Origin: a virus
Taxonomy: Duplodnaviria > Caudoviricetes
Length of the DNA: 63,879 nucleotides
IMG/VR virus record: IMGVR_UViG_3300044971_001666
Location: 1-63,879 of that record
Direction: 5' to 3' (one strand)
The notes under the pieces: model-generated
Told to the model about the DNA's origin: nothing
What the model saw: only the letters and a program-made list of their open reading frames with translations
The model's database searches: none
Made by a program: the position numbers and the translations under genes
Shown here: positions 1-63,879 of the stretch, one piece after another
Numbering within the stretch: the stretch's first letter is position 1
How the letters are laid out: every line of letters begins with the position of its first letter

Positions 1-639
1 TTTTTTCGAGTGAGCTATACAGTTGAATAGTTGCAGCGCAAAAATACCAGTATATAATAGTGTATAATAAATTGGACAGTTAGAAGAGTGTGTTGTTGGT
101 TGTTAGTTAATTCTAACATACAAGTTAGACACATCTAACATTTATATTTTACTAGTATAACAAATAATTTAGGATTATAAAACATATTACTATTACTAAT
201 CAAACAACATATAAACCTTTTACCTTTGTGAAACGAACATAACACAAAGGTAAATTTATATATATATACGTTGTAATGATGTTTTAAATAGTTTCCTTGC
301 CTTACATTCACTTTACAAATATTATTTATTAGAAGCAAAGCAAAGCAGCAAGAAAAATAAATTTAACCCGCACGACTAACGTTAGGGGGGGAGTATCTTT
401 TTATTTGTATCGGTTTGCGCTGTGAGGTAGTGGTAGCCAATCACACCTACCCGACATATAATTTCGTTAATAACAGCCAATGAGATTACCCTCGTATATA
501 ATTTATTATTACTTACTAAACCATACTTAAAAAACAATCATGTTCAAAAGACTATAACTTTAGTTCATTGAAAATCAAACCATTCCGCATAAACTATTCA
601 GTCATATAATAATCTATATTTTATTACTAAAAGTATTCA

Positions 640-647
640 TATCTTTG
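640..647 (+). promoter_or_regulatory. Bacteroidota-type -7 promoter element (TAnnTTTG)
   Basis: TATCTTTG 17 nt before the ATG at 665; matches the Bacteroidota sigma-A -7 consensus. Confidence 0.6.
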
Positions 648-664
648 AACCGCAATAATTAACT

Positions 665-1201
665 ATGAGTAAACACACCCCTAACGTATTGAAAGAAGCT
701 AAATCACCTTTTATAGAAGGATTAGTAATACCTATGTATTTGAGAAGCCATGTAGAGGAAACAGTTTCGTTGGATAAGATAAAGATAGGAAATGGAGTTA
801 TAACTGAAACAGGAAAGGTAACGAAGACTACTAAAGGTTATCCCGTTGAGAAGGATAGGAGTATTCATTTATACTATGAGAATAGTGGTGAAGATTTAAG
901 AATAGTGTATGCTTCAATATCTAAAGAGGGTCGTTGTCTTTTTGATTACATCATGTTTCACTGCTTGAGGGAGAATAAAATGTTATTCTATATAGACACG
1001 AAAGACTTCATGGATAAGTACATGATAAAATCTAGGACAACGGTATGGAATAGTAAGAACGATTTAGTTAAACTAGGTTTGATTGCAGCTACTTCGGTTC
1101 AGGGTTGGTATTGGATAAATCCTAAATATGTGTTCAGAGGATTTAGAAGCAAGTTGAAAGAGTTGGAAGGGAATTTAAGTTACTATAAAAAAGAAAGCTA
1201 G
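665..1201 (+). CDS. RepL-like HTH DNA-binding protein
   Basis: C-terminal HTH-like segment (SRTTVWNSKNDLVKLGLI) followed by YWINPKYVFRG, resembling the RepL/RepA_C 'Y-INP--F-G' motif. Confidence 0.55.
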   Translation: MSKHTPNVLKEAKSPFIEGLVIPMYLRSHVEETVSLDKIKIGNGVITETGKVTKTTKGYPVEKDRSIHLYYENSGEDLRIVYASISKEGRCLFDYIMFHCLRENKMLFYIDTKDFMDKYMIKSRTTVWNSKNDLVKLGLIAATSVQGWYWINPKYVFRGFRSKLKELEGNLSYYKKES

Positions 1202-1204
1202 ATT

Positions 1205-1549
1205 ATGATAGAAATAAAATTCCGAGCGTGGAGCGCAGAAAGCACAGACGAGAACGATAATCCTATTTTTGAAATGATAGAAGCAGATTCACTTGCAATA
1301 TCTAATTACGATTTATTGTGTGAGCAACTTAAAGACACAGAAAACTTTAAGCTAATGCAATTTACGTGTATGCTAGATAAGAACGGAGTAGAAATCTATC
1401 TTGGCGACATTGTTAAAACTAAGAAACGAGTAGGCGTAGTAAAGTTTAGTAATGGCGGTTACAATATAGACGGTTGGGCTTTATCTTTTTATTCAGAACA
1501 CCACGAAGTTATTGGGAATATTTATCAAAATTCAAATTTAATCAAATAA
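1205..1549 (+). CDS. YopX family protein
   Basis: IKFRAW ... LMQFT ... DKNGVEIYLGDIV ... EVIGNIYQN. Confidence 0.9.
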   Translation: MIEIKFRAWSAESTDENDNPIFEMIEADSLAISNYDLLCEQLKDTENFKLMQFTCMLDKNGVEIYLGDIVKTKKRVGVVKFSNGGYNIDGWALSFYSEHHEVIGNIYQNSNLIK

Positions 1550-1553
1550 ATAT

Positions 1554-1736
1554 ATGAAAAGAATACTATGTTGGTTTAGGAGTTTCAAGACTTTAGAAAC
1601 AGTAAAAGAAGCACAAGATTTAGAATTACACTTTAGGCGCAATATCTTTGGCGATGAAATAAACCATATCAACTGCCGAAGTTTATGGAATGATAAATAT
1701 TGGAATATGTATAGATGTAATGAACTTAAAAAATAA
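1554..1736 (+). CDS. hypothetical protein
   Basis: ORF packed in operon, overlapping next start. Confidence 0.6.
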   Translation: MKRILCWFRSFKTLETVKEAQDLELHFRRNIFGDEINHINCRSLWNDKYWNMYRCNELKK

Positions 1737-1954
1737 TGGCTGACTACTATTTAGAAGAAACCGAACTTACAGAAAAACTGTTCAACTTAGACGAGATACT
1801 TAAATTTCAGCTAGAAAACGATGTTCAGATAATTCGTGGCGAAGATTATCAGTACGTCTGTTACATTAACGGAAAAGGTTATTCAACTGCATTGACACCT
1901 ATGTTTGCTTTAGTGAGTGGGATAAAACAATTTAAGAAATTAATTACTAAATAA
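1736..1954 (+). CDS. hypothetical protein
   Basis: ORF with TAATG coupling. Confidence 0.6.
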   Translation: MADYYLEETELTEKLFNLDEILKFQLENDVQIIRGEDYQYVCYINGKGYSTALTPMFALVSGIKQFKKLITK

Positions 1955-1968
1955 ATTATATTCGCACT

Positions 1969-2787
1969 ATGGAATTTTCTTTAGAACTAGATAAATCAGA
2001 TGGTGAAAGCCTATCATTCTTAGATGAAACGAGTATATATGCAAGTGTGAAAGGTACGAGGTTTGTGTTTCAGAAAGATATTACTTCGATTAGTGGAGAA
2101 GTTATAGTAGGTGGAACTTTAGAAGCCTTTTATAAATACATCAAGACAAGTGGTAGTTCACAAGTTTATGACGGTAAGACAATCGGGGTGGGGGGTATCT
2201 TTATTCCTAGAGCCGATACGACTGTATTGAGTGGGGATACCTTTGAGTTCTTAAACGCAACTGTAAAACCATTAGGGTATTTACCTAGTTTAACTCCCTT
2301 GACAATAGTTCCTAGCGACTTGTATTTGACTGATACAATATTCCCTAATGATGTTTACGCTTTACAATACGAAACTTATGCAGATACAACACCTAGTACC
2401 TTAACGACAGTAGTTGATGAAAGTCAGTATATGGTAGTAGGAGCAGGGACTTGTGTTTATAACGGGAACACTTATTACGAGAACGAAGTCTTTATAGCTA
2501 CTACTAATGGGGTAGTAAGTTTTACAGGAAGTGCTAATTTAAAAGTTCTGTTAGACAGTAGAAATAAATTCTTCACTTTTAATTGGATTCTTACACAATA
2601 TTTCTATCAGTTAGTTTTAGAGAATATTGGAAAATGCTGCGAAGAGAATGAGTTACTAATGAATAAAATTCAATCTAAGTTACTCGCTTTAGAATGGACA
2701 AATTATACACAAGAAATCAGTATCAGTAAATCATTACAAACAATGAATTGGATAGAGGAAAAGATAACTGACTTACAAGATTTATAA
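1969..2787 (+). CDS. putative structural protein, paralog of 4254..5078
   Basis: shares TRF, PSDLY/PTDLY, F-D--Y/F---YE and a late Cys pair with 4254..5078; lies beside a fiber gene. Confidence 0.55.
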   Translation: MEFSLELDKSDGESLSFLDETSIYASVKGTRFVFQKDITSISGEVIVGGTLEAFYKYIKTSGSSQVYDGKTIGVGGIFIPRADTTVLSGDTFEFLNATVKPLGYLPSLTPLTIVPSDLYLTDTIFPNDVYALQYETYADTTPSTLTTVVDESQYMVVGAGTCVYNGNTYYENEVFIATTNGVVSFTGSANLKVLLDSRNKFFTFNWILTQYFYQLVLENIGKCCEENELLMNKIQSKLLALEWTNYTQEISISKSLQTMNWIEEKITDLQDL

Positions 2788-2799
2788 TCTAATAGACTT

Positions 2800-3111
2800 A
2801 TGAGAGATGAAGCACAAATATTAACCGTAATTCTAAATGCCAAAGCGTTTTTTACCAAAGAGGTTCAGAATATAGCAACTATTTTAGAAACTAGACTACT
2901 GAATGAGGGTGAGCAGTTAGCTGAAAAAGAACTCCAATCTTTGAGTATAGCAATTCAATCAATCGAGAACGGTTACTTGACTTTAGCCCAAAAGAATACG
3001 ATGGCAGACTATATTATGCAGCAAAGTTGGTACATAGACTTATTGCTTGGACAAAGTTATGTAGAAAATAATTATACAGTAGGAAATGATTATGTTGTTT
3101 TTAGTCAATAA
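2800..3111 (+). CDS. hypothetical protein, paralog of 5603..5827
   Basis: LTLAQKNTMADYI vs LTDLQKNTILDKL. Confidence 0.55.
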   Translation: MRDEAQILTVILNAKAFFTKEVQNIATILETRLLNEGEQLAEKELQSLSIAIQSIENGYLTLAQKNTMADYIMQQSWYIDLLLGQSYVENNYTVGNDYVVFSQ

Positions 3112-3128
3112 ATAACTATTTTTGTAAA

Positions 3129-4244
3129 GTGGATGCAGTAGAACTTTTATTCAGAATTGCCAAAGGAGAACCTTTAACAGATTTAGAATTAGATGATAAT
3201 TTTAGAAAGCTAAAAACTGCTGTAAACTTCTTGCTAGAAGAATCGGAAACTCCAATCTCAACAGCCATTAGGGGTGAGATAAAACTTTTTAGTGGGGCTA
3301 GTCTTCCAACGGGGTATCTTTGGTGTAATGGGGCAGCAGTAAGTAGAACAACTTATGCTAGTTTATTTGCAATTACAGGGACAAAATTTGGCGTAGGGAA
3401 CGGAACAACAACTTTTAATCTACCCGATTTTAGGGGAGCAAGTCCAATGGGTTCAAATCCAATGGGAGCATCCACAAAAGTAGGTATATCCACAAGAACC
3501 GATGGTGCAATAGTAGGTGCGGAAACAGCAAATGCAAACCACAACCATACAGCTAGTGGCTTATTAGCAATAGAACCATTGAGTTATACGCCAAGTGGAA
3601 CAGTAGTGGTAGCTAACTATACGGGGAATATAACACCGAGTATTACTACTACAATTGCCCCCGTAGTATTATCAACAACGCCAATAGGAACAGTAGCAGT
3701 AGCTAATTATAGTGGTAGTGTAACACCAACAATAACAGTTGCTTCCGTAGTATTGTCAACAACACCTACGGGTTCAATAGAATCAACAACAACCCTTACA
3801 GCAGCAGAAGTATCAATAGATGTAGATGGAGAAACGTGTGTCAGTGTAAGTATAGCAGAAGCTACCGAGAGTGTAATGGATTGCGTAGAACTTACTATAA
3901 GCACAGACAAGATAATAGCTGCAATAGAAGCAACAACGACTTCGGTATTTACAGGAGATGCCGATGATTTGGCACATACTCACACCGCAACATCAAGCGC
4001 AGTAAGTTTGAATCATGGACACACCGCAACATTTACAGGAACTTCTGATGATTTGGCACACTCGCATACAGCAACATCTAGTTCTAGTACAATTAGTTTA
4101 AATCATGGGCATTCAGCAACCTTTACAGGAGCAAATGTTAGTTTTATACCCGAAGGCACAGCAGAAATAACCGTTGACTCAGAAGCATTAGCAGTTTCAA
4201 CAATTCAACCAAGTCAAGTTTGTAATTTCATTATTAAGTATTAG
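3129..4244 (+). CDS. tail fiber with phage tail-collar domain and HxH repeats
   Basis: GEIKLFSG..LPTGYLWCNGAAVSRTTYASLF...TTTFNLPDFRG collar motif; HNH/HTH/HGH/HSH repeats; C-terminal QPS..CNFIIKY. Confidence 0.9.
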   Translation: MDAVELLFRIAKGEPLTDLELDDNFRKLKTAVNFLLEESETPISTAIRGEIKLFSGASLPTGYLWCNGAAVSRTTYASLFAITGTKFGVGNGTTTFNLPDFRGASPMGSNPMGASTKVGISTRTDGAIVGAETANANHNHTASGLLAIEPLSYTPSGTVVVANYTGNITPSITTTIAPVVLSTTPIGTVAVANYSGSVTPTITVASVVLSTTPTGSIESTTTLTAAEVSIDVDGETCVSVSIAEATESVMDCVELTISTDKIIAAIEATTTSVFTGDADDLAHTHTATSSAVSLNHGHTATFTGTSDDLAHSHTATSSSSTISLNHGHSATFTGANVSFIPEGTAEITVDSEALAVSTIQPSQVCNFIIKY

Positions 4245-4253
4245 ATTTGAAGC

Positions 4254-5078
4254 ATGGCAACAGAGTTAGAAATATTAGTAACACAAGATTTTGCAACAGG
4301 AGATGTTGTAAGAATTGACGACATCACAGCGAATTACACGTCAGTTATAAACGCTACAAGATTTTTATTCTCAAATTACAGCAAAGACTTATTGGTAGAT
4401 ACCGATGTTACAAAATGTATCAGTAACGTAGAGTATGAAGTAACGGGGAGTGGGGCAAATACAGTAGTTGTAGATACCAAAACTTTTGTTTTAGGAGATG
4501 TGTTTACCTTAATGATAGACGCAACACCCGTAATAGGAAGTGGATTAAAATTAGCCGAAACAGGGAGAGTAGTAAGTTTCAGTACCTTTTTACCAACCGA
4601 CCTATATAAAGAATTTAGCCCTAGTGAGTTTGGAGTAAACGACTTAGTGTTTAATGATAGTTCTTTCAAATGTACTTACGAAGTATTCGATACAGCAGTA
4701 ACCGCAGGTGCAGGAATTGCTGCGGGAACATACATTGTAAAAACAGGAACAGCAGTAATCGGAGCAGCAACTTATAGGGCGGGAGAGGTGATAATTAAAA
4801 CTTCAACCTTTACTCTAGCAAGTGGAACTATCTATTTACTAGATGAAAGTCAAGAATTTGTATTTCCATTGTATTACAACGCCTTACTAGCAAGAAACGA
4901 CATAGCTAATGCCTATGTAAGACAAGGCTGTAATTGTAAAAACGAATTAGAATTAAAGCTATTTAAAATAGATAACATTTTAGAAGCAATAAGATATAAC
5001 TTTGAGGAAGTAATCAATTTAGATTATAGCGGAACTCAAACAATGCTTGACCAAATAATAGAAATTTCAACTGAATAA
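4254..5078 (+). CDS. putative structural protein, paralog of 1969..2787
   Basis: see 1969..2787; beta-rich Thr/Val/Gly composition. Confidence 0.55.
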   Translation: MATELEILVTQDFATGDVVRIDDITANYTSVINATRFLFSNYSKDLLVDTDVTKCISNVEYEVTGSGANTVVVDTKTFVLGDVFTLMIDATPVIGSGLKLAETGRVVSFSTFLPTDLYKEFSPSEFGVNDLVFNDSSFKCTYEVFDTAVTAGAGIAAGTYIVKTGTAVIGAATYRAGEVIIKTSTFTLASGTIYLLDESQEFVFPLYYNALLARNDIANAYVRQGCNCKNELELKLFKIDNILEAIRYNFEEVINLDYSGTQTMLDQIIEISTE

Positions 5079-5101
5079 TATTCAAAAATAAAATATAAAT
5101 T

Positions 5102-5599
5102 ATGGAAAGAGGCTCATTAGAAACTATAAAACTTGTAAAGAATTTACAAAACTTAAATCCAATATTACAAGATTTAATGACAATAAATGACGAAATAAAC
5201 GATTTTATTGAAGTTAAAACATATAGTCCAATTTGGACAGGAGCAGGATTAACTTATTCTTCTAACCCTGCAACTGGTTCTTATGTAAAAATAGGAAGAT
5301 TAGTACATTTTACTATAAATATAATTTGTACTAATGTAACTAATTTTGGAACAGGACAGTATTCACTAACACTTCCATTTATTCCTTCTGTTCAATATGC
5401 TTTTAGAGATGGACAAATTTTTGATGATTCGGCTAATCAGCATTATAGAATATTAGGGGAAGGTGTTCCCGCAACAACTACTATGCTTTTATGGTATGGT
5501 GGTACAACTAATGATTTAGCATTTAAGTTTAATACTCCCGTAAATCCACTTGCTGTTGCAGATGATTGGTATGTTTCGGGAACATATATTATTGAATAA
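5102..5599 (+). CDS. tail fiber/spike-like protein
   Basis: YSPIWTG...GSYVKIGRLVHF...YSLTLPF...VSGTY pattern of fiber C-terminal beta domains. Confidence 0.65.
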   Translation: MERGSLETIKLVKNLQNLNPILQDLMTINDEINDFIEVKTYSPIWTGAGLTYSSNPATGSYVKIGRLVHFTINIICTNVTNFGTGQYSLTLPFIPSVQYAFRDGQIFDDSANQHYRILGEGVPATTTMLLWYGGTTNDLAFKFNTPVNPLAVADDWYVSGTYIIE

Positions 5600-5602
5600 A
5601 AT

Positions 5603-5827
5603 ATGATTAGGCAACAAGCAGAATTTGACGAACAATTATTAATAGTAAAGAGAAAGATTACTACTGAATATTACTTGATTGCCAACAAAAGGAAAAAGGG
5701 CAAAATAAAAGACATTCCTCTTAATGTAAAAATCAATTTGATTGGAATATTAGAGGACAATGAACTAGGAGATTTTTTAACAGATTTACAAAAAAACACA
5801 ATTTTAGACAAACTTATATGGGACTAA
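5603..5827 (+). CDS. hypothetical protein
   Basis: ORF in operon; similarity to 2800..3111. Confidence 0.55.
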   Translation: MIRQQAEFDEQLLIVKRKITTEYYLIANKRKKGKIKDIPLNVKINLIGILEDNELGDFLTDLQKNTILDKLIWD

Positions 5828-6195
5828 AAACATTATTTACACAAGCGTTTCCGCAGAAATTGAAAGATTATTATGATGCGAAAATTTCAGCGTTAGAGTT
5901 TAATAAAGCAAACACAGCAACGGGAGCAGATTCGGTTACTTTAAACACAACAAGTGGAGTAGCTATTTTTACAGATAATTGTGAAATAGCCCCCTCTTGG
6001 ATAGAATATTTAATAAACAATTCACTAATAACAAGCAGTTCTTTAGTTAGTGTGAACGTCCAAATCGGAACCACTGGAGGGTACTGTTCTTTAGTTAATG
6101 TAAATTGTTCACTTGGGCTTATTACAGTAGCAATAAACGATGGTTTTACAGGAAGTGCGACAAACCCAATAGTAACTTTTACAATCTTAGGGTAG
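5818..6195 (+). CDS. putative structural (fiber-like) protein
   Basis: VTLNTTSGV...INNSLITSSSLV beta-rich motif. Confidence 0.5.
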   Translation: MGLKTLFTQAFPQKLKDYYDAKISALEFNKANTATGADSVTLNTTSGVAIFTDNCEIAPSWIEYLINNSLITSSSLVSVNVQIGTTGGYCSLVNVNCSLGLITVAINDGFTGSATNPIVTFTILG

Positions 6196-6199
6196 TGAA

Positions 6200-6454
6200 A
6201 TGAACAACAAGGATTACTTTTTAGGCAAAGGGAAAATATCTAAGAATAAAAAGTTTGTAAATATTTCTATAAACAAAACTAAGTTCGATAAACTTCATGC
6301 TGACGAAAAGGATTTAATACACTTAACAATAGGAGAAATAAAAGACACCGATGAAAGTTCGGAGTTTACACACTATGTCGGTCTTGACCGAATAAAACAA
6401 AAGTTAAAGGAAAATGACATTACAAGATACAATAAACTACTTAACCTCCCATAA
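6200..6454 (+). CDS. small hypothetical protein, possibly nucleic-acid binding
   Basis: FVNISI...IHLTIGE...FTHYV beta pattern; function inferred only. Confidence 0.4.
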   Translation: MNNKDYFLGKGKISKNKKFVNISINKTKFDKLHADEKDLIHLTIGEIKDTDESSEFTHYVGLDRIKQKLKENDITRYNKLLNLP

Positions 6455-6782
6455 GGACAGTAAAGTAAAAGAAGGCGGAGAATTACTTAAACAAGTATTC
6501 GAGAACCCTTATTTAGAAACATTCATTACGTTAAAAGAAACAATAGCGTTTTGGAACAAGGAGATTAAGGAGAAAAAGCCATCAATATTTATTGAAGTAG
6601 TTGATATGGGTGAGAAGATTGCCTATGTAGATAATTTCAAAAACCCCTCTAGTTATATGGGTGATATCGGAAAGCTAATTAAATCAATGGAAGAAATCAA
6701 AAAACATTTACTTCCTAGTGAGTTAATTCAAGCAGACGAACACAAGCCTAAACAAATGGAAGAAATCATGTTAAGAAAATAG
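6414..6782 (+). CDS. possible terminase small subunit
   Basis: helical 122 aa ORF immediately upstream of large terminase (position only). Confidence 0.4.
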   Translation: MTLQDTINYLTSHKDSKVKEGGELLKQVFENPYLETFITLKETIAFWNKEIKEKKPSIFIEVVDMGEKIAYVDNFKNPSSYMGDIGKLIKSMEEIKKHLLPSELIQADEHKPKQMEEIMLRK

Positions 6783-6783
6783 T

Positions 6784-9700
6784 ATGATAGGCGAACCTCT
6801 AATAATAAAGATTGGTGAAGAAAAAGTAGATGGAGGAGTTGTTTATTATTACGAAACACCTCCAATGCCACAGCTTTCTACTATGCTTAACTTTGGACTT
6901 GACACTAAAGACCAAAAGTTTAATCGTACAGAAATACCTGAATGTTTTGGAGATTTAAACGACTTAGGAAACACTAAGATTATTCGTGATGAAGACGGGA
7001 ACGCTTTACTTAATAAAGAACAGCAAGATTTTGTTATTCAAGAAAGAGATAGGATTATAGACGGTTGTTGGTATTTAATTAAAGGCAAACCAATTTATTT
7101 TACTGGCGACAATTACTTCTACCTAAACTATTGGTGGATTGGAGCAGAGAACGAAGATGGTTATCCTGATTTTAGATATGCTGATTGTAAATATTTTTAT
7201 TTCGCTGACATAGTAGATAAAGATTCCGATGTATTCGGTGGTTTATTCGTTACGGGCAGGCGTTTTGGTAAAGCATTGTGTTTAGAAACAGATATTCCAA
7301 CACCTAATGGTTGGGTAAAAATGAAAGACTTGAATCTTGGCGACATGGTATTTGGAAGCGATGGATTACCAACTAAGGTAACTTTTGTTTCTGATGTAAT
7401 GGAAGACAGAACTTGCTATAACGTAAAACTGTCTGATGGAAGTATTATAAAAGCTGACGCAGACCATAATTGGCTTGTTAGCGGAAGACAAGAAAAAAGA
7501 AAAAATACAGGAGGAAAAGTTCTTACAACACAACAAATAGTTGACGAAGGTGTACTAAAAACAAGACATGACGGAAAATTTGAATCAAGATATTCTATTG
7601 TAAATGCAAAACCCGTTCAATACGAGAAAAGAGAACTAAAAATACCGCCTTATATACTTGGTATTTGGCTTGGTGACGGTGCTTCTGACTATACAAAACT
7701 TACTAATGTTGACCAACCGATAATTGATAGATGGATTGAGTACGGTAAAAGTATTGGACTTTCTTTGAAAATGGATGGTGGTATTACCTATATGCTTACG
7801 GGCGGTAGAGATGATAATAATGCAGTTTTTAAAGGACAGAATACTTTATTGAACTATTTTAGAGAGTACAACTTAATCAAGAATAAGCACATTCCACAAG
7901 ACTACATGATTTCATGCGAAGAAGATAGAATGGAATTATTGAGAGGATTGTTTGATTCAGATGGATATGTTAGTAAAAACGGAGTAACTTATTCGATAAC
8001 TCAAAAACGTAAAGTATTATGTGAGCAAATATTAGAATTAGCGTCTAGTTTAGGCTACAAAGCTACTCTTACAGAAAAATATGTAAAATATTGCGACACT
8101 ACTTATTATATAGTAACATTTGGGACTAGAGATAGAACGCCTTTTACGTTACCGAGAAGATTAGAAGTAGTTAAAGAAAGACTAAAAGTAGCTAATGGTG
8201 GTTGGAGATTAGACCATAGATATATTGTTGAAATTGAAAAGTGCAAAACAGTACCCGTTAAATGTATTCAAGTAGATAATGCCGACCATACCTACCTTTG
8301 TACTAGAAACTATGTAGTTACTCATAATACAGAAAAAGAGTTGTGTCGTGTTTACCGAAAAGCAATAACAAGCCAAAACAAGATATTTGCCTTAATGTCT
8401 TTAACCAAAGACGAAGCAAAAGAGAACCTATTTGCTAAAATAGTGAGGAGTTGGGATGTAATGTTTGAGTTTTTTAAACCTAAACATAGCGGAACAACAA
8501 GACCTACCGAAAGTTTAGTGTTTTCAAGACCTCCACGCTCGTCAAAAAAGGAAAGAATAAAGCAAAAAGAGCAAACCTTTTTAAATAACGTAATTGGAAC
8601 AAGGTCAACAAAAATTGCAGCCTTGCAAGGGAAAAAACCATTCTATACATTCTTAGACGAGGGCGCAACCATTGATGAAATGGACTTAACTAAATTTTGG
8701 AGTACATCAAAACAAGCCTTAGCTTTAGGTGGTGGAAAGAAAATTATAGGAAAGGTGATGATGCCTTGTACGTTAGAGGAAATGAACCCTAAATCGGGCG
8801 AAAGGTATTATACACTTTGGAAGCAGTCAAACGTAAATCAACTAACCCTTAATGGAAGAACAAGTAGTGGACTAATAAGATACTTGAAGCCTTATTGGGA
8901 AGGATTAGAAGGATTTATTGATGAATATGGATTTGACCTAAAAGAAGCAGCAATTAAGTTTGTAGAAAACGAATATCAATCATTTTTAGACAAAGGAGAA
9001 CTTGACGAAGCTGTACGATACAGAAGACAGTTTCCAAGAAACGCCAACGATGCCTTTAATATAGAAACAGGAACAGGAATTGAAGAAGATTGTAAAATGA
9101 TACTTCAAGACGTGCTAGAAAAAGCTAATGATGGGTTATTTCCCGAAAGACCTTGTGAAATTTACGAAGTAGATGGTGAAGTAAGGACTAGAAATTCCAA
9201 GCCGACCAAAGATTGTCTATACATTATTGAAGAACCCGAAGAAAACACCGAGTATGTAATAGGAATAGACGGTACAGCAACCGATAAAGCAAGTAGTGGC
9301 ACAGACCCCAAGAATAAGAAGTCAGATTTTGCCATTGTAGTAACAAAAAAGCTAAAAATAGGTGGAAGAAGTTACTGCGAAGTAGCCTATATCTCACGAA
9401 TACCCGTAAATAAAGACGATATGTTTAGAATATCTTTCCTTCTTTACAAGTATTATAACGTATTTGGAAATTGCAAAGTAAGCCCCGAAGCAAATGCGGG
9501 AAATATAAGTCCAATATTCTCATATTTTACTAATAGAGGAGCAAAAAGAGCATTAATTCAAGAGCCTAAGTACGTTGGAACAGACAGTAAAGAAGTAATG
9601 TCAAGATATGGATTTGTGAGAACGGGGAAAATGAAAGAAGCGCAAATTTACCTATTAAATATTCAGATTAGACTATTTGGACACCATTTTAGGTCAAAAA

Positions 9701-9909
9701 GATTAATAGAAAACATCATAAAAACGGGCGTAGAGAACACCGATTTAAGTGATGCGTTCCAAGCAGCCCTAGTAGGTTGGGGAAATTTCGGAAACATAGA
9801 ACACAAAGAAGCAGTAAACAACGACAGATACAGACAGTTGAGAGCGAATAGAATTTTCAACCAACAAACAGGACAATGGGAAAAAGTAGAAGTTAAAAAA
9901 TCAGCATAA
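6784..9909 (+). CDS. terL: terminase large subunit containing an intein
   Basis: Walker A GRRFGK/T split by intein, Walker B TFLDEG, nuclease YVIGIDG and DLSDA; upstream of portal. Confidence 0.93.
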   Translation: MIGEPLIIKIGEEKVDGGVVYYYETPPMPQLSTMLNFGLDTKDQKFNRTEIPECFGDLNDLGNTKIIRDEDGNALLNKEQQDFVIQERDRIIDGCWYLIKGKPIYFTGDNYFYLNYWWIGAENEDGYPDFRYADCKYFYFADIVDKDSDVFGGLFVTGRRFGKALCLETDIPTPNGWVKMKDLNLGDMVFGSDGLPTKVTFVSDVMEDRTCYNVKLSDGSIIKADADHNWLVSGRQEKRKNTGGKVLTTQQIVDEGVLKTRHDGKFESRYSIVNAKPVQYEKRELKIPPYILGIWLGDGASDYTKLTNVDQPIIDRWIEYGKSIGLSLKMDGGITYMLTGGRDDNNAVFKGQNTLLNYFREYNLIKNKHIPQDYMISCEEDRMELLRGLFDSDGYVSKNGVTYSITQKRKVLCEQILELASSLGYKATLTEKYVKYCDTTYYIVTFGTRDRTPFTLPRRLEVVKERLKVANGGWRLDHRYIVEIEKCKTVPVKCIQVDNADHTYLCTRNYVVTHNTEKELCRVYRKAITSQNKIFALMSLTKDEAKENLFAKIVRSWDVMFEFFKPKHSGTTRPTESLVFSRPPRSSKKERIKQKEQTFLNNVIGTRSTKIAALQGKKPFYTFLDEGATIDEMDLTKFWSTSKQALALGGGKKIIGKVMMPCTLEEMNPKSGERYYTLWKQSNVNQLTLNGRTSSGLIRYLKPYWEGLEGFIDEYGFDLKEAAIKFVENEYQSFLDKGELDEAVRYRRQFPRNANDAFNIETGTGIEEDCKMILQDVLEKANDGLFPERPCEIYEVDGEVRTRNSKPTKDCLYIIEEPEENTEYVIGIDGTATDKASSGTDPKNKKSDFAIVVTKKLKIGGRSYCEVAYISRIPVNKDDMFRISFLLYKYYNVFGNCKVSPEANAGNISPIFSYFTNRGAKRALIQEPKYVGTDSKEVMSRYGFVRTGKMKEAQIYLLNIQIRLFGHHFRSKRLIENIIKTGVENTDLSDAFQAALVGWGNFGNIEHKEAVNNDRYRQLRANRIFNQQTGQWEKVEVKKSA
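7273..8328 (+). mobile_element. class-3 intein (352 aa) with LAGLIDADG homing endonuclease
   Basis: starts ALCLETDIPTP, ends VVTHN followed by T; block B DHNW, block F VKCIQV, block G THN; LGIWLGDG and LRGLFDSDG motifs. Confidence 0.92.
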
Positions 9910-9912
9910 ATC

Positions 9913-10476
9913 ATGGCAAAAGAATATCAAACAAATTACTTTGAAAACAAGTGGCACGCTAGAAGTAATATTAACGCAAAGAAATCAATTCGTACAGAAA
10001 TTGACCAAAACAGACTATTTATGTATGTGGTTCGCCACGCTATTAAATATCTGAAAGAAGTAAAAGGATATAAAAGTTTAGAAGCAATTTCCCAAGCGGG
10101 TTCAAATATTCCAAACTACAAAGTTCCAAGTGCAGCTTTTTTTAGTATGGCAATGGAAAACAGATTAGACTATTTGGTTTCAGAAATAGGAATTTTCAGA
10201 TTTTTTACCATGATGCAAGTGCCTATGATTGAGATTATGGGTGCAGCAGCAAAAGATTATGCCGAAGAATGTTTAATTAAATACAAATTTGTACTAGAGG
10301 GATATTCGCCAATAACAGAGTGTGAACAACCGATGCCACATATAGATTGGTTAGTTCAGCGAGGTTCAAATCCATTTATAAAGCAAGGTAGATTACATTA
10401 CAGCTATTATATGACACCTTTAAAAATAAAAGACCCCGATGCGGGCGCAATGCCAAGAACAAATTCAAACAAATAA
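9913..10476 (+). CDS. hypothetical protein
   Basis: 187 aa ORF directly after terminase. Confidence 0.7.
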   Translation: MAKEYQTNYFENKWHARSNINAKKSIRTEIDQNRLFMYVVRHAIKYLKEVKGYKSLEAISQAGSNIPNYKVPSAAFFSMAMENRLDYLVSEIGIFRFFTMMQVPMIEIMGAAAKDYAEECLIKYKFVLEGYSPITECEQPMPHIDWLVQRGSNPFIKQGRLHYSYYMTPLKIKDPDAGAMPRTNSNK

Positions 10477-10512
10477 CTTTGTAAAGAAATTTGTAAAGAA
10501 TAAAATAACAAT

Positions 10513-10520
10513 TATATTTG
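10513..10520 (+). promoter_or_regulatory. TAnnTTTG promoter element
   Basis: TATATTTG with TTTG upstream. Confidence 0.55.
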
Positions 10521-10581
10521 CAATACAGATTACCTCATAAGTTTAGCGACTTGTTTCCTGTTTTGTTATTTTCATCAAGAA

Positions 10582-10610
10582 GAGCCTACTAGAGATAGTG
10601 GGCTTTTTTT
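10582..10610 (+). terminator. intrinsic terminator
   Basis: AGCCTACTA-gaga-TAGTGGGCT followed by T-run. Confidence 0.8.
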
Positions 10611-10659
10611 GTGGATAATTATTTTAAAATAATACTTGCTTATAAAAGTATAATAGTGC

Positions 10660-10667
10660 TATATTTG
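10660..10667 (+). promoter_or_regulatory. TAnnTTTG promoter element
   Basis: TATATTTG 16 nt before ATG 10684, TTG about 20 nt upstream. Confidence 0.65.
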
Positions 10668-10683
10668 TACCCAATATACAGAT

Positions 10684-11355
10684 ATGTTAAAAACAAACAA
10701 TTTAATGCAGCGTGATTTTGATGGAGTTTCAATTTCACAAAGAACAAAAGATAGTTACTTTAATGCAACTGAACTTTTGAATGTTTACAATTCTAATTCC
10801 GACAAACAAAAAACAATAAAAGATTTTTGGGGCAACAAAGGAACAGATGATTTTATGACATCGCTTGTAAATCAGCTAAATAACGAAGCAAAATTAAATG
10901 GGGCTTTTTCCCCCTATTTAGAATCAGACCTATTTTCAGCAAAAAAAGGTAGGGGTGGACAAACTTATATGCACCCTTATTTATTTGTAAAGTTTGCAAT
11001 GTGGCTTAGTACAGATTTTGAAGTAAAGGTTATTAAATGGGTTTATGATAACCTAATTGATTTTAGAATACAAGCGGGCGACCATTATAAGGATATGTGC
11101 GCTACAATTCAAGAAAGATACAATGAATTTTATGGCAGTTCAAAAATAGACCCTTTGGTTTTCGCAAATGAAGCAACATATTTAAACGAACTTGTTTTTG
11201 GTTGCAATTCTACTAAAAGGAGAAACGATGCAACTGAAATAGAATTAGACCTTATGAATAAACTTCAATTAGCTAATATAAAGCTAATAAAAAGTGGGCT
11301 TGGCAAAGATAAAAGAAGAAATCAATTGCGAATATTCGCAGAACTATACAAATAA
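10684..11355 (+). CDS. KilA-N domain DNA-binding protein
   Basis: QRTKDSYFNATELL...GGQTYMHPYLFVKFAMWLSTDFEVKVIKW. Confidence 0.9.
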   Translation: MLKTNNLMQRDFDGVSISQRTKDSYFNATELLNVYNSNSDKQKTIKDFWGNKGTDDFMTSLVNQLNNEAKLNGAFSPYLESDLFSAKKGRGGQTYMHPYLFVKFAMWLSTDFEVKVIKWVYDNLIDFRIQAGDHYKDMCATIQERYNEFYGSSKIDPLVFANEATYLNELVFGCNSTKRRNDATEIELDLMNKLQLANIKLIKSGLGKDKRRNQLRIFAELYK

Positions 11356-11360
11356 AAATT

Positions 11361-11570
11361 ATGATAACAGAAAACGAAAGAATAGAATCTTTTGAGAAAG
11401 ATTTAGTAGAACTGCTTAAAAAGCATTGTGCAGAAATAACTTTGCTTGACACTAAAGGAAATGGTGATGAACAGCTTTATGTTATAATGGATATGGTTTA
11501 CGCCCCAAATAGCGATGAAATACTAAAAGAGTATGCTACAATCAATTATATTAAAGGAGTTAGACCATAA
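11361..11570 (+). CDS. hypothetical protein
   Basis: ORF in operon. Confidence 0.55.
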   Translation: MITENERIESFEKDLVELLKKHCAEITLLDTKGNGDEQLYVIMDMVYAPNSDEILKEYATINYIKGVRP

Positions 11571-11604
11571 ATAACAAACTAGGAATAGAAATAACAGAAT
11601 AGAT

Positions 11605-11904
11605 ATGGAAAATTACAGAATAATAGTAGAAACAGAATTAAGTGGAAAACAATGGTTTTATGTGCAAAAAAAATGTTTATTTGTTTTTTGGCAATATTTT
11701 TATGTGGTAAGAGGGTGTAAAATTGGTTATCAGAATTTAGAACAAGCAATTATATATATGAACAGCCTAATAGCAGAAAAAGAACAAGAAAAACAAAGAA
11801 GTGTTGTAAAAACAGAAGTTATAAAACTTGAAACGATTGAACTCCCTAGTGAGAATATGGATTATATTATTGGGATAGATTGTTATTTAGAAAAGGAAGA
11901 GTAA
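11605..11904 (+). CDS. hypothetical protein
   Basis: YRI...FYVQKK..F.FW small phage ORF. Confidence 0.6.
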   Translation: MENYRIIVETELSGKQWFYVQKKCLFVFWQYFYVVRGCKIGYQNLEQAIIYMNSLIAEKEQEKQRSVVKTEVIKLETIELPSENMDYIIGIDCYLEKEE

Positions 11905-11906
11905 CT

Positions 11907-12248
11907 ATGACTAGCAAAGTAAAACTTGAAAAAATACTATCATTCAAAAACGGAGTAAAAAAAGACGGTAAAGAATGGCAAGCATTAGAAGTATTTGTAT
12001 CATACGAAACCTACGGAAGAACAGTTGAAGTTATACTTAGTTTTAACGGTAAATCTGATATAGGTAGAGTACACCAATACCCAATTGGAACTATATTCAA
12101 TACTGAAATGATACCTAAAACCGTACTATACGAAAGCGGTAAATCCTTTACACAAGTATTTGGCTGGGGAAGTTTTACCGAAACAAACATAGAAAACTTC
12201 AACGACATACGAAGCAAAGAAATAGACAATCAATGGGCTACTCCATAA
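11907..12248 (+). CDS. DUF3127-like OB-fold/SSB-like protein (start moved to ATG 11907)
   Basis: G..KDGKEWQ...V..ET...FTQVFGW resembles 40007..40405. Confidence 0.45.
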   Translation: MTSKVKLEKILSFKNGVKKDGKEWQALEVFVSYETYGRTVEVILSFNGKSDIGRVHQYPIGTIFNTEMIPKTVLYESGKSFTQVFGWGSFTETNIENFNDIRSKEIDNQWATP

Positions 12249-12253
12249 CAACC

Positions 12254-12290
12254 AAAAACCCTTGCTAAAAATAGTGAGGGTTTTTCTTTT
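12254..12290 (+). terminator. intrinsic terminator
   Basis: AAAACCCTTGCTA-aaaa-TAGTGAGGGTTTTT. Confidence 0.75.
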
Positions 12291-12299
12291 AAGTTTATA

Positions 12300-12307
12300 T
12301 ATATTTG
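12300..12307 (+). promoter_or_regulatory. TAnnTTTG promoter element before portal
   Basis: TATATTTG 19 nt before start. Confidence 0.5.
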
Positions 12308-12326
12308 TAACATAAAAAACTAAATT

Positions 12327-14435
12327 GTGATTACGAATATTTCAAATTTAAAACCAAAAGACTTTGGAGTTGAAAAAGACAAAGCATGGTACGAGCAATA
12401 CGCAAGATATGTTGGTACAAAATACAATCACGCAATACCTCTTTTTTATAGTGTTGGAAATGTACCGACAGACCCTTTAAATAGACCTACTCAATGGGCT
12501 TCACGAACAATGAAGTTACTAGCATATTTGTTTGCGGAACAAAATAATGGTGTTTATGATTATATGTCAATGGATGAAAACAATAATCCATTACCTATAA
12601 AACTACTGAACACGAATATTATTTACACGTTAGTAAAGCATATTAACGGAACAATGGCGAGTAATATTTCTACTCTTCCCGATTCAATATTTGCTAGGTC
12701 GTTAGATAGTGATTACATATCATACAAGAAAACTCTATTCAATTTATCTAAGATGAAAATTGACTTCAACTATGTTTTTGAAAAAGCACAAGAGCAAGGA
12801 ATGGAGTTTTTGCCACTTGGCGACAAAGAATTTAAGAACGAAGAAGAACTTAGAAAATACCTAGAAGAAACCGTTCAGAATAAAATGGAGCGTTTCTTTA
12901 CCGCTTGGGCTAAAGATTGGCTATACAAAACAGACTACACTAATTGGGTAGCAGAATTGTTTAGATACTTAGTTCCTACCTACTTTAACCGAGTAGAATT
13001 ATATGTAGAAAATTGGAATGTAAAAGTAAAGGTTCACAAACCACAGAATTGTATTTGGGACAATAGCTTCGATGACGAGAACGGTAAGAAGCAAAGATTT
13101 CAAGGCGTTATCGAAGAATTTACAATACCCGCATTAAAAACAGCATATCCCGAACTTACAAAAGAACAGCTAGACCAATTAGACAGTTTATCTAAAGAAA
13201 ATACAAGTGGATTCAATCAATCTTATGGAACGACAGATAATATTGTATGGTATGACAAAAATCAGCAATCAGTATCAGTTTTAAAAGCAAGATGGATTAG
13301 TTTAGATAAAGAAAATGAAAGCACATGGTATCAATGCGACCTAATTGCTAACCTATTTGCTTTAAGATGCAAGCCATGTGAAAACATGACTAAAACAGCA
13401 CAAGGATATTTAGGCACACCATTTATTGACTTTATTCCCGACTTGATTAATGGTAGAAGCAGAAGTCCAGTAGATAGGTCAATGGATTTAGTGGATAAAA
13501 TTAGGGCTTACGAAGGTAAAATTGACTTAATGGTTCACAGAATAAAAGGTGCTGTAACAACATTATTTGCTGATAAAATCCCCGAAGGAATGGATGCAAT
13601 TAGTTTAGCGCAAGATATTAATAATGGTGTAGTAGTATTAGAAGGCGTTACGGGAGATGATTATTCTGAAAACGACAAAAGAACCTATGCTTTTAAAGTA
13701 GAACAGATTGGAATAGATTATAATTCGTACCAATCATTACGAGCAGAAGTAGAATTATTTAAAAACGAAATCAGAGATATTTTCAGCATTCCAAGAGTAG
13801 CACTAGGAAGCCAAAAAGGAATAATTGGACAAGGTGTTCAAGAAAATTCGATAGCGCAATCAACATTTGGTATCACCCCTCTTTATGATGGATTTGGACA
13901 ATACCTAAATACTATTATTCATGCAGCTTGTGAGATTAGAAAAAACCTAATTTTAATAGCCGAAGATACAGACGAAATGCGAGAAACATTACGAATTACT
14001 AAGCGTGAGTACGACATTTTTGAGTTGACAAAAGACATGGCATTGGTAGATTTAAATGTTTACCTAGATAATAAAGATGCTATTACTGAAAAACAACGTG
14101 CCGAATACTTAATAATATTTGAAAGAGAAGCGTCAATCCCTAACAGTTTTGTAGATGCCGAAGTAGCAGCCGAAGCAATGGCAGCACAAACAAATACTGA
14201 AATGCGAAACATATTAAGGTATAAGAAACGTATTTGGGAAGAAAAACAAGCAGCAGCAGCCAAAGCACAGCAAGAAGCAGCATCACAACAAGCGCAAATG
14301 CAACAAGCAGCAATGCAACAAATGACACAAACTCAAAATGCGGGTAAATTAGCTAATACGCAAATGAAAGGCGACATAGACTTAGAGAAAACCGCAATGG
14401 AAATACAAGCGGATAATATGCAACCAACTCAATAG
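12327..14435 (+). CDS. portal protein
   Basis: 702 aa helical protein between terminase and scaffold/capsid, with Gln-rich C-terminal barrel typical of podovirus portals. Confidence 0.8.
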   Translation: MITNISNLKPKDFGVEKDKAWYEQYARYVGTKYNHAIPLFYSVGNVPTDPLNRPTQWASRTMKLLAYLFAEQNNGVYDYMSMDENNNPLPIKLLNTNIIYTLVKHINGTMASNISTLPDSIFARSLDSDYISYKKTLFNLSKMKIDFNYVFEKAQEQGMEFLPLGDKEFKNEEELRKYLEETVQNKMERFFTAWAKDWLYKTDYTNWVAELFRYLVPTYFNRVELYVENWNVKVKVHKPQNCIWDNSFDDENGKKQRFQGVIEEFTIPALKTAYPELTKEQLDQLDSLSKENTSGFNQSYGTTDNIVWYDKNQQSVSVLKARWISLDKENESTWYQCDLIANLFALRCKPCENMTKTAQGYLGTPFIDFIPDLINGRSRSPVDRSMDLVDKIRAYEGKIDLMVHRIKGAVTTLFADKIPEGMDAISLAQDINNGVVVLEGVTGDDYSENDKRTYAFKVEQIGIDYNSYQSLRAEVELFKNEIRDIFSIPRVALGSQKGIIGQGVQENSIAQSTFGITPLYDGFGQYLNTIIHAACEIRKNLILIAEDTDEMRETLRITKREYDIFELTKDMALVDLNVYLDNKDAITEKQRAEYLIIFEREASIPNSFVDAEVAAEAMAAQTNTEMRNILRYKKRIWEEKQAAAAKAQQEAASQQAQMQQAAMQQMTQTQNAGKLANTQMKGDIDLEKTAMEIQADNMQPTQ

Positions 14436-14436
14436 A

Positions 14437-14470
14437 AAAAAGCCCTAGTTATAATTAGCTAGGGCTTTTT
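14437..14470. terminator. bidirectional intrinsic terminator
   Basis: AAAAAGCCCTAGTTA-taat-TAGCTAGGGCTTTTT between convergent genes. Confidence 0.85.
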
Positions 14471-14588
14471 GTTTCTAAGTGAAGACACTAAAGTGTGAAT
14501 CGTTTTAAACGAATTAGCATTATTTTTTTCTAACACCTTTCTGTAAAACTCTTTTTCTTCTTCGGTAGGAGTGTATTTCGGTTTTACG

Positions 14589-14993
14589 TCAGTCCACTTT
14601 ATTGTTTTCTTTTCCATTTTCTTTATCAATAAACTCGTTTATCTTATCTTTTAAATTTTCAACTTCAACAGCACCTCTACCGTAATCCCCACGCATTGTA
14701 AATCCATTATTTCCATTAAGGTAAATTGATTTGCTTCGGGCATCAAAAGCATCAAAGATACAAAGGTGTGTTTCGGCATTAGGTTTTATCTTTCGTTTTG
14801 GTAGCGCAGCAATAAATAGAGTATTCCTATCATAGCCTTTTTCTTTAACCATTTCGTTCAATACACTCATATCTAATTTGATTTGAGCGCATACTCCCAT
14901 ACCGTTTTGAATAAGGCGAACATAAATGCCATGTGCTATTTCCCACTTCTTAGGGTCAAAGGTTGGGTCAAACTTTTCTTCGTTATTTTCCAT
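14589..14993 (-). CDS. hypothetical protein
   Basis: ORF (likely ATG 14993) coupled to upstream small ORF. Confidence 0.6.
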   Translation of the reverse strand: MENNEEKFDPTFDPKKWEIAHGIYVRLIQNGMGVCAQIKLDMSVLNEMVKEKGYDRNTLFIAALPKRKIKPNAETHLCIFDAFDARSKSIYLNGNNGFTMRGDYGRGAVEVENLKDKINEFIDKENGKENNKVD

Positions 14994-15156
14994 CTGTATC
15001 AATGAATTTTTTAACAGCCATAATTATAAACTGACTTTGCGAAGTACATCCCATGTCTTTCATTTTTTTCCAAGCCTTACTTGATAAGTCGGCAGCAAAA
15101 TAAGAGTGCCACGAAAAAAGGTGCGTTCTTTTTGGTAGTGATTTTTTTAGTTCCAT
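14983..15156 (-). CDS. small ribbon-helix-helix-like protein (not in ORF track)
   Basis: manual translation MELKKSLPKRTHLFSWHSYFAADLSSKAWKKMKDMGCTSQSQFIIMAVKKFIDTDGK; TATATTTG on - strand at 15161-15168. Confidence 0.55.
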   Translation of the reverse strand: MELKKSLPKRTHLFSWHSYFAADLSSKAWKKMKDMGCTSQSQFIIMAVKKFIDTDGK

Positions 15157-15229
15157 GATGCAAATATAAGTAGTTTATGATAAACTACAATACACTACAA
15201 TAAATATATTTTAATTTATAGTATTAATT

Positions 15230-16270
15230 TTGAATCAAGAAAATGTTCTAACTATGACAGAAAATACACAAGAAGGCGATAAATCAGCCTTAGACACGCT
15301 AATTGAAGCACACACAATTTCGGAAAACGAAACCCCCGAAACTACCGAAACACCTACTCCGCAAGAAAACGTAGAAACCAAAGAAATTATTGAAGAAAAG
15401 CCTTTAGCTGAAAAGCCTAAAGAAACTAAGGTTGAAGAAAAAAAGCCTACCGAAAAGACAATTTTTGATGTATTCCAAGAGGATAAATCAGAAAAAAAAG
15501 AAGTAGAAATTGATTACAAAAAGCTGTATGAGGAAACTCAAAGCAAGTTAAAAAAGTTCGATAACCCAGTTATTGATAGTTTAGCCGAAGTAATGAATGA
15601 CCCTAACTTTGACGTAGAAAAGTTCTTTGAGAATTATAAGCCAAAAGATTTTAAGGATATTCCCTTAGAAGACTTATGGAAAATGAAAACAAAATCAGAT
15701 TCAAATTCAGACTTTACTGACGAAGAATTAGACGAATTGTGGAAAGAAGAATTTTACGCAATTTCAGATAGTTCGGCAAAGCAAAAGATGTTAAAAGATA
15801 AGCTGATTAGTGAGTTAAAGCCAAAGGTAGATTTAGGTAAAGAACCCGAATATATTACAGGTTTGAAACAATCGGCAGCCGAAAGAAGAAAAGCAGAGCA
15901 AGAAAACGCTGAAAGAGTGAATAGTATAGTGGAAAGCACAATGGCAAGTGTTGATAAGTTTTTAGGATTGACTGTGATAGGTGATTTAAAAGTAACACCA
16001 GAACACGTTCAAGCAATGAAAGCAGCACTTGACCCAAAGAGTAACCACTATTTAAATGAAGATGGCACATTTAATCAAAACAAGATTGCACAAGAAAGAA
16101 TGTTTGCGATTTTGATGCCTGATATTTTGGAGCAACACGAAAAGATTGTTAAAGCGAATACCAAGAAAGAAGTATTCAGACCAAATGCAAATGAAAGTAA
16201 CGAAAACTTTCAGCAAGACAGTACAGACGAAGGGCAAAAAATGTATGATGCCCTAATTCCAAAAAATTAA
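15230..16270 (+). CDS. capsid scaffolding protein
   Basis: acidic Glu/Lys-rich helical protein directly before the capsid gene. Confidence 0.65.
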   Translation: MNQENVLTMTENTQEGDKSALDTLIEAHTISENETPETTETPTPQENVETKEIIEEKPLAEKPKETKVEEKKPTEKTIFDVFQEDKSEKKEVEIDYKKLYEETQSKLKKFDNPVIDSLAEVMNDPNFDVEKFFENYKPKDFKDIPLEDLWKMKTKSDSNSDFTDEELDELWKEEFYAISDSSAKQKMLKDKLISELKPKVDLGKEPEYITGLKQSAAERRKAEQENAERVNSIVESTMASVDKFLGLTVIGDLKVTPEHVQAMKAALDPKSNHYLNEDGTFNQNKIAQERMFAILMPDILEQHEKIVKANTKKEVFRPNANESNENFQQDSTDEGQKMYDALIPKN

Positions 16271-16293
16271 TCAACTATAAAAAAAACCAAAAA

Positions 16294-17622
16294 ATGTCAA
16301 ATCCAAAAATCTATGCCCCAAGCGGGCAAAACATTTTAAATGTAATTGAAAGCACAAACGTAGGCAAACGATTCGTTGAGCCATTCGTTATTGAGCAGTT
16401 CAAGCAATTCCACACTATATCGAAGATTGCTTCGGTTTTAGGTAGCCCCGAAGCTACAAAAAGTGGTAAAAGAAAAGTAGAAATTCCACAACAAGGAAAC
16501 ACATATCCTGTTGCTGCAATTGCTCAAAGAAGTTTAAGTGGTGTTATTTTGACTTTAACATGGTCAGACCCACAAGCTACTCCATTTAGACTTGACGAAG
16601 CTGTTGAGTTTGAAAGCGGAACTGTTGCAATTTGTAATGGTACAATCGAAGGAACAGCAACATTCTTACATCAATCATCAGTAGATGGTAGCACATCATT
16701 TGCTGCAACAGACGCAGTAGCGGGTGAAGAAGTAAGTTCAAGAGGTGTTCAAGTTAAGCAAGGTTCAACTAAAATTGGAACAGAACGTAAGATTGCAGAG
16801 TTCGCAATGAACTACAACTACATTCCCGAAACTGTTGAAACAGGTGCATTTAACTATGCAGAGGTTACAGAAGACGATATTACCTACTTAGAAAAAGGCT
16901 ATTTCGTACACGCTCAAGTTTATGGTGCAATGCAAAGAGCAGCAGAAAGTTTCGCAGTAAACCAATACGCTTCACAACGTAGTTATAAAAATGATATTTA
17001 TATGGCTGCGGGTTTTGAACAACAAATTGGTTTAGGTGGCGGTGTTGTAGATTACTACACAGGCGATTTAAGCGAAAATGTTTTGACTTCGTTCATTGAC
17101 AAGTTGAAAGCAAACGGTGGTGGTTCAAGTAAATTTGCTGTATTAGCAGGTTTTGATGCAATCGGAATGTTCCAAAGATTTGTAGGTCGTGCTTTGTTAT
17201 TATACACAGGTAAAGACAATACAATCGGTGGAATGACTGTAAAAGGTATCAATGTTTACCATTTTGCTTACAACGGAATCGAAATTGATTTAATTGAAGA
17301 GCCAATGTTCTCAAATCAAAATATGTTTACTGTGTCAAGTGCTGCTTCGGTTGCAAACAGACAAGCAAGAAAAATGTTTTGGTTTAGCTTAGAGCCAGTT
17401 ACTTTAGCTAATGGCAAAGGAACTGTACCATTCTTAAAATCATACAAGTATGGTGAAATGGGAATGGAAATGATGGTTTTTCAAGGTATCATCAACAAAG
17501 ACGGTGCATTAGATATCAAAAATGCGAAAACAGAATCGAAAGAAACTCGTGTTCACATGATGTATAACAAAATGTTCCAATTAATGAACGCTTCTCAATG
17601 TGGGGTACTAATCGGTAACTAA
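16294..17622 (+). CDS. major capsid protein
   Basis: 442 aa, position after portal and scaffold, composition; no search performed. Confidence 0.75.
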   Translation: MSNPKIYAPSGQNILNVIESTNVGKRFVEPFVIEQFKQFHTISKIASVLGSPEATKSGKRKVEIPQQGNTYPVAAIAQRSLSGVILTLTWSDPQATPFRLDEAVEFESGTVAICNGTIEGTATFLHQSSVDGSTSFAATDAVAGEEVSSRGVQVKQGSTKIGTERKIAEFAMNYNYIPETVETGAFNYAEVTEDDITYLEKGYFVHAQVYGAMQRAAESFAVNQYASQRSYKNDIYMAAGFEQQIGLGGGVVDYYTGDLSENVLTSFIDKLKANGGGSSKFAVLAGFDAIGMFQRFVGRALLLYTGKDNTIGGMTVKGINVYHFAYNGIEIDLIEEPMFSNQNMFTVSSAASVANRQARKMFWFSLEPVTLANGKGTVPFLKSYKYGEMGMEMMVFQGIINKDGALDIKNAKTESKETRVHMMYNKMFQLMNASQCGVLIGN

Positions 17623-17654
17623 TTTTAAACAATTAAAAAAAATAAATAAATAAA

Positions 17655-18932
17655 ATGAATTTAGTATATAATACAATTAGTGCCAATGGCGCAGATGTAA
17701 GCATAAACGGGAAGATTATTACCGTTTCAAATGCAGCAGATGGAACAAGTGCTACGTTTAACGCAGCAGGGCTTCCTAGCATAATTAAAAGACAACGTAA
17801 AGTAACAGGCGTAAGCAGAGTAGTTACTTTAACACCAACAGCAGCAGCAGCAAAAGTTTACACTGTAAAAATCAGAGCAACAAATGTTCTTGACGGTGGA
17901 ACTCAAGTATTCTCGTACAGCTATGCTTCTGATTTAGTAACTGCGCCAAGTGCAACTGTAATTTGTACTGCCTTAGAAGCAGCTATTAATGCAGACACTA
18001 GAATCTCGGTTACAGCAAGTGGCACAGCTACTTTGATTTTAACGGGTGATGTTGGATATTGGGATTTCAGTGTTCAATCAGTAGGAACAGGCGTATTAAC
18101 TGCAACAGTTGATGGCGGTTCGGTAACAAGTGGTTGGATTGCAAATACAATTCAAGTAGCAACAGGTACGCCAACAGATGCAGCGACTTCTTATACTGTT
18201 AAAATAGTAATGGATAACGCCTTGACGGGAGTTTCTCAAGAAGAATTTTTCTATACTGCACCTCAAGTAACAGACGCAACAGGAACAGTAACAGCCTTAA
18301 AAGCATTAATTAATGCAGATACAAGGTCAACTGTAACAGCAAGCGGTACTGCTACTTTAATTTTAACAGCTAAAAGTGGTTACTATACTTTCACTCCAAC
18401 AAGTGTAGGTGTAGGCACAATAACTTGGGCTGCCACAACAGCAACCGAAGCAGCAGTAATTGGTCAAGGATTAGGTTCTTACTTAATCAATAGCCAATTT
18501 AACGATAGTAACATTGTATCGGGTACAAGCTACACTTCGTTCTTTATTCCAATTGAAACAGAAAAAGCATTAGGCGGTAATGATTTGAAAAAACAAACAT
18601 TATTCTTATCAATATTTGTTTCAGAAAGTGCAACAAATTACGAAAGTTTTGCGGGTGCATACGGGACATTGACACAAGCAGTACAAGGTATCAATGCAAC
18701 ATGGGCAGCAGCAGCAGGAACAGCAGCAGTAACCACAATTACAGGCGCAATTGCTTTAGCGGGCGGTAGCACATTTGGTGGCGAGAACATAAGAACAGGA
18801 GATGTTATTTACTACACAGCGGGAACTTACTACCCTGTGGAAGCAATAACAACTACCTTAGCGGGTGTTTCTGCTAACAAAGTAGCGGTAACAGCAGCAG
18901 CGTTTAGCAAAGTGTTGTTACGCAGAATTTAA
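17655..18932 (+). CDS. auxiliary capsid/decoration protein with internal duplication
   Basis: Ala/Thr-rich; repeat ALEAAINADTRISVTASGTATLILT / ALKALINADTRSTVTASGTATLILT. Confidence 0.6.
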   Translation: MNLVYNTISANGADVSINGKIITVSNAADGTSATFNAAGLPSIIKRQRKVTGVSRVVTLTPTAAAAKVYTVKIRATNVLDGGTQVFSYSYASDLVTAPSATVICTALEAAINADTRISVTASGTATLILTGDVGYWDFSVQSVGTGVLTATVDGGSVTSGWIANTIQVATGTPTDAATSYTVKIVMDNALTGVSQEEFFYTAPQVTDATGTVTALKALINADTRSTVTASGTATLILTAKSGYYTFTPTSVGVGTITWAATTATEAAVIGQGLGSYLINSQFNDSNIVSGTSYTSFFIPIETEKALGGNDLKKQTLFLSIFVSESATNYESFAGAYGTLTQAVQGINATWAAAAGTAAVTTITGAIALAGGSTFGGENIRTGDVIYYTAGTYYPVEAITTTLAGVSANKVAVTAAAFSKVLLRRI

Positions 18933-18960
18933 GAAGTTTTCTTTCATAGGTTCATAGATT

Positions 18961-18992
18961 AAAAGCTGTTCAGAAATGGGCAGCTTTTTTTT
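18961..18992 (+). terminator. intrinsic terminator after capsid genes
   Basis: AAAAGCTGTTCA-gaaa-TGGGCAGCTTTTTTT. Confidence 0.85.
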
Positions 18993-19031
18993 GTGAAAAA
19001 ATGTGTTACTTTTGAAGAAAGAAATAACACT

Positions 19032-19520
19032 ATGAAAAAAATACACAAAGAACTTTGCGACAATTGGTTTGAAACCATAAAAGAATGTTATGTTGGCGAT
19101 GATGATTTAATTAACAAATATCATATTTTAGCCCCAACAACAATTGAACTTGCCACAGCAAACACAGTACAAGTACTTGTAAATGCGGGTATGACAAACA
19201 AATATACTTTGTATTCAGTATTTTGGAAAGGCGAGTTAATGGGGTATTACGGAATAGAAATAGCAGTAGTAGCGCAAGGTAAAGTTCCGATGCTAACAGG
19301 CTTTTGTATAAAAAAACAATTCAGAAGCAAAGAAATGAAGAAAAAGTTTTTCGATATAGTTCGTGAGCATTTTGTAGAGAAAAGAATACTCACAGCAATC
19401 TACGATAAAAATACTAGAGCATTAAGTTTTATTAGTAAAAACGGTGGCGAAGTAATACACAAAGCAAACCTTTTAGTAGATGGAATTGGGTACGCTGATT
19501 TTCACTTGGTAACATTCTAA
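19032..19520 (+). CDS. GNAT-fold acetyltransferase-like protein
   Basis: FCIKKQFRSK and NTRALSFISKNGG motifs; TACTTTTG at 19007-19014 favours ATG 19032. Confidence 0.55.
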   Translation: MKKIHKELCDNWFETIKECYVGDDDLINKYHILAPTTIELATANTVQVLVNAGMTNKYTLYSVFWKGELMGYYGIEIAVVAQGKVPMLTGFCIKKQFRSKEMKKKFFDIVREHFVEKRILTAIYDKNTRALSFISKNGGEVIHKANLLVDGIGYADFHLVTF

Positions 19521-19536
19521 AAATAAATATTGAATA

Positions 19537-20385
19537 ATGTTTCATTTTTTATTTAAATTGCAAACAAATATAAAAACCATTATTATTATGCCACTAACAA
19601 TAGCAGCAATTGGAGGAGCAGTAAACTTAGGTGTAACAGCATTTAGGGGAATGAACGCTTCGCAAGAAAAGAATAGACAACAAGCACGTTTAGACACGCT
19701 TTCGGCTACTGCTTTGCCAAAGTTTAAAGTGTCAGACGAAATAAATAGTATTTATGGTCAAGCATCAAGCGAAGCATTGAATCCAATGGGGTTTAGTGGT
19801 GCTGAAAAAAATGCTTTCAACCAAAACATATCACAAAATTACAACACTCAATTTTACAATGCTGTAAACAGAACGGGTGGACAAACGGGAAGATTTGCAA
19901 ACGCTGTATTGAGTGGAAATAACATAAATGCTATGAACACCTTTGCAAGTAATGACGCTTCATTAGCAAGGCAAAATAGAATGGCTGCATTATCAAGAAT
20001 GATGAGTGGAGCAAATACAATTCAAGGAGTTGAAAACGCAAATAGCCAAGCTGAAATACAAAGACGATTAATGACCGAACAAGCATTAGGAGGCGCAGTA
20101 GCACAACAAAACCAAAACATTGACCAAGCGTGGAAGTCAGTTGGAGATTTGGGTGCTATGGGTGCGGGTTACGCTTTAAGCGGATATGGTGGTGTAGATA
20201 AAGTTAAAAAAATTGATACAAGTGGAAACATATTTAATGGGAATTATGGTTTTAGTAAACCAAAAGGACAATTTGATAACTTAAAAATAGTAGTGCCTTC
20301 AACTACAAATAAAGTGCAAAATCCATTTTCATTCCCGAATATACAAGACATGACATATAATGCTAAAACAGGGAGGTACGAATAA
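19537..20385 (+). CDS. putative ejection/internal virion protein
   Basis: Gly/Ala hydrophobic N-terminus (MPLTIAAIGGAVNLG), Gln/Asn-rich helices, first of three genes of increasing size. Confidence 0.6.
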   Translation: MFHFLFKLQTNIKTIIIMPLTIAAIGGAVNLGVTAFRGMNASQEKNRQQARLDTLSATALPKFKVSDEINSIYGQASSEALNPMGFSGAEKNAFNQNISQNYNTQFYNAVNRTGGQTGRFANAVLSGNNINAMNTFASNDASLARQNRMAALSRMMSGANTIQGVENANSQAEIQRRLMTEQALGGAVAQQNQNIDQAWKSVGDLGAMGAGYALSGYGGVDKVKKIDTSGNIFNGNYGFSKPKGQFDNLKIVVPSTTNKVQNPFSFPNIQDMTYNAKTGRYE

Positions 20386-21911
20386 TGCCAGTAAGTTTAG
20401 GACAAGCAATAAGCGGTAAGTACGCTCAAAATTACGATAGCACAACGCCTTTACTAAAAGGTTTTCAAATAGGCGCACAAAAAAGGCAGAACAGCGAAGT
20501 TGCTAGAGCAAGGAAAGAAGCTGCACAACAAAAACAGAACGCCAACTTTTTAAAACAAGTAAGTGGTTCTATTCTTGTAAAAGGAATTGATGACGTAGAT
20601 AGAGCAGCTTATCAAGAAGCGGTAAGTGGAATATTTTCAGAAGCGCAGAAATTAGGCGAAAGTGGCGACCCTGATAGCTACGTTGGTAGAATGAAATTAC
20701 TAGGTCAAATACCTATCATTAATCAAAACTTCCAAGCTAGAGGAAAAGCATTAGAAGATATGCGAGTAGCGTACAATAAAGGAGAATTAGGCGCACAAGA
20801 TAGTGAAGTGTTTGCTGAAATGCAAAGAGTGGGCGACCCTCGTAAACTTAAAGGGACACCAAATAAACTGTTCGGAAGCGCATCAATTACAGACGATGGA
20901 ATGATGGTTAAAAGCCCTTACAACAAAGTAAATGTAAACAAAGAAGTTGATGTTTATTTAGGAGATTTAAGCAAACAAAACATTGGAATATTAGCATCTA
21001 AATACGGAACAATGTATGAGAATATTAAAGGTATTCCAAGCGACCAAGCACAGCTAAAACAATTATTTGGTGCTGAATACAAAAATCTTCAAGGAGTTAA
21101 AACAATGGAAGATTTAGCTGCATCTGTTTGGGAAAGCAATCAAAACTTACAATACACTTACTTAGACAATAATCGTAAAGACTTATTAGAAAAGTTTGAA
21201 AAAGACGGATTGCCAATAAACCAAAACCCTAAAGCAATGGAATATGCAAGGGCAAAGTTTATAGACGAGCAAAAGAACCGAGCCAAAGCAGAAATGAAGT
21301 TGGAAGGAATTAAGCAAGTTAGTAATGGTAGGAATAATAATTACGGAAGTTCTTTCACTAATTTTGGAGGAGGTATTATAAGTAACGGAATTAGGATACA
21401 GCCTAGTTCAACAGAAGAAAATGTATATGTTATTGATAAGCCAAACGAAAAAGGTAAAGAAACAGAAGTTTTAAAAGCAACATTTTTTGAAGGTAAAGAC
21501 GTAAAACCATTTGATAAAATTGATTCTTACATAAGAGTTGGAGATGATAAATATATTGTAAAAGGAATATATGATAAAAATCCAACACAAGTATTTGGAC
21601 TAACAAGACAACAAATAAACACAGCAACAGGAATTGGTGAAGATGCTTTGGCTGCTGCTAAAATTGCTTTTGATGCTGACAAAGAAGAAGCGTTACGCCA
21701 AGATTACGTTAAACTAAGAAAATCATTAGGTGATACTAGAGATTATTCTACATTATTTAATGGTGATAATGAAGGGCAACCAACATATAAAAACAAGTGG
21801 AAGGACTATCAATCAAAAGACTTTCCAAAAAAAGGAACACCAACTAATACAAAACCAATAGCACCTAAAAAAGGTAAAAACAGTACAGGATTTGACCCTA
21901 ACGGAAAATAA
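20385..21911 (+). CDS. putative ejection/internal virion protein
   Basis: coupled between 19537 ORF and giant protein. Confidence 0.55.
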   Translation: MPVSLGQAISGKYAQNYDSTTPLLKGFQIGAQKRQNSEVARARKEAAQQKQNANFLKQVSGSILVKGIDDVDRAAYQEAVSGIFSEAQKLGESGDPDSYVGRMKLLGQIPIINQNFQARGKALEDMRVAYNKGELGAQDSEVFAEMQRVGDPRKLKGTPNKLFGSASITDDGMMVKSPYNKVNVNKEVDVYLGDLSKQNIGILASKYGTMYENIKGIPSDQAQLKQLFGAEYKNLQGVKTMEDLAASVWESNQNLQYTYLDNNRKDLLEKFEKDGLPINQNPKAMEYARAKFIDEQKNRAKAEMKLEGIKQVSNGRNNNYGSSFTNFGGGIISNGIRIQPSSTEENVYVIDKPNEKGKETEVLKATFFEGKDVKPFDKIDSYIRVGDDKYIVKGIYDKNPTQVFGLTRQQINTATGIGEDALAAAKIAFDADKEEALRQDYVKLRKSLGDTRDYSTLFNGDNEGQPTYKNKWKDYQSKDFPKKGTPTNTKPIAPKKGKNSTGFDPNGK

Positions 21912-21913
21912 AT

Positions 21914-24900
21914 ATGCCAGTAGAAAAAGATTATATAGGAGGATTACATGGTTATCTTAAAGAAAACTTTGGAGATGATTTTAAATTAACCACAGAGCAG
22001 TTTAAGTCAAAACTATCTACTGATAGTGCTTATGCTAATCAATTACATGGATATTTAAAAGAAAACTTTGGGGAAGGATTTAAATTAGATATAGCAGACT
22101 TTCAGAATAAGGTAGGATATATTGACCCATCAAAAAAAAAACAAAATTCTTCACCAAACTTCGCAACTACTTTACAAGAAGCTATCACTCCTTTACCAAG
22201 TGGTGTTCAAAAGCCATTAGAATCGAGTTCGCCATTAGCGTCAAATTTAAAGTCGGTAGCGACAGAGAAACCGATTGATGCTAAAACTGCGCTTTTGCAA
22301 AAGGCTAATCAAGAGCAAAATCTATCTAATCCATTAGAAGGAACTACTCAAACTGATGTTTTTATAGAAGAAAATAGAAAGCCAACAGTCTTAAATATGG
22401 CTAAATCTATTAATAATAAATCTCAAGAAAGAGTAAAAGTATTAACAGAACGAGTTGGATTACTTAAAGGAATAAAAGACTTTGAAGCGCAGATACCTAA
22501 AATTCAAGAAAGCGCACAGCAATTATCTGATATAGTTAAAGACCCAACACAACCTATTACTTCAAGACAAGCAGCGCAAGAACAATTAAAGCTATATCAA
22601 GACCAGTTTGACCAATTTGAAAATGCTGTAAATAATTATAAAGGATTGATTGATAAAGAAAAATCAATTATTACCGATATTCATAAAGACGAAGATTTAA
22701 GGCAAAAAGGACTAGAACGAGATTATAACAGTATAACAGCTTTTGTTGACGCAATAAAGTCGTCAACGATAAAAGTAGGTGCGGGAGGTGCGGGAATGTT
22801 TAATACACTAGGGCTAAGTGGCGACCCCGAAGATACTAATTCGGAAAACAATGAGCAAGTTCAGAATGAAGTAAGAAATAATGTTCAGACCATTAAAAAA
22901 TTTGGCGAAAGTCTAGTTACTCAAGAAACCCCTAAAAACTTTGAAAAAATATTTGAAGGAGATTTTAGTACAAAAAAATTGAAATACATTTTAGCGCAAG
23001 GAATAGGTCAAACTATTCCAACAGTAGCAGCAGGATTTTTAGGAGGTGCGGGCGGTGCTACCATTGCGGGTGCGGGTTTAGGATTTATCGAAAGTAAAGA
23101 TATGTTTAAGGCTGCGGGACTGAACGAAAAACAATCTGATTGGGCTGCTTTTGGACTAGCAATTCCTTTGGGCGCACTAGATGAATATGGTATTTCGGAC
23201 ATTATTACAAAGCCAATTGGCAAGTTAATTTTAAAAGAAACCACCGAAGACGTAATAAAAACACTTGCTAAAAAAGAACTTACAAACGAAGCTATTTTTG
23301 AAACCGTAAAGAAAACTTTAGGCGAAAAAATAAAAGAATATAGTATTGATGTAGCTAAAGCGGGTTGGAAAGAACCATTAACAGAAATGGAACAAGCCCT
23401 TTTAAGTGAGGGTGCAAAGCAAGCCACAGAAGAAATTACGGGCAAAGATAGTAACGCTAATCAAACACTATCTGAATATTTTAAACAAACTGCTTTAAAA
23501 ATAGCAGAAGAAGGTGTTTATGGATTAGCGGGTGGAGTAGGATTATCGGCAGTTACTAGCGCAATCCAAAACAGAACTACTCCAAGTGCTTATCAAAGAG
23601 CAATGGAATTAAAGAACCCCGAACTTTTACAAGACTTTACCGAACAACTAGATTCAGAAGTACAAAGCGGTAGATTAACAACCGAACAAGCGCAAATAGC
23701 CTTAGAAAACGTAAAGAAAATTCAAGAACTTGACGGTAAAATACCTAATACAATAAAGGATATTGATAAAAGAAGTATGGCTGCTTCATTAGTTGGGGTA
23801 AAAGACGAACTTAAACTAGAAATTGAAGGTAAAGACGAAACTTTAGTACAACCACTAAAAGACGAGATAAAAAATATTGACCAAACCTTATTAGACATAG
23901 CGCAAAACAAACCAATAGAGGAGATAGAAAACGGATTAAATGAACAAGAAACAAGTATGTCGGAAATCCCGACTAACCAAGAACAGAAGATTGAAACACC
24001 TCAAGAAACTAAAACCACTACTACACCAAGCAGCGATAATAGTAGTGAAGTGGCAGCACTTGGTAGTGTAGAAGTGCCTAAAACGCTATCCCAATTAAAA
24101 ATAAGTGATGAAATAACTCAAACTTTAGAAAATAAGTTAAAAGGGTTAGAATCAGAAAGAACAAATAAACTTATTGAAAACAAAGGGAAAGGTAAATTTG
24201 ATGATAGATTAAAAGACGAGATTGAAGAAGTAAAAAGAAATATTTATAAAAGAGAAAATGAATTAGCATCAAGGAGAAATTCTGACTTAGAAAGTAAAAT
24301 TAAAGATGGCTCTCTATTGAAATTAATTTCAGAAAATAAAATAACTGCCGAAGATGCAAGAGGATTGATTATAGAATCGGGAATGGAAATTCCATCTGAA
24401 ATTCAATCTATTGTAGATAAAAATAAACAAGACAAAAAAGAAAACAAGCAATCAATTATTGAAAGAGATACCGACTTTTTAGGAAACGAGAAAGAAGCGT
24501 ATATGGTTAATAATGACAAGGCAAATGGAATTAGAACTCAAGAAGATATTGACTACTATAAGGCAAATGTAAAAAGAGCAATAGAATCGGGTAAATACGA
24601 AAAATCTGTAAAAGAAGGAAGAATGACTGCTAATGATGCAAGAATTATTGTTGAAAGTTATGGGCTAAAAGTACCAAAAACATTAGAAACTTTATTAAAA
24701 ACAGAACAAACCAATGAACCTACACCAATCGAAGCAACTATTCCTACAAGCAATAAAGGAACACAAACAGCAGAACCCACTAAGCAAGATGGTGAAGCAA
24801 AGGTTGAAAGTAAACCAATAGCTTTACCGAAAGAAAATGATGTAGTAACTTTAGAAGTACCAAACAGATTGCCTATAAAAATGGCATTTAAAGATGGTGT

Positions 24901-27900
24901 TTGGAAACAAAAAATAGGAAACGAATTTACAGAAGTAGCAAAATCAGTACAAGATAATGCACAAGCAAAGTTTGACGAACAAAATAAAACCCAATTAGAA
25001 AATGGAATTAATAAAACGGAATCGAAGGAATCAAAGCCCATCACTATTCAGAGAGGAAAAGAGGCTGACAAAGAAGGAGCAAATGCAAATGCTCGTAATG
25101 AAGCAAAAAGAGAGGAAATTAAATCAGCCTTTAAAAAGCTAAGAGATGAAGGATTGCTTAAAACGGCAGATAAAACATTAATAGGTAAGGCTAAAAGAGT
25201 TTTAGGCATTAAATCTGCGCCTATGTCTGACGCTGAAATTGATGTTCAAATGGCATTGATAGACGCTATGGCTGATGTTTGGAAGAAAACAACTGGCAAG
25301 GATAACTTTTACGAAACATTTATTGCAGACGTTAAAAAAGGGAACTTAGCTGAACTGCAAAAAATTGGCGGTGTGTTATTTCAAGATACAGAAAACACAA
25401 AAAGACCAACAACAAGGGTTACGCTTGCTGTTTTTGACGCAACTCAATTTGAAAAAATGAAAGGGCAGCAAGTAGCACCACAAGCTATTTCTGATTTAGT
25501 AAAAGGTCGTGGAAAACAAATTGAGAAAGATATTATTAACATGGTTCTTGGATATGATAAATATAAAGGACAAAAACGTATTTCTTTTGACGAATTTAGA
25601 AGTGATGTAGAAACACAAATAATGAAGTTAGAAAAAATCCGCACAGATTCTTACGCTAATTATGGTTATGACAACTTGGGCGATAATGAAAACTACGGAG
25701 AAAGAGAAACTGTAATATTTAATTCGCCTATTGAACATGGAGAAAAAGGACATTTTAGCGGTGATTTTACAACGGAAGGGTTAGACAAAACAGAGTGGGA
25801 ATTAAAGCAAATCCCTAATACAGACAAGTGGGCTGCAATGGATAAAAATATGCCTTCTAACGTAACAGCAGATAACGTTGCAGAATATGTTGGAACAGCA
25901 GGAGAAAAAGCAGAGGTAGAAAAGTGGATTGCCGATAGAGATAAAGAAAGTATTGGAGGTCTTAATAAAGGACTATTTGGACATATTAGAAAATGGTTTA
26001 ATAAGAGTGATGGAATATTTCATATAGCCGAACTACAATCTGATTATTATCAGAAAAATAAAGCAAGTGATTTATTAAAACCCGAAGTAGGACAAGATGA
26101 AATTGATGCTTACATGAACAAAAACGTGTGGCAGCCAATGGATAGAGAAATTTCAAGAAAAATAAAAGAACAATTTGGAATTACTGTTAAGAAGTTTGAT
26201 GATAAGTTTATTGCCTACGATAAAGAAGGTAGACCATTAAGCGAAGTAGAATTAAAAGAAGAACCGTTAGTTGGACTAAATGTAGGCGACTTTGAAGAAA
26301 ATGCAGTTGTAGTTTATGCACTTAAAAGCCTATCAGAACGTAGGGTTAATGATGAAAAATTAGAAAATGGAACATATAAAGGTACTCTTAATACGTCAAA
26401 AGATGGCGGAAAAATTGATACTGTTATTTTAAATACTGAAAAAGAAGTAGAGGATTTCGCCAAAGCAAATGATGGAAGACTTAATGGCTCAGAAGATAGT
26501 TATAATGTTATAAGAGAAAACTACCACGAAGAAAGAAAAAAACTAAGACAAACCGAAGAACAAAAATTTATACAAAAGCGTCAAGCAGAGTTAGAAAAAA
26601 CAAAACCAACTAATATACAGCTTAAACAATTTGTAGCTTCACAGAAAGTACATGAATTGAGGTTGCTAAGAGAAGCAATTAAAATGGCAGCAGACGAAGG
26701 TGCTGAAACAGTAAGATTTCCTGACCAATATACACTTGCTGTTATTGAGGGATATACTGATGCAACAGGACAAGGTAACACGCCATACGAAGTAGTTAAT
26801 GGAGATTCTGATAGATTATATGAAGGCGACATGATTGATTATGGTGGAGAAAATATGACTGTTGTAGAACAAAACAGAGATACAATAACAGTTGTTCCAA
26901 GTGATGAAGTTTCAATTTACAATCTTTACGATTTAATTAATGACGAAACAGATGATAGAGTTAGAGAAATAGAATATGAAGCAAAACGTCATTTTGGGGA
27001 TATGGAAGCTATTACAAAAGAAGATGTAGAAAGCTATGAACCTGACGAATGGATGGGAGCAGAAGCAAAATCATTATTAGAGGAATATTTTGAGCAAAAT
27101 GAAGAAGAAGAAACTGTAAGTTGGAAAGAAATAAAAAATGGATTATACGATAGTATAAATTCAAATTATAGCGAAATGAGTGTTGATGATATTCTTGGTT
27201 GGAGTGGAACTGTATGGCAAGATGGTGATACTATTTATGCAATTGAGGGTAGAAACTATGAAACATTTAATCAGCCCGATGGGTACGAAGAATCTTCAAC
27301 AAAAGAAGATTACTACGATAATTTAAGTAGCGACCAAAAAACAGTAGTTGATAAATACGGAGAATTAGGCAAGCAATTTGAAAAAATGCGCCCCGATGCA
27401 AGACTTATTCAAGACGAAAATGGAATGGGATGGTACGAAACAACTATAACAGAAGAAGACAAGAATAACCCTATTGTAGCATTTCAAGAAGAAGGTGGAA
27501 AAGTAAAAGGTGCTATTGACTTTACTAATAATAACAAAGCTACACTATATGTTTTTGATGGAGCAGATATATCTACACTTGCACATGAAATGAGCGGACA
27601 TTTAGGGCGTAGAGTGTTAGAAAAATTAGCAGAAGCAAGCCCCGAATTTGCTAAAAAATACGAAGCAGTTAAAAAATGGGCAGGAGTAAAAGATGTTTGG
27701 ACTACAAAAGCAGAAGAAAAATTTGCAAGAGGATTTGAAAGATATTTAAGAGATGGCGTAGCCCCAACAAAAGCATTAAAAGAAGTTTTTAGTAAACTGA
27801 AAGAATGGCTTAGTGGTATTTATAAAATTATAAAGGGCAGTTCAATTGATGTAAAATTAACTAACGATGTAAGAAATGTATTTGATTCATTATTAGGCAA

Positions 27901-30900
27901 AGAACAAGTAGAACAAAAGCCTACAACAGCCGAAAAAGTAGCTAAAGCCGAAAAAAGCATTAACGACATTCGTAACAAACTAAAAGAAAAATTCAAAGTA
28001 AACTTACCCGAAGGAACACAAACCAAAGGATTTACAATGAACGAATTAATTGATGTAATAGCTGATACTGCAATACAAATAGCTAAAACAGGAATTGAAA
28101 TAAACGAAGCAATAAAACAAGCTATTCAATATTTAAAAGAAGAAGGCGATTTAGAAGACTTTGACGAAACCGAAATTTTTGATAAAGCCAAAGAAGCGGT
28201 AAGTACCACCGAAGCAGCAATAGTAAAAGACCCTATTTTAAAGCGTATAAACAAAGCATTTTTAAAGATAGGTACTGAAATACTTGACAATGCCGAAGCG
28301 TTAATGGCTAAAGCAGCAAGCATAGTTGGCGATGTAAGGAAAAACGTAACAGCAGGATTTGAAACAAGGGATGGCAAACCTATTGGCTTCACTTACGATA
28401 CAGACCAAGTAGCAAGAGAAAGGTTTGACTTCTCTAAATTAAAACAAATAGGCAAAGGAAGTGACAGAACTGTTTTTGATTTAGGTAATGGAAGAGTGCT
28501 TAAAGTTGCTCATACAGCAAGAGGATTAGAGCAAAATATTTACGAAGGAGATTACCTTTTAAAAGGGATTATTCCAGAAGTTTTTGAAAGAGGGCTTAAT
28601 TATGTTGTTGTAGAAAACACTCCAAGACTAAAAGCAGCCGACAAAGTAATTACTTACGACTACGAAACAGGCGAAGAAAATGGCACAACAACAGCAGGAG
28701 ATATGTTAAGGCAGCTAGGTCAGTTTAATCAGTCGCATTTTGAAAAGCATAATGATAACCTACTTAGAATACTTGGAAAGTTTGGATTTAGCGATATAAT
28801 GTCTTATGACGTTTTGTTTGGCGATTTTACTGCAATAAGAAATTGGGGGTATAAAGACGGAATGGCGGTGCATTTAGACGGAGGTACTTTTGGTGGCGTA
28901 AGAATGCTCACTAATCATAAAAATAAAGCACCTTTAAGCGACCCAGAATTTAGGGAGATTTACAATAAGAGTAAGCAGTTAAAAAAACAATTTGGAGATA
29001 CTGATAAAAACACTAGGTTCAATATTACAATGCCTAATGGTAGCCAAGTAACGGTTAAGCCATTTGAATCAAATAGCGAGGATAAAAACAACGCCCTTAT
29101 AAGAGAAAACAATATAGAAGGCAAGTTACTTAACAAGCAAGAATCGGAAAGTCTTCAAAAGGAAATTGAATCTAAATACCAAATAGAAGGTCAGCCTAAA
29201 TTTGGACAAGAAAATGAAGATATTAGAACAAATTTATTTAACTACGAAAATCCGATAGCAGAAAAAGATGTAAATGGAGTTAATTTAAGAATTGCAGAAG
29301 GATTAATAGAGGGAGAAAAATTTTCTGGCAATAGAAAAAAAACCTTTTTACTGTACGCAGATGGTAAAATAGTTGGTAAGTTTTATTCTGTTGAAGATGC
29401 TAAAAAAGTTGTAAAGTTTATTGAGCAAAATCTAATTAATCAAAAAACACTACTCCCACAAGGTCAACCCTTATTTCAATTAAACGACAAAGGAGAAATA
29501 CTTGGCTTTACTCATAACGGTAAAATATACTTAAACGGAGAAAAAATAACAGCTAATACCACAATGGAAGAGGCTGGACATATTTGGATTAATTGGGCTA
29601 AAGAAAACCGTTCAGACTTATACAAACAAGGCATTGAGAAGGTATTAGGAAGCAAATATTTAATCGAAGTAAACAATAACCCTAACTACCAAGCAGAAGC
29701 CCTTAAAGCAGGGGAAAAAGGCAGCGAAGCGTATAATGCTTATATGCAAGAAGAAGCATTAGCAAAAGCAATAGCTGATAATGGTGCTAAGTTTATTACA
29801 GAAACAAGAAAAGCTAATTTCAGAGAGTGGGTAACTGCAATGTGGAAAGAAGTTGTAAAAGCCTTCGGAATACAGAACTTATCACCTAATCAAGTTAAAA
29901 AACTAACTTTAGAGCAATTTGCTAAAATGGCTGCTGCCGATGTGTTCAAGAAAGAATCGGTTATGACTGATAAGGAGAAAGCAACTGCTAAAGTAGAAAT
30001 ATTAGACGCTGACCAAAAAATGTTAGTTGACGATATTACCATTGCTGAAAATGACGAAGAAACTATACAAGGCGTAAAAGGCTTTATAGATTCTATGAAT
30101 AGAGCAAAAGGGCTTACTCAAGAAGAGAAAGACGCAATGAATGAGCGTTTGGGTAGGAACTATGAAGTATTATCAAATGAAAAACTTGAACTAATTGGTA
30201 AAACTATTATTGAAGAATTAGGTGGACTAGACAAGGCATTATTAGAAGCGCAAAACGCTAAATCTGATTTATTGCCTTACATGAAAACCTTTATTCTAGG
30301 TCAAGCAATACTTGAGAATAAGAAATTAGAACAAAACGCTGCAACCCAAGAAGCCAAAAATAAATATGCCGACATTCAAATAGATTTGTTTGATAAACTA
30401 GACAACCTTTCAAGGGATTTTGGTAGAGCAATTCAATACTTAAATAAACTTTACAGCAAAAGCGCATTAGCGGTAACTAGAAAAGCTAAAAAGATTTTAG
30501 CTGATAGAAATGGTGCGAACCAAATTGAAGCCGAACAAGCAGCCGATAAAATAGAAGCAGCAATATTTGAAGATGATAATACAGATTCAGCAAACGAAGC
30601 CTTACAAGACCTTTTAAATAACGAAAAGGAAAAAGTAAAAGAGTTAGAAGCTGCTTACGAAAAACTTAAAAAACAAATTGCTAATCCAACCGAACCAAGA
30701 CCTAATAATCCTAAAAGAGATTTAGGCTCAAGTAAGGATAAAAAAGCAACTATAAAAAGACTTAAAGAAACCAAGTACAATGCGAATAGACAAAACATAA
30801 TTCCTATTGCACCTCCTAAACTAATGGAAGATTTAAATGATTTGACATTAGAATACATGGAAGAAGGATTTTATGATTTTGAGGACATTCAGAAAAAACT

Positions 30901-33900
30901 TAAAAAAGATTTAGGTGGATTACACTCTGATTATTACGCAGAAGCATACGAACAATCGAAAGAAAAAGCAGTAAGTAAAGGAGTAAAAGAAAGCGAATTT
31001 ACACCAACCGAGCAAGTAAATACTATTTTAGATAAGCAACGTGAAACAAGTGATGCTGCTAAACTAGCGAAAGCAAGCGAGAGGTTAGCGAAAGCACAAA
31101 TTGAAAAGGTAAAACAAGCACTATCAACAGATGCTAATAAAAAATCGTTCAAGGAAAGACTTAAAAACCTAATACCTAAATCGGGAAACATTTGGCTTAA
31201 ATATCAAGAAAGCAATGTAAATTCATTGGTAGCTAAACTAAATGCAACTGCAAGTAAAAATGAATCTCCTTTATTGGCTGAATTTTCAAAATTGGTTACT
31301 CAAAATATAAACGAGAAACTAAATGAGTTAATGCCTAAAGGAAACAATGTAAGCCAAGAAAAAAATAAATCGTTAGAACTTGCTGACATTATTAAGAACG
31401 AAGAAAAGTTTGCAGAAATTTACGAAAAGGCACTTACTAAAATTAAGGAACAAAATAAAGATAACCCAAAAGCAATTTCTTTATTAGAAAACCTTTTAGA
31501 ACAAAACGACTTAGGAAAACCATTTAGCAAAAAAGCTATCTCAAATGCTATTGAACAAAAAATAAAACAAACCAAACAAAGCATTGACGATGTAATTATC
31601 GAAGGAGAAGAAAGTATATTAGCATTTAAACAAAAGATTGTAGATAGTATTTTAAAAGATGCCGAACTAGACACAGAAGTAGAAGCGGAAATTAAAGATA
31701 GGATTGAGTTTGAAGTTGATAATTTGTTCAACACACAAGCAAAAAATCACTACAAAACCACAGCGCAAAGAATTGTTAATGATGCTAAGTCAATGGCAGA
31801 TTTACCTACTACTAAAAAAGAAGCAAAGGTAATAAGCCAATTAATTAGTAAAGTAGCTTCAATGGCAAAGGATACCATGATAAACAAAAAACAAGTGGTT
31901 GGTAAAACACCACTTGAATTAATGGAATTTGCTTTAAAAAATGCTGAAATAGGTAGAAAAATATTTACAGAAGCACAAAAAGAAGTTCAAGACATTATAA
32001 AGAATGACGAAAACTTAACAGCCCAAGAAAAAGCTGATTTAAAACAGTTTTTAGAAAATTATCAAAAGTCAATATTTGATGCGCTTCTTACCAATAAAAA
32101 TAAGGACTTAATAATAAAAGAAGCCCTAGTAAAATTAGGTTACGCAACACAAGATAGTAAAGGAAATATAGTAGCTGATTTAGGGAAAATTGCATTAAGC
32201 AAAAACACTCCTAAAGAAGCAATTGAAAAAGTTAAAGAAGCGATAAGTAATGAGTTAGGTTTAGACCCTAGCGAAATTGACGACTTACTAGCTGCTTTAG
32301 AAACAAGATTTAATGAACTTATTCAAGCTAAAAAAGAAGCTAAAATAAACGCTGTTGTAAAAGCAAACGATAGATACAAAGCAGCTACACAATTTTCAAA
32401 CAAAGCTAGGAAAGATAAAATACGTTCACTAATTGAACTTTACAATGCGGGTGGTTTAACAAACGATAAGATTTTAGAAAAAATGGCTCGTGATTTAGGT
32501 ATTATAGCCTTTACGGATAACGACCAAAAGATTATTGAAGACTTGTTACAGCGTATTGATAATGCGGGTTTAGGTTTTGTTAGTGCGGGTTTAGAAGAAG
32601 AACTACAAGCATACTTTGAACATATAGGCGGTACTTTTGCCATGAAAGAAATGTTTGAGCGTTGGAGAGCAAGATTACTTTCGGGCTTTATTACAACGGG
32701 CAAAAACTTAACAGGCTTCTTTGATACGGGCTTTATGATTGGACACCAATTAATAGATTCCAATATGAACATGGGTTTGTTGAAAGGTAATGTTGACTTA
32801 AATATTTTAAAAGTAATTAGACAAGCCAATAGAATTGGAGGAACACTAGCCTTAGAAAGTTTAGTAAATGGAAGTGTTGATAACGGAAGTGCTTTTGCCG
32901 AACAAACTGGTCAAAAAGAAGGAACACCAAGCGTAAGGTTTTTAGAATTTCAAAAATATCACAACTATTGGACACCTGATTTACCCGTAACCGTAAAAGG
33001 CGTAACATTTAACTTAAACCCAATAAACGCCTTAAAGAAAAACGAAAAATACGTTCAAAGGGTTTTAGGTGCAACTGATAGTGTAAACCATACTATTTTG
33101 CAAGAAATGAAATCATACACTTTTATAAAAAGAGTGGTAATGAGAGGTAGCCCCGAAATGAGTGCGAAAGAGGCTGCGAAAGTGGCTTATGAAATTATGT
33201 ATTACTTAGACATTACAGAAGCAACAATAGCTGCATCTGAAATGTATAAAGAACAAGGTTTAGACATAGATAAAAACAAAAGAGCTTTTAATAAACTGGT
33301 TTACAAACTAGCACAAGACCATACTTTATTTAGGGCTTTAAGAAAAGCGACTGATGAATTTAAAAAATCAAACATTGAATATACTTCAAAAAGCGGGAAA
33401 CTAAAATTAAACAGAAGAATAAATGAGATTGCTCAACAAACAAGAGCAGACGATGTTATAAAAGCTGCTACTGAATTTGCTTCGAGATATACTTATAAAC
33501 AATCTGATATGGGTGTGTTTCCTTTAGTAGCCAACTTAATTAAATATGTAAAAGACGTATTTCCATTAATGGCAGCAAGGATTAGAAAGAATGCAAAAGG
33601 CACAGCGTATTCAAAACAAGCTAATAAAATAGCAAATGGTATTGAAATAAGTGGAGAACTATTATTTACAAGTACAATGCCTTTTATAAATGGTGTGGCG
33701 AATATTCTTGAAAAAGGATTAGAGTTTAACCCTATTTACGGTGGAATAAAATCAGCAACTTACTTAGGACTAGCTTTAAATGCTAATAACAAAAAAGATA
33801 CAACAAAAGCAAGAGAACTTTCAGCAAAAAGCGGTGAAGTTATTTACAGAGTAGCGGTTGGAATGTTATTAATGGCACTTTTACAATCACTAGCAGACGA

Positions 33901-35086
33901 TGACGAAGCAGACGATGAAAAAGCAATTTACGGACAAGGAGATAAGAACTTTAATAGAAACAAAGTTATAGAAACTGTTCGCCCTCAAAATACCATAAGA
34001 ATAGGTGGGCGTGATATTTCATTCGATTTCTTTGGAACACTAGCAACTGAAATAAAAATACAGTCAATTGCAATGGACTTAAAAAGATACGCTGATAAAG
34101 AAATTACTAATACTCAATATATGGGTATGGTTTATAATCAAATTATAAGTTCATCATTCACAAAAGGACTTTCGGATATTGCAACCGCAGCTTCAAGTAC
34201 AGCCCAAACAGGTAAATTAGCTACTTATTTTGAGAAAAAAACAGCCGAGCTATCTACTAGAGTAGTTTTACCATTTACAAGTTTTGCTAGACAAGCGGGG
34301 CAAGTAGCAGAACCCGAAGCTAAAAAAGCAATTGGTTTAAAAGAAAATATAATTAAACAAGCGGGCGTTGGTGGTTGGCTGTTAAACAGACCGAACCTAG
34401 ATTATAGAGGAAGAACTTACGATACGGGCGAACTTTATACAAGTAGTGCTAGTGGCGCAATGAATTTATTTGGAAGTAGAGTAAATAAAGACCCTATTGA
34501 TATTTGGGTTTTAAAAGCTGCAAACAATAATTTAGGAGTTAGCGACATCAAAAAAGATAGTGATAAATTTTATTTAGTTGACAATCCCGATGGAACTTCT
34601 CGCCCAATGACTGACGAAGAAACTTATGATGTTTCAGCAGAAGCAGCTAGAATATTTAATGGTTTATTGGTTGACTACTATAATAAAGAAAAGAACAATC
34701 CTATTACTAAAACAAGTCAAGAGCAAGTTGCGAAAGATTTAAGCGAAAGACATAACGAAGCTAAAAAAGCATCGTTTAGAAAATTATTTAAAGGCAGTAA
34801 AAACGAGGACAAATATTTAGAAGATAAATTTGATTGGCTTAAAAAAGACGAAGGCAAAGAAACTGAAATCAAAAGAGCAGCCGATGATATTGCTAATAAA
34901 GTTAGTGAAGAAACAAAAGCATTGCGTGATAGATTACCTAAAGACAAATACGACAAACAAATATTTTTAGCTAAAATGCTTCGCTCAATAGTAAACAAAA
35001 CTACCACCTTAAAACAATGGAAAGAAGCGGGCATTATTGAAAGCGTAGAGAAAGAAGGACAAGAGATATTGAAATTGTCAAAATAA
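21914..35086 (+). CDS. giant polyvalent virion (ejection) protein, 4390 aa
   Basis: Gly/Ala membrane-like segments, HEMSGH zincin-like motif, ELQSD motif, kinase-like segment, long coiled coils. Confidence 0.8.
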   Translation: MPVEKDYIGGLHGYLKENFGDDFKLTTEQFKSKLSTDSAYANQLHGYLKENFGEGFKLDIADFQNKVGYIDPSKKKQNSSPNFATTLQEAITPLPSGVQKPLESSSPLASNLKSVATEKPIDAKTALLQKANQEQNLSNPLEGTTQTDVFIEENRKPTVLNMAKSINNKSQERVKVLTERVGLLKGIKDFEAQIPKIQESAQQLSDIVKDPTQPITSRQAAQEQLKLYQDQFDQFENAVNNYKGLIDKEKSIITDIHKDEDLRQKGLERDYNSITAFVDAIKSSTIKVGAGGAGMFNTLGLSGDPEDTNSENNEQVQNEVRNNVQTIKKFGESLVTQETPKNFEKIFEGDFSTKKLKYILAQGIGQTIPTVAAGFLGGAGGATIAGAGLGFIESKDMFKAAGLNEKQSDWAAFGLAIPLGALDEYGISDIITKPIGKLILKETTEDVIKTLAKKELTNEAIFETVKKTLGEKIKEYSIDVAKAGWKEPLTEMEQALLSEGAKQATEEITGKDSNANQTLSEYFKQTALKIAEEGVYGLAGGVGLSAVTSAIQNRTTPSAYQRAMELKNPELLQDFTEQLDSEVQSGRLTTEQAQIALENVKKIQELDGKIPNTIKDIDKRSMAASLVGVKDELKLEIEGKDETLVQPLKDEIKNIDQTLLDIAQNKPIEEIENGLNEQETSMSEIPTNQEQKIETPQETKTTTTPSSDNSSEVAALGSVEVPKTLSQLKISDEITQTLENKLKGLESERTNKLIENKGKGKFDDRLKDEIEEVKRNIYKRENELASRRNSDLESKIKDGSLLKLISENKITAEDARGLIIESGMEIPSEIQSIVDKNKQDKKENKQSIIERDTDFLGNEKEAYMVNNDKANGIRTQEDIDYYKANVKRAIESGKYEKSVKEGRMTANDARIIVESYGLKVPKTLETLLKTEQTNEPTPIEATIPTSNKGTQTAEPTKQDGEAKVESKPIALPKENDVVTLEVPNRLPIKMAFKDGVWKQKIGNEFTEVAKSVQDNAQAKFDEQNKTQLENGINKTESKESKPITIQRGKEADKEGANANARNEAKREEIKSAFKKLRDEGLLKTADKTLIGKAKRVLGIKSAPMSDAEIDVQMALIDAMADVWKKTTGKDNFYETFIADVKKGNLAELQKIGGVLFQDTENTKRPTTRVTLAVFDATQFEKMKGQQVAPQAISDLVKGRGKQIEKDIINMVLGYDKYKGQKRISFDEFRSDVETQIMKLEKIRTDSYANYGYDNLGDNENYGERETVIFNSPIEHGEKGHFSGDFTTEGLDKTEWELKQIPNTDKWAAMDKNMPSNVTADNVAEYVGTAGEKAEVEKWIADRDKESIGGLNKGLFGHIRKWFNKSDGIFHIAELQSDYYQKNKASDLLKPEVGQDEIDAYMNKNVWQPMDREISRKIKEQFGITVKKFDDKFIAYDKEGRPLSEVELKEEPLVGLNVGDFEENAVVVYALKSLSERRVNDEKLENGTYKGTLNTSKDGGKIDTVILNTEKEVEDFAKANDGRLNGSEDSYNVIRENYHEERKKLRQTEEQKFIQKRQAELEKTKPTNIQLKQFVASQKVHELRLLREAIKMAADEGAETVRFPDQYTLAVIEGYTDATGQGNTPYEVVNGDSDRLYEGDMIDYGGENMTVVEQNRDTITVVPSDEVSIYNLYDLINDETDDRVREIEYEAKRHFGDMEAITKEDVESYEPDEWMGAEAKSLLEEYFEQNEEEETVSWKEIKNGLYDSINSNYSEMSVDDILGWSGTVWQDGDTIYAIEGRNYETFNQPDGYEESSTKEDYYDNLSSDQKTVVDKYGELGKQFEKMRPDARLIQDENGMGWYETTITEEDKNNPIVAFQEEGGKVKGAIDFTNNNKATLYVFDGADISTLAHEMSGHLGRRVLEKLAEASPEFAKKYEAVKKWAGVKDVWTTKAEEKFARGFERYLRDGVAPTKALKEVFSKLKEWLSGIYKIIKGSSIDVKLTNDVRNVFDSLLGKEQVEQKPTTAEKVAKAEKSINDIRNKLKEKFKVNLPEGTQTKGFTMNELIDVIADTAIQIAKTGIEINEAIKQAIQYLKEEGDLEDFDETEIFDKAKEAVSTTEAAIVKDPILKRINKAFLKIGTEILDNAEALMAKAASIVGDVRKNVTAGFETRDGKPIGFTYDTDQVARERFDFSKLKQIGKGSDRTVFDLGNGRVLKVAHTARGLEQNIYEGDYLLKGIIPEVFERGLNYVVVENTPRLKAADKVITYDYETGEENGTTTAGDMLRQLGQFNQSHFEKHNDNLLRILGKFGFSDIMSYDVLFGDFTAIRNWGYKDGMAVHLDGGTFGGVRMLTNHKNKAPLSDPEFREIYNKSKQLKKQFGDTDKNTRFNITMPNGSQVTVKPFESNSEDKNNALIRENNIEGKLLNKQESESLQKEIESKYQIEGQPKFGQENEDIRTNLFNYENPIAEKDVNGVNLRIAEGLIEGEKFSGNRKKTFLLYADGKIVGKFYSVEDAKKVVKFIEQNLINQKTLLPQGQPLFQLNDKGEILGFTHNGKIYLNGEKITANTTMEEAGHIWINWAKENRSDLYKQGIEKVLGSKYLIEVNNNPNYQAEALKAGEKGSEAYNAYMQEEALAKAIADNGAKFITETRKANFREWVTAMWKEVVKAFGIQNLSPNQVKKLTLEQFAKMAAADVFKKESVMTDKEKATAKVEILDADQKMLVDDITIAENDEETIQGVKGFIDSMNRAKGLTQEEKDAMNERLGRNYEVLSNEKLELIGKTIIEELGGLDKALLEAQNAKSDLLPYMKTFILGQAILENKKLEQNAATQEAKNKYADIQIDLFDKLDNLSRDFGRAIQYLNKLYSKSALAVTRKAKKILADRNGANQIEAEQAADKIEAAIFEDDNTDSANEALQDLLNNEKEKVKELEAAYEKLKKQIANPTEPRPNNPKRDLGSSKDKKATIKRLKETKYNANRQNIIPIAPPKLMEDLNDLTLEYMEEGFYDFEDIQKKLKKDLGGLHSDYYAEAYEQSKEKAVSKGVKESEFTPTEQVNTILDKQRETSDAAKLAKASERLAKAQIEKVKQALSTDANKKSFKERLKNLIPKSGNIWLKYQESNVNSLVAKLNATASKNESPLLAEFSKLVTQNINEKLNELMPKGNNVSQEKNKSLELADIIKNEEKFAEIYEKALTKIKEQNKDNPKAISLLENLLEQNDLGKPFSKKAISNAIEQKIKQTKQSIDDVIIEGEESILAFKQKIVDSILKDAELDTEVEAEIKDRIEFEVDNLFNTQAKNHYKTTAQRIVNDAKSMADLPTTKKEAKVISQLISKVASMAKDTMINKKQVVGKTPLELMEFALKNAEIGRKIFTEAQKEVQDIIKNDENLTAQEKADLKQFLENYQKSIFDALLTNKNKDLIIKEALVKLGYATQDSKGNIVADLGKIALSKNTPKEAIEKVKEAISNELGLDPSEIDDLLAALETRFNELIQAKKEAKINAVVKANDRYKAATQFSNKARKDKIRSLIELYNAGGLTNDKILEKMARDLGIIAFTDNDQKIIEDLLQRIDNAGLGFVSAGLEEELQAYFEHIGGTFAMKEMFERWRARLLSGFITTGKNLTGFFDTGFMIGHQLIDSNMNMGLLKGNVDLNILKVIRQANRIGGTLALESLVNGSVDNGSAFAEQTGQKEGTPSVRFLEFQKYHNYWTPDLPVTVKGVTFNLNPINALKKNEKYVQRVLGATDSVNHTILQEMKSYTFIKRVVMRGSPEMSAKEAAKVAYEIMYYLDITEATIAASEMYKEQGLDIDKNKRAFNKLVYKLAQDHTLFRALRKATDEFKKSNIEYTSKSGKLKLNRRINEIAQQTRADDVIKAATEFASRYTYKQSDMGVFPLVANLIKYVKDVFPLMAARIRKNAKGTAYSKQANKIANGIEISGELLFTSTMPFINGVANILEKGLEFNPIYGGIKSATYLGLALNANNKKDTTKARELSAKSGEVIYRVAVGMLLMALLQSLADDDEADDEKAIYGQGDKNFNRNKVIETVRPQNTIRIGGRDISFDFFGTLATEIKIQSIAMDLKRYADKEITNTQYMGMVYNQIISSSFTKGLSDIATAASSTAQTGKLATYFEKKTAELSTRVVLPFTSFARQAGQVAEPEAKKAIGLKENIIKQAGVGGWLLNRPNLDYRGRTYDTGELYTSSASGAMNLFGSRVNKDPIDIWVLKAANNNLGVSDIKKDSDKFYLVDNPDGTSRPMTDEETYDVSAEAARIFNGLLVDYYNKEKNNPITKTSQEQVAKDLSERHNEAKKASFRKLFKGSKNEDKYLEDKFDWLKKDEGKETEIKRAADDIANKVSEETKALRDRLPKDKYDKQIFLAKMLRSIVNKTTTLKQWKEAGIIESVEKEGQEILKLSK

Positions 35087-35127
35087 TACATATATTTGAA
35101 ACGTCAAGAAAAACGACATAAAAAACA

Positions 35128-36285
35128 ATGAGAACATACAGACTGTATTACACACAGAGAAACCGTAAAGGTGCAATTTTAGATGGAAGTTGCCAAAGAA
35201 AAGATGGACAGTATTATACTATCCTTACAACGGGTGAAATTAAAAAAGGAGTAGAACATACTCGAAAAGTAGGCGAAATTTGGAACTTTAAACTTTCAAC
35301 ATATTTGCAAATCCCTTCACTAGATAAAGTGGATAAATTCTCTTGGGGTTTAATTCACGTTCCCGAAGCCCACGACATTGCCAAAATGGATAATGAAGTG
35401 GAAAGAAATCAAGCTGTAAAAATGCAGAACTTAGTTAAGTTTGTTAAATTACACCCATTAGTTGCAGAGTATCATTCAGTAACAAAAGAGCAGTTAAACA
35501 TAAACTTTAGCGTAGGACTTACAAGAGGAATTAACTTTGTATTGGTTGACGAAACAGCAATTGAAGAAAAAGCGTTTAATACTAATCGTGAGCAAACAAA
35601 AGCAATTTTATCATTAGACGAAATCTATGACAATTGTTTAGAAGAAAAAGACTTTACAGAACTTGTAGATATTTGCTTTGGACTAAACTTAGCTATTAAA
35701 CCACAGCTAAACGAACCAATGGTGAACTATAATAAAGCAAAAGAATTTATCAACCATTCACCAAAAAGATTTGTTGACTTTGTTTCAAAGAAAAACGAAA
35801 GCCAATATCTAATTGTGTTTAGGAAAGCAATTACAGAACTAAAAAAAGGCAGTAATCCAATTATTACTTTCAAAAACGGTAACTACTATTTTGGAGAACA
35901 AATAATTGGTAAAGACGAAACAGAAGTAATCTACTTCTTCAAAACCAATACTAAGGTATTCGATTACCTTTTAGCAGCAACACAAGGAAAACTTACAAGC
36001 GAAGAAGTGTCCGATAAAATAGACATTGAATTAGGCACACAAGAAAGTGGACACGTTGAAGAAAAAGCGGTAATTGAAACTAATACAGATATTGTAGAGG
36101 AAATTACTCAAGCAGTAGATAAGTGTATTGAACGCTTAGAAAAACATAAAGGCAAGGCAACTTTCGATAATCTTAAAGACAAGATAAAAGTTGAAGCAAA
36201 CGCTTACAATGAAACTGAAAAAATAATGTTCATTGATGTTTTTAACGCTAAAACTAAACTCAAAAATATAGAGTTTTCTTTATAA
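35128..36285 (+). CDS. hypothetical protein
   Basis: 385 aa ORF with TATATTTG at 35091-35098 and a downstream terminator. Confidence 0.75.
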   Translation: MRTYRLYYTQRNRKGAILDGSCQRKDGQYYTILTTGEIKKGVEHTRKVGEIWNFKLSTYLQIPSLDKVDKFSWGLIHVPEAHDIAKMDNEVERNQAVKMQNLVKFVKLHPLVAEYHSVTKEQLNINFSVGLTRGINFVLVDETAIEEKAFNTNREQTKAILSLDEIYDNCLEEKDFTELVDICFGLNLAIKPQLNEPMVNYNKAKEFINHSPKRFVDFVSKKNESQYLIVFRKAITELKKGSNPIITFKNGNYYFGEQIIGKDETEVIYFFKTNTKVFDYLLAATQGKLTSEEVSDKIDIELGTQESGHVEEKAVIETNTDIVEEITQAVDKCIERLEKHKGKATFDNLKDKIKVEANAYNETEKIMFIDVFNAKTKLKNIEFSL

Positions 36286-36296
36286 CACTCACACAG

Positions 36297-36329
36297 AAAG
36301 CCCTAGATTTAACCATTTAGGGCTTTTTT
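36297..36329. terminator. intrinsic terminator
   Basis: AAAGCCCTAGAT-ttaacc-ATTTAGGGCTTTTT. Confidence 0.8.
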
Positions 36330-36591
36330 AAAACATTTATAATCCAAGTATATCGGTAATAATTTAAAGGTTTGAGGTAGGTAAGTAAAAATGTTACCCC
36401 TACCCCTAAAGAAGTAACACTCTTACTCAAAATGTCTATCGTATAATGAACTCAATAGGAATCGGTTTTGGCTTTAAAAGGAAAATGTTACATCCATGCT
36501 TTAAATTTAAAAGAAATAATTTGGTAATCGTAATTAGCGAATGGTATAAAACCTCGCCACAGACCAATGGAAGCGTTTTTGAAGTAGGCGT

Positions 36592-36699
36592 AAAAAAAGC
36601 CTTAAAGGGTAGGACTTTAAAGCTTTCGGTTTAATTGCTCAAACCTTGTAATGTAATATCTTGTGTTTTAGTCCTACCCTTAACAACACAGCAAATATA
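36592..36699 (-). ncRNA. candidate small RNA/leader (promoter, hairpin, terminator)
   Basis: TATATTTG (-) at 36692-36699; 12-nt complementarity between 36605-36616 and 36670-36681; U-tailed hairpin. Confidence 0.45.
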
Positions 36700-36735
36700 A
36701 TATTTATTTTAAACAATGCAAATAAAAAATACACT

Positions 36736-37239
36736 ATGTCGAAATTATTCGTAAAACCACAACGACCTAAAAGAAAAAAGAAGCTAAACATAATCTTCAA
36801 TCTATTCTCGTTTTGCCCTTTAGAAGATGCAGATTACAATTGTTTTATTTCGTTCAGATATTACCAAAGAAAAAATGAAGAGTTTTTTGCTTGGGGATAC
36901 ACAATAAAATCAAAGAATGAAATTATTAAACAAGATAGAAGCCAAGTACACTATCACGAAGGAATTAGTGAGTTTTCGCTTACATATACAGCAATTAGTA
37001 GAATATTTGATTATTTTATTTCAAACGATTTAGTAGAAGCGAAAATTAATTTATTCTCCGAAAGCCCATTAGTGTTTGACCAAATGGCGGGGAATGTAAA
37101 GATAAACCCAAAAGCCTATTGCGCTGACTTAGCTTGGGAGATACAAGATAAAATGGTAGAGTTTTACAATTTAAGGCTAAACTTTATAACAAGAACATCA
37201 AATATTGACAATTATAACTATATTCACGAATTAGTTTAA
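36736..37239 (+). CDS. RNase H-fold protein, apparently catalytically degenerate
   Basis: AWGYTI, LTYTAI, INLFSESPLVFDQMAG.VKI, FITRTSN follow RNase HI spacing, but acidic catalytic residues are altered. Confidence 0.6.
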   Translation: MSKLFVKPQRPKRKKKLNIIFNLFSFCPLEDADYNCFISFRYYQRKNEEFFAWGYTIKSKNEIIKQDRSQVHYHEGISEFSLTYTAISRIFDYFISNDLVEAKINLFSESPLVFDQMAGNVKINPKAYCADLAWEIQDKMVEFYNLRLNFITRTSNIDNYNYIHELV

Positions 37240-37436
37240 AGTACCTCTATTTCGTTTCTCACTTGGTCAAGATAGTTATTATACCCATCTGAATTAAGCG
37301 GGTTTTCTCTAGCGAAAGCTACTGCGCTTAAAGCACATTTCTTAGCTATTAGTGATTTGTTTACCGAACTTTTTACCATTGGTAAATAAGTAGAATACAA
37401 TTCTTTGGCTTTTTGTTTGGGGAATGTTATAATCAT
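37236..37436 (-). CDS. hypothetical protein, paralog of cassette gene 42749..43027
   Basis: KQKAKEL...AKKCAL.AV...V.NEI..L shared. Confidence 0.65.
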   Translation of the reverse strand: MIITFPKQKAKELYSTYLPMVKSSVNKSLIAKKCALSAVAFARENPLNSDGYNNYLDQVRNEIEVL

Positions 37437-38008
37437 TAGTTTAGTTCTTTGATTTGTTTTAGTAAGTACTTTGAAATAGCTATTATGCGTTGAAATTCTG
37501 CTGCTGTTGCGTAGTGCCTATTATATTCAGCATTGTTTAAGTCGCCTTCTCTTTTTGCAATATCTTTTTCAATAAACTCAACAACCTTTTGCTTAAAGTC
37601 TTTTTCGGTTGGTTCTTCTTTTGGTAGTGGTTCATAAACTGCTTCCCATGTTTCTACTATTTCTTTAGGCATAAAATAAGTATTGCTTACCTCATCATCA
37701 TCATTTTTTGTACTGTAAGCAGTATAGCCATTATGATATTCGCCCTCTTTAAAATAAAGTTCGCCCTCTTTTATGTTTCCGCCAAACAAATCAAACGGTG
37801 CTTTATACCCAATTAGCTTTCCTTTTTCTTCGGGTGCGTTCCATTGGTTGAATAGAATTTGCGCTTTTTCTTTGCTTTGTTTACCTTTTAAATTATTCCA
37901 AATTTTAGGCAAAGTGTCCATAACCAAATATTCTGCAAGTTCTGTTAAACTCAAATTCTTTGCTTTGGTTTCTTTCAACCATGTTTCTAGTTCTGTTTTT
38001 TGTACCAT
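37436..38008 (-). CDS. hypothetical protein
   Basis: 190 aa ORF coupled to next gene. Confidence 0.7.
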   Translation of the reverse strand: MVQKTELETWLKETKAKNLSLTELAEYLVMDTLPKIWNNLKGKQSKEKAQILFNQWNAPEEKGKLIGYKAPFDLFGGNIKEGELYFKEGEYHNGYTAYSTKNDDDEVSNTYFMPKEIVETWEAVYEPLPKEEPTEKDFKQKVVEFIEKDIAKREGDLNNAEYNRHYATAAEFQRIIAISKYLLKQIKELN

Positions 38009-38069
38009 GTTTTTATTATTATATTTCTTAAAATCTCGTAGGCTATTATGCCAAGTGCTAGGTTTAGTA

Positions 38070-38753
38070 TCATGCTTTTATGTGTTGGTAAATAGTTTTA
38101 AGCGTATAATTAATGCTGTTTTCATTCAGCTTCACCTTAATATCTTTTGCAGCCATTCCATTTTTAGCATAGGCTTTGATTAGTTCTACTCCGATTGGTG
38201 AAGTAGGTTTGTAGGTACGGTTTTTTGCAACTAGAGCCATTTGTTTTTTAGCATACTCTTTATCTTGCATAAGAGGACTACCTAGAGAAGTAATTGTATT
38301 CCCTTTTTTGGTAACGTAAACCTTATCTTTTTTAAGTCTATTTTTTATAGAGTTCAATCCATTAACGGTTCTTTCGGAAATCATTTCACGCTCCCTTTGT
38401 GCCATAGCTGCAAATAAATTTATTGTAAAGCCATCACATTCAGGCATATCCGAACATATAAACTTAACCTTACTTTCCATGAGTGAACTAATAAAGTAAA
38501 CATTTCTCGAAAGTCTATCCAGTTTAGCCACAACTAAAGTAGCGTTATGTAGCTTACACATATTTATAGCTTCTAAAAGCATGGGTCTATTATTCTTTTT
38601 GCCCGATTCTATTTCGGTAAAAGACTTAATTACAATACCACTATCTGTTATCTGCTTCACAGCCTTTTCTTGCGCTTCTAAACCAAGTCCGCTTTGACCC
38701 TGTTCTTTAGTAGAAACTCTTTTATAAGCCACATATTTTTCATCGTTTTGCAT
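38070..38753 (-). CDS. small serine recombinase (resolvase/invertase family)
   Basis: YVAYKRVST.EQ..SGLGLEAQ, ESGK..NRP, LVVAKLDRLSR, ERE.ISERT. Confidence 0.93.
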   Translation of the reverse strand: MQNDEKYVAYKRVSTKEQGQSGLGLEAQEKAVKQITDSGIVIKSFTEIESGKKNNRPMLLEAINMCKLHNATLVVAKLDRLSRNVYFISSLMESKVKFICSDMPECDGFTINLFAAMAQREREMISERTVNGLNSIKNRLKKDKVYVTKKGNTITSLGSPLMQDKEYAKKQMALVAKNRTYKPTSPIGVELIKAYAKNGMAAKDIKVKLNENSINYTLKTIYQHIKA

Positions 38754-38757
38754 GGTT

Positions 38758-38881
38758 CAAAGTTAAATTCTTACTTTGTATTTCCTAAATAATTATTCTA
38801 ACAAAAGAAAAACGCATTGATATTCAGATTAATAAAATTTATTTTAGAATGTTTAAGTAATACTACTTGTAATTACGTTTG
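38758..38881. promoter_or_regulatory. divergent promoter region
   Basis: TAACTTTG on - (38758-38765) and TACGTTTG on + (38874-38881). Confidence 0.55.
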
Positions 38882-38920
38882 GTAATATTATTTTTGCTTG
38901 ACCAAAAAGAAATAAATAAA

Positions 38921-39175
38921 ATGAAACAATCAAAACTAACCGAAGAAACGAAAGTAATCTTGTTGCACAATGACAACCAAGAGAAACTAGCTGAACTAGC
39001 AAAAGAGTTCGGAATAAAAGCTGTAAGCATGATTAAGAACATCAAACAAGATAGTAGATTACTAACACAGCCTTGTTATTTAACAGCAATAAAGAAACAC
39101 TTCAAGCTGCCTAATAAAATGGTGCTTACAGAAGATTTTATCATACAAGACGCTTACCTTAGCAAACATAACTAA
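38921..39175 (+). CDS. small putative HTH regulator
   Basis: LAELAKEFGIKAVSMIKNI; first gene after promoter. Confidence 0.45.
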   Translation: MKQSKLTEETKVILLHNDNQEKLAELAKEFGIKAVSMIKNIKQDSRLLTQPCYLTAIKKHFKLPNKMVLTEDFIIQDAYLSKHN

Positions 39176-39192
39176 CATAAAAACAAAAAATA

Positions 39193-39408
39193 ATGAGTAC
39201 AATACTATTTGAATGCGATGTTACAGAGTTTGACATCGTTCCCGAAAAAAAGAACAATGAAAACTGCTTTGCGATAAACGACAAAGCCCTAGTAATTAAC
39301 TTCATGGACACAAGAAGTTCAAAACACGGAGAAATTATGGTGCAATCAGAAATTGAGCGAAAAGATGCTCTTGAACTTGCTAAACTAATTATTTTAAAAT
39401 ACAGTTAG
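39193..39408 (+). CDS. hypothetical protein
   Basis: ends DALELAKLI, like EAIKLAKEI in 56895..57101. Confidence 0.6.
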   Translation: MSTILFECDVTEFDIVPEKKNNENCFAINDKALVINFMDTRSSKHGEIMVQSEIERKDALELAKLIILKYS

Positions 39409-39720
39409 ATGGAAAATACATTTACAGAAGAAGAAATGTGTAAGTTCTTATCAGAAAAGATTGGGATATACTTTTTAGATATGAATAGCGTGGTTGTAGA
39501 TACCCAAAAAGTATTCAATGAGTTTCTCGCTGAAAGAAAAAGAGAAAAAGACTTAAAGGCTAATTTAATTAAGACAGACGAGAAAATGATAATACTAAAA
39601 GACTTATTGCGCTACGAAAAGGAAATAATAAGCAGCCCAATAAGGTTTAATGGAGTTTCCGTAGAACATATACGACAAGTATTTGCTAGGTATGGAACAA
39701 TTGAAGATATAAAGTTTTAA
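39409..39720 (+). CDS. hypothetical protein
   Basis: ORF in operon. Confidence 0.6.
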   Translation: MENTFTEEEMCKFLSEKIGIYFLDMNSVVVDTQKVFNEFLAERKREKDLKANLIKTDEKMIILKDLLRYEKEIISSPIRFNGVSVEHIRQVFARYGTIEDIKF

Positions 39721-39723
39721 ACC

Positions 39724-39758
39724 AAAAAAGCCCTACTAAAATTAATTAGTGGGGCTTT
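39724..39758. terminator. bidirectional terminator
   Basis: AAAGCCCTACTAA...TTAGTGGGGCTTT between convergent genes. Confidence 0.75.
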
Positions 39759-39763
39759 CCTTA

Positions 39764-39979
39764 TTAGTTCATGTCGTTTTCTTTCCAATAATCAAAAGCA
39801 TCGGGCATCGGAGCAGCTTTATCTTCTTTAGTAGTGTCTGTTTTATGATAACGCTTTTCTGCTTCGCTCTCACTTTCTGCAATCCATTGGGTTAGTGTTA
39901 TAGCAGCCCTAACTATGTTCGTAGAATCGAATAGTTGCTTTACTGCTTTTAGGGTTTTAATGTCGTAATTATTGCTCAT
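39764..39979 (-). CDS. hypothetical protein
   Basis: ORF downstream of SSB-like gene. Confidence 0.55.
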   Translation of the reverse strand: MSNNYDIKTLKAVKQLFDSTNIVRAAITLTQWIAESESEAEKRYHKTDTTKEDKAAPMPDAFDYWKENDMN

Positions 39980-40006
39980 TGTTATATTGTTGATTATCAG
40001 TTAGTT

Positions 40007-40405
40007 CTAAAAAGGCAACGAATCGTTTCCATCATCTTCTACTTCGCTAAAACTAGGCTCTCCTTTTGCTAGTGGTCTTTCTAATGGCGCAGAAGGAGTG
40101 CTTTGCGTAGGTGCTGAATTACTGTTAGCAGCCCATACATTCCAAGCGATAAGGTTTGTAAAATACTTTCCTTGCCACTCTCTCGAAACTGGCTCATACT
40201 TAACGGTACATACCGAACCTAAACTTGGAGTTTTAACTTTATCGCTTTTGATTTCAAATGCAATCTTCTTAGGATATTCACCATTCGTTTCAATGACAAA
40301 CACTCGTTTAACACCCTCACCTTTTTGAGTTTGGTATCTTTCTTCGGGTAAAACTGCGATAACCGTTCCAATCGCTTCGGGGCTTTTCTTTTCTTCTGCT
40401 GACAT
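40007..40405 (-). CDS. DUF3127 family SSB-like protein
   Basis: FVIET.GEYPKKIAFE...SREWQGKYFTNLIAW and acidic DDGNDSLPF tail. Confidence 0.88.
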   Translation of the reverse strand: MSAEEKKSPEAIGTVIAVLPEERYQTQKGEGVKRVFVIETNGEYPKKIAFEIKSDKVKTPSLGSVCTVKYEPVSREWQGKYFTNLIAWNVWAANSNSAPTQSTPSAPLERPLAKGEPSFSEVEDDGNDSLPF

Positions 40406-40503
40406 ATTCTTCGTTTAATTATATTACAAATTAACTACATTGTAATAAATAATGCAAGAAATATTTTATTTATTTTTTACTTGTTTATTAAAGACATAAC
40501 AAT

Positions 40504-40511
40504 TACTTTTG
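40504..40511 (+). promoter_or_regulatory. TAnnTTTG promoter upstream of RHH gene and cassette array 1
   Basis: TACTTTTG with TTG at 40481. Confidence 0.6.
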
Positions 40512-40536
40512 TAGTATATAAATTATTACAATCAAA

Positions 40537-40677
40537 ATGATTAAGGAAAAAGACATAGTAATAAGAGTAGAACCCGAATTTAAAAAGACGCTGCAACAAA
40601 AGGCTAAATTACTAGGTCTTAGTTTATCTTCTTTCGTTAGGTCTGTTTTAGTAAAGGAATTGAAAAACAATAAATAA
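40537..40677 (+). CDS. ribbon-helix-helix DNA-binding protein (not in ORF track)
   Basis: manual translation MIKEKDIVIRVEPEFKKTLQQKAKLLGLSLSSFVRSVLVKELKNNK. Confidence 0.8.
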   Translation: MIKEKDIVIRVEPEFKKTLQQKAKLLGLSLSSFVRSVLVKELKNNK

Positions 40678-40708
40678 AATGAAAAATAAATTGTCAAAGC
40701 GAAACGAG

Positions 40709-40739
40709 AAGCCCGCCTTTTGCTTATGTGCTGTTATAT
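40709..40739. repeat. half attC-like site (one arm plus core)
   Basis: AAGCCCGCCTTTTGCTTATGTGCT-GTTATAT resembles the right arm of 41655..41787; no partner arm upstream. Confidence 0.65.
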
Positions 40740-40808
40740 GAAGTGCCGACTTATTTACGATAAAGCCCAATTGGAACACTAAACAGAAAAACAAAAAGAA
40801 AAAAAGCG

Positions 40809-41072
40809 ATGGGAAATTTAAAACAAAAATTAAGTAAATACCAAAATCCAACTTTGATAAACGGGACTATTTATTACAATGTTCCTGAAAATGTATTGGA
40901 TAATTTAGAAAACGACAAGTGGGAACACTTTACGGATAAAAAATACCCTGAAAATGATTGTGATATTGTTGTTTTTAGCAACAAGAAACACAAATATTAC
41001 ATTGAACATACGGATAGTGAATTTTGGGAAAGATGTATTAATAGAAACTATATAAAATGGATGAAATTATGA
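40809..41072 (+). CDS. hypothetical cassette protein
   Basis: ORF starting right after the inner inverted repeat. Confidence 0.65.
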   Translation: MGNLKQKLSKYQNPTLINGTIYYNVPENVLDNLENDKWEHFTDKKYPENDCDIVVFSNKKHKYYIEHTDSEFWERCINRNYIKWMKL

Positions 41073-41323
41073 AACAACAAACAGCAGTAGAATGGTTAGT
41101 AGAACAACTAACTCCTTCAATATCGTTACAACAAAAACATATTGATGAATTAAAAGAGAAAGCTAAAGAAATGGAGAAAGGTCAAATAGTTGATGCAGGG
41201 GTTTTTACATTTCAACTAACTGATAAAACGCCTTACGGAATGGAATATCTAAGCAAACTTGATAATGCAATTTCAAATGCGGTGTATTATTATGATGAAA
41301 CTTATAACAAACAAAATAAATAA
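41069..41323 (+). CDS. hypothetical cassette protein (QTAVEWL-type small phage protein)
   Basis: MKQQTAVEWL...AKEMEK.QI...YYDETY. Confidence 0.7.
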   Translation: MKQQTAVEWLVEQLTPSISLQQKHIDELKEKAKEMEKGQIVDAGVFTFQLTDKTPYGMEYLSKLDNAISNAVYYYDETYNKQNK

Positions 41324-41324
41324 A

Positions 41325-41582
41325 ATGGAAACAAGTAAAGAATTAAAAACACCTACACAACACATGATGATATGGGTGTTGCAAAACTTTGAAAAAGAGT
41401 TGGAAAACGATATTGATAAAGACAAGTCGCTTGATGAAATATTTGATGAAACACTAACTTTTGAGCAACGAAAAATGAAAGAGTTTTTTGTAGCAGGAAT
41501 ATTTAAAGGTAAACAGAATATAGATTTTGACTTAGATGAAGAATTTAAAAAGTTTTACTCAAAATTATTCCCCGAAGAATAA
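41325..41582 (+). CDS. hypothetical cassette protein
   Basis: METSKELK start just after previous stop. Confidence 0.6.
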   Translation: METSKELKTPTQHMMIWVLQNFEKELENDIDKDKSLDEIFDETLTFEQRKMKEFFVAGIFKGKQNIDFDLDEEFKKFYSKLFPEE

Positions 41583-41654
41583 AAGTGCGGTGGCTTTTTT
41601 CTTTTTGTTTTTCCTTCACGGAACTTCAATTGGAAACGGTAAGCAAGGCATTTC

Positions 41655-41787
41655 ATATAACGTTTTGCAGCTACCAGAAGGGCGGGATTTTAACAACAAA
41701 ATAAATTTAAAAAGATGAATTATAATTTAACCACAAATGCTTCTAACGAAGCCGAAAGCCCCGCCTTTTTGGTAGGTGCTGTTAGCA
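41655..41787. repeat. attC-like site
   Basis: ATATAAC-gtttt-GCAGCTACCAGAAGGGCGGG...CCCGCCTTTTTGGTAGGTGC-t-GTTAGCA. Confidence 0.8.
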
Positions 41788-42644
41788 GTAGTGCCTTTCT
41801 CGAATTAAAATAAAACTTCTGGGCGGAGTTATAAAACCCAATAAAAACAAAATGAATAATTTAAAAAATGAACCAATGGTGAAGCATAGTAACCAAGTTC
41901 ACACAACAACAGATTACTTTCTATTTAACCCAATAGAAGGTAACAGAAACAAAAACTTGTTACACATTAACAGATTAAAAAAATCAATGGCAGAAAACTA
42001 TTTATTTACGGTTATTATCGTAAATGAAAAGCATGAAATTATTGATGGGCAACACAGGTTTGATGTAATTCAAGATTTAAAACTACCGTTGAATTATATT
42101 ATTTGTAAAGGTTATGGATTAAACGAAGTTCACATTTTAAACCAAAACTCTAAAACATGGAACGCTGATGACTATTTAACTGGATATTGCCAGTTAGGTT
42201 ATGAGCATTACATTGAGTATGCAAAGTTTAAATCTAAATTTGGATTTGGGCATAATGAATGTATGCTATTGCTTGGCGGGTCTGATACGGGACATTCAAT
42301 AAAAGAGTTCTATTGTGGTGAATTTAAGATAAAGGATTACAATAAAGCACTTGAAAAAGCCACAAAAATAACAATGATAGGAAAGTATTATGATGGCTAT
42401 AAAAAATCTTCTTTTGTTAGAACTATCGCTCAAATTTTAGATAAGCCTGTTTTTGATTTTACTCAATTTATGCAGAAATTAAGAATACAGCCAACGGCAT
42501 TGCAGGACTGTTCAAATAACGAACAATACAAGCTATTGATTGAGGAAATTTACAATTACAGAACAAGAGAAAAGGTTAATCTTAGATACTAGTTTAATTG
42601 CGGGGTGTCAGTCGGCTTGCGGGTCGGCTGGCATTACTGCTAAC
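41781..42644 (+). mobile_element. gene cassette A2 (ParB-like gene)
   Basis: ends GTTAGCAGTAGTGCC (41781-95) and GGCATTACTGCTAAC (42630-44), 14/15 inverted match. Confidence 0.8.
41852..42592 (+). CDS. ParB/Srx-like N-terminal domain protein
   Basis: GNR...INRLKKSM...IIVNE...IIDGQHR. Confidence 0.8.
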   Translation: MNNLKNEPMVKHSNQVHTTTDYFLFNPIEGNRNKNLLHINRLKKSMAENYLFTVIIVNEKHEIIDGQHRFDVIQDLKLPLNYIICKGYGLNEVHILNQNSKTWNADDYLTGYCQLGYEHYIEYAKFKSKFGFGHNECMLLLGGSDTGHSIKEFYCGEFKIKDYNKALEKATKITMIGKYYDGYKKSSFVRTIAQILDKPVFDFTQFMQKLRIQPTALQDCSNNEQYKLLIEEIYNYRTREKVNLRY

Positions 42645-42711
42645 GGGTCGCAGATACACGCTGTGAGCGTTGGATTGAGGGAGGGAAAATAGCGTGTATG
42701 TGCTGTTATAC
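42638..42711. repeat. attC-like site
   Basis: TGCTAAC-gggtc-GCAGATACACGCT...AGCGTGTATGTGC-t-GTTATAC. Confidence 0.8.
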
Positions 42712-43040
42712 GCTGCCTTTATTACTAATTTAATTTAAAAACAAAAATATGAACGCAAAAGAAAAAGCAAAAGAGTTAATCGAAAAATATCAAAAAATTG
42801 ATATTGAAATAGGTGGTCAATATGATGGCTACCTTACAATGAAAATACACGATGCCAAACAATGTGCTTTGATAGCAGTTGAAGAAATACTAAATGCAAG
42901 ACCATTAGACCCTAATTATGTAGATTGGGATGATTGTGGGGCAGCACACCAATATTGGTATGAAGCACAAAAAGAGGAAGCACTTGAATTTTGGAATAAT
43001 GTCAAATCGGAGTTGCAGTCTTTGTAAGGTTGCGTATAAC
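42705..43040 (+). mobile_element. gene cassette A3
   Basis: ends GTTATACGCTGCCTT (42705-19) and AAGGTTGCGTATAAC (43026-40), 13/15 inverted match. Confidence 0.8.
42749..43027 (+). CDS. hypothetical cassette protein
   Basis: stop codon overlaps cassette end; paralog at 37236..37436. Confidence 0.75.
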   Translation: MNAKEKAKELIEKYQKIDIEIGGQYDGYLTMKIHDAKQCALIAVEEILNARPLDPNYVDWDDCGAAHQYWYEAQKEEALEFWNNVKSELQSL

Positions 43041-43059
43041 TACTGTATAACTGCAACAA
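43037..43059 (-). other. candidate attI-like terminal site of array 1
   Basis: - strand reads TTGTT-GCAGTTATACAGTA-GTTA; same layout as 62021..62043. Confidence 0.5.
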
Positions 43060-43074
43060 AAAGGATAAATAAAT

Positions 43075-43305
43075 ATGAGAGTATCAGTAAGTTATATAGT
43101 TGTTTGGCAAGTTGTAATTAATGGAATTGAAACACCTTATAAGTTCACAAAAGACGGTATTTGTATTAATACCCAACGATGCAAAATATTAAAAAAAGTA
43201 TCAAAAAATTCAACAATAGGATATAATTTTCATTCAAAATTTTACCCACTTTTAAAAGTTAAATTACTAATGCAAAAAATAAAAATAAATAAATTACCAT
43301 TTTAA
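43075..43305 (+). CDS. small basic array-adjacent protein ending in LPF
   Basis: YKF...LKKVS...K..PL...LPF; resembles 61729..62019. Confidence 0.7.
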   Translation: MRVSVSYIVVWQVVINGIETPYKFTKDGICINTQRCKILKKVSKNSTIGYNFHSKFYPLLKVKLLMQKIKINKLPF

Positions 43306-43307
43306 AC

Positions 43308-43475
43308 ATGAGCGAAATAGACAATTATTGCAGTATAAAAGACTTTGCCTTATCCAAAGGTGTTACCACACAAGCTATTTATCGTCAAATAAAGCGAGAT
43401 AGTTTAAAAGAGGAAAAGTTTAGGAAATTGACAATAAAAAAAATAGGTTTAACAACAATAGTTAAAGTAAAATAA
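43308..43475 (+). CDS. small winged-HTH/excisionase-like protein (not in ORF track)
   Basis: manual translation MSEIDNYCSIKDFALSKGVTTQAIYRQIKRDSLKEEKFRKLTIKKIGLTTIVKVK. Confidence 0.7.
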   Translation: MSEIDNYCSIKDFALSKGVTTQAIYRQIKRDSLKEEKFRKLTIKKIGLTTIVKVK

Positions 43476-43476
43476 C

Positions 43477-43785
43477 ATGAAATCACAAGCACCAATAGAC
43501 GAGTTAGAAGTAAAAGCAAAGTTGGAGAAATCGCTAAGTGAAATGGGCGTGATGTGTTATATTATCAGTAAGCATAATCAAGAGTACCTAGACAGTATTT
43601 ACGGAATGAGAAAACTAATGATTAGCAAGGAATTTTCGGTGATGAATAGACTTAGAATAGCTAATCAAGATTTTGTTACTAAAACCGATAAATCACTAAA
43701 AAAAGCTAACTTAGACATATCTAAGATTGAGGAATTAGTTACAGATATGCTCGAAAAAATAGAACTTGAATTTAAAAAATTATAA
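43477..43785 (+). CDS. hypothetical protein
   Basis: ORF in operon. Confidence 0.6.
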   Translation: MKSQAPIDELEVKAKLEKSLSEMGVMCYIISKHNQEYLDSIYGMRKLMISKEFSVMNRLRIANQDFVTKTDKSLKKANLDISKIEELVTDMLEKIELEFKKL

Positions 43786-43788
43786 TAA

Positions 43789-43995
43789 GTGAAGAAACTA
43801 GATTCCGTAGAAATCCGTAGAGCAGAATTAGTAGCAATCATTAACGAAAAATGGGCTGACAAAAACAAACCTAAAGAAGTAATTGTTGAGCCTAAAAAAT
43901 GGACTAAGGAAAAGCTAGAAACTACCGACATTTCCGTAGAAAAAGTTAAAGAACAACCGAAAACAAAGACTAAAGTGCAAACAGAATTATTTTAA
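43789..43995 (+). CDS. hypothetical protein
   Basis: ORF in operon. Confidence 0.55.
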   Translation: MKKLDSVEIRRAELVAIINEKWADKNKPKEVIVEPKKWTKEKLETTDISVEKVKEQPKTKTKVQTELF

Positions 43996-44000
43996 AAGTT

Positions 44001-44324
44001 ATGGAAGTAAAGTGGACAGAAAGATACTCATTTGACGATTATCCTGACGAGCGAAATAGATGGGCTAGAGTAGGGTATGCGGGATTATTTAATAAGGATG
44101 GTACTCCTAAATTTGATAAAAAATTAGATACTTGGAAATATTTTGAAATAGCATGGATTAGCCAAGTAAGTTTTATTCATTCAGAAACTAAGCAAATGAC
44201 TAAAACTTATGTAGTTTCGTACAGATTTCCTAATTACGGTAAACTAAGTTTTAGCGACATAGATGATGCTAAAAAAGAAGTTGAGAACCAATTGAAGATA
44301 TTTTTAGAAATAATGAATAAATGA
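44001..44324 (+). CDS. hypothetical protein
   Basis: ORF in operon. Confidence 0.65.
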   Translation: MEVKWTERYSFDDYPDERNRWARVGYAGLFNKDGTPKFDKKLDTWKYFEIAWISQVSFIHSETKQMTKTYVVSYRFPNYGKLSFSDIDDAKKEVENQLKIFLEIMNK

Positions 44325-44989
44325 TAAAAGTCAAGCCTAAAAAACCAAAAGCACCAAACCAAAACCCCGATTGCAAAAAATGTGGTAAGCCATTTAAGCG
44401 ATATAAAACAACTAAATCAATTTGTGATGAATGTATTTTTAAAGCAATTGATTACGGTAAAGAAAACCCTCAAAAAGTTTCACAAACCGCAATTAAACAA
44501 GCTAAGAGTGCATTTAAAAAAGAAGTTATTAGAGATACAGCATGGTATTTAAAAAAACTACAAGACGAGGTAAATTTAATTGCAAGGCTAATTGATAAAG
44601 ATTGCGTATGTATTAGTAGTTTGCGCCCAATGGCATCAGAAGAAATTCATGGAGGACATCGTTGGAATACAGCCGATTATAAAGCAATAAGGTTTAATTT
44701 ATTTAATATCCACTCACAATCATTGTCGGACAACCACTTTAAAAGTGGAAATGCTGACGGATACGTTAAAGGATTGAATATAATGTACGGAAAAGAATAC
44801 GCTGACATGGTTCAAGACTTACCAAATCAATACAATGAAATTAAACACATGAGAACTGACTTAGAGCAGTTTTATAGAGCAGCGCAAGGGGTAACTAAGT
44901 TTTTAAAACTAGAAAATAAAACCTATACACCAAGTGAACGAATTGAGTTGAGAGGGAAGCTAAATAAAATGATAGGAATTTTTGACTAA
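44321..44989 (+). CDS. NinG/Rap-like recombination endonuclease
   Basis: CKKC..C zinc motif; LQ..VN..ARLID...CISS...GGH...IRFNLFNIHSQ...N...SGN. Confidence 0.85.
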   Translation: MIKVKPKKPKAPNQNPDCKKCGKPFKRYKTTKSICDECIFKAIDYGKENPQKVSQTAIKQAKSAFKKEVIRDTAWYLKKLQDEVNLIARLIDKDCVCISSLRPMASEEIHGGHRWNTADYKAIRFNLFNIHSQSLSDNHFKSGNADGYVKGLNIMYGKEYADMVQDLPNQYNEIKHMRTDLEQFYRAAQGVTKFLKLENKTYTPSERIELRGKLNKMIGIFD

Positions 44990-45045
44990 CTTTGCTAAAA
45001 AATAAATTTTTACAATCAATATAAATAATTTAACTTGCAAACATT

Positions 45046-45663
45046 ATGTATGGAGTTGATATTGATAGCAAATTTGAAACACTATTAGACGAGAATTATA
45101 GTGGATATTGGGATACAGCCGATAAGAACATATTTTTTGCAACTGCAATCAATACTGTTACAACTGACTTAATTAAGAAATTTCAGTCAAATAATGTTGA
45201 TTTAACAAGGCTAATGCCTTTACTTCAAAAAAGCACACCAATAGCTTCACCCGCTTCAAACGTAATTGATATTTCAAAAGCAAGTTCGGATATTCCTAAC
45301 TTAAAGCAAGTATTAATAGTTGAACCAACATTTAACTCTCCACAAAGAACAGTAAGAACAACACCCGTTTCTTACGCTGATTTCGGTGCTATTTATAGTA
45401 AAGGAACTGTTCGTTACCCAAAATACATATTAAGTGCTAACGGTATTGATATTTACCCAAAAACACCCGCTATTACAACTTGTACCGTTTGGTATGTTAG
45501 CGAACCTGTTTATATTGACGTAGCTGATAACGCAACAGTTATTCCATACACAGATGAAATGGTAGAATTAATTATCAAAGCAGCAATTATAGAAGCCACT
45601 AAGAGTACAAGGGAGTTTTCTATGTCAGGAATTGAACAACAAGCATTAACTAGAGAATTATAA
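45046..45663 (+). CDS. tail tubular/ring protein
   Basis: first of three ~210-230 aa genes preceding the stabilization protein; IDIYP...YV..P...ELIIKAA pattern. Confidence 0.6.
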   Translation: MYGVDIDSKFETLLDENYSGYWDTADKNIFFATAINTVTTDLIKKFQSNNVDLTRLMPLLQKSTPIASPASNVIDISKASSDIPNLKQVLIVEPTFNSPQRTVRTTPVSYADFGAIYSKGTVRYPKYILSANGIDIYPKTPAITTCTVWYVSEPVYIDVADNATVIPYTDEMVELIIKAAIIEATKSTREFSMSGIEQQALTREL

Positions 45664-46331
45664 TGTTATTAGATGAAATCACAGAAAGAATAGTAAGGGC
45701 TTGTCAAGGCGGAAAAGCCAAAGACGAAACCGAAATAGATTTTGAATACGTTGAAAGTAAAGTCCCAAAATGGCGACAAGCTGCAATGTCTATCCTATAT
45801 AATGGAAGTAGAGAACAGGCAGCAAATAGTTTTATTTCGCCCGATTGGTATCAAACAGTAACCGTTTCGATACCTAGCGGACAAAGCAATAATAACAAAT
45901 CATACATTACAGCAACAGTTCCAAGTGTTATTAGAATAAACAGCAATACAGATGGATTTGTTTTTGTTGGAGATGATGACGATACAGTTTCATTTATTAG
46001 AATTAGTTCACCAAGCTACGCTAGTGATTTAATGAGTAGAGGTGATTTAAGTGAAGATGTAATTGGATTTATAGTTATAGCAAATGATATTAGATTTTAC
46101 GGGAACAAACAACTTGAAACATTTACCATTCAAGCAATACTGTCTAATCCATTAGACGACACAAACTTTGATATTGATAACGACCCATACCCTGTAAGCG
46201 AAGACGTAATTTCAGTAATGGAAAGAATTGCAATGCAAGAATTATTACAAGAGCAAAACACACCCGAAGATTTAATTAATGATGGTGTAGATACAAAAGA
46301 TAGAAGAATAAATAAAGCCAACATAGTATGA
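45663..46331 (+). CDS. tail tubular/ring protein
   Basis: AILSNP...DPYPV...PED.IND C-terminal pattern, position. Confidence 0.6.
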   Translation: MLLDEITERIVRACQGGKAKDETEIDFEYVESKVPKWRQAAMSILYNGSREQAANSFISPDWYQTVTVSIPSGQSNNNKSYITATVPSVIRINSNTDGFVFVGDDDDTVSFIRISSPSYASDLMSRGDLSEDVIGFIVIANDIRFYGNKQLETFTIQAILSNPLDDTNFDIDNDPYPVSEDVISVMERIAMQELLQEQNTPEDLINDGVDTKDRRINKANIV

Positions 46332-47026
46332 GTATAGCAATTGGAGAAGAAACATCAATAGAATCGGTACTTACAAGCGTTAAGGAAGAGTTGGAATTAA
46401 CCAACACCACTACTCAAGACTTTTATTTACGCAGACTAATTAAAGAAACTGAACGCAACATATTTTCGCTTGACCAAACTATTCAAAACAGCGAAATTTT
46501 AGATATTACGAACAATATGGCGAAATTACCATGCGAGTTTGTAATGTTTAATATTGCGGGCGGAATTAGATTTATAGGCGTGGACAACTTGCCTTATGGA
46601 GAATATATAAGACCGACAAATATTAGAAGACCATTTTTTACCAATAATGCTAATTACGGTTGGAGTACAGTTCAGCAAAACAAAAACTGTTTACATTTTG
46701 ACGGTTATTATAATGGAATAGAAAACTCGTTACCTAGTAACAAGGTAGAGATTAGCGGGCTGTTTTTAAGAAAGAACGACTTAGGAGGTATGTATATTCC
46801 TTTACTTCACGAAAGACCTTTAATAGATTCAGTTTGTTATAAATTTATACGCTCAAGAATAAACAATAGGCAATACGGATTTATTTTAGCCCAAATGGAA
46901 GATTATAAAAGAGCAGCAAGTTGGGGAATAAAAGCAGTAACAGCAAAAAGCAAAATGCTAGATGCAAATCAAAAACAAATATTAGCACAAGTTTGGAATC
47001 AATTACTACCGAATGGCACAAGATAA
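46328..47026 (+). CDS. tail tubular/ring protein
   Basis: AKLPCEF...GGMYIP pattern, position. Confidence 0.55.
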   Translation: MSIAIGEETSIESVLTSVKEELELTNTTTQDFYLRRLIKETERNIFSLDQTIQNSEILDITNNMAKLPCEFVMFNIAGGIRFIGVDNLPYGEYIRPTNIRRPFFTNNANYGWSTVQQNKNCLHFDGYYNGIENSLPSNKVEISGLFLRKNDLGGMYIPLLHERPLIDSVCYKFIRSRINNRQYGFILAQMEDYKRAASWGIKAVTAKSKMLDANQKQILAQVWNQLLPNGTR

Positions 47027-50000
47027 CGACATAGTACAAAATATAAATACCTTTAAAGGAGGTATGAATAAAGATTTGGCGCAAGAAAATATTCCAAACG
47101 AACAATACCTTGACGCTAATGATATAAAAGTAACATCAGACGAAGAAAACAATATAGTTCGTATTGGAGGGGCTAATTCTATGCTAACATTTTCTTTGCC
47201 TAATAGTAAAACAAATAATACAAACCAAATTTTTTCTGCAAGACTAGATGTATCTGCAATAAACATAGACCATACTTTTACTGCTTATGGACTAATTTAT
47301 GGGGCGTTTTCAAGCATGGGAGCGACACAAGAACTAAGGGCGATTGACTTGCAAGCACAAATAGAATCTGCGACTACTTTTACTGTTGATATAGTAAGTA
47401 TTTCAGACGGTATGGCAAATTGTTTAATGTATGTAGCAGGGGAATTTCAAACCTTAGTTTTAACTTTAAAAATTGGAAGTGGTGCAACCAAAACAATGGT
47501 TGTATTACAAGAAAACTACAATTATATAGGTGCTAGTTATGCTGATGTAGTTTGTGCTAAAGCAATAGGCGATGACTTGTTTATGCTTGTAGATATAAAT
47601 GGAACAGGAATGATTGCAGTAGCTAAAAAAGACGAAGCAAACAACACTTGGACTACTACAAGACTACTTCAAACCACTAAATTAAACTTTGACAAAAACA
47701 ATGTTACCTTTTTAAAACTAGAACAAAATAACAGTTACATAAATTTATATTGGGTAGATGGCTCTGATAAACCTAGATGTTTTAGTATTTTAAAACAAGA
47801 CACTTGGGTTACAGATAGCGCATTAAGATATTCAATAACTGATTTTGTTACTGGAAATTTAGAAGCGTTGTATCAATACGGAACAGTTGAGCAACAAACC
47901 TCACTACAAGTATTTAACAATCAAACTAGAGTTACTGATGTAGTAGTAAATGATACTGCGGGGTTTTTTACGGTAGGTAATAAACAGCTTGGTATCAGAT
48001 ACAAAATAGGCGGTAGCTATACAGAAACAAGCCTTTTAACCAACCCGTTTCCAATATTTTTAAGAGAGCAAACAGATTTTGAAGGTGGTGGTGGAACTCC
48101 AAACACCGATACTACTAAATCATTGACTATTACCATTGATAAAGCAAAAGATAATTTATATCAGTATTTTCAAGTAGTAGTAATAGACCAAATCGGATTA
48201 TCAAAAAGCGCATTTGTATTAGGAGATTTCCCAATATTGGGGGAAACTTTTTCTATGACTGTTTTAGGAAATGAAAATAAGCAGTTTTTAGATATAAATG
48301 AATTATTGGTTGTTTCGCCAATTATACAGACAGCGCACCTAAACGAAATAATGGAGAATAAATATTTCTTAGGTAGAGTTGAAACAGCTAGTAGTTATTA
48401 TCCTGACATAGCTGAATGGGTTGAAAATACAGTTTTTGCAAGCGGAAATATTAGCATAGTAGCAACGGAAATTGATGCTGTGGGTGGAATTGATGTTACT
48501 GATGATATTATTCCTGATAGAGAATATTACAACGTATCAAATTGTTTAAACACTGTTGGTTATATGTATAATGAACTATACAGATTTGGGCTAAAAGTTT
48601 ACTTTAAAAGCGGAGTAGTTCAAACTTACTTTGGTGCGGACATAAAAATAGAAGCTGATATTACAAGTAAATTAGGTAATTTAACAAATGCTGCGGGTAC
48701 AAAAGTTTATGTTTACTCACCAAGAATAAATTCAATAAATTTTGGGACTGCGCCTAGTATAGATGGGATTTCGTTTTCCGATGCAGTAGAAACAGTAGAG
48801 GTAGTTAGGCAAGAATGTATTAACGACATTATTGATACGGGTTATTCATTAGTTTCTTTTGATAAGTTTGGTGCGGGTTCGCCTACTATAATATATCATG
48901 TGCTTGGCAATCCTTTTATAAACACCTTTAACTTAAATAGTGGAGGAACAAATGGAAGTGGTAAAAGTCAAAATGGGATTGATTACAATAAAGCAATATT
49001 TGTTTCTTGGGGTCAAATAATTTCAAATGTAAAAATAAACAAAGATATGTTTATTAGGAACTTTGGACAGCCTACTAAGTATAATCTTTATTCTGTTTCA
49101 TCCCCTTGGACAACAGACCAACAAAAGCAAGAGTTTACTGGCTTCTTCAAAACAGTACCCGCACCCGAAATAAGAACAATGAATAACGGTAATTATGTTG
49201 CAAATCAAGGGCAGTATAAAATAGATAATACTAATTATATAACTAACCAATCCGATGTTTCAAGCAACGTAACAGTTCCTTATTTAGATTACAACAACAA
49301 TGTATTGGGTTTTGTTTTTACAACAGAAGCGGGTCAAGAAATTAACTACATAAACACAAACCTTGATTACTTAGACGGTCTTTTTGTTTATAGTAACTAT
49401 GTTTATTGTGGAATGTATTGTCAGTTTTATAGAGGATTAGATAATACTAGATATGGCAGTAAATATAACGGACAGTATTTTAGCACAGGAACTTTTATTG
49501 ACGTGTCAAGCGCATCTGTAACAAACAAAGTGTTTTGGGGTGGTGATGTTTACACTCAAAAGAATTTCCATAAAATGAACTTTGGGAATGTAACCCAAAA
49601 CAAAGACAGAGGTGTAGGGTATTATACACAAAATAGAATAAACACCCAACTTTGCTATACTAATAGTGCAACGCAAAAAACATATCCACTAAATACTAAG
49701 GTACTTAACGAATGGCTTATACAAGATGGCGAAGCAGACCTTAGACTTTACGATGGAAGTTTCACAAACTTAAATACTTTACGAACCTCACAAGCATTTA
49801 ACCCAAATATTCCCGAAGTAACAGATTACTTTTCAACAGTATTTTGGAGTGAACAAAAACTAGAAGGTGATTTATCAGACCCTTACCGAGTTTTTAAATT
49901 CTCGAATCAAAAAGCCTTTGAAATGTCAGATGGCATTTTAACAGGAATATATAGAATAAGAGAAGTTTTAGCTATTATTCAAGAAAGAGGTTTTAAAGTA

Positions 50001-51041
50001 CAGCCAATTAGCCCAAATGTAGCAATACAAGGACAAGATGTTTCTGATATTATATTAGGAACGGGAACTGTTATGGGAACAAAAGAGATGTCTATTTCTC
50101 GTAATGGGGCGAAGTACAAAACATCAAGCACTTGGTATTTATCAAAAAGCGGTACTGAATATATAGCTTTTTACGATAGTGATAACAAAAAGATAATTCG
50201 TTACGGAGTAGATGGAATAAAACAGATTTCAGAAACAAACTTTGTAGCAAACTTTTTACTAAATAATACAAGATATTTAGATGGCGAATATTCAATGTAT
50301 GTAGGCTACAACCCTTATACAGACGAAGTATTATTTATTGCAAAAGCTGACTTAGGTTCAGTTTATAATGGTGCAAGTAATTATACTGCGGGTCAAATAG
50401 CATGGCAAAAAGCTAGAGATAATACGAGTAACTTTGATTACGATGATAGTAAATATTATTTCCAAGCACTAATTAACAATACCAATGTTGCCCTAAATTA
50501 CACTGGTTCAACTTTCAATACTTGGAAAGAATACAGAAACTCAAATTTTATGTTAGCATTTAACGAGAAGTGGAATATGTTCTCAACTTTCTATACTTTT
50601 AAGCCTAGAATAACCGCCCCTTATTTAAATAAAATGATTGGATTTTTCCCTTTCACACAAGGAGGGGTAGCAGGAACTAGATTATTAGAATACGATAATG
50701 GAAATGATGCAACCTATATTCAAGGTGTTACAAAATATCCTATGGTAGAAATTTCAATAGCAAAAGAACCAAACATATTTAAAAGATTTTTAAAGAGTTG
50801 GATAAATATTGAAGACGGAGTGCCAAATAGAGTTATTACAACAACCGACAATGGAACTGCTGCAAACATTACAAGTTTCACTGAAAGACGAGATAGAGTT
50901 TTGTTTAATATTTTAAAAGATTTTTACGGAACGGGAAAAAGAGTGGGCGGTAATAAAATCAAACTAAAATTATATTTTTTATTTAATCAAAAAATACATA
51001 ATTTTGTAAGCACAATAATTTTAAAATTTAGGAAGCCATGA
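47013..51041 (+). CDS. tail stabilization/nozzle protein
   Basis: N-terminal NTFKGGMNKD...YLDANDI; LYWVDG...PR; AFNEKWNMFSTFYTF near C-terminus; beta-propeller-like. Confidence 0.8.
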   Translation: MAQDNDIVQNINTFKGGMNKDLAQENIPNEQYLDANDIKVTSDEENNIVRIGGANSMLTFSLPNSKTNNTNQIFSARLDVSAINIDHTFTAYGLIYGAFSSMGATQELRAIDLQAQIESATTFTVDIVSISDGMANCLMYVAGEFQTLVLTLKIGSGATKTMVVLQENYNYIGASYADVVCAKAIGDDLFMLVDINGTGMIAVAKKDEANNTWTTTRLLQTTKLNFDKNNVTFLKLEQNNSYINLYWVDGSDKPRCFSILKQDTWVTDSALRYSITDFVTGNLEALYQYGTVEQQTSLQVFNNQTRVTDVVVNDTAGFFTVGNKQLGIRYKIGGSYTETSLLTNPFPIFLREQTDFEGGGGTPNTDTTKSLTITIDKAKDNLYQYFQVVVIDQIGLSKSAFVLGDFPILGETFSMTVLGNENKQFLDINELLVVSPIIQTAHLNEIMENKYFLGRVETASSYYPDIAEWVENTVFASGNISIVATEIDAVGGIDVTDDIIPDREYYNVSNCLNTVGYMYNELYRFGLKVYFKSGVVQTYFGADIKIEADITSKLGNLTNAAGTKVYVYSPRINSINFGTAPSIDGISFSDAVETVEVVRQECINDIIDTGYSLVSFDKFGAGSPTIIYHVLGNPFINTFNLNSGGTNGSGKSQNGIDYNKAIFVSWGQIISNVKINKDMFIRNFGQPTKYNLYSVSSPWTTDQQKQEFTGFFKTVPAPEIRTMNNGNYVANQGQYKIDNTNYITNQSDVSSNVTVPYLDYNNNVLGFVFTTEAGQEINYINTNLDYLDGLFVYSNYVYCGMYCQFYRGLDNTRYGSKYNGQYFSTGTFIDVSSASVTNKVFWGGDVYTQKNFHKMNFGNVTQNKDRGVGYYTQNRINTQLCYTNSATQKTYPLNTKVLNEWLIQDGEADLRLYDGSFTNLNTLRTSQAFNPNIPEVTDYFSTVFWSEQKLEGDLSDPYRVFKFSNQKAFEMSDGILTGIYRIREVLAIIQERGFKVQPISPNVAIQGQDVSDIILGTGTVMGTKEMSISRNGAKYKTSSTWYLSKSGTEYIAFYDSDNKKIIRYGVDGIKQISETNFVANFLLNNTRYLDGEYSMYVGYNPYTDEVLFIAKADLGSVYNGASNYTAGQIAWQKARDNTSNFDYDDSKYYFQALINNTNVALNYTGSTFNTWKEYRNSNFMLAFNEKWNMFSTFYTFKPRITAPYLNKMIGFFPFTQGGVAGTRLLEYDNGNDATYIQGVTKYPMVEISIAKEPNIFKRFLKSWINIEDGVPNRVITTTDNGTAANITSFTERRDRVLFNILKDFYGTGKRVGGNKIKLKLYFLFNQKIHNFVSTIILKFRKP

Positions 51042-51361
51042 AAATAGATGACCCAAATCAAGTAAACTACTTTATAAACCAACAAAATAGTATAAACATG
51101 GGTGGCGAAATAAACCCTATAATCAGCAATGTTGCACCAACTTCGGCAACAGTACCAAAAGGTTCTTATATCTATGCGATTAAAGCTGACGGTGCTGCAA
51201 ACTTAGTTTTAAGTGGGATTTCTGACCCTAATGCTGACGCATATACGCTTACGGGCGGGAATGTTACAATTCTAGCGGGTGATGTTTTTTATATTCCTTG
51301 CAGCACATTTGTAATAGTTAGCGGAAAATACATAGCTTACTTACGCTCAAAAAGTTTATAA
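51038..51361 (+). CDS. small structural protein
   Basis: beta-rich, ends SGKYIAY. Confidence 0.55.
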   Translation: MKIDDPNQVNYFINQQNSINMGGEINPIISNVAPTSATVPKGSYIYAIKADGAANLVLSGISDPNADAYTLTGGNVTILAGDVFYIPCSTFVIVSGKYIAYLRSKSL

Positions 51362-51363
51362 TT

Positions 51364-52197
51364 ATGCTAGGGCTAGGATTAGGACTTAATAGAGGTGGAT
51401 ATAAAAAAGCGATTGACCCAGCAGCAGCAGCATTTATAGCAGCAGCGGGAATAACAGACCCTACGCAACAAGCAGCGGTTATTTATTTAACCGATAGTTT
51501 GAAAGGTAATAATAAAGCCCAAAACGCAAGTGGTATTGACTTCTTTAGCGGGTGCTATGCTATTTATCCATTGGTAGGTAGTGCAGCGACACCGCATAGA
51601 TATAATTTGCGAGATGTAGCAACGTTTCTAATTGCTTATGGTGGTACTGTTACACATAATGCAAATGGTATAACTGGAAATGGTGTGAATGGCTTTGGTG
51701 ATACTGGTTTCAGTCCTTTAAATAATGGCTTGCCTTTAGATGATGCAGGAATAGCAGTTTATACACGAACAAGCGCAAATTTAGGAGCTGAATTGGGCGC
51801 AAGTGATGCAGGTATAACTAATGCTTTATTACTACAAACAAGGGCAGGAGGTTTTGCAAATACCAATGTGAACAGTACATCATTTGCAGCTGTTGCCGAA
51901 GCTAGTGGTACTGGTTTTTTTACAGCTGTTAGAAGAAATGCAACAAGTATGCAAATTTATAAGAATGGTGCAAGTATTTTATTAAAAACTAGCAGTGCAG
52001 GAAGTTCGGGAAGAACAGCCAACAACTTGTATCTAATGTGCAATAATGTGAATAGTGTTCCAATTTCTTATAGTGGAAAAAACATTGCTTTTGCTTTGAT
52101 TTTTACAGCAACAAATGCTACATTTACAAATGCAAACATGGCTACACTTTACAATATAATTCAGCAGTATCAAACTTTATTAAGTCGCCAAGTATGA
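51364..52197 (+). CDS. tail fiber/lectin-like (LamG-type) protein
   Basis: MLGLGLGL start, AAAFIAAAGITD, YAIYP, YKNG, YQTLLSRQV. Confidence 0.65.
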   Translation: MLGLGLGLNRGGYKKAIDPAAAAFIAAAGITDPTQQAAVIYLTDSLKGNNKAQNASGIDFFSGCYAIYPLVGSAATPHRYNLRDVATFLIAYGGTVTHNANGITGNGVNGFGDTGFSPLNNGLPLDDAGIAVYTRTSANLGAELGASDAGITNALLLQTRAGGFANTNVNSTSFAAVAEASGTGFFTAVRRNATSMQIYKNGASILLKTSSAGSSGRTANNLYLMCNNVNSVPISYSGKNIAFALIFTATNATFTNANMATLYNIIQQYQTLLSRQV

Positions 52198-52382
52198 TAG
52201 GTTATAAACTAACAAAAACAAAAGCATTAACACTAATTGGACAAACATTTGATGGTGTAAGTATGTTTAATCCCATTGAAATAAATGGGCAATGGCTAAT
52301 CTTTGAGGGTGAAGTAAACGAATGCACCAATGAAGATTTTATATGGGTTAAAAATTTAACAACAATAGAAATAAATATATAA
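52194..52382 (+). CDS. hypothetical protein (fiber-associated)
   Basis: coupled to previous gene. Confidence 0.55.
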   Translation: MIGYKLTKTKALTLIGQTFDGVSMFNPIEINGQWLIFEGEVNECTNEDFIWVKNLTTIEINI

Positions 52383-52547
52383 ATGAATAAAAACATTTCT
52401 CTTTTTATAGAAAATTTTTTAGTCTGGGGTGGTGTAATTACTGCTTATGCTATGGCTATTTTACCATTAGTTCAGGTAATAGCTGGGTTAGCTGCATTTG
52501 CCTTTTCACTTTTATCGATTATCAAATTTATAAAAGAGTGGAAATGA
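52383..52547 (+). CDS. small two-TM membrane protein, holin/antiholin candidate (not in ORF track)
   Basis: manual translation MNKNISLFIENFLVWGGVITAYAMAILPLVQVIAGLAAFAFSLLSIIKFIKEWK. Confidence 0.65.
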   Translation: MNKNISLFIENFLVWGGVITAYAMAILPLVQVIAGLAAFAFSLLSIIKFIKEWK

Positions 52548-53131
52548 TGCTAATAATTAAAAAAGGGCAGCACGTTTGCTTTAATGATGAAGTATGGTTT
52601 ACGTTTGGTAAAAATATTAAAGCCTCTTATATCTTTACAGAAGAAACAATCTATGATTTAAAAAACAACGACCAATATGATTGGTGTAAATTGTTTGGCT
52701 TTACAGATTGCTTGTTACCAAGATTTAGAGTATTAAATACAGAAGATGTTAGGGTTAATACTTGTGATTTTAAAATTAAAATATTAAATAGAGTAGTGGC
52801 TTTCTTTAGACCTGTTCATTGGCAATCAGCTAGATTTGTTTGGAGGTACAATACAGAAAAGCAAGTGTTTGAAAGTACAAGCTATTGTTATGTAAAAGGA
52901 GTTAGGACTTATGATAATAATATTTTTGAAATAAGTCTAAATAATAGAATAGACTTTTGGATTTATAAACAAGCTAAAGATTATCAGTTTATTGTTGAGA
53001 AAGAAAGTAAAATGATATTTGATAAGGTAGAAGAAGCAAAACAAAAAACAAAGCCTTATGGTTATTACTTAGGTTTCTTTTTTGGAGGGAATCAATTAGT
53101 ACCGAATGATATTAAAATAGAAAAGTTATAA
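52538..53131 (+). CDS. hypothetical protein
   Basis: aromatic-rich beta protein (DWCKLFG, SARFVWR, FFGGNQ). Confidence 0.65.
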   Translation: MEMMLIIKKGQHVCFNDEVWFTFGKNIKASYIFTEETIYDLKNNDQYDWCKLFGFTDCLLPRFRVLNTEDVRVNTCDFKIKILNRVVAFFRPVHWQSARFVWRYNTEKQVFESTSYCYVKGVRTYDNNIFEISLNNRIDFWIYKQAKDYQFIVEKESKMIFDKVEEAKQKTKPYGYYLGFFFGGNQLVPNDIKIEKL

Positions 53132-53133
53132 GC

Positions 53134-53373
53134 ATGAAGAATTTATCCATAAAAAACTACGAAAAGCCAACACCAAAATTTTGGAAGTACATAGCCGATT
53201 TTGGATTATTAATGATACCAACAGTTCAATTGGTTTTAGGCGGTGCGCCCGAAGGCACATTTACATCAACTCAATCTTGGGCGATAAGTAGTATTGTTTC
53301 TGTTGCTGCGGTAGCATTTAAATTTTTAACTAAGTTAATGGGAGGGAAAGAAGATGAAAATAACGAAATCTAG
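53134..53373 (+). CDS. holin candidate
   Basis: PTPKFWK followed by two hydrophobic segments; overlaps lysozyme start. Confidence 0.7.
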   Translation: MKNLSIKNYEKPTPKFWKYIADFGLLMIPTVQLVLGGAPEGTFTSTQSWAISSIVSVAAVAFKFLTKLMGGKEDENNEI

Positions 53374-53815
53374 CAATAATTTAATTGAACTTATAAAAGA
53401 GTTTGAAGGATTTAGTGCAGTACCTTATATTTGTCCTGCGGGGGTATGTACGATTGCTTATGGAAGTACAAGATATAGTGATGGTCGCAAAGTATCAATG
53501 ACTGATAATAGGATAACAGTTGAAGCGGGAGTACAGTTATTGAAACAAACTTTAACTCAATACGAATTAGCGGTAGATGCTTATTGTAGAGATGATATTA
53601 ACCAAAATCAATTTGACGCACTTGTTGACTTCGCATATAACTGCGGTAATGGCAATTTAAAGTCTAGCACACTTTTAAAGAAAGTAAATGCTAATCCAAA
53701 CGACCCTACTATTGCAGCCGAATTTGCGAGGTGGAATAAAGGTGGGAATAAAGTATTAGCGGGCTTGACAAGACGTAGGGCTGCGGAGTATAAACTTTAT
53801 AGTAAACCATGCTAA
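53354..53815 (+). CDS. endolysin, GH24 phage lysozyme
   Basis: IKEFEG...Y.CPAGVCTIAYG; NQFDALVDFAYNCG; GLTRRRAAE. Confidence 0.95.
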   Translation: MKITKSSNNLIELIKEFEGFSAVPYICPAGVCTIAYGSTRYSDGRKVSMTDNRITVEAGVQLLKQTLTQYELAVDAYCRDDINQNQFDALVDFAYNCGNGNLKSSTLLKKVNANPNDPTIAAEFARWNKGGNKVLAGLTRRRAAEYKLYSKPC

Positions 53816-53984
53816 AAGACATTCTAGCAATATTGATTTCGATTGGATATTGTTTATTATTTAATTAAAAAGAACATGATTGATTATTCTAAATTTACGA
53901 AACAAGACCTAGTTTCAATAGCTGAATTTAATAAAATAATTAAAAATTACATAAAAATAGTTAAACTTTTAGGAGAAAAATAGT

Positions 53985-54293
53985 ATGACATATAAAGATT
54001 TCTGGATAACAATAGCAATAGTATCGGTACTCTCCTTTATTATTGGAATACAGCTTTGTAGGTACAATCACAAAGAACAGATACCAATAATTTACGACTT
54101 AGAATACTTAACTGATAGTATTTTGGCAGCAAACAAACATTCAGATTCGATAATAGTAAAAATAGAAAAAGAAATAAAATATGAAAAAGGAAAACTTATT
54201 GAAAGGTTTGTTTTTATTGATAGCTTGTCTTTCGATTCAGCTTATAGCTTATGGCAACAATCCGCCCGATTCTATAAACCATACGCTAATTAA
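53985..54293 (+). CDS. spanin-like membrane protein
   Basis: N-terminal TM helix, downstream of lysozyme. Confidence 0.5.
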   Translation: MTYKDFWITIAIVSVLSFIIGIQLCRYNHKEQIPIIYDLEYLTDSILAANKHSDSIIVKIEKEIKYEKGKLIERFVFIDSLSFDSAYSLWQQSARFYKPYAN

Positions 54294-54552
54294 CAACTCA
54301 ATCAAATGCTTTGAAGAAGTTAAGGTACTAGGCAGTAGAATAAATAAAACCGACAGCATAAACCTAGAGTTAAAGAAGAAAATAGGCAACCTTGAATTTT
54401 TATCCGACACATTACTTACCTCAAATAAAAGTCTGATAAAAATAAATAACGATAATAAATCAGTAATAGAAACCAAAAACAAATGGATAAAAAGTTTGGC
54501 TTATGCTGTAACTTTTGAAACTATACTTTTAGTGATATTGCTCATAAAATAA
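54181..54552 (+). CDS. spanin-like protein (signal peptide, coiled coil, C-terminal TM)
   Basis: overlaps previous gene in another frame; hydrophobic at both ends. Confidence 0.5.
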   Translation: MKKENLLKGLFLLIACLSIQLIAYGNNPPDSINHTLINNSIKCFEEVKVLGSRINKTDSINLELKKKIGNLEFLSDTLLTSNKSLIKINNDNKSVIETKNKWIKSLAYAVTFETILLVILLIK

Positions 54553-54620
54553 TTAGGCTAACGGTTTTTATAAGTAATTGCAAGTGCTTATAATTAATGT
54601 CTATCATGGCAGCACTAATT

Positions 54621-54654
54621 AAAACACCCCTAACGTGATTGTCGGGGGTTTTTT
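54621..54654. terminator. intrinsic terminator between convergent arms
   Basis: ACCCCTAAC...GTCGGGGT followed by T-run. Confidence 0.65.
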
Positions 54655-54818
54655 ATTTTGGTCTATTAATTATAAAATATAAATAACTATCGTATCGTAT
54701 CTCGCATCTCCATTGAAAGTATTTCGGAAACAATAAGTAAAAAAATGACATAAATAAATTACATCTTCCCGCTTCATAAGTCATGGCTTGCTCTTTTGTT
54801 ATCATTGGTGTTTTCATT

Positions 54819-55214
54819 TTAAAAGTTGTTTAGTTTTTCGTTTATTTCTATTTGTTTTTCTAATTCTTGTATTTTTTCAGCAAATTTTATTTGGTCTTTT
54901 TGCAGCGTTAAACACTTTTGGTTTAAAACTAAATTCTCGTAATTAAACTTAGCGAAAACTTTTGCATTAAACTGTTGCATTTTGTAAAGTATTTCTAAAT
55001 GCTTTACAGCGTTTTCTTTTTGCTTGCCTTGTGATTGTATAGCTTTAACCTCAAACGCTTCTATAAACTCATTAAACTCCCAAAATTCAAGGTATAATTC
55101 TTCATTCTTCTTATTTGAACCAAACAATGCAAAGTAAATGTTTATTTTTTCAAGCATTTCTTTATACTCGGCTGTTCGGATTTTTTCGATTTCTTTGTAT
55201 TCGTTGTATGTCAT
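54819..55214 (-). CDS. hypothetical protein
   Basis: ORF after helicase. Confidence 0.65.
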   Translation of the reverse strand: MTYNEYKEIEKIRTAEYKEMLEKINIYFALFGSNKKNEELYLEFWEFNEFIEAFEVKAIQSQGKQKENAVKHLEILYKMQQFNAKVFAKFNYENLVLNQKCLTLQKDQIKFAEKIQELEKQIEINEKLNNF

Positions 55215-55216
55215 GG

Positions 55217-56230
55217 TTAAAAGGGAGGATTTAGCGGTGGTTCGTCTTGAAACGGGTTATCTAGGTTTATTGTTGATTGTATTGGCTGTTCTTTTATTTG
55301 TTCTATAAAATTACTTTCACTAACATTTGCTTTTTGGGCTTCTCCCGCATAGTACATTTGCCCTCTTATTGTTTCGTAAGCTCGACTTCTTCTCCAATTA
55401 AATCCAAATTTACCAATAATTGATTTTGCAACTCCAATTGTATCAGGTTTAACTTTGCTGAAATACACGTCAAAGTCTTCGTATTCTTTATTTGGTCTAT
55501 CAACTGTAATAATGGTTTTGCCGTTAGCTAACCAGCCACCTCCCTTAATATCATCAGCATCAGGCAATCTGCGTTTACTTTTATCACTATCAGTTTGCTT
55601 TTCTCTTTCCGTTTTTATTGAATGTGCAATAGTCATAAAATGTTTACAAGCTGATTCTGCTAATTCATTACGAAAACTTAAAATGTAATCATTGTATTGG
55701 TCTTCTCTACCAAATTCTTTTATTGGGTGAAATAAATTTTTCCAACTATCAATAAAACAGCTTTGAATACTTCCATTTTCATCTCTATATTCTGCTGCAA
55801 ATTCCCAAATCATTTGTGGTGTCATTGGTTTTTTATAGTCTTTTTTCTCAATAACTAAAAAATGGTGGTCAATCCAACTAGCTGCTGCAATTATTTCGTG
55901 TTCTTGAATTGAATTATTATAACCTCTAAAACTTCTTCTATAATATTTTATCAGTAGTTTCCTTCTAATTTCTTTGTAGCTTCCAATATCAGGAACATAA
56001 AGCAAGTGTCTAAATCCAAATTGTTCAGATTGATAAAAAAGTATCTCTAAAGCGAACTCAGTTTTGCCCGAACCTCCGTGTCCTGTAATGTCTGTTACGC
56101 CATCATAAGCAAATTGAAATGTGCCAACTAAACTTTCAAAACCCGAATAGTTTAAACCCGCACCACCCGTTTTGTGGTATTCAATAAAAGAATCACGCCT
56201 TTCATTGTAATTTACAATTTTTACGTTCAT
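55217..56230 (-). CDS. SF4 (DnaB/Twinkle-like) replicative helicase
   Basis: TGHGGSGKTEF, CFIDSW, TIAH, DIKGG, KVKP motifs. Confidence 0.85.
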   Translation of the reverse strand: MNVKIVNYNERRDSFIEYHKTGGAGLNYSGFESLVGTFQFAYDGVTDITGHGGSGKTEFALEILFYQSEQFGFRHLLYVPDIGSYKEIRRKLLIKYYRRSFRGYNNSIQEHEIIAAASWIDHHFLVIEKKDYKKPMTPQMIWEFAAEYRDENGSIQSCFIDSWKNLFHPIKEFGREDQYNDYILSFRNELAESACKHFMTIAHSIKTEREKQTDSDKSKRRLPDADDIKGGGWLANGKTIITVDRPNKEYEDFDVYFSKVKPDTIGVAKSIIGKFGFNWRRSRAYETIRGQMYYAGEAQKANVSESNFIEQIKEQPIQSTINLDNPFQDEPPLNPPF

Positions 56231-56892
56231 GGGTGTCTATCGTTCCATGCCTTTTCACGTTCTTTTATTTCACGTTCTCTTCTTTCTTCTGATGTTTCGG
56301 TCGCTCTTTCTATTGTAATTAAATTTACAGATAATATTTCATTTTCCCAACTTCTATTATTTAGATAAGTTTTAGGGTTTTTTCTAAATTGAACATCAGG
56401 TGTTGACAATACATATTTTGGTACATGAATAAATATTTGCTCAATATCTTTTTTAGATAGTTTTTTAAATTTAGCCAAACATTCTTTCTTGTCAGCTTTT
56501 TTATTATACAATTCCCAAAACTTTTCAAAGTCAGAATCAATCAATATATTACTTATTACTTTACTATTTATATTAGGTTGGAGGGTTGCTTCGAGGGTAT
56601 CTTTAACCCCCCTAGTAGGGGTGCTTGGAGGGTTTGTTTTATAACTACCATGTAAATCAGCACTTTTAGTACCACCTTCTTTACCTTTATATCTAGCTTG
56701 TATAACAAAGTCCATTGTCTTGCGATAGGCTTCAAAATACTTTTTTACAATTTTTGTTTTAATTGTGAGAGTTTTTTTTGAATAATAGCGAGAAACATTA
56801 GCCAAAAATTCGTCTAAATGCTTTTCATTTTCAAAAAATTCTTCTGCAATTGTAATGTCTTGTTCGGTTATTTTGGAGTAATTCTCAATCAT
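56227..56892 (-). CDS. phage replication initiator
   Basis: FEKFWELYNKK..K..C..KFKKL...KNPKTYLN.RSWENE; adjacent to helicase. Confidence 0.8.
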   Translation of the reverse strand: MIENYSKITEQDITIAEEFFENEKHLDEFLANVSRYYSKKTLTIKTKIVKKYFEAYRKTMDFVIQARYKGKEGGTKSADLHGSYKTNPPSTPTRGVKDTLEATLQPNINSKVISNILIDSDFEKFWELYNKKADKKECLAKFKKLSKKDIEQIFIHVPKYVLSTPDVQFRKNPKTYLNNRSWENEILSVNLITIERATETSEERREREIKEREKAWNDRHP

Positions 56893-56894
56893 AA

Positions 56895-57101
56895 CTAATC
56901 CTCCAAAAAAGATATTTGTTTGCGAATTTCTTTTGCTAATTTAATAGCTTCGTATCTGTTTAAGTTAATTTGATGTGAAGTAGAACGAACCTCTTTTGTT
57001 TTAATCACAAGTTCTTTCTGCCATGTAGAAACTATCAAAGTAGTATCTGTGTGGTCGCATTTAAATTTTATTTCTATTGCCATAAGTTTATAATTAGTCA
57101 A
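56895..57101 (-). CDS. hypothetical protein
   Basis: ORF upstream of initiator. Confidence 0.6.
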   Translation of the reverse strand: MTNYKLMAIEIKFKCDHTDTTLIVSTWQKELVIKTKEVRSTSHQINLNRYEAIKLAKEIRKQISFLED

Positions 57102-57124
57102 GCACCAATTACGCTATAAAAAAC

Positions 57125-57243
57125 AAAAAAACCCCCAATCGGTCAGAGTAACGAAAGGGGGTTCGATTAGTTGTGATACTAATTTTTTGTAATATCTGTT
57201 ATCGCTCTGACCCAAAAACAGATATTTGTATGCAGCAAAGATA
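57125..57243 (-). promoter_or_regulatory. promoter plus structured leader/attenuator upstream of replication genes
   Basis: TATCTTTG (-) 57236-43; hairpin 57191-57226; U-tailed hairpin 57125-57163; complementary loops GGTCAGAG/CTCTGACC. Confidence 0.6.
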
Positions 57244-57267
57244 CTAAAATTTACCTAACTGCCAAAT

Positions 57268-57657
57268 TTATTTTAAATTTCTCAACCTATTGAATCTTTC
57301 GTTTACTTTTAACCATTCCTTATAACGAGGGTCTTTAAATTTTATATCTTCTAAGTTATCAATTTGAACGCAACCAGATATGACGGTAGTGTGATTAAAC
57401 TGCTGCTTAAATAATAAACCAATTTGATATAGAGATAAGTGCGTATATCTTCTGCATAATTTCCAAAAACAGTACCTAGCAAATGTTAAATTTCTCTTCC
57501 TAGATTTCCAATCATAATCTTCAAATTCTAATCCTAGTTCTATTGCTATTGAATCTTTTATTATTTCAATTATTTGCGGTGATGTATGGTCTTTTTTAGG
57601 CATACGGGGTATATGTACGTTTCTAAAAATATTAAATGTTGGTGTAAGTGCTTTCAT
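57268..57657 (-). CDS. DnaA C-terminal-like HTH protein
   Basis: KSRKRNLTFAR...L.R..THLSLYQIG..F....NHTTVI. Confidence 0.85.
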   Translation of the reverse strand: MKALTPTFNIFRNVHIPRMPKKDHTSPQIIEIIKDSIAIELGLEFEDYDWKSRKRNLTFARYCFWKLCRRYTHLSLYQIGLLFKQQFNHTTVISGCVQIDNLEDIKFKDPRYKEWLKVNERFNRLRNLK

Positions 57658-58016
57658 GCTAGTTTTTCTTTATAATGGTTAATAATTTTTTCGGTGGTAC
57701 TTTCGTAAAACGCTTTGAAATCAGAATTGCTTCCACCGTTTTGTTGGTGTAGTAAAAACAATACACTTCTTAGTCTTTGTGATTGCGATTTGTTGTTAAT
57801 TTCTTTATCAATAGCATCTAACTGAACTAAGTCGTTTTCTTCGATTACATTCTTTTCAGTAAAATATAATGCACCAATCTTACCATGTAGCTGACTTATT
57901 GCAATCATTTCGTTTTGGCGAATTTCGGCTGTTGAGAATGTAATTGTAAAAGATTTGTCTTTTCTAGGTCTGTAACTTTCAAGGCAGACTGGCAGCATTA
58001 TTTTTACTTCTTCCAT
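57654..58016 (-). CDS. hypothetical protein
   Basis: RKDKS..ITFST.E...KSQSQRLRSVLF conserved-looking phage ORF. Confidence 0.7.
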   Translation of the reverse strand: MEEVKIMLPVCLESYRPRKDKSFTITFSTAEIRQNEMIAISQLHGKIGALYFTEKNVIEENDLVQLDAIDKEINNKSQSQRLRSVLFLLHQQNGGSNSDFKAFYESTTEKIINHYKEKLA

Positions 58017-58028
58017 GATAATAATTAT

Positions 58029-58499
58029 CTATTTGAATGTTACCTTTACTGTGGTTGTACTAGTTTTGCTAGGGGGAAAAATTTCAACTATTTCTCCACT
58101 ATCTTCATCTACAACTGTCATAGGTGCTTTTAGTGCTTTTAAGAATGTTTCTCGGTCTTTTACTTTCTCTTTGGCATAATCTAAGGAAACACATAAATCA
58201 TTATAAACACTATCGTTACACTTGCTGTAATCGTATTTAGTTCCCGCTTCTGTTATAGAAAATTCAGTCCCTTTAATTATAGCGTTTTTTTCGTATTGTG
58301 AAATTTCGTCAATAGTGGTTGAAATAAGAGTTGGCTTTATTTGTTCAAATATCTTTTCCATAGCTTTTTGGAAACGTAAAAGTTCGCTACCTACTATTTG
58401 TCCGTTATTCAAACCATCTTCAAGTTGTTTTGCAAAAATAGCTATTTGGTCTTTTGTTTCGGGTAGTAATCTCACCGTACTCATTGCTGTTTCTATCAT
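58029..58499 (-). CDS. hypothetical protein in recombination module
   Basis: EAGTKYDYS.C.D...KDRETFLK...GEI...PP. Confidence 0.7.
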   Translation of the reverse strand: MIETAMSTVRLLPETKDQIAIFAKQLEDGLNNGQIVGSELLRFQKAMEKIFEQIKPTLISTTIDEISQYEKNAIIKGTEFSITEAGTKYDYSKCNDSVYNDLCVSLDYAKEKVKDRETFLKALKAPMTVVDEDSGEIVEIFPPSKTSTTTVKVTFK

Positions 58500-58501
58500 A
58501 A

Positions 58502-59170
58502 TTATATTGCTTCGCTAATTAGTTTTTCTTTTACCTCTACTGTTAAACTGTATTTCTTTTCAATGTCGGTAATCTTATTACCTTCTCTTAGCCATTTTAA
58601 GGCAGCAGCATATTCGGGTGTATTTGCATTTAAAGATGGTTTTTGTTTAGGTGCTGCGGGTGGTGGTGTTTTTGGTGGTGGTGGAGTAGGTGGTACTTCT
58701 TCCTTTTTTCTATCAGGGTTATCAATATCATCTTCATCAGTAGCAATGTGAAAATATTTAAGTAAGAAATATCTTTCCCCATAAGTCAGTGCGCTGCCAA
58801 CTCCTTTATCGAAATCGTTCATCCCGTTAGCACCAAAAAGGTTTTCGTCTTTTTCGCCCGTTTCAGAATCTACCCAAGTAAATTTCATCATTACTTTTGA
58901 AAGTATTTCAATTTTAGGCTTACCGTTCCATTCTTTTGTTTCTTGGTTTTGAAATAACGAAACTTTGTAATCGGTTTTTTGGTTTTCTATGGAAATAATT
59001 TCTTGCTTTAAGAGTAGCCCTAAATCATTCATCAAAGGCTTAATTTCTCCTAAAACTTTGTCGCCCGTTACATACTTGTAACCCATAGCTGTCTTGTCTT
59101 TACCTAATCCATTTATTTTCTTTTGAATAGTAAGTAATTTTTGGTAAATATTTAGTTTTTGTTCGCTCAT
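58502..59170 (-). CDS. ERF-family single-strand annealing protein
   Basis: NIYQKL..IQ...YKY...DKGVGSALTYGERY.L...F.I.T.DD.D. Confidence 0.85.
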   Translation of the reverse strand: MSEQKLNIYQKLLTIQKKINGLGKDKTAMGYKYVTGDKVLGEIKPLMNDLGLLLKQEIISIENQKTDYKVSLFQNQETKEWNGKPKIEILSKVMMKFTWVDSETGEKDENLFGANGMNDFDKGVGSALTYGERYFLLKYFHIATDEDDIDNPDRKKEEVPPTPPPPKTPPPAAPKQKPSLNANTPEYAAALKWLREGNKITDIEKKYSLTVEVKEKLISEAI

Positions 59171-59171
59171 T

Positions 59172-59408
59172 TTATTTGTGATTTACTGCTGTTAATTCTG
59201 AAATATTATACAATGAAAACATTTGTTGGGAGTGTAATCCCGCTTGTTTCCACGCTTCTTTTGCTTCACCAAGTTTGATATAATCTTCTTCGGTGCATGA
59301 TTCTTTATTAGTTTCACGTTTATAATGGTCGTATATTAATTTTTGGTCGTTAGTTGCTTGTACTGCTGCTCGGACTATTGCGAACTCTGCTTCTCTTTCG
59401 GGTTTCAT
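59172..59408 (-). CDS. hypothetical protein
   Basis: ORF in operon. Confidence 0.55.
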   Translation of the reverse strand: MKPEREAEFAIVRAAVQATNDQKLIYDHYKRETNKESCTEEDYIKLGEAKEAWKQAGLHSQQMFSLYNISELTAVNHK

Positions 59409-59410
59409 AG

Positions 59411-60484
59411 TTAAATGTTTTCAACTTGTGTTTTAGCCCAAGCTTTGAAAGCGTCAAACTTATCTGAAATTAGTTTTGCAGTTTCGTTACCTTCTTCAAT
59501 ATAGGTTCTATTTATTTCAAAACTATCAACCCAAACTTGTAGTTTCTTTTTAATAGGTGCTTTAGCTAACTTTTCAGCTTCTTTCTTAGCTTTTTCTTCG
59601 GCTGCAATCTTTTGTTCGTAAGCATCATTTTCGGATTTTTGTTTAGCTTCCAACTCTGCTTCTAGCTTTTCTTTTGCTTCACGTTCAGCATTAAATTTTT
59701 CTCTTTCAATAGCTGCTAATCTTACTGTTTCTGCGTTAATTGCTTCTTGTTCTTTACGAATAATCTCTTCACGCTCCGCTTTTTCTTTAGCAGCCTTTTC
59801 TTTTTCAATCCTAAGTTCTTCTTCTTTAGCTAATCTTTCGGCAGCAATTTGTTTTTCACGTTCTTCTGCTTCTGCTTTAAGCCTTTCATTTTCAACTCGG
59901 ATTCTTTCGTTTTCGATTCTTTCGTTTTCCTCGTCAATCAGTCTTTGTGCTTCTGCTAATTTAGCTGCTTCGATTTTATCTTCGTGTTCTTTTTTCTTAG
60001 CAGCATAAAACGCTTCCCAAACATCATCTTGCATATTACCTAAATCCATTCTTTCAGCGTTTTCTACATACCCTGAAATTAGGTTTACTCGCAATGATTG
60101 AACTTTTGCAATACGTTCTCTCTCTAAAATTTCTTGACGCTTTTCGATTTGCTCTAACGCTTCTTCCATGCGGTTATTTACTTCTAACTCACGCTTTTTA
60201 ATAGCATCTACAAACTGACCGCCACGAAGATAAAATTCTTTATTCGTTTCGTGCCACTTAACAATACCTTTTGTTCGGTTGTCTTTGATAAGTTTTCTTA
60301 ACTCTGATGCACGTTTAGCGGTTTTAGGGTCGTCTATGTCTAAGGTAATTATTTCTGCATACTGCTCGCTTAGAATTACTCTTTCGGCTAAAATTTGCGA
60401 CAATCCTTTTGTAATGTTTGACGCTGTTTCTTCTGTTAAACCGAACTCTGTCGGATTGATTTTTACGATTTCTGTGTTTTCCAT
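59411..60484 (-). CDS. coiled-coil protein
   Basis: Glu/Lys/Ala-rich heptads; K.FYLRGGQFVD. Confidence 0.7.
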   Translation of the reverse strand: MENTEIVKINPTEFGLTEETASNITKGLSQILAERVILSEQYAEIITLDIDDPKTAKRASELRKLIKDNRTKGIVKWHETNKEFYLRGGQFVDAIKKRELEVNNRMEEALEQIEKRQEILERERIAKVQSLRVNLISGYVENAERMDLGNMQDDVWEAFYAAKKKEHEDKIEAAKLAEAQRLIDEENERIENERIRVENERLKAEAEEREKQIAAERLAKEEELRIEKEKAAKEKAEREEIIRKEQEAINAETVRLAAIEREKFNAEREAKEKLEAELEAKQKSENDAYEQKIAAEEKAKKEAEKLAKAPIKKKLQVWVDSFEINRTYIEEGNETAKLISDKFDAFKAWAKTQVENI

Positions 60485-60493
60485 TTTATTTTT

Positions 60494-60844
60494 TTATCCT
60501 GTTATTGTTACTACTTTAAAAATTCTTTCCATATCTAAACACGCTTGACGGTAATTTAGAAATATTTGTTTGTGCTTCATTCTCGCCACAGCTTCTCCAA
60601 TTGTTACCACTATTATAGGTGAATCGGTATCGTGTATCTCGTAAACTTCTGTACGCTTATACAACTCAATTTTCCTATCTTTTAGTCCTTCAATTTCCAT
60701 GTGATAGGATTTGACTAAAACCAAGTCAGTAGGCTTTTCTTGCGGAATATTGCGGTTCATAAGTAGCTTGTATAGTATTATTCCAAACCAAACTACAACG
60801 CTTCCTATGGCTGCGATAATTGTGTATAGCGCTAATTTTTCCAT
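60494..60844 (-). CDS. membrane-anchored hypothetical protein
   Basis: N-terminal TM helix. Confidence 0.6.
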   Translation of the reverse strand: MEKLALYTIIAAIGSVVVWFGIILYKLLMNRNIPQEKPTDLVLVKSYHMEIEGLKDRKIELYKRTEVYEIHDTDSPIIVVTIGEAVARMKHKQIFLNYRQACLDMERIFKVVTITG

Positions 60845-60845
60845 G

Positions 60846-61073
60846 TTATTCCGTCCAATATGTTACGGTAACATCAATACTTGCACCCATTTCAAATGCG
60901 ATTTTATCTCCAATATAACCACGATAAATATTAATCATTGTATCGCTGCTTATTTGTTTTGATTCTTCCTTAATAACATCAACTTTATATTGAAGTATTA
61001 CTGCGGGATTGGTAGAAAAAAATACACTATTATCTCCAAATCCTTTTTCTACTGATTTTATTTTATTTTCCAT
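60846..61073 (-). CDS. hypothetical protein
   Basis: ORF in operon. Confidence 0.6.
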   Translation of the reverse strand: MENKIKSVEKGFGDNSVFFSTNPAVILQYKVDVIKEESKQISSDTMINIYRGYIGDKIAFEMGASIDVTVTYWTE

Positions 61074-61163
61074 ATTTTTATCTAATTATTGTTTGAACTA
61101 TGTAAAACATAAACACAGCTAATATAGCGATGTATCCTAAAATTTGCAATGCTTTTTTCATAG

Positions 61164-61562
61164 TTATTGTTCGTTTAAAAGTTCGGGATTTTCGTAAATA
61201 TTACCAACAACAATACAACTATCTGTAAGGTAGCTGTCAAATGGAATGATTTTATTATGTGATTTTATTTCAGCATGAAAAGCAGCGTGAATTTCATCTC
61301 CATAATCATTGCAATTTTTGTTGATATAATATACTTTGCAAGTTAGTCTTTCTCCAACCTTCATAATATCGCCATCATAAATAGGATTTCCTTTTCTATC
61401 TGACACGCCAGTAAATTGCATTAATTCAAAATGCTCAATATTTTTTGGCTCGTTTAAATTGTCTTCGTAATCTATTTCTTCGGTATCTAGCAATAACATA
61501 GTAACTTTTACCATTTGTTTGTACTGCTTATCCCACGCTCTAAATTTTGGTATGTTTTTCAT
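61164..61562 (-). CDS. YopX family protein
   Basis: KFRAWD...LMQFTG..D.KG.PIYDGDI...VVGNIYENPELL. Confidence 0.92.
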   Translation of the reverse strand: MKNIPKFRAWDKQYKQMVKVTMLLLDTEEIDYEDNLNEPKNIEHFELMQFTGVSDRKGNPIYDGDIMKVGERLTCKVYYINKNCNDYGDEIHAAFHAEIKSHNKIIPFDSYLTDSCIVVGNIYENPELLNEQ

Positions 61563-61726
61563 TATTCAATAGGGGTTTTTTGTGATTTAATTAATTTAAC
61601 TTGACTAGCTATGTAGTCAATACACTTTTCGTAAATACGAGGGTCAACTCTTCGTGCTATACGCTTTGTTGGTAATTCGTTTTTGTTGCGCCCTAGTTTT
61701 GTTTTGGGGGTTGGTTTATTTTTCAT
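61562..61726 (-). CDS. small basic protein, possibly DNA-binding (not in ORF track)
   Basis: manual translation MKNKPTPKTKLGRNKNELPTKRIARRVDPRIYEKCIDYIASQVKLIKSQKTPIE. Confidence 0.5.
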   Translation of the reverse strand: MKNKPTPKTKLGRNKNELPTKRIARRVDPRIYEKCIDYIASQVKLIKSQKTPIE

Positions 61727-61728
61727 GT

Positions 61729-62019
61729 TTAAAAAGGTAATATTTGTATGTTTTTTATAAAAGTTTCTATTTTGTTTTTTCTATTTGCTTTTAGCCATGT
61801 TAAACTTTTTGGCTTAGTGTTTATCTTAGCGACCTTACATCTACCACTCATATAGGTTGATACTGGTTTTAAATTGCTGTTTATTTTCTTGTAAACCTCA
61901 TTGCCACTAAAAACATAATCTGTGTTCGGTAAATAATGAGTTATAATTACAAAATCACAACTCATTATTCTTTCTGTCGGTATAGCCGAAATGCTTGTTA
62001 TTGTTGGTTGTATTACCAT
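61729..62019 (-). CDS. small basic array-adjacent protein ending in LPF
   Basis: YVF...LKPVS...K..SL...LPF; resembles 43075..43305. Confidence 0.7.
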   Translation of the reverse strand: MVIQPTITSISAIPTERIMSCDFVIITHYLPNTDYVFSGNEVYKKINSNLKPVSTYMSGRCKVAKINTKPKSLTWLKANRKNKIETFIKNIQILPF

Positions 62020-62020
62020 G

Positions 62021-62043
62021 TTGTTTCGCCAATCTACGAGTTA
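62021..62043 (+). other. candidate attI-like terminal site of array 2
   Basis: TTGTT-TCGCCAATCTACGA-GTTA. Confidence 0.5.
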
Positions 62044-63276
62044 CTTGCAAGTGGGCGGACGTGTTCTATATTAAGCATTCGTTTCAAAACTTTTTAAAAA
62101 ATTAGCCCCACCCGCTTCGGTTTTTTCAAAACCGTTTAGTTTAGACAGCCATTGCTCATAAATTTCATCCGCTATCCTTGCAGTCATTATAGGTGGCACA
62201 CTCATTCCAACCAAATAAATCACTTTGTTTGTTTTAAAATCATAGTCCATTGGATAGCTACCCGCTTTTTTTATTGCATCATCTGAAATATGTTGTGGTG
62301 TTTCAAAATCTATAAATTTGCCATTAGCTGTTATGGTATTTAAACTGCTGTTATGTTTTACCAGTATTGCATTAAAATCAGATAACAAACCACGTTCCCT
62401 TGCATTTATATCACCCAAATTTGTATCACTATCTATTTTTTTGCCCCATAGCATTTGTTGGTGTTCTGTTAATGGCTTGCCTAATTTGTCGGCAAATTCA
62501 CCATAAAAAATTTCGGGTTCTTTAAATGTCAATTCCAATTTTGGAACTACTGTAAACATATCAGCATTATACAAAAAAGGTTCTGCCAAATCCTTTCTCA
62601 TTGCAACAAAAAACACTCTTTCTCTGCGTTGTGGCACACCCATTTTTGAAGCATCCAGTAACCAATGTTGGCAGTAATAACCAGCCAAATCAAATTCCCT
62701 ATAAATTTGCCTTACATATTGCTTTGCTTCACCTAATAACAATCCTTTTACATTTTCAGCTACTACCACTTTTGGTTGCAGTTTTTTAGCCAAATCGATA
62801 AAATCAAAAAACAAAGTGTCCAATACTTGTTCAGCTTGTCCCTCTCTAAATACTTTGTCTTTGCCCCAATCTTTTTCACGATTACCTGCCATTGAAAAAC
62901 TGCTACAAGGTGGCGAACCATCCAAAATATCTAAATTGTAAAGTTCATCAGGCAAATCAGTTCTTAATTTAAAGGTCTGTATTGGCTCTAAATAAGCATA
63001 TTTTGGATTATGGTTAGCTTTGTATGCTTCAATCATTTTCGGGTCAATCTCATTGCACCCTAATACATCAAATCCAGCTAATTTATAACCCATTGTTGAT
63101 CCACCGCCACAAGCAAAACAACTAAATACTTTGCCTTTGTCTTTTGTAAATACTGCATCTTTTAAAGTCCAGTTGTAATTGTAAGTTTTTTTTGCCATCG
63201 CTTCGCTAATTTTTTAAAAAGTTTTGTTTAGTATTTCAATTAAAGTTTTGTGCTGAAAATCCCACCAGCAAGTAAC
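62040..63276 (-). mobile_element. gene cassette B1 (DNA methyltransferase)
   Basis: ends GTTACTTGCAAGTGGG (62040-55) and CCCACCAGCAAGTAAC (63261-76), 14/16; inner perfect 22-nt inverted repeat. Confidence 0.8.
62071..63198 (-). CDS. DNA (cytosine-5)-methyltransferase
   Basis: FACGGG (motif I), DGSPPC (IV), ENVKG (VI), QRRERVF (VIII), GMSVPP (X). Confidence 0.95.
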   Translation of the reverse strand: MAKKTYNYNWTLKDAVFTKDKGKVFSCFACGGGSTMGYKLAGFDVLGCNEIDPKMIEAYKANHNPKYAYLEPIQTFKLRTDLPDELYNLDILDGSPPCSSFSMAGNREKDWGKDKVFREGQAEQVLDTLFFDFIDLAKKLQPKVVVAENVKGLLLGEAKQYVRQIYREFDLAGYYCQHWLLDASKMGVPQRRERVFFVAMRKDLAEPFLYNADMFTVVPKLELTFKEPEIFYGEFADKLGKPLTEHQQMLWGKKIDSDTNLGDINARERGLLSDFNAILVKHNSSLNTITANGKFIDFETPQHISDDAIKKAGSYPMDYDFKTNKVIYLVGMSVPPIMTARIADEIYEQWLSKLNGFEKTEAGGANFLKSFETNA

Positions 63277-63360
63277 AAGGCATTGGCAAAAGCGGCTGAC
63301 AAGTTCCTGCATAAATCAAGCGGTTTCCAAGCCGCCTTCGCCAATGCCCAACCGTTAGCG
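63270..63360. repeat. attC-like site
   Basis: AAGTAAC-aa-GGCATTGGCAAAAGCGGCT...AGCCGCCTTCGCCAATGCC-caacc-GTTAGCG. Confidence 0.85.
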
Positions 63361-63797
63361 GTCATTCTAAACCGACACCCGATACAATCCTTTTTCATTG
63401 GGTTTTAAATCTACATTAAAGATAAATGACGACTTCCCAGTTTTTAATAAATCGAAAGTATCATCAAAGAAATTCATTAAATCCTTTGACGAAAAACGCA
63501 ATGTATGTGGGTCTTTTCGTTTTAAAATAAACGCATCATCTTCATCATCTTTTAAGACATAAGCCGTTTTTGCTTTTTGATTAAATCCAAACATTAAACC
63601 ATCATTATCATCAACATTTAAAGCCTTTGCGACAATATCGCTAACAATAAACCGACCGTTTTTTAACTCCAGTTTTATTACTGGTTTTTTAAATGTTCTC
63701 AATTGTGAATGAGAACTTCGCTTTACAAATACTATTTCTTCCATTTTTTGATATATTTTTATATTAATTTATGAGATAAAAAGAACGAACCGCTAAC
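63354..63797 (-). mobile_element. gene cassette B2
   Basis: ends GTTAGCGGT (63354-62) and ACCGCTAAC (63789-97), perfect inverted match. Confidence 0.8.
63367..63744 (-). CDS. hypothetical cassette protein
   Basis: 125 aa ORF whose stop overlaps the cassette end. Confidence 0.75.
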   Translation of the reverse strand: MEEIVFVKRSSHSQLRTFKKPVIKLELKNGRFIVSDIVAKALNVDDNDGLMFGFNQKAKTAYVLKDDEDDAFILKRKDPHTLRFSSKDLMNFFDDTFDLLKTGKSSFIFNVDLKPNEKGLYRVSV

Positions 63798-63879
63798 ACG
63801 GGTTTGGCAAAAGTGGGCAGAAACATTCTGCTAAAATTGAACATCATACAAGCCCACCTTCGCCAAGCCCGAAAACGTT
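63791..63879. repeat. attC-like site cut by the window end
   Basis: CGCTAAC-a-CGGGTTTGGCAAAAGTGGGC...GCCCACCTTCGCCAAGCCCG-aaaac-GTT(end). Confidence 0.85.

Follow-up and report, generated by a model that had tools for sequence, protein, structure and literature searches.

The window, that is, the whole 63,879-nt stretch of DNA that was analyzed, derives from a crAss-like phage and carries on its + strand an alternating succession of three segments with inverted ends (E) and two hairpins (J), here termed array 1: E1 (40733–41661), J1 (41662–41780), E2 (41781–42644), J2 (42645–42704) and E3 (42705–43040). A preliminary description of this DNA had announced three units with their own inverted ends, and these were confirmed in the sequence as 15-nt GTTA.../...TAAC pairs, namely GTTATATGAAGTGCC and GGCATTTCATATAAC for E1 (14/15 complementary, with a G.T at position 11), GTTAGCAGTAGTGCC and GGCATTACTGCTAAC for E2 (14/15) and GTTATACGCTGCCTT and AAGGTTGCGTATAAC for E3 (13/15). 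The imperfect hairpins described between the units were likewise found, both J1 and J2 having the form TAAC-N5-stem...stem-T-GTTA. J1 (119 nt) is composed of a GTTTT spacer, a 20-bp imperfect stem, a loop of ~70 nt and a T spacer, and J2 (60 nt) of a GGGTC spacer, a 13-bp stem, a 28-nt loop and a T spacer, each stem presenting a G.G mismatch at pair 4. A 32-codon ORF opens at an ATG in J1 (41715) and extends across the right arm into E2. The inverted ends of E1 extend imperfectly to ~80 nt, with a perfect stretch of 19 nt, and its three small ORFs (40809–41072, 41057–41323 and 41325–41582) matched no known family. E2 contains a ParB-like (DGQHR) gene of 246 aa (41852–42592; PHROG ParB-like, 1.2e-29) and E3 a gene of 92 aa (42749–43027; phrog_21441). 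The 5′ edge of the array is formed by half a hairpin (40705–40732, + strand), consisting of a J right arm (b′) alone, which over 43 nt shares 74% identity with the J1 right arm plus the start of E2 and for which no left-arm partner was found within the window at up to three mismatches; it is preceded by a 46-aa gene (40537–40677) with an RHH/NikA-like Pfam match. The 3′ flank (43041–43074, + strand), beginning with TACTGTATAACTGC, is the place where extra units lie in relatives; it bears a weak likeness (7/11 by eye) to the attI-like sequence TAYTATATGTA discussed below, and the 76-aa ORF that follows it is not a recombinase.

A second array (array 2; 62040–63879, − strand) runs off the window end and comprises, in reading order, an AAC (63879–63877), a first J (63876–63798), a first E with a 125-aa ORF (63797–63354), a second J (63353–63277) and a second E (63276–62040) with a C5 DNA methyltransferase gene (62071–63198), followed by the flank TCGTAGATTGG. 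The window also encodes, 2 kb from array 1, a small resolvase-type serine recombinase of 227 aa (38070–38753, − strand) that was absent from the preliminary description. This protein was rejected as the enzyme of the arrays, Resolvase being present in 1 of 22 array-bearing records, and a serine-invertase switch of the Gin/Hin/Mpi type found no counterpart either, as no inverted segment copies were seen and the units were in sense orientation in 76/76 cases. A search for relatives through the neighboring DUF3127 gene returned distant ones alone (≤41% identity), and GenBank phages yielded nothing by DNA other than 140-nt ParB matches in Flavobacterium phages.

The five elements of array 1 formed, under strict criteria, a head-to-tail alternating chain of 5, whereas in 100 shuffled sequences the longest chain was 1 in 97 and 2 in 3. 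The sequence GTGCTGTTA occurs exactly three times in the 63.9-kb window, each time at one of the three left junctions. Only strict chains exceeded chance: single E-like matches on the + strand (4, against a shuffle mean of 2.4) and single J-like matches on both strands (11, against 20.7) were not above it, loose-threshold structural scans and abutments remained at chance level, and the motif TAACNNNNNGCAG at up to one mismatch was unenriched (28 matches, 42.5 expected). The earlier claim that the GTT core of a junction pairs with the AAC end of its own cassette and not with that of its neighbor was upheld in the family at large, the closing end (a′) of one unit and the opening end (a) of the next pairing at 5.6 of 11 variable positions over 71 junctions, against 5.9 after random re-pairing, with a unit scanner that favors paired ends by design.

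The same E/J architecture tiles many IMG/VR phage contigs. In an alignment of 22 homologous J sites, TAAC and GTTA were invariant (22/22) and 89.6% of the cells were paired, against 62.5% in shuffles (0/500) and ≤51% in slid controls, with 141 compensatory cells against 45. The 5/1 spacer combination was present in 35 of 71 sites, and stem pairs 4–5 of J proved to be a mismatch hot-spot. The G.T at position 11 of the ends, read on the coding strand, was found in 97 of 105 unique E end pairs, and in a subset of 43 such pairs the variable positions showed all four Watson-Crick pair types. Folding was strand-biased: as DNA, the + strand of J1 reached −22.0 kcal/mol (z −2.95) and the − strand −16.3 kcal/mol (z −0.95), at the array 2 site the strand carrying the gene reached −23.5 kcal/mol (z −4.38) and its complement −20.4, and the coding strand folded better in 3/3 sites of the window. 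When the junctions of excised circles were modeled, the energies became −32.9, −21.1 and −31.9 kcal/mol, compared with −22.0, −12.9 and −23.5 in the array. J also serves expression, often giving the gene its start codon, and since start codons and direct repeats lie in its loops, part of its conservation is regulatory.

The comparison of related contigs bore out the suggestion that the cassettes can be shuffled, as units were gained, lost, replaced and reordered exactly at the GTTA/TAAC cores, their annotated cargo being mostly DNA methyltransferases; many of the loci compared are redundant samples from few phages. G001, a close relative, has another E in the place of E1 and retains J1-E2-J2-E3, with J1 identical despite the different preceding E and E3 at 96% identity, and two additional units lie between the TAAC of E3 and the same flank. 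E2 recurs at 98% identity over 866 nt in locus L082, and there and in at least 14 further loci its homology starts at 41767–41780 and ends at 42644–42662; the E2 end pair also bounds other cargos of 95–311 nt. J2 was found at 91% identity in the arrays of L281 and L310-312, the J+E186 unit does not hold the same place in the arrays of G007 and G012, and the last 82 nt of E1 recur in L283 at 98.8% identity, abutting an attI-like flank and a recombinase gene. One metagenome contig fuses 41655 to 43035, exactly as if units 2 and 3 were missing, weakly supported by a short side of 22 nt, and other loose ends show a different J or cargo straight after 41661, 41784/41793 and 43040. In two sequencing runs (X4 and X5) there was little or no depth over E2, with the flanks, E1 and E3 covered by identical contigs; contigs cannot show absence.

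The position of the exchange differed from the one first proposed. A crossover at + strand G|TT was not supported, for the six E clusters present in at least two contexts kept their upstream hairpin (0 extra types) and varied downstream (9 extra types). The hairpin is thus inherited with the downstream segment, so that the mobile unit is J plus the following E and the exchange point is TAAC|, which is G|TT read on the complementary strand; the + (coding) strand here therefore corresponds to the bottom strand of integrons. In L082, however, the 98%-identical E2 is preceded by a different J, indicating that the border of J and E (J|E) can also be a place of exchange, for which one crossover point alone gives no explanation.

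As had been stated, no tyrosine recombinase is encoded in the window: PF00589 was absent from the record, which is 54% complete, with no remnant at E ≤ 10, and the enzyme was also absent from G001. Any recombination here would thus need an enzyme in trans, which sustains that part of the earlier claim of a borrowed recombinase, its source in a host or another element staying a proposal. Three of the 22 array-bearing records contained PF00589, in every case just downstream of the array, and of the 5 that are at least 90% complete a single one had a tyrosine recombinase, from which it follows that most arrays are orphans. The enzyme of these other phages is a Xer-like tyrosine recombinase of 277 aa (range 277–289 aa), with archaeal XerA/XerC-like proteins (4a8e, 5hxy) and XerD (1a0p) as its best PDB matches. 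Among the loci of its homologues with at least 300 nt available upstream, 24 of 30 had J/E units on that side by scanner calls; the scanner has false negatives, given that the arrays of Polaribacter phage P12002L, plain by eye, were missed. No locus (0/34) had units downstream. The flank TAAC|TAYTATATGTA beside the recombinase was conserved down to 57% protein identity, the last TAAC lay 52 or 67 nt before the recombinase ATG in 17 loci, and eight loci with 100%-identical recombinases adjoined four different terminal units. Array, flank and recombinase are accordingly tightly linked in relatives. For the 277-aa recombinase of the G007-type phage, the flank TAAC|TATTATATGTA would be a candidate target. 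The crAss muzzle protein was found in 0/5 recombinase-bearing records, giving no sign that these are crAss-like relatives of the window phage. A scan of bacterial genome contigs returned four relatives (61–85% identity), none of them on anything but a MAG contig of ≤12 kb, and matches at E ≤ 1e-60 occurred in 4 of 401 sampled Bacteroidia genomes. One of these four genomes, G379 (66% identity), has a J+E unit and the TACTATATGTA flank on a 48.9-kb contig that may be prophage, chromosome or phage contamination.

Considered together, arrays 1 and 2 probably (at about 0.7) belong to an integron-like gene-cassette system carried by phages and lack its recombinase. The mobile unit is a J (5-nt spacer, imperfect stem, loop and 1-nt spacer) with the E that follows, which starts with GTTA plus 11 nt and closes with their complement plus TAAC. 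In the mechanism proposed, excision of this unit as a circle would bring its own two ends together around J, and the coding strand of the circle, as a putative single-stranded substrate, could then fold into one long attC-like hairpin, in which a 15-bp outer helix bearing the position-11 G.T would be separated by a 5/1 internal loop from an inner helix containing a purine-purine mismatch. The simple Xer-like tyrosine recombinase, the candidate catalyst, would exchange strands at TAA|C or TAAC| and insert units at TAAC|TAYTATATGTA, just upstream of its own gene. With this enzyme missing from the window, the array would be either frozen or serviced in trans, presumably by another phage in the same infection or by an element of the host.

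The PeSL cassettes of T4-type phages offer the nearest different explanation, being small accessory genes that, with their conserved promoter/stem-loop modules, are reportedly swapped among relatives in hyperplastic regions; their exchange is said to be ascribed to homologous recombination, and they are not known to have a recombinase of their own or covarying ends particular to each gene. In the same way, J might be a promoter, translation-start and stem-loop module of mobile regulatory cassettes shuffled by general or short-homology recombination, with no site-specific enzyme. ERF (58502–59170) and NinG (44321–44989) are encoded in the window and could provide such an activity (ERF as an annealing protein, and NinG/Rap), J supplies start codons and retains a mean column identity of 59% over ~118 nt, the recombinase is absent from most arrays, and the exchange at the J|E border also fits. 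Nevertheless, the breakpoints fell at the single-base TAAC| border and were not scattered over the conserved J, the 52/67-nt spacing of the array end to the tyrosine recombinase was fixed across 57–100% identity, and covarying own ends with a fixed G.T serve no purpose in homologous exchange, all of which makes this explanation unlikely.

The structures might instead be chiefly an RNA device, in which the helices of the coding strand, both J and the a/a′ pairing that closes each gene at long range, control the processing or translation of early transcripts and modular exchange is a by-product. All the structure is on the sense strand, G.U-compatible pairs (G.T in the DNA) outnumber A.C pairs in the J stems by 136 to 29, one stem position conserves G.U in 15 of 22 sites, and the loop holds start codons; coding-strand bias and G.U-type pairs would fit RNA structure equally well. 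Rfam, however, returned no family under either its gathering thresholds or a limit of E ≤ 1, and an RNA role leaves the TAAC| DNA breakpoints, the attI-like flank and the adjacent recombinase unexplained, so that it was judged quite improbable as the main function.

The integron-like, phage-borne system favored here has also to be distinguished from integrons proper (IntI1/attI1/attC, or VchIntIA with VCR sites, PDB 2A3V), which are regarded as bacterial devices relying on IntI and its special insertion, the latter being thought essential for attC recognition. In integrons and in the recombinase-bearing relatives alike, the gene of a simple tyrosine recombinase adjoins an insertion site from which the array extends in one direction. 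In both systems imperfect hairpins with ...AAC/GTT... cores bound the units, each unit opens with bases complementary to its own site's far arm, units are gained, lost and reordered singly, and folding is strand-specific; along the minus strand, the elements of these relatives likewise come in the order recombinase, insertion site and repeated segment-hairpin pairs. The Xer-like enzyme, by contrast, aligned with VchIntIA in two pieces (16–175 and 248–319), with 29 residues in place of 72, and is thus ~43 residues short where VchIntIA has the IntI-specific insertion; it also stayed under the NCBIfam IntI cut-offs, scoring 164.5 bits against 265 for TIGR02249 and 86 against 435 for NF011946. The J sites share the cores, unpaired spacer and mismatches of attC-type sites and depart from canonical attC in their 15-bp outer helix with a fixed G.T, often with a T.T or bulge alongside, and in their 5/1 spacers. 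An integron cassette is a promoterless ORF followed by its attC, with the G|TT crossover downstream of the ORF, an order that was not found here: the genes lie on the folding strand in 76/76 units, the hairpin is upstream and contains the gene start in 30/76, and the hosts of the arrays are phages. The preliminary reading as a signature of integron cassettes was supported as to architecture and not as to a classical integron, which the system resembles in its working without being one.

A classical CALIN, in which true attC sites from bacterial integrons would be recombined by a host IntI with a + strand G|TT crossover, was for the same reasons held to be very improbable, the hairpin moving with the downstream gene and not with the upstream one. 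The TAAC/GTTA cores and the imperfect hairpin with asymmetric unpaired bases do resemble attC, and with two complete J and a half site in array 1, two J in array 2 and no tyrosine recombinase in 63.9 kb, the window would qualify as bearing CALINs if J is counted as an attC-type site. Such clusters are known from virulent phages, e.g., Polaribacter phage P12002L, in a study in which the sites were handled as ordinary attC and tried with IntI1 (Qi et al. 2023, PMC9892861). P12002L_attC1 (primer, Table S3 of PMC9892861) was recognized here as a short J hairpin of the window family, with a TCGTTTTAATG loop. This site was called attC by HattCI and not by HattCI+Infernal, and among the six sites tried it alone failed to recombine with IntI1, no attI1 junction being verified for it (Qi et al. 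2023, PMC9892861). The clusters described there are alike in being groups of attC-like sites in lytic phages, with DNA methyltransferases and without a recombinase, no phage recombinase being reported; the consulted parts of that source mention neither the structure of the units and the pairing of their own ends nor an attI-like flank or a Xer-like enzyme (Qi et al. 2023, PMC9892861).

Transposition of a single strand by "peel and paste", of the HUH (IS200/IS605) type and with insertion 3′ of TAAC, would account for the invariable use of this tetranucleotide, for the hairpin that lies sub-terminally, 5 nt in from the left end, and for strand-specific structure, yet it is disfavored and highly improbable because Y1_Tnp was found in 0/22 array-bearing records and not among the 72 window ORFs, and the gene linked to arrays is a tyrosine recombinase, not an HUH enzyme. 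Xer-dependent elements include IMEX and pdif modules, and the CTX phage uses a folded single strand (attP). The phage-borne system resembles these in its Xer-type enzyme and, as regards CTX, in the folded single strand, and differs in that its sites are not dif-like 11-6-11 (by inspection), its units form tandem arrays and its enzyme is phage-encoded.

The literature searches made returned no description of this system, which is large and apparently undescribed. It would bring the logic of integrons, with folded single-strand sites, capture beside a recombinase gene and stockpiling, to lytic phages, in a version with a simpler enzyme, another site geometry and a site fused to the gene start. 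For annotation, this means that marine-phage "CALINs" may belong to a phage system and not to bacterial integrons. If the enzyme works as proposed, it would represent a second, independent solution to structure-specific recombination, provide a compact recombinase/site pair for engineering and explain the movement of accessory and anti-defense genes between unrelated phages; the ParB-like unit of the crAss-like window phage does recur in contigs of other phage types. A wider proposal, to which we give somewhat less than an even chance, is that Bacteroidota-type phages run their own integron analogue, in which a minimal Xer-like enzyme would capture and reshuffle units whose coding-strand hairpin doubles as the 5′ end of the gene, and orphan arrays would be restocked in trans at co-infection, so that unrelated lytic phages may share a common anti-restriction pool of DNA methyltransferases, DNA glycosyltransferase and ParB-like nucleases.

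Array 1 is built of segments with their own inverted ends (E) alternating with imperfect hairpins (J); a half hairpin (40705-40732) is followed by E1 (40733-41661, three small ORFs), J1 (41662-41780), E2 (41781-42644, a ParB-like gene with a PHROG match at 1.2e-29), J2 (42645-42704) and E3 (42705-43040, a 92-aa ORF). Each E opens with GTTA and 11 further nt and closes with the complement plus TAAC, the ends of E1, E2 and E3 being 14/15, 14/15 and 13/15 complementary, respectively, and each J reads N5-stem...stem-T between a preceding TAAC and a following GTTA. Exactly three copies of GTGCTGTTA were found in the window, every one at a left junction. Under strict criteria the five elements formed a head-to-tail chain of five, against a maximum of two in 100 shuffles. 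The three-unit array with paired own ends and junction hairpins of the preliminary description is confirmed; single-element counts in the window, like those at loose thresholds, were not above chance in the shuffle comparison. Array 2 (62040-63879) and its genes, including a C5 DNA methyltransferase gene, lie on the minus strand. The outer shell of E1, an imperfect inverted repeat of about 80 nt with a 19-nt perfect core (40733-40817 and 41580-41661), seems to be reused around differing cargo, since its right part is also present in a related locus, L283, and metagenome contigs link 40816/7 to 41581/4 with unknown letters in between.

A scan of IMG/VR with the 15-nt right end of E2 returned 118 stretches, and in the 40 inspected the E2-type end pair flanked ParB cargos of 863-899 nt as well as unrelated cargos of 95-311 nt. 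Long arrays were found in many contigs by a scanner that detects E and J directly adjoining each other, and the strict set comprised 71 unique J with an E on either side and 105 unique E end pairs. Position 11 of the end pairs was G.T in 97/105, a feature not demanded by the scanner, and position 10 was often T.T or a bulge. Every one of the four Watson-Crick pairs was seen at the variable positions in a subset of 43 end pairs. The two ends of an E pair with each other, and those facing across a J did so no better than random (5.6 vs. 5.9 of 11). In the alignment of 22 long-type J sites, 89.6% of cells were paired versus 62.5% in shuffles (0/500), with compensatory changes in 141 cells versus 45, and pairing in the slid-partner control was at most 51%. 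The E/J family is widespread and structured. Non-Watson-Crick pairs in J stems were G.T in 136 cases versus A.C in 29, and all three window sites (3/3) folded better on the gene strand than on its complement; the folding strand is therefore one strand only, the coding strand. Loops of long-type J (e.g., L124, L102 and L174) contain a direct repeat of about 19 nt (roughly TAGAA..AC.AA.GTT.AA) in two or three copies, which may act as a promoter element or bind a protein. 'Empty' hairpins of both the E and J kinds with the common loop TCGTTTTAATG were observed in the relative G001 (L272:1471-1499), L281, L288, L310-312 and P12002L (L276); those of the E type, such as GTTATAGCA-TCGTTTTAATG-TGCTATAAC, are often the final element before the attI-like flank that separates arrays from a recombinase gene in relatives.

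J also serves expression. Genes were in the sense orientation in 76/76 units, an approximate count because it includes some nested calls, and in roughly 30 of these 76 the main ORF has its start within the J loop and continues across the right arm and the GTTA end. The cargo set comprised 133 ORFs (minimum 45 aa) in sense orientation, inside or reading into E segments, of which the 65 longest were scanned, excluding ParB duplicates and window ORFs already scanned. DNA methyltransferases accounted for 15/65 (5 C5, 6 N6_N4, 1 MT-A70 and 3 Dam), followed by one TET-associated glycosyltransferase, one NUMOD3/endonuclease and four other matches; no family was found for 44/65.

Arrays differ from one another by whole units, exchanged immediately after TAAC. 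The window and its close relative G001 share J1-E2-J2-E3 (80-97% identity); G001 has a different 163-nt E in the place of E1. Between the TAAC of E3 and the TACTGTATAAC flank, which is common to both, G001 has two extra units; the J loop of one contains an N6 methyltransferase, and an 'empty' E hairpin comes next. Compared with G012, the array-bearing record G007 has four extra units, located between the flank and a unit common to both, and the J+E186 unit occupies differing array positions in the two. L283 has the attI-like flank immediately next to a sequence matching the final 82 nt of E1 in the window. Metagenome contigs agree, with reservations: one joins 41655 to 43035, with units 2 and 3 exactly missing, which is weak evidence as its short side is 22 nt, and at loose contig ends positions 41661, 41784/41793 and 43040 are followed at once by different hairpins or cargos. 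For six E clusters found in at least two contexts, the upstream 60 nt had no extra types and the downstream 60 nt had nine; the heritable unit is therefore a J with the next E, and exchange falls after TAAC. The first base of J was G in 70/71. Crossover between G and TT on the plus strand, as earlier proposed, is the mirror image of this evidence, in which J stays with the downstream E, and the plus strand acts like the integron bottom strand. An exception was found in L082, where an E2 98% identical to that of the window has a different upstream J, and exchange therefore also occurs at the J-E border.

In other phages, arrays are linked through the flank, TAAC followed by TAYTATATGTA, to a tyrosine recombinase gene. 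In a survey of 22 array-bearing records, a tyrosine recombinase was present in 3, a serine recombinase in 1 and a Y1 transposase in none (0/22), and in 3/3 the tyrosine recombinase gene closely followed the array, with both on one strand. The reciprocal search with the 277-aa recombinase gave 34 loci, with J/E units detected by our scanner upstream in 24 of the 30 having at least 300 nt upstream, TAAC and flank visible by eye in several of the other six, and no J/E units downstream in any of the 34. The last TAAC was 52 or 67 nt ahead of the recombinase ATG in 17 loci, the flank was kept down to 57% protein identity, and eight loci with 100%-identical recombinases had terminal units of four different kinds. 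The enzyme has PF00589 and an N-terminal SAM_4 domain, its closest solved structures are XerA/XerC-like and XerD, and it falls below the NCBIfam cut-offs of XerA, XerD and IntI. Aligned with VchIntIA, it has 29 residues in place of the 72 of IntI, and therefore lacks the IntI insertion; it is a simple Xer-type enzyme. No remnant of it was found in the window or in G001, in line with the absence of a tyrosine recombinase from the window noted before. A small serine recombinase (38070-38753, minus strand; resolvase N-terminal domain, PHROG DNA invertase) is encoded 2 kb upstream of array 1; linkage of such an enzyme to these arrays elsewhere was not seen (1/22 records).

The window, an IMG/VR virus record of 63,879 nt that is 54% complete according to CheckV, encodes ring and muzzle proteins of crAss type, and its phage is therefore crAss-like; it probably infects a member of the Bacteroidota, and the metagenome runs containing the stretch are mostly from lake water. 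Residues 370-449 of a 1041-aa ORF (6784-9909, plus strand) match the domains LAGLIDADG_3 and Hom_end and may represent an intein or homing endonuclease inserted within a big phage protein. A single 4390-aa ORF (21914-35086, plus strand) had no Pfam match and, by its size and position, may be the crAss-type virion RNA polymerase. Two YopX-family paralogues lie toward opposite record ends (1205-1549, plus strand; 61164-61562, minus strand).

CALINs in virulent phages have been reported (Qi et al. 2023, PMC9892861). The P12002L_attC1 primer sequence in that work (PMC9892861) is a short J hairpin of the window's family, as also read in NC_028924; HattCI alone called this site, and among the six sites it was the sole one for which no IntI1 junction was verified (Qi et al. 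2023, PMC9892861). The literature searched yielded no account of the unit structure, of the flank site or of the Xer-like enzyme. P12002L (L276, NC_028924) has two minus-strand arrays (~29166-29260 and 36960-37070), both ending in the same ~80-nt flank after the final TAAC, and its published attC2, which recombined with IntI1, corresponds to the opposite strand of this flank.

The data show the structure of the folding strand, exchange of units after TAAC and the linkage of array, flank and recombinase. In the most likely mechanism, excised units would be circles in which the two ends of a unit come together around J to form one continuous hairpin; the modelled circle-junction folds were -32.9, -21.1 and -31.9 kcal/mol, versus -22.0, -12.9 and -23.5 kcal/mol in the array. 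The Xer-like enzyme would exchange one strand between TAA and C, pairing a hairpin site with the flank site or with another J. The earlier interpretation is partly supported: the array is integron-like, with a non-IntI system and exchange after TAAC taking the place of the crossover first suggested, and the window array is an orphan member of this integron-like phage system. Such orphan arrays would be either frozen or served in trans.

Follow-up and report, generated by a model that had tools for sequence, protein, structure and literature searches.

In the accepted view, integrons are platforms of bacteria with the integrase IntI at their core. To our knowledge, earlier reports on phages described only platform-less attC clusters (CALINs) and a few captured bacterial integrons. 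The main text of Qi et al. (2023; PMC9892861) describes integrase-less attC clusters of this kind in virulent phages, including a Polaribacter phage, from a survey of 10,705 NCBI phage genomes in which DNA methyltransferase cassettes were common; the word "Xer" occurs 0 times in that main text. We analyzed a freshwater phage with two hairpin-bounded gene-cassette arrays. The window, by which we mean the whole stretch of DNA analyzed (63,879 nucleotides), is a linear record with an estimated completeness of 54%, that is, about half a genome.

Like the phage CALINs described in the main text of PMC9892861, the window contains attC-type clusters and methyltransferase cassettes, with integron integrase absent. 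Unlike them, its arrays are accompanied by a conserved terminal site and a small platform gene and, in relatives, by an Xer-like integrase, all of which are unreported there, the supplementary boundary tables of that paper aside. With the same tables aside, neither the junction nor the small-gene family was described in the literature that we found, and the same holds for Xer-like integrases at phage attC arrays.

The resemblance to integrons is also partial. As in integrons, cassettes are separated by imperfect palindromes bounded by ...TAAC and GTTA..., a non-palindromic, putatively primary site lies at one end of the array, where the newest cassettes would be located, and some relatives have a tyrosine recombinase gene transcribed away from the site. 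By our reading, the would-be recombining "bottom" strand mostly folds into the stabler of the two hairpins (in about 21 of 27 elements). Unlike in integrons, the window has no integrase, the linked integrases are Xer-like and miss the integron-integrase cut-offs, the paired arms around TAAC/GTTA exceed the 7-bp R boxes, and the phage platform includes a small NUMOD4-related gene. Besides, the cassette genes of the window face the site, the mirror image of the classical arrangement, so that expression from a platform promoter would be impossible. Read on the opposite strand, the phage junction corresponds to a classical attI...G|TTA with the cassette genes inverted.

Cassette arrays of the window phage

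Read in the direction of the genes, each cassette unit consists of an attC-like hairpin that has TAAC and GTTA as its bounds, then one ORF or a few, and lastly TAAC. Array 1, on the plus strand, has at its far end the inner arm and GTTA of an attC-like site, the 3' half of that site (positions 40705 to 40747, repeat family D4). Closer to the junction are an attC-like hairpin with a long loop (41658 to 41784; z = -3.1), a cassette (41785 to 42640) with a 246-aa ORF (41852 to 42592), a second attC-like hairpin (TAAC...GTTA; 42641 to 42708), more stable on the plus than on the minus strand (-22.9 versus -14.5 kcal/mol), and the last cassette (42709 to 43040), which ends in TAAC and holds a 92-aa ORF (42749 to 43027) for which the family search was empty. 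The 246-aa ORF gave nothing in Pfam at an E value of ≤0.01 and matches a gene labeled as a ParB-like partition protein in a cultured Flavobacterium phage. Array 2, on the minus strand, has a last cassette with inverted-repeat ends (62044 to 63272) that encodes a C5 cytosine DNA methyltransferase (62071 to 63198; PF00145, E = 2.4e-42). It is preceded by an attC-like hairpin (63273 to 63357; z = -4.36; -41.8 kcal/mol on the minus versus -31.3 on the plus strand), a cassette (63358 to 63794) whose 125-aa ORF (63367 to 63744) also had an empty family search, and a further attC-like hairpin truncated by the end of the contig (63795 to 63879; z = -2.95).

The TAAC...GTTA hairpins are more stable than shuffled sequences (z values of -2.2 to -4.4) and form one family across loci, and several of their R' boxes depart from RRRY (attC cores being RYYYAAC and GTTRRRY). 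Provided that these sites count as attC, each array holds at least two nearby attC-type sites with integron integrase absent, which is what delimits a CALIN (41658 to 41784 with 42641 to 42708, and 63273 to 63357 with 63795 to 63879). In both arrays the cassette ORFs run towards the junction, and the small gene lies downstream of them in the same direction. The attC-like hairpins are 5' of the small gene both in the window and in the other loci. A strict scan of the wider set of loci placed 17 upstream and 1 downstream. The same family of elements is found in cultured Flavobacterium phages (46 records, 85 to 89% identity over about 100 nucleotides). One of them, vB_FspS_lillamy9-1 (MN812212.1), has an array between two methyltransferase genes and a terminal TAAC junction as in the window; unlike in the window, an unrelated 65-aa ORF comes after it.

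The terminal junction and cassette turnover

The original prediction was that both arrays end in a non-hairpin, attI-like site followed by a small gene whose product ends in LPF, and the sequences, the ORFs, and the copies in other loci (25 of 25 tabulated, plus locus L024) agree with it. The junction of array 1 (TAACTACTGTATAACTGCAACAA, 43037 to 43059, plus strand) begins with the TAAC that forms the 3' end of the last cassette (43037 to 43040) and continues into the conserved site; that of array 2 (TAACTCGTAGATTGGCGAAACAA, 62021 to 62043, read on the minus strand) likewise consists of TAAC plus the attI-like site. The conserved stretch after TAAC measures about 20 nucleotides at both array ends, the small genes start 20 to 34 nucleotides farther along on the same strand, and neither junction folds better than its own shuffles (z = -1.33 and +1.98). 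After TAAC, the two sites of the window are identical at 10 of 19 positions, so that, compared alone, they are weak evidence for a conserved site, the real support coming from comparative data. A pattern search for the site is circular, because the pattern is built from these same two sequences.

Among the copies of the small gene, TAAC followed by T is found 20 to 35 nucleotides upstream in all 25 that were tabulated. In locus L020, the TAAC-T junction is 52 nucleotides 5' of an integrase gene that precedes the small gene, and L024 is arranged in the same way. Overall, each of the 26 copies examined from two families has the site directly 5' to it, with an Xer-like integrase gene intervening in 2. 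Within the wider family (35 loci, one of them a duplicate), the junction was clear in 26, variant in 4, unassessable in 3, and absent in 1, and both its position and its sequence were kept among proteins with just 31 to 50% identity. The DNA 5' of TAAC is unrelated even among loci whose small genes are 95% identical, and in seven groups of loci a common variant of the site is abutted by different cassettes.

The evidence for turnover comes from assembled contigs. Loci L001 and L003 are 99.97% identical outside their last cassette (L001, 3428 to 4489, versus L003, 5649 to 5962), with the breakpoints at TAAC. Homology between the window and L001, L003, and L005 breaks at 43035 to 43040. Window positions 42524 to 43040 correspond to L005 2028 to 2544 at 96% identity; there an attC-like site, not the junction, comes next, and the last cassette of array 1 sits two cassettes farther from the junction. 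In sample X5, four contigs reach 43040 and then enter an attC-like arm, and other contigs begin at 43035 to 43037. Across samples, the points where contigs begin or part from the window lie at 43035 to 43040. Every comparison places the breakpoints inside the 4 to 6 nucleotides around TAAC. Habitat was not judged from the labels (lake water, wastewater) of runs outside this comparison. One contig of sample X3 joins 41655 to 43035, a form without the last two cassettes, and its support was too weak to count. In X5 and X7, contigs cover the cassettes and the small gene and leave the backbone at 40400 to 40667 and 43348 to 44400 uncovered; this gap was set aside as evidence, since missing contig cover proves nothing.

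Judged from these assemblies, cassette gain, loss, and replacement appear to take place exactly where the last TAAC meets the conserved site, which supports the view of the site as a hot spot of cassette insertion or replacement. Given that related phages seem to exchange cassettes exactly there, the site behaves like the entry point of an enzyme-less integron, and its predicted role as the place of cassette entry agrees with the L001/L003 breakpoints, the cassette shift in L005, and the X5 contigs. Site and small gene also appear to form one module that moves between unrelated phage backbones: the window and L001 have in common only 43037 to 43311 (275 bp, 97.5% identity), with unrelated sequence on both flanks.

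Exchange between repeated hairpin flanks by homologous or illegitimate recombination has been proposed for the promoter-stem-loop cassettes of T4-type phages, and the differences described above could have the same origin, the junction then being a leftover 5' half of an attC-like site instead of an attI. The absence of a recombinase in the window would suit this explanation, as would the 9-mer ATTGGCGAA that the junction of array 2 has in common with the 5' arm of the neighboring attC-like site in sense-strand reading (the spacer before it is 2 nucleotides shorter at the junction). The main text of Qi et al. (PMC9892861) raises homologous or illegitimate recombination for the boundaries of phage CALINs as well. 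We consider it improbable, however, in view of the narrow breakpoints around TAAC in every comparison, of a junction that keeps its position and sequence next to such divergent proteins, and of the Xer-like integrase genes 52 to 73 nucleotides from the same kind of junction.

The small-gene families

The gene behind the junction of array 1 (43075 to 43305, plus strand) encodes a 76-aa protein with an LPF end (P0001, family 1; 33 close homologues), and that of array 2 (61729 to 62019, minus strand) a 96-aa protein also ending in LPF (P0002, family 2; 18 homologues). At 50% identity, family 1 comprises 125 representative clusters, 84 of which have the Pro-Phe end, and the terminal P and F codons show synonymous variation among members. 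Beyond the small gene, the genes differ from locus to locus.

Whether the two families appear homologous depends on profile depth. BLASTP gave no alignment of P0001 with P0002 at an E value of ≤100, hhalign with shallow profiles gave an E value of 0.027 (in a separate shuffle test, 53 of 300 column shuffles did as well as the real alignment), and a deep family-1 HMMER profile run across the window recovered the family-1 gene alone, missing family 2. Deep profiles in hhalign did join both families (E = 0.0047), a score attained by 0 of 400 column shuffles, and the motifs that the original prediction had listed as shared (Y-x-F, LK-x-V/I, K..SL, and a terminal PF) stand in the same register in that alignment. 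Homology by profile comparison therefore held with deep hhalign and failed with BLASTP, shallow profiles, and HMMER. The expectation that homologs would adjoin the site or the arrays across phages was borne out by the 26 of 26 copies and by 26 to 30 of the 32 assessable loci of the wider family.

A loose likeness to NUMOD4, with no catalytic motif, had also been proposed. The NUMOD4 modules found in homing endonucleases of the HNH and GIY-YIG types resemble the small proteins in being small, in their beta strands, and in a Y-x-[FV]-[ST]..G pattern; unlike them, the window proteins stand alone, are basic, and have a conserved Pro-Phe carboxy-terminus. P0001 and P0002 showed nothing significant in Pfam or PHROGs and contained no HNH, GIY-YIG, LAGLIDADG, or PD-(D/E)XK nuclease domain. 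Neither matched PF07463 (NUMOD4) at an E value of ≤10, nor did any of 21 members of both families; in Pfam searches of 126 wider family-1 members, NUMOD4 was found in 2 (best E, 2.1e-05). The likeness is hence seen in a few relatives and not in the window proteins themselves, while the lack of a catalytic motif stands. The AlphaFold2 model of P0002 had a pLDDT of 84.3, versus a poor 59.7 for the model of P0001, and no fold match was significant. Against PDB folds, the P0002 model gave a best E value of 0.19 with TM-scores of about 0.25 and no OB-fold match; against the ESM Atlas, its top score (0.82) was inside the range of shuffled proteins. Matches in BFVD named homing or HNH endonucleases, none of them at an E value of ≤0.001.

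The fold names, together with the two NUMOD4 matches and the fused family members of 168 to 187 aa with MUG113, T5orf172, or GIY-YIG on their N-terminal parts, could be taken to mean that a homing-endonuclease-type system uses the small protein as its DNA-binding module to target the site, its nuclease having been lost or acting in trans, and that breaks there stimulate exchange. Since the small proteins of the window have no nuclease domain, and since exact TAAC/GTTA boundaries and attC-like hairpins suit site-specific recombination better than break repair, we regard this as very unlikely, more so than any other explanation weighed here.

When prokaryotes were scanned for the family, with each species represented by one genome, the only match was a short contig of a Bacteroidota MAG, so the family looks phage-borne. 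A separate metagenome scan added just four loci, and tblastn of P0001, P0002, and P0175 yielded no credible match among 50,697 phage records. At the level of sequence comparison, the small proteins thus appear as a large phage-restricted family of about 74 to 96 aa, beta-rich, weakly related to NUMOD4, and ending in Pro-Phe.

The C-terminal tip of bacterial SSB consists of acidic residues followed by I/L-P-F. Like this tip, the small proteins have x-P-F as their last residues; unlike in it, the residues preceding PF are basic or hydrophobic, not acidic. Thus, where an SSB tip combines an acidic tail and [IL]-P-F with an OB-fold protein, the small proteins have basic tails and matched no OB-fold. 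In the phage itself, an SSB-like DUF3127 protein has DDGNDSLPF as its last residues.

Recombinases and the role of the small protein

In two loci (L030 and L033), the array is followed by the TAAC site and then by an Xer-like integrase gene, and in two others (L020 and L024) the order is array, site, integrase, and family-2 gene. The integrase genes are 52 to 73 nucleotides from the junction, and in two loci the end of the integrase gene and the small gene overlap, as they would in an operon. A dcm cassette of L033 is 88% identical over 1,047 nucleotides to one that abuts a family-1 gene in L001. The linked integrases (about 273 to 286 aa) are Xer-like, with a XerA-like protein as best PDB match, and remain below the cut-offs of integron-integrase models (142.6 bits for TIGR02249, cut-off 265; 188.5 bits for NF040815, cut-off 220). 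Among viral contigs, close relatives of the L020 integrase were confined to its own record. The small gene had been predicted to occupy the position of intI and to mark the platform; in agreement with this, it follows the site in all 26 copies, and an Xer-like integrase sits in that position in L030 and L033 and beside the gene in L020 and L024. The coupling of gene and site, together with an integrase at the same position in relatives, supports the description of the locus as an entry site plus platform marker.

Within the window, we found no PF00589 tyrosine recombinase at an E value of ≤1 and no Y1 transposase, so an IS200/IS605-type Y1 transposase was rejected as the array enzyme. A serine recombinase gene (38070 to 38753) was also discarded, its homologue being absent from all other loci. 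Tyrosine recombinases were absent as well from four related records and from the complete genome of lillamy9-1, despite its array and junction; for most platforms the search therefore turned up no enzyme. The term "minimal platform" used in the original prediction seems fair for the window, a record of about half a genome.

Our preferred reading, with a probability of roughly 55%, is that the two sites are attI-like primary sites of phage integron-like arrays and that the small protein coupled to them is possibly an accessory or targeting factor, or a regulator; its part as an accessory factor is what we infer. The protein would bind DNA at or near the site and may act with an Xer-like recombinase, which a few phages would provide in cis and most would obtain in trans from the host or a co-infecting phage, and its Pro-Phe carboxy-terminus may be a docking tip for a partner protein. 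A predicted complex between integrase and family-2 protein obtained weak support (score of 0.34 versus 0.00 for the best control), to be read against a benchmark in which 58 of 80 solved complexes attained the mark, as did 2 of 110 mismatched pairs; only 7 of those 80 complexes, and both passing mismatches, did so at 0.60 or under. At least 70% of the contacts agreed between runs, with a partner pLDDT of at least 83.

Alternatively, the entry point may be genuine and the small gene a passive neighbor, simply the first downstream gene, such as a regulator or an anti-defense protein. Several observations fit this explanation. A complete genome with direct terminal repeats (G007, 100% complete) has integrase and site and no match to the small-protein families at an E value of ≤1; in L028 and L029, family-1-like copies behind integrases are broken by in-frame TAA stops and miss the PF end; and lillamy9-1 has another small gene behind its junction. 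Moreover, variants of the site cross protein families (L015 and L016 with the family-1 site of the window, L006 and L007 with its family-2 site), which argues against strict protein-site covariation. We nevertheless find it appreciably less probable than the preferred reading, because the small gene comes after the site in all 26 copies and in 26 to 30 of 32 assessable wider loci while the genes farther away differ, because the 275-bp module moves between unrelated backbones, and because of the operon-like overlap with the integrase gene.

A bolder form of the preferred reading, in which an attI-like primary site is served by the small protein, is a speculation that we think rather unlikely. 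The Pro-Phe proteins would be a new trans-acting class that binds the attI-like site and recruits an Xer-type recombinase of the host or a helper, or replisome-linked single-stranded DNA, via an end resembling the SSB tip. If this were true, integrase-less phage arrays would keep capturing cassettes such as methyltransferases, and the specificity of an integron platform would lie in a DNA-binding protein of 76 to 96 aa, not in a resident IntI.

What appears to be new here is that, where the arrays grow, a conserved and putatively primary site is accompanied by a conserved small gene and, in relatives, by a non-IntI, Xer-like recombinase. The work shows what marks the insertion end of arrays in integrase-less phages. 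Uncultured freshwater phages of the Bacteroidota type commonly carry such arrays, and the same family of elements is present in cultured Flavobacterium phages, so that cultured phage-host pairs carry an array, though without the small gene. The candidate accessory protein family is now directly testable, and the shuffling of methyltransferase and other small genes by phages becomes experimentally accessible.

Cassette arrays and their terminal junctions

The window is a complete record: one linear contig of viral DNA, 63,879 bases long and estimated to be 54% complete. It covers about half a genome, and array 2 is cut short by the contig end. Nucleotide and protein matches link it weakly to Flavobacterium phages. 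The replication and recombination genes comprise ERF, a DnaA-C-like HTH protein, YopX, NinG, and a DUF3127 SSB-like protein. Further genes encode a serine recombinase and a C5 methyltransferase, and neither a tyrosine recombinase nor a Y1 transposase was found in the 63,879 bases. The serine recombinase (38070-38753, minus strand; PF00239, E 5.6e-23) lies in a mixed-orientation region to the left of array 1, and none of the related loci had a homologue of it. Elsewhere, a single ORF of 4,390 aa spans 21914-35086 (plus strand), and the contig starts with ca. 660 nt of noncoding sequence (1-664) that includes several TATATAAT-like motifs; the fold of positions 240-384 is far more stable on the minus strand (-30.0 versus -14.2 kcal/mol).

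Array 1 contains three cassettes. Array 2 has at least two and ends with a dcm-type methyltransferase cassette. The attC-like hairpins (TAAC...GTTA) are located at 41658-41784 and 42641-42708 in array 1, which also has an attC-like half-site (40705-40747), and at 63273-63357 and 63795-63879 (cut by the contig end) in array 2. All four fold better than shuffles (z of -2.2 to -4.4). The pairing continues outward across the TAAC/GTTA boxes, which makes the ends of each cassette mutual inverted repeats. Cassette genes of both arrays are transcribed toward the junction, with the small gene downstream and codirectional. The methyltransferase ORF is also flanked by a perfect 22-nt inverted repeat (62085-62106 and 63205-63226), inside the outer inverted-repeat ends of the cassette (62040-62055 and 63261-63276). 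At long-loop attC-like sites (window 41716-41805; loci L003, L009, L010, L014, and L019), an ATG in the loop opens a frame that crosses the 3' arm (a short ORF of ca. 29 aa in the window), and the arm-encoded peptides look alike between loci by eye.

The original observation, that each array ends in a junction that is not a hairpin, followed by a small gene ending in LPF, held. The junctions lie at 43037-43059 (plus strand) and 62021-62043 (minus strand), neither folds better than its shuffles, and the small ORFs P0001 (43075..43305, plus strand, 76 aa) and P0002 (61729..62019, minus strand, 96 aa) both end in LPF. The two sites are identical at 10 of the 19 positions after TAAC, which is weak evidence taken alone. 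Junction 2 has a TAAC box and a ATTGGCGAA box, as in the neighboring attC-like arm, with a shorter spacer; since it repeats the arm boxes, it could offer the same two protein-binding boxes, as a candidate double-stranded version of those in the arm. Just 5 of the 472 stop-to-stop frames of at least 40 aa in the window end in PF, the others being the SSB-like protein (40007-40405, minus strand; ...DDGNDSLPF), a 337-aa protein that belongs to no known family (55217-56230, minus strand; ...NPPF), and one antisense frame. This Pro-Phe C terminus, common to four proteins of the phage, might reflect a shared docking partner.

Junction conservation and cassette exchange

Close metagenome homologues numbered 33 for P0001 and 18 for P0002, and we retrieved 13 loci for the former (family 1) and 11 for the latter (family 2). 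The expectation that homologues of the small genes would lie beside the site was borne out: TAAC followed by T was found 20 to 35 nt 5' of the gene in 25/25 tabulated copies (2 in the window and 23 in the loci), L020 standing apart in spacing. There, an integrase gene comes before the small gene, and TAAC-T is 52 nt 5' of that integrase gene; L024 is arranged likewise. Among 35 further loci of the wider family 1, 26 had a clear TAAC junction 25 to 50 nt upstream and 4 had a variant; in the rest, three contigs started at or in the gene, one was a duplicate of L029, and one had no junction. The recurrent core is TAAC, T, ca. 6 nt, and ATTGGCGAAAC or close variants. On the 5' side of the small gene, the loci carry attC-like hairpins that belong to a single sequence family; three weaker downstream matches lack its consensus. 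The scan was a home-made heuristic, unvalidated as a detector, based on TAAC...GTTA, a seed in each arm, and an energy threshold. Site variants cross the protein families: L015 and L016 (family 2) have a site nearly identical to the family-1 site of the window, and L006 and L007 (family 1) have the ...GATTGGCG.AAC... type of its family-2 site, which shows that the two platforms are of one kind.

Sequences 3' of TAAC were conserved. In seven sets of loci, those with one site in common and a gene at 95% identity had unrelated sequences 5' of TAAC. The clearest example is the pair L001 and L003, which are 99.97% identical over the 3.4 kb and 6.3 kb that flank one replaced cassette; the breakpoints are the TAAC opening the preceding hairpin and the junction TAAC, and therefore, the exchanged unit is hairpin plus ORF plus TAAC. 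The window and L001 have only 43037-43311 in common (97.5%), with unrelated flanks on both sides, so site and gene form a mosaic module. The last cassette of the window (42524-43040) recurs in L005 at 96% identity, with two further cassettes before the junction, a position that, judged from sequence, would be expected if cassettes insert at the junction.

We also compared window positions 40400-44400 with contigs from four other runs (labeled lake-water metagenomes), which inform on presence only. Four contigs in run X5 track the last cassette to 43040 and then enter the 5' arm of an attC-like site; in X3 and X7, contigs start at 43035-43037. One 5.6-kb contig matches the window from 43036 on, with different sequence upstream. 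Several contigs begin within 150 nt of the junction. Contig ends inside arrays or within ca. 150 nt of the junction were frequent, as in the window (63795-63879) and at the starts of L002, L012, L016, L045, L046, and L068. Such breaks would be expected if the sampled populations differ in cassette content and assembly fails there. All the evidence of cassette turnover comes from assemblies.

The attC-like element was present in 46 cultured Flavobacterium phage records (85 to 89% identity). In vB_FspS_lillamy9-1 (MN812212.1; locus L080, 2140-4400), it lies between two DNA methyltransferase genes, and the array terminates at a junction of TAAC plus T, after which comes a 65-aa ORF that is unrelated; the complete genome had no tyrosine recombinase.

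The small-protein family

An exhaustive profile search for family 1 gave 125 representative clusters at an E value of ≤0.001, mostly of 72 to 78 aa. A PF end, after C, L, V, T, I, or Y, was found in 84 of the 125, and since the codons of the last two residues vary synonymously, this ending is selected at the protein level. Homology between P0001 and P0002, which was to be judged by profile comparison, found mixed backing. BLASTP did not detect it, shallow profiles gave an hhalign E value of 0.027 in one comparison and, in another, a score (13.8) reached by 53/300 column shuffles, and HMMER with a 126-sequence profile missed the window's family-2 gene, but hhalign with that same profile gave an E value of 0.0047 (score 21.3, 46 columns), reached by 0/400 column shuffles (mean 11.0, maximum 20.3), in the motif register originally proposed. 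The two families are probably homologous on this evidence, although the case is not closed.

The model of P0002 was fair (pLDDT 84.3, pTM 0.71; mostly strands) and that of P0001 poor (pLDDT 59.7). Neither had a fold match at E ≤ 0.001 in PDB or BFVD; the best BFVD matches of both (all with E > 0.001) were repeatedly named homing/HNH endonuclease or NUMOD. As for the description "loosely NUMOD4-like," 2/126 members of the wider family 1 match NUMOD4 in Pfam (best E, 2.1e-05); P0001, P0002, and 21 members of both families had no such match. A few proteins of 168 to 187 aa carry N-terminal MUG113, T5orf172, or GIY-YIG domains. Given these Pfam results, the family is best described as a stand-alone, NUMOD4-related module, and a DNA-binding one is probable.

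A Xer-like recombinase and the comparison with integrons

In L020 and L024, a gene for a tyrosine recombinase of 283 to 286 aa is located between the junction and the family-2 gene, the start of which its end overlaps. The recombinase is Xer-like (best models XerA/XerC/XerD; closest solved relative, a XerA-like protein), with integron-integrase models below cut-offs. At E ≤ 1e-10, we found 439 homologues, mostly of 273 to 275 aa, many of them on 40- to 85-kb contigs. L030 and L033 show the order array, TAAC site, integrase, the gene starting 73 and 52 nt past the junction, respectively; in L028 and L029, the junction is related but of an AAC type. In L033, five or six attC-like sites lie upstream, and the dcm cassette at its junction is the one found next to the family-1 gene in L001 (88% identity over 1047 nt). 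Directly after the integrase, L028 (3480-3700) and L029 (1232-1450) contain family-1-like frames with in-frame TAA stops at different places and no PF end, which may be decaying copies. Among all small-gene loci, an integrase was present within the retrieved flanks only in L020, L024, L028, and L029 (plus duplicate identifiers), and the complete integrase-bearing genome G007 had no match to either small-protein family. A TAnnTTTG box, the Bacteroidota -7 promoter motif, lies between junction and integrase start in several loci (L020 5130-5180, L028, L029, and L030), with none before small genes that directly follow a junction.

The predicted complex of integrase and family-2 protein scored 0.34, against 0.00 for the best control, which is weak support. 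That mark was reached by 58/80 solved complexes and 2/110 mismatched pairs, and at 0.60 or under by only 7 of those 80 plus both passing mismatches. The runs shared at least 70% of contacts, with a partner pLDDT of at least 83.

Phage CALINs with methyltransferase cassettes are already in print, from a survey of NCBI phage genomes with IntegronFinder (Qi et al. 2023, PMC9892861). The available part of that article reports no terminal site, small platform gene, or Xer-like recombinase, and our literature search found nothing closer.

At the level of sequence, these comparisons establish how the arrays are built, where the breakpoints fall, that site and small gene go together, and that relatives have the integrase in the same place. 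We infer that a Xer-like recombinase catalyzes the exchange, in trans for most phages; the small protein would bind the site, and its PF end would dock to a partner. Insertion at the primary site would explain every locus comparison. Read on the strand opposite the genes, the arrangement is like that of an integron: the platform gene or genes are transcribed away from the array, and the primary site (...A|GTTA) is followed by cassettes, each with its own hairpin site to the next GTTA. The gene-sense strand, mostly the one with the more stable hairpin (ca. 21 of 27 elements by our reading), would be the "bottom" strand in the integron frame. As for the proposed "minimal integron platform," the feature would work like an integron, yet an integron requires IntI, which the window lacks and from which the Xer-like recombinase of its relatives differs, and unlike in classical integrons, the phage cassette genes are inverted and read toward the site. 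They would presumably be read from upstream phage promoters, and new genes would join the transcription unit at its 3' end.

Follow-up and report, generated by a model that had tools for sequence, protein, structure and literature searches.

Hairpin-bounded gene cassettes of a lake crAss-like phage as a probable integron-like array

Integrons are the textbook gene-capture device of bacteria, and an insert in their integrase is held to be essential. The genome of a lake-water crAss-like phage raises the question of whether genes at its right end, which are separated by attC-like hairpins, are mobile cassettes of a similar kind, and what moves them. The window analysed here is the entire virus record of 63,879 nt, and its phage identity follows from the crassvirus muzzle and ring proteins, YopX, ERF and NinG that it encodes; four large ORFs retrieved nothing in PHROGs. 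The right end of the record probably captures one extremity of an array of integron-like cassettes, carried by a crAss-like phage that infects Bacteroidota. The features given in the preliminary description, namely two cassettes (B1 and B2) with self-complementary ends and two attC-like hairpins that share the arm motifs GGC-AAAAG and CTTC-GCC, are all present in the sequence, and their coordinates are collected in Table 1.

Table 1. Coordinates of the array, its putative sites and neighbouring genes in the window
Feature	Position	Strand	Description
ORF96	61729..62019	-	first backbone gene past the docking site; 95% identical in L247
Docking site (attI-like half-site)	62021..62040	-	between array and ORF96; resembles one hairpin arm
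Cassette B1	about 62041..63354	+	methyltransferase gene and hairpin 1
C5 cytosine DNA methyltransferase	62071..63198	-	375 aa; PF00145, 146 bits, E 2.4e-42
Inverted repeat in B1, left arm	62085..62106	.	perfect, 22 nt
Inverted repeat in B1, right arm	63205..63226	.	just upstream of the methyltransferase start codon
attC-like site 1	63261..63360	+	left box to TAAC (63261-63276); stem-loop 63279-63348; right box GTTA from 63354
Cassette B2	63355..63879	+	125-aa gene and hairpin 2; truncated by the contig end at the right-box GTT
B2 ORF	63367..63744	-	125 aa
attC-like site 2	63784..63879	+	TAAC ending at 63797; stem-loop 63799-63871; GTT 63877-63879
First array	40681..43041	-	ends at a second docking site past 43041

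Cassette limits are drawn so that B1 closes with hairpin 1 and B2 runs on to the contig end, because a full cassette includes its own hairpin. The ends of B1 (62040-62055 and 63261-63276) are complementary over 16 nt at 88%, and in B2 two 9-nt stretches, one beginning at 63354 and the other closing at 63797, pair perfectly. The crossover is placed within GTTA, at 62040-62043 and 63354-63357; a crossover at the AAC side of the hairpin was rejected, since hairpin 1 accompanies the methyltransferase side in all three contexts in which B1 occurs. Read on the gene strand, the docking site consists of TAAC, 7 nt, TTGGCGAA and then the start codon of ORF96. The methyltransferase match is full-length (PF00145 profile positions 2-323 of 324) and far exceeds the curated cut-off of 22 bits, and the enzyme is likely to shield phage DNA from host restriction enzymes. 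Its reading frame is bracketed by the 22-nt inverted repeat, which is retained in the copies of B1 in the records L007 and L115. The 125-aa ORF of B2 has no family match in Pfam or PHROGs, and in the Atlas it retrieves only hypothetical, mostly viral clusters with scores of 0.91-0.92. ORF96 likewise lacks a family match in Pfam and PHROGs, and it occupies the position that the recombinase gene takes in recombinase-bearing phages.

The two hairpins are members of a large family in Bacteroidota and their phages. In hairpin 1, the 19-nt arms (63279-63297 and 63330-63348) are 89% complementary. Folded as single-stranded DNA, hairpins 1 and 2 are both more stable than shuffled sequences, with z values of -4.1/-4.4 and -3.1/-2.9, respectively (plus/minus strand). 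A family model, R1, places two co-oriented sites at 63263-63363 and 63784-63879, both on the plus strand and 521 nt apart, with 78.4 bits for site 1 and 83.8 bits for site 2; both are seed members of R1, which was seeded via an exact-pattern search and is thus biased to one hairpin type. The hairpin of site 2 belongs to the commonest viral type. Matches to a 20-base arm pattern number at least 118 among viral stretches and at least 120 among genome stretches. Moreover, an alignment of 76 hairpins shows compensatory changes at 10 of 18 predicted pairs, and the AAC and the G-T are invariant or nearly so among these sites; GTTAGCG fits the full GTTRRRY consensus only in part. An Rfam scan of 61000-63879 gave chance-level matches only, and a BLAST search of 63255-63879 against 50,697 phage records returned one weak match of 86 nt. 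A MITE or transposon was considered and rejected, as target duplications are absent and the flanks pair across the cassette, not across the hairpin.

The same system occurs twice in the genome, as the preliminary description had proposed. On the opposite strand, an array at 40681-43041 carries family hairpins and three cassettes with genes on the plus strand: M1 (three small ORFs), M2 (246 aa) and M3 (92 aa). Their ends are complementary at 14/15, 14/15 and 11/13 positions. Minus-strand matches to R1 lie at 41654-41794 (31.8 bits), 42635-42718 (18.4 bits) and 40681-40746 (10.5 bits, degenerate). The arm-pattern counts, the covariation, the recurrence of B1 with the same edges and this second array together indicate that the hairpins are more than chance.

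B1 is a discrete unit whose edges are the same in three contexts. Complete copies occur in L007 (94.7% over 1332 nt) and in L115 (94.4% over 1320 nt); they begin at 62039/62040, and the left and right neighbours differ in all three contexts. Cassette content also differs between relatives at the same docking site. In L247/G011, a related phage, docking site and ORF96 are preserved with 92% nucleotide identity, and the phage bears at least 12 hairpins and other cassettes before ORF96, including two N6-type methyltransferases (as judged by sequence). Homology to L247 stops at window position 62050, and the docking site there adjoins a different cassette.

Public metagenomes hold forms of the phage both with and without B1. 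Among the lake metagenomes X1, X2 and X3, X1 is possibly the source sample and hence not independent. In X1, one contig of 1319 letters covers exactly 62039-63357, and a 460-letter contig in each of the three covers 63354-63813. In addition, one contig each in X1, X2 and X3 joins 62039 directly to 63354 and skips B1 exactly; the shorter side of this joint has only 24-26 letters and the contigs were placed at 90% likeness, so repeats or other organisms could give such joints. In X3, the backbone has a depth of 13.3 and B2 of 7.1, with zero cover over 62065-62794; depth gaps were counted as absence in this sample only, jointly with the B1-less joint. A fourth metagenome, X4, holds only relatives of the methyltransferase at 90-95%, at high depth, and the backbone is absent; X4 was left out of account. 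Furthermore, a single contig in X1 passes beyond hairpin 1 and enters 26 letters that match the first letters of M3 exactly (43011-43036, reverse-complemented). Gain or loss of one named cassette can be seen in public metagenomes.

As regards the enzyme, the contig has no PF00589 match, and none of four records (the contig, L247, L007 and L115) contains a tyrosine recombinase; therefore no enzyme is tied to this phage. Elsewhere, a recombinase is linked to the hairpin arrays. An alignment-based search yielded 80 viral loci with recombinase relatives (a single-protein search gave just 3), and 33 of them carry 54 hairpin matches, every one upstream of the recombinase gene in one relative orientation and none downstream. 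The remaining 47 loci are without a hairpin match, and many of these have short upstream flanks or distant recombinases. The recombinase gene lies at the docking-site end in those 33 loci and in G006, where 34 co-oriented hairpin matches extend over 78.9-114.9 kb; in the present phage ORF96 stands there instead. An intI just beyond 63879, which the preliminary description had suggested looking for, does not agree with this polarity, which puts the recombinase at the opposite, ORF96 end of the array. To judge by sequence, the array-linked recombinase is of the Xer type, compact and devoid of the integron-integrase insert. In three such recombinases (two bacterial, one phage), TIGR02249 matched in two stretches only and below its cut-off, the best match was NF040815 (206-216 bits against a cut-off of 220), and PDB 5hxy aligned continuously (E 1.7e-40). 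In the comparison with IntI4 (2a3v), 62 residues of the latter (186-247) face 19 residues in the array-linked recombinase.

These recombinases bear directly on the best-surviving alternative, a conventional integron remnant (CALIN) whose ordinary attC sites are moved by the classical integron integrase of the host. The AAC/GTT boxes, imperfect palindromes, complementary cassette ends and co-oriented arrays would all suit such a remnant. Moreover, according to the accessible text of Qi et al. 2023 (PMC9892861), 17 phage CALINs include methyltransferase cassettes and IntI1 recombined five of six phage attC sites tested; as the Polaribacter phage P12002L hairpin was among those recombined, a classical integrase is still a conceivable actor. 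Nevertheless, this alternative is unlikely. A complete integron has an integrase with an IntI-specific insert in the catalytic domain, as stated in the accessible part of Smyshlyaev et al. 2021; the contig has no adjacent integrase with that insert, and all three array-adjacent recombinases examined lack it. The folds and the alignment show no bulged (extrahelical) bases in the stems, which instead contain two A-C mismatches, both conserved, and a spacer of unequal length (1-2 against 5-6 nt). Additionally, in both cassettes here the genes run antisense to the site, as they do in 79 of 84 viral intervals (26 loci picked by eye, with the longest-ORF rule); in phages the hairpin thus sits 5' of its own gene, opposite to the order in bacterial arrays. 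Bacteroidota are not among the 11 taxa whose attC sites were modelled by Ghaly et al. 2021, as far as the accessible text goes.

The two A-C mismatches are G-T pairs on the other strand. On the coding strand the stem is fully paired, G-U pairs included, and the hairpins lie between genes. This arrangement would also be expected if the hairpins were regulatory RNAs or terminator-like repeats and the genes were shuffled by ordinary homologous recombination between them. The promoter-stem-loop cassettes of T4-type phages are shuffled in that way, by homologous recombination between repeats, and near-identical 63-nt hairpins do recur across many contigs here. Such an origin is highly improbable, as the B1-less joint has only four common letters (GTTA), too few for homologous exchange, and no T-run follows the stems. 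It would also leave unexplained the complementarity of the two ends of each cassette and the link to a tyrosine recombinase with its uniform polarity.

Even less credible is movement by the phage's own serine recombinase (38070-38753) in place of a tyrosine recombinase. A resolvase-type gene (PF00239, 82 bits) does lie about 2 kb before the first array, in a contig without a tyrosine recombinase. The sites of serine recombinases are double-stranded and their crossover spans 2 bp, and a mechanism of this type fails to explain covarying stems; besides, arrays elsewhere adjoin tyrosine recombinases and no link of the serine family to the hairpins was seen.

Because the window equals the whole record, the stop at GTT noted in the preliminary description marks where the contig itself ends, and no cut was made there. 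The same description suggested that it may be an assembly break caused by cassette heterogeneity. This part stands insofar as a B1-less form coexists with the B1 form; the repeated hairpin contributes too, and the contigs do not separate both causes. The break at 63879 is therefore ascribed to both, a repeated hairpin and heterogeneous cassettes. A summed bin depth of 110-263, against 5-16 for the phage, marks hairpin 2 as a high-copy repeat, and contig pieces break off at each hairpin (contigs of four metagenome runs). In X1, the sole exact-match piece over hairpin 2 has 78 letters and stops 4 letters beyond 63879. The contig would accordingly end in a repeat that has many alternative neighbours in the sample, which explains why such phage genomes break at hairpin sites during assembly. 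Synteny with one related phage connects the stretch absent past 63879 to window position 1. Least credible of all is a chimeric contig end made of other organisms' repeats, which the copy number of hairpin 2 and the many family-bearing contigs ending in or near hairpins might suggest, since pieces with 0-1 mismatches join the backbone to 62043 in X1, X2 and X3 and extend through B1 and B2 to 63813 in X1 and X2 (without B1 in X3), and the related phage was assembled across the same junction.

In the favoured reading as an integron-like array, a cassette would comprise a gene and a folded-hairpin recombination site. The hairpin would fold as single-stranded DNA, and cassettes would be cut and joined at the GTTA beside it and inserted at the fixed docking site before ORF96. 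B1 adjoins this site, and the whole array would be read toward it. The mover would most likely be a tyrosine recombinase of the Xer type, compact at about 270 aa and free of the integron-integrase insert. It would presumably be supplied in trans, from the host or a co-infecting phage, because it is absent from the contig.

A broader proposal has about an even chance of being right. It holds that a separate integron analogue, with a compact Xer-type recombinase lacking the insert, sequence-conserved hairpins, a half-hairpin docking site and hairpin-before-gene cassettes, is common in Bacteroidota phages, including crAss-like ones, and that here it has no recombinase of its own yet is reshuffled in nature between two docking sites. 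If this is true, anti-restriction genes would form a pooled resource of co-infecting phages and hosts. On this view a parallel system exists largely in phages and relies on a simpler recombinase, which would widen the definition of the integron. Hypervariable accessory regions of Bacteroidota phages, crAss-like and others, would likewise be accounted for, and the rapid exchange of counter-defence genes, such as methyltransferases, would gain a mechanism.

Among known systems, classical integrons (IntI, attI and attC), including sedentary chromosomal ones, whose attC sites are uniform, share with these arrays the cassette logic, the G|TT crossover, the complementary cassette ends, the folded imperfect palindrome, the insertion at a docking site beside a recombinase gene and the scale of tens of cassettes per array. 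In classical attC sites, extrahelical bases in the folded stem set the choice of strand; the present stems are unbulged, the recombinase is without the IntI insert, and phyla-level hosts and phages share one conserved sequence in the hairpin arms. Classical integrons include a minority of inverted cassettes. In phages the genes are antisense to the site, the hairpin precedes the gene and the docking site lies in the direction of transcription. The resolution of chromosome dimers at dif is the task of Xer enzymes. Archaeal/bacterial XerA-type recombinases (NF040815; PDB 5hxy, 4a8e) are the best sequence matches of the array-linked recombinases, just under the family cut-off; unlike Xer, the array-linked gene sits at the end of phage hairpin arrays. 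No paper on an Xer-type hairpin-cassette system was found in the literature searched, whose coverage leaves out most subscription journals. The closest published case is that of CALINs in virulent phages, of which the accessible text of Qi et al. 2023 (PMC9892861) counts 17 in 10,705 genomes, the sites being treated as classical attC and tested with IntI1. Like the present sites, these CALINs are co-oriented hairpin sites on phages; they delimit accessory genes, some of them methyltransferases, and lack a nearby integrase. In P12002L itself R1 gives two weak matches (17.6 and 14.3 bits), which lie between or next to methyltransferase genes and run antisense to them. The recombinase without IntI insert, the hairpin family of conserved sequence, the docking site and the within-population variants go beyond that account, as far as its accessible text shows. 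Integrase-driven insertion of cassettes outside att sites, as described in the accessible text of Loot et al. (10.1101/2022.09.11.507474), offers cassettes a route into a genome without an integron of its own. Unlike in that process, two related phages here use one and the same docking site, which is similar to an arm of the hairpins and is thus not a random secondary site.

The region at 62021-63879 is a real integron-type cassette array in a crAss-like phage. As the preliminary description had noticed, its two cassettes, B1 and B2, have self-complementary ends: the initial bases of B1 pair with the box preceding its own hairpin over 16 nt at 88%, and those of B2 do so at 9/9 positions. Folding of hairpins 1 and 2 beats that of shuffled controls on both strands (z -2.9 to -4.4), and on the minus strand G-T pairs take the place of the two conserved A-C mismatches, leaving the stem unbroken. 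A perfect 22-nt inverted repeat in B1 (62085-62106 and 63205-63226) encloses the methyltransferase reading frame; it is kept in the B1 copies of two other viral contigs (L007 and L115), has no counterpart in B2, and may either extend the folded site outward or act as a regulatory pairing. The window also encodes a Crassvirus muzzle protein (107.9 bits), ring protein 2, YopX, ERF and NinG, and the runs containing the phage carry the label lake-water metagenome. Residues 370-449 of a 1041-aa ORF at 6784-9909 (+) match the homing-endonuclease families LAGLIDADG_3 and Hom_end, a match that may represent an intein or an inserted endonuclease.

Features of the two cassette arrays (R1, covariance model of the hairpin family; + for boundaries means as read on that strand)
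Feature	Position	Strand	Remarks
Half-site	up to 62039	+	
Cassette B1 start	62040	+	begins GTTACTTGC
B1 inverse box	ends 63276	+	
Hairpin 1 arms	63279-63297 and 63330-63348	+	
Cassette B2 start	63354	+	begins GTTAGCGG
B2 inverse box	ends 63797	+	
Hairpin 2	63799-63871	+	sequence then closes with GTT
B1 gene product		-	C5 DNA methyltransferase; PF00145, 146 bits
B2 gene product		-	125 aa; without family assignment
Further R1 site	41654-41794	-	31.8 bits
Further R1 site	42635-42718	-	18.4 bits
Further R1 site	40681-40746	-	10.5 bits

The 20-base arm pattern of these hairpins recurs in at least 118 stretches from viruses and at least 120 from genomes. Among the 234 fully flanked matches listed, an AAC/GTT flank rule, which is rough and misses some true members, gave 144 family members and 90 non-members. 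Alignment of 76 hairpins (2 from the window, with 38 of the 102 distinct viral and all 36 distinct genome hairpins among the matches listed) yielded 18 consensus pairs, 10 of them showing compensatory changes, with conserved AAC and GTT boxes. Long arrays are formed by this family elsewhere; R1, made from the alignment and biased toward the 20-base arm motif, gave 34 hits across 78.9-114.9 kb of the 169.7-kb virus record G006. Within the window, the three further R1 sites bound three cassettes with plus-strand genes, whose ends pair at 14/15, 14/15 and 11/13 positions; thus the system is indeed present twice in one genome, on opposite strands, as had been proposed. The crossover TAAC recurs 7 nt on (TAAC-N7-TAAC) at the docking site of the first array (43030-43060) and, in L007, at the junction to the left of B1, and the docking site before ORF96, the first backbone gene, carries a TTGGCGAA arm in place of the second TAAC. 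A resolvase-type serine recombinase gene (PF00239, 82 bits) lies at 38070-38753 (-), roughly 2 kb ahead of the first array. In two other loci, L246 (270-400) and L247 (3126-3261), N6-type methyltransferase genes start within the hairpin loop and continue through the 3' arm, both proteins opening with MIDRITEQPFCQTRV, so that the recombination site also serves as coding sequence.

The cassettes are discrete, mobile units. B1 is found entire in L007 (94.7% over 1332 nt) and L115 (94.4% over 1320 nt), with homology beginning at window 62039/62040 and finishing just past hairpin 1, and each of its three contexts has its own neighbours on the left and on the right. Since hairpin 1 always travels with the methyltransferase side, a cassette consists of content plus hairpin, and the hairpin therefore stands 5' of the gene on the coding strand. 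In the related phage containing L247 (record G011), ORF96 (95% aa) and its flank (92% nt) are shared, homology ends at window 62050, and the docking sequence is preserved with a different cassette adjoining, after which at least 12 hairpins follow across 21982-28457. Contigs of four public runs (X1-X4, of which X1 may be the source sample), placed on window 61700-63879 at 90% likeness, provide evidence that B1 was gained or lost within the population. X1, X2 and X3 each contain one contig in which 62039 is followed directly by 63354, omitting 1314 nt, exactly B1, with 4 letters in common; the shorter side of the joints in run contigs is 24-26 letters. X3 has a depth of 13.3 over the backbone and 7.1 over B2, with zero cover across 62065-62794. 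Furthermore, one X1 contig carries on after hairpin 1 with a 26-letter stretch that exactly matches the opening of cassette M3 in the other array (43011-43036, reverse complement).

The window is a complete 63,879-nt IMG/VR virus record (class linear, completeness estimate 54%), so position 63879, where GTT follows hairpin 2 as first described, is a contig end and not an arbitrary cut. Pieces of the run contigs end at every hairpin. Summed depth in the hairpin 2 bin is 180.7, 110.4, 262.6 and 167.7 in X1 to X4, compared with a phage depth of 5-16. The single exact X1 piece over hairpin 2 has 78 letters and stops 4 letters beyond 63879; the remaining pieces carry 3-5 mismatches and extend into other DNA. 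The break thus falls at a branch of the graph produced by a hairpin that many different neighbours share, in agreement with the suggested assembly break from cassette heterogeneity. On the distant side of its array region, G011 keeps synteny with window positions 6961 to 2, in descending order; judging from this sequence comparison, positions 63879 and 1 would flank a single gap, and the corresponding whole interval in G011 is 12.8 kb. A single 4390-aa ORF occupies 21914-35086 (+), and the G011 contig ends appear to lie around this section of the genome.

No PF00589 match was found in the window contig or in the records of L247, L007 and L115. In G006 a tyrosine recombinase gene directly follows the last cassette, and a recombinase gene heads each array in two Bacteroidota MAG contigs. 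NF040815 is the top-scoring model for all three enzymes (206-216 bits, cut-off 220); the integron-integrase model TIGR02249 matches two stretches only, scoring under its cut-off. Residues 186-247 of IntI4 (2a3v) align opposite only 19 recombinase residues, and the XerA (5hxy) alignment is continuous. The phage recombinase shares 38% identity with one bacterial enzyme and has, among those scored, 1538 relatives at E <= 1e-30, mostly of 266-276 aa. Among 80 viral loci with such relatives, 33 hold 54 R1 hits, all upstream of the recombinase gene in one relative orientation; downstream flanks of equal length hold none. The other 47, many with short upstream flanks or distant enzymes, gave no hit. 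This uniform polarity would place the recombinase where ORF96 is, not past 63879. The preliminary description stands for the array, its double occurrence and its end; only the position of a recombinase, which it suggested seeking in the missing part, would differ. Roughly one in four of the 80 loci (L254-L332) has a recombinase gene that begins no more than about 1 kb from a contig end, which fits upstream arrays breaking assemblies.

The feature that is flipped is which way transcription runs with respect to the hairpin. In 26 array loci chosen by eye, the longest inter-hairpin ORF runs antisense to the hairpin in 79/84 viral intervals, and in 20/31 genome intervals it is sense; the remaining 11, which are antisense, belong to four contigs, all with viral-type hairpins, and 10 of the 11 to three small ones among these. 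In the three examined arrays with an adjacent recombinase, its gene occupies the same array side by hairpin polarity. L126, a contig of a MAG titled Nitrosotalea, has six viral-type hairpins with antisense genes; rather than being an archaeal array, it probably derives from a phage and entered the archaeal MAG through binning.

Searches of mainly freely accessible main texts retrieved no paper that describes a hairpin-cassette system of Xer type. IntegronFinder 2.0 reported few integrons in Bacteroidetes, and the attC types modelled in the accessible part of Ghaly et al. 2021 cover 11 taxa, Bacteroidota not among them. The IntI insert is essential yet not fully conserved within its subgroup, according to the accessible part of Smyshlyaev et al. 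2021. The portion available of Qi et al. 2023 (PMC9892861) reports 17 clusters of attC sites lacking an integrase (CALINs) among 10,705 phage genomes, methyltransferase cassettes and the Polaribacter phage P12002L included, and recombination of 5/6 tested sites by IntI1. P12002L has only two R1 hits, both weak and antisense to genes. Three annotated methyltransferase genes stand there in tandem on the minus strand (29248-32126), with short AAC...GTT hairpins between genes 1 and 2 (29998-30062) and just beyond gene 3 (32213-32287), the same methyltransferase-hairpin layout as in the window.
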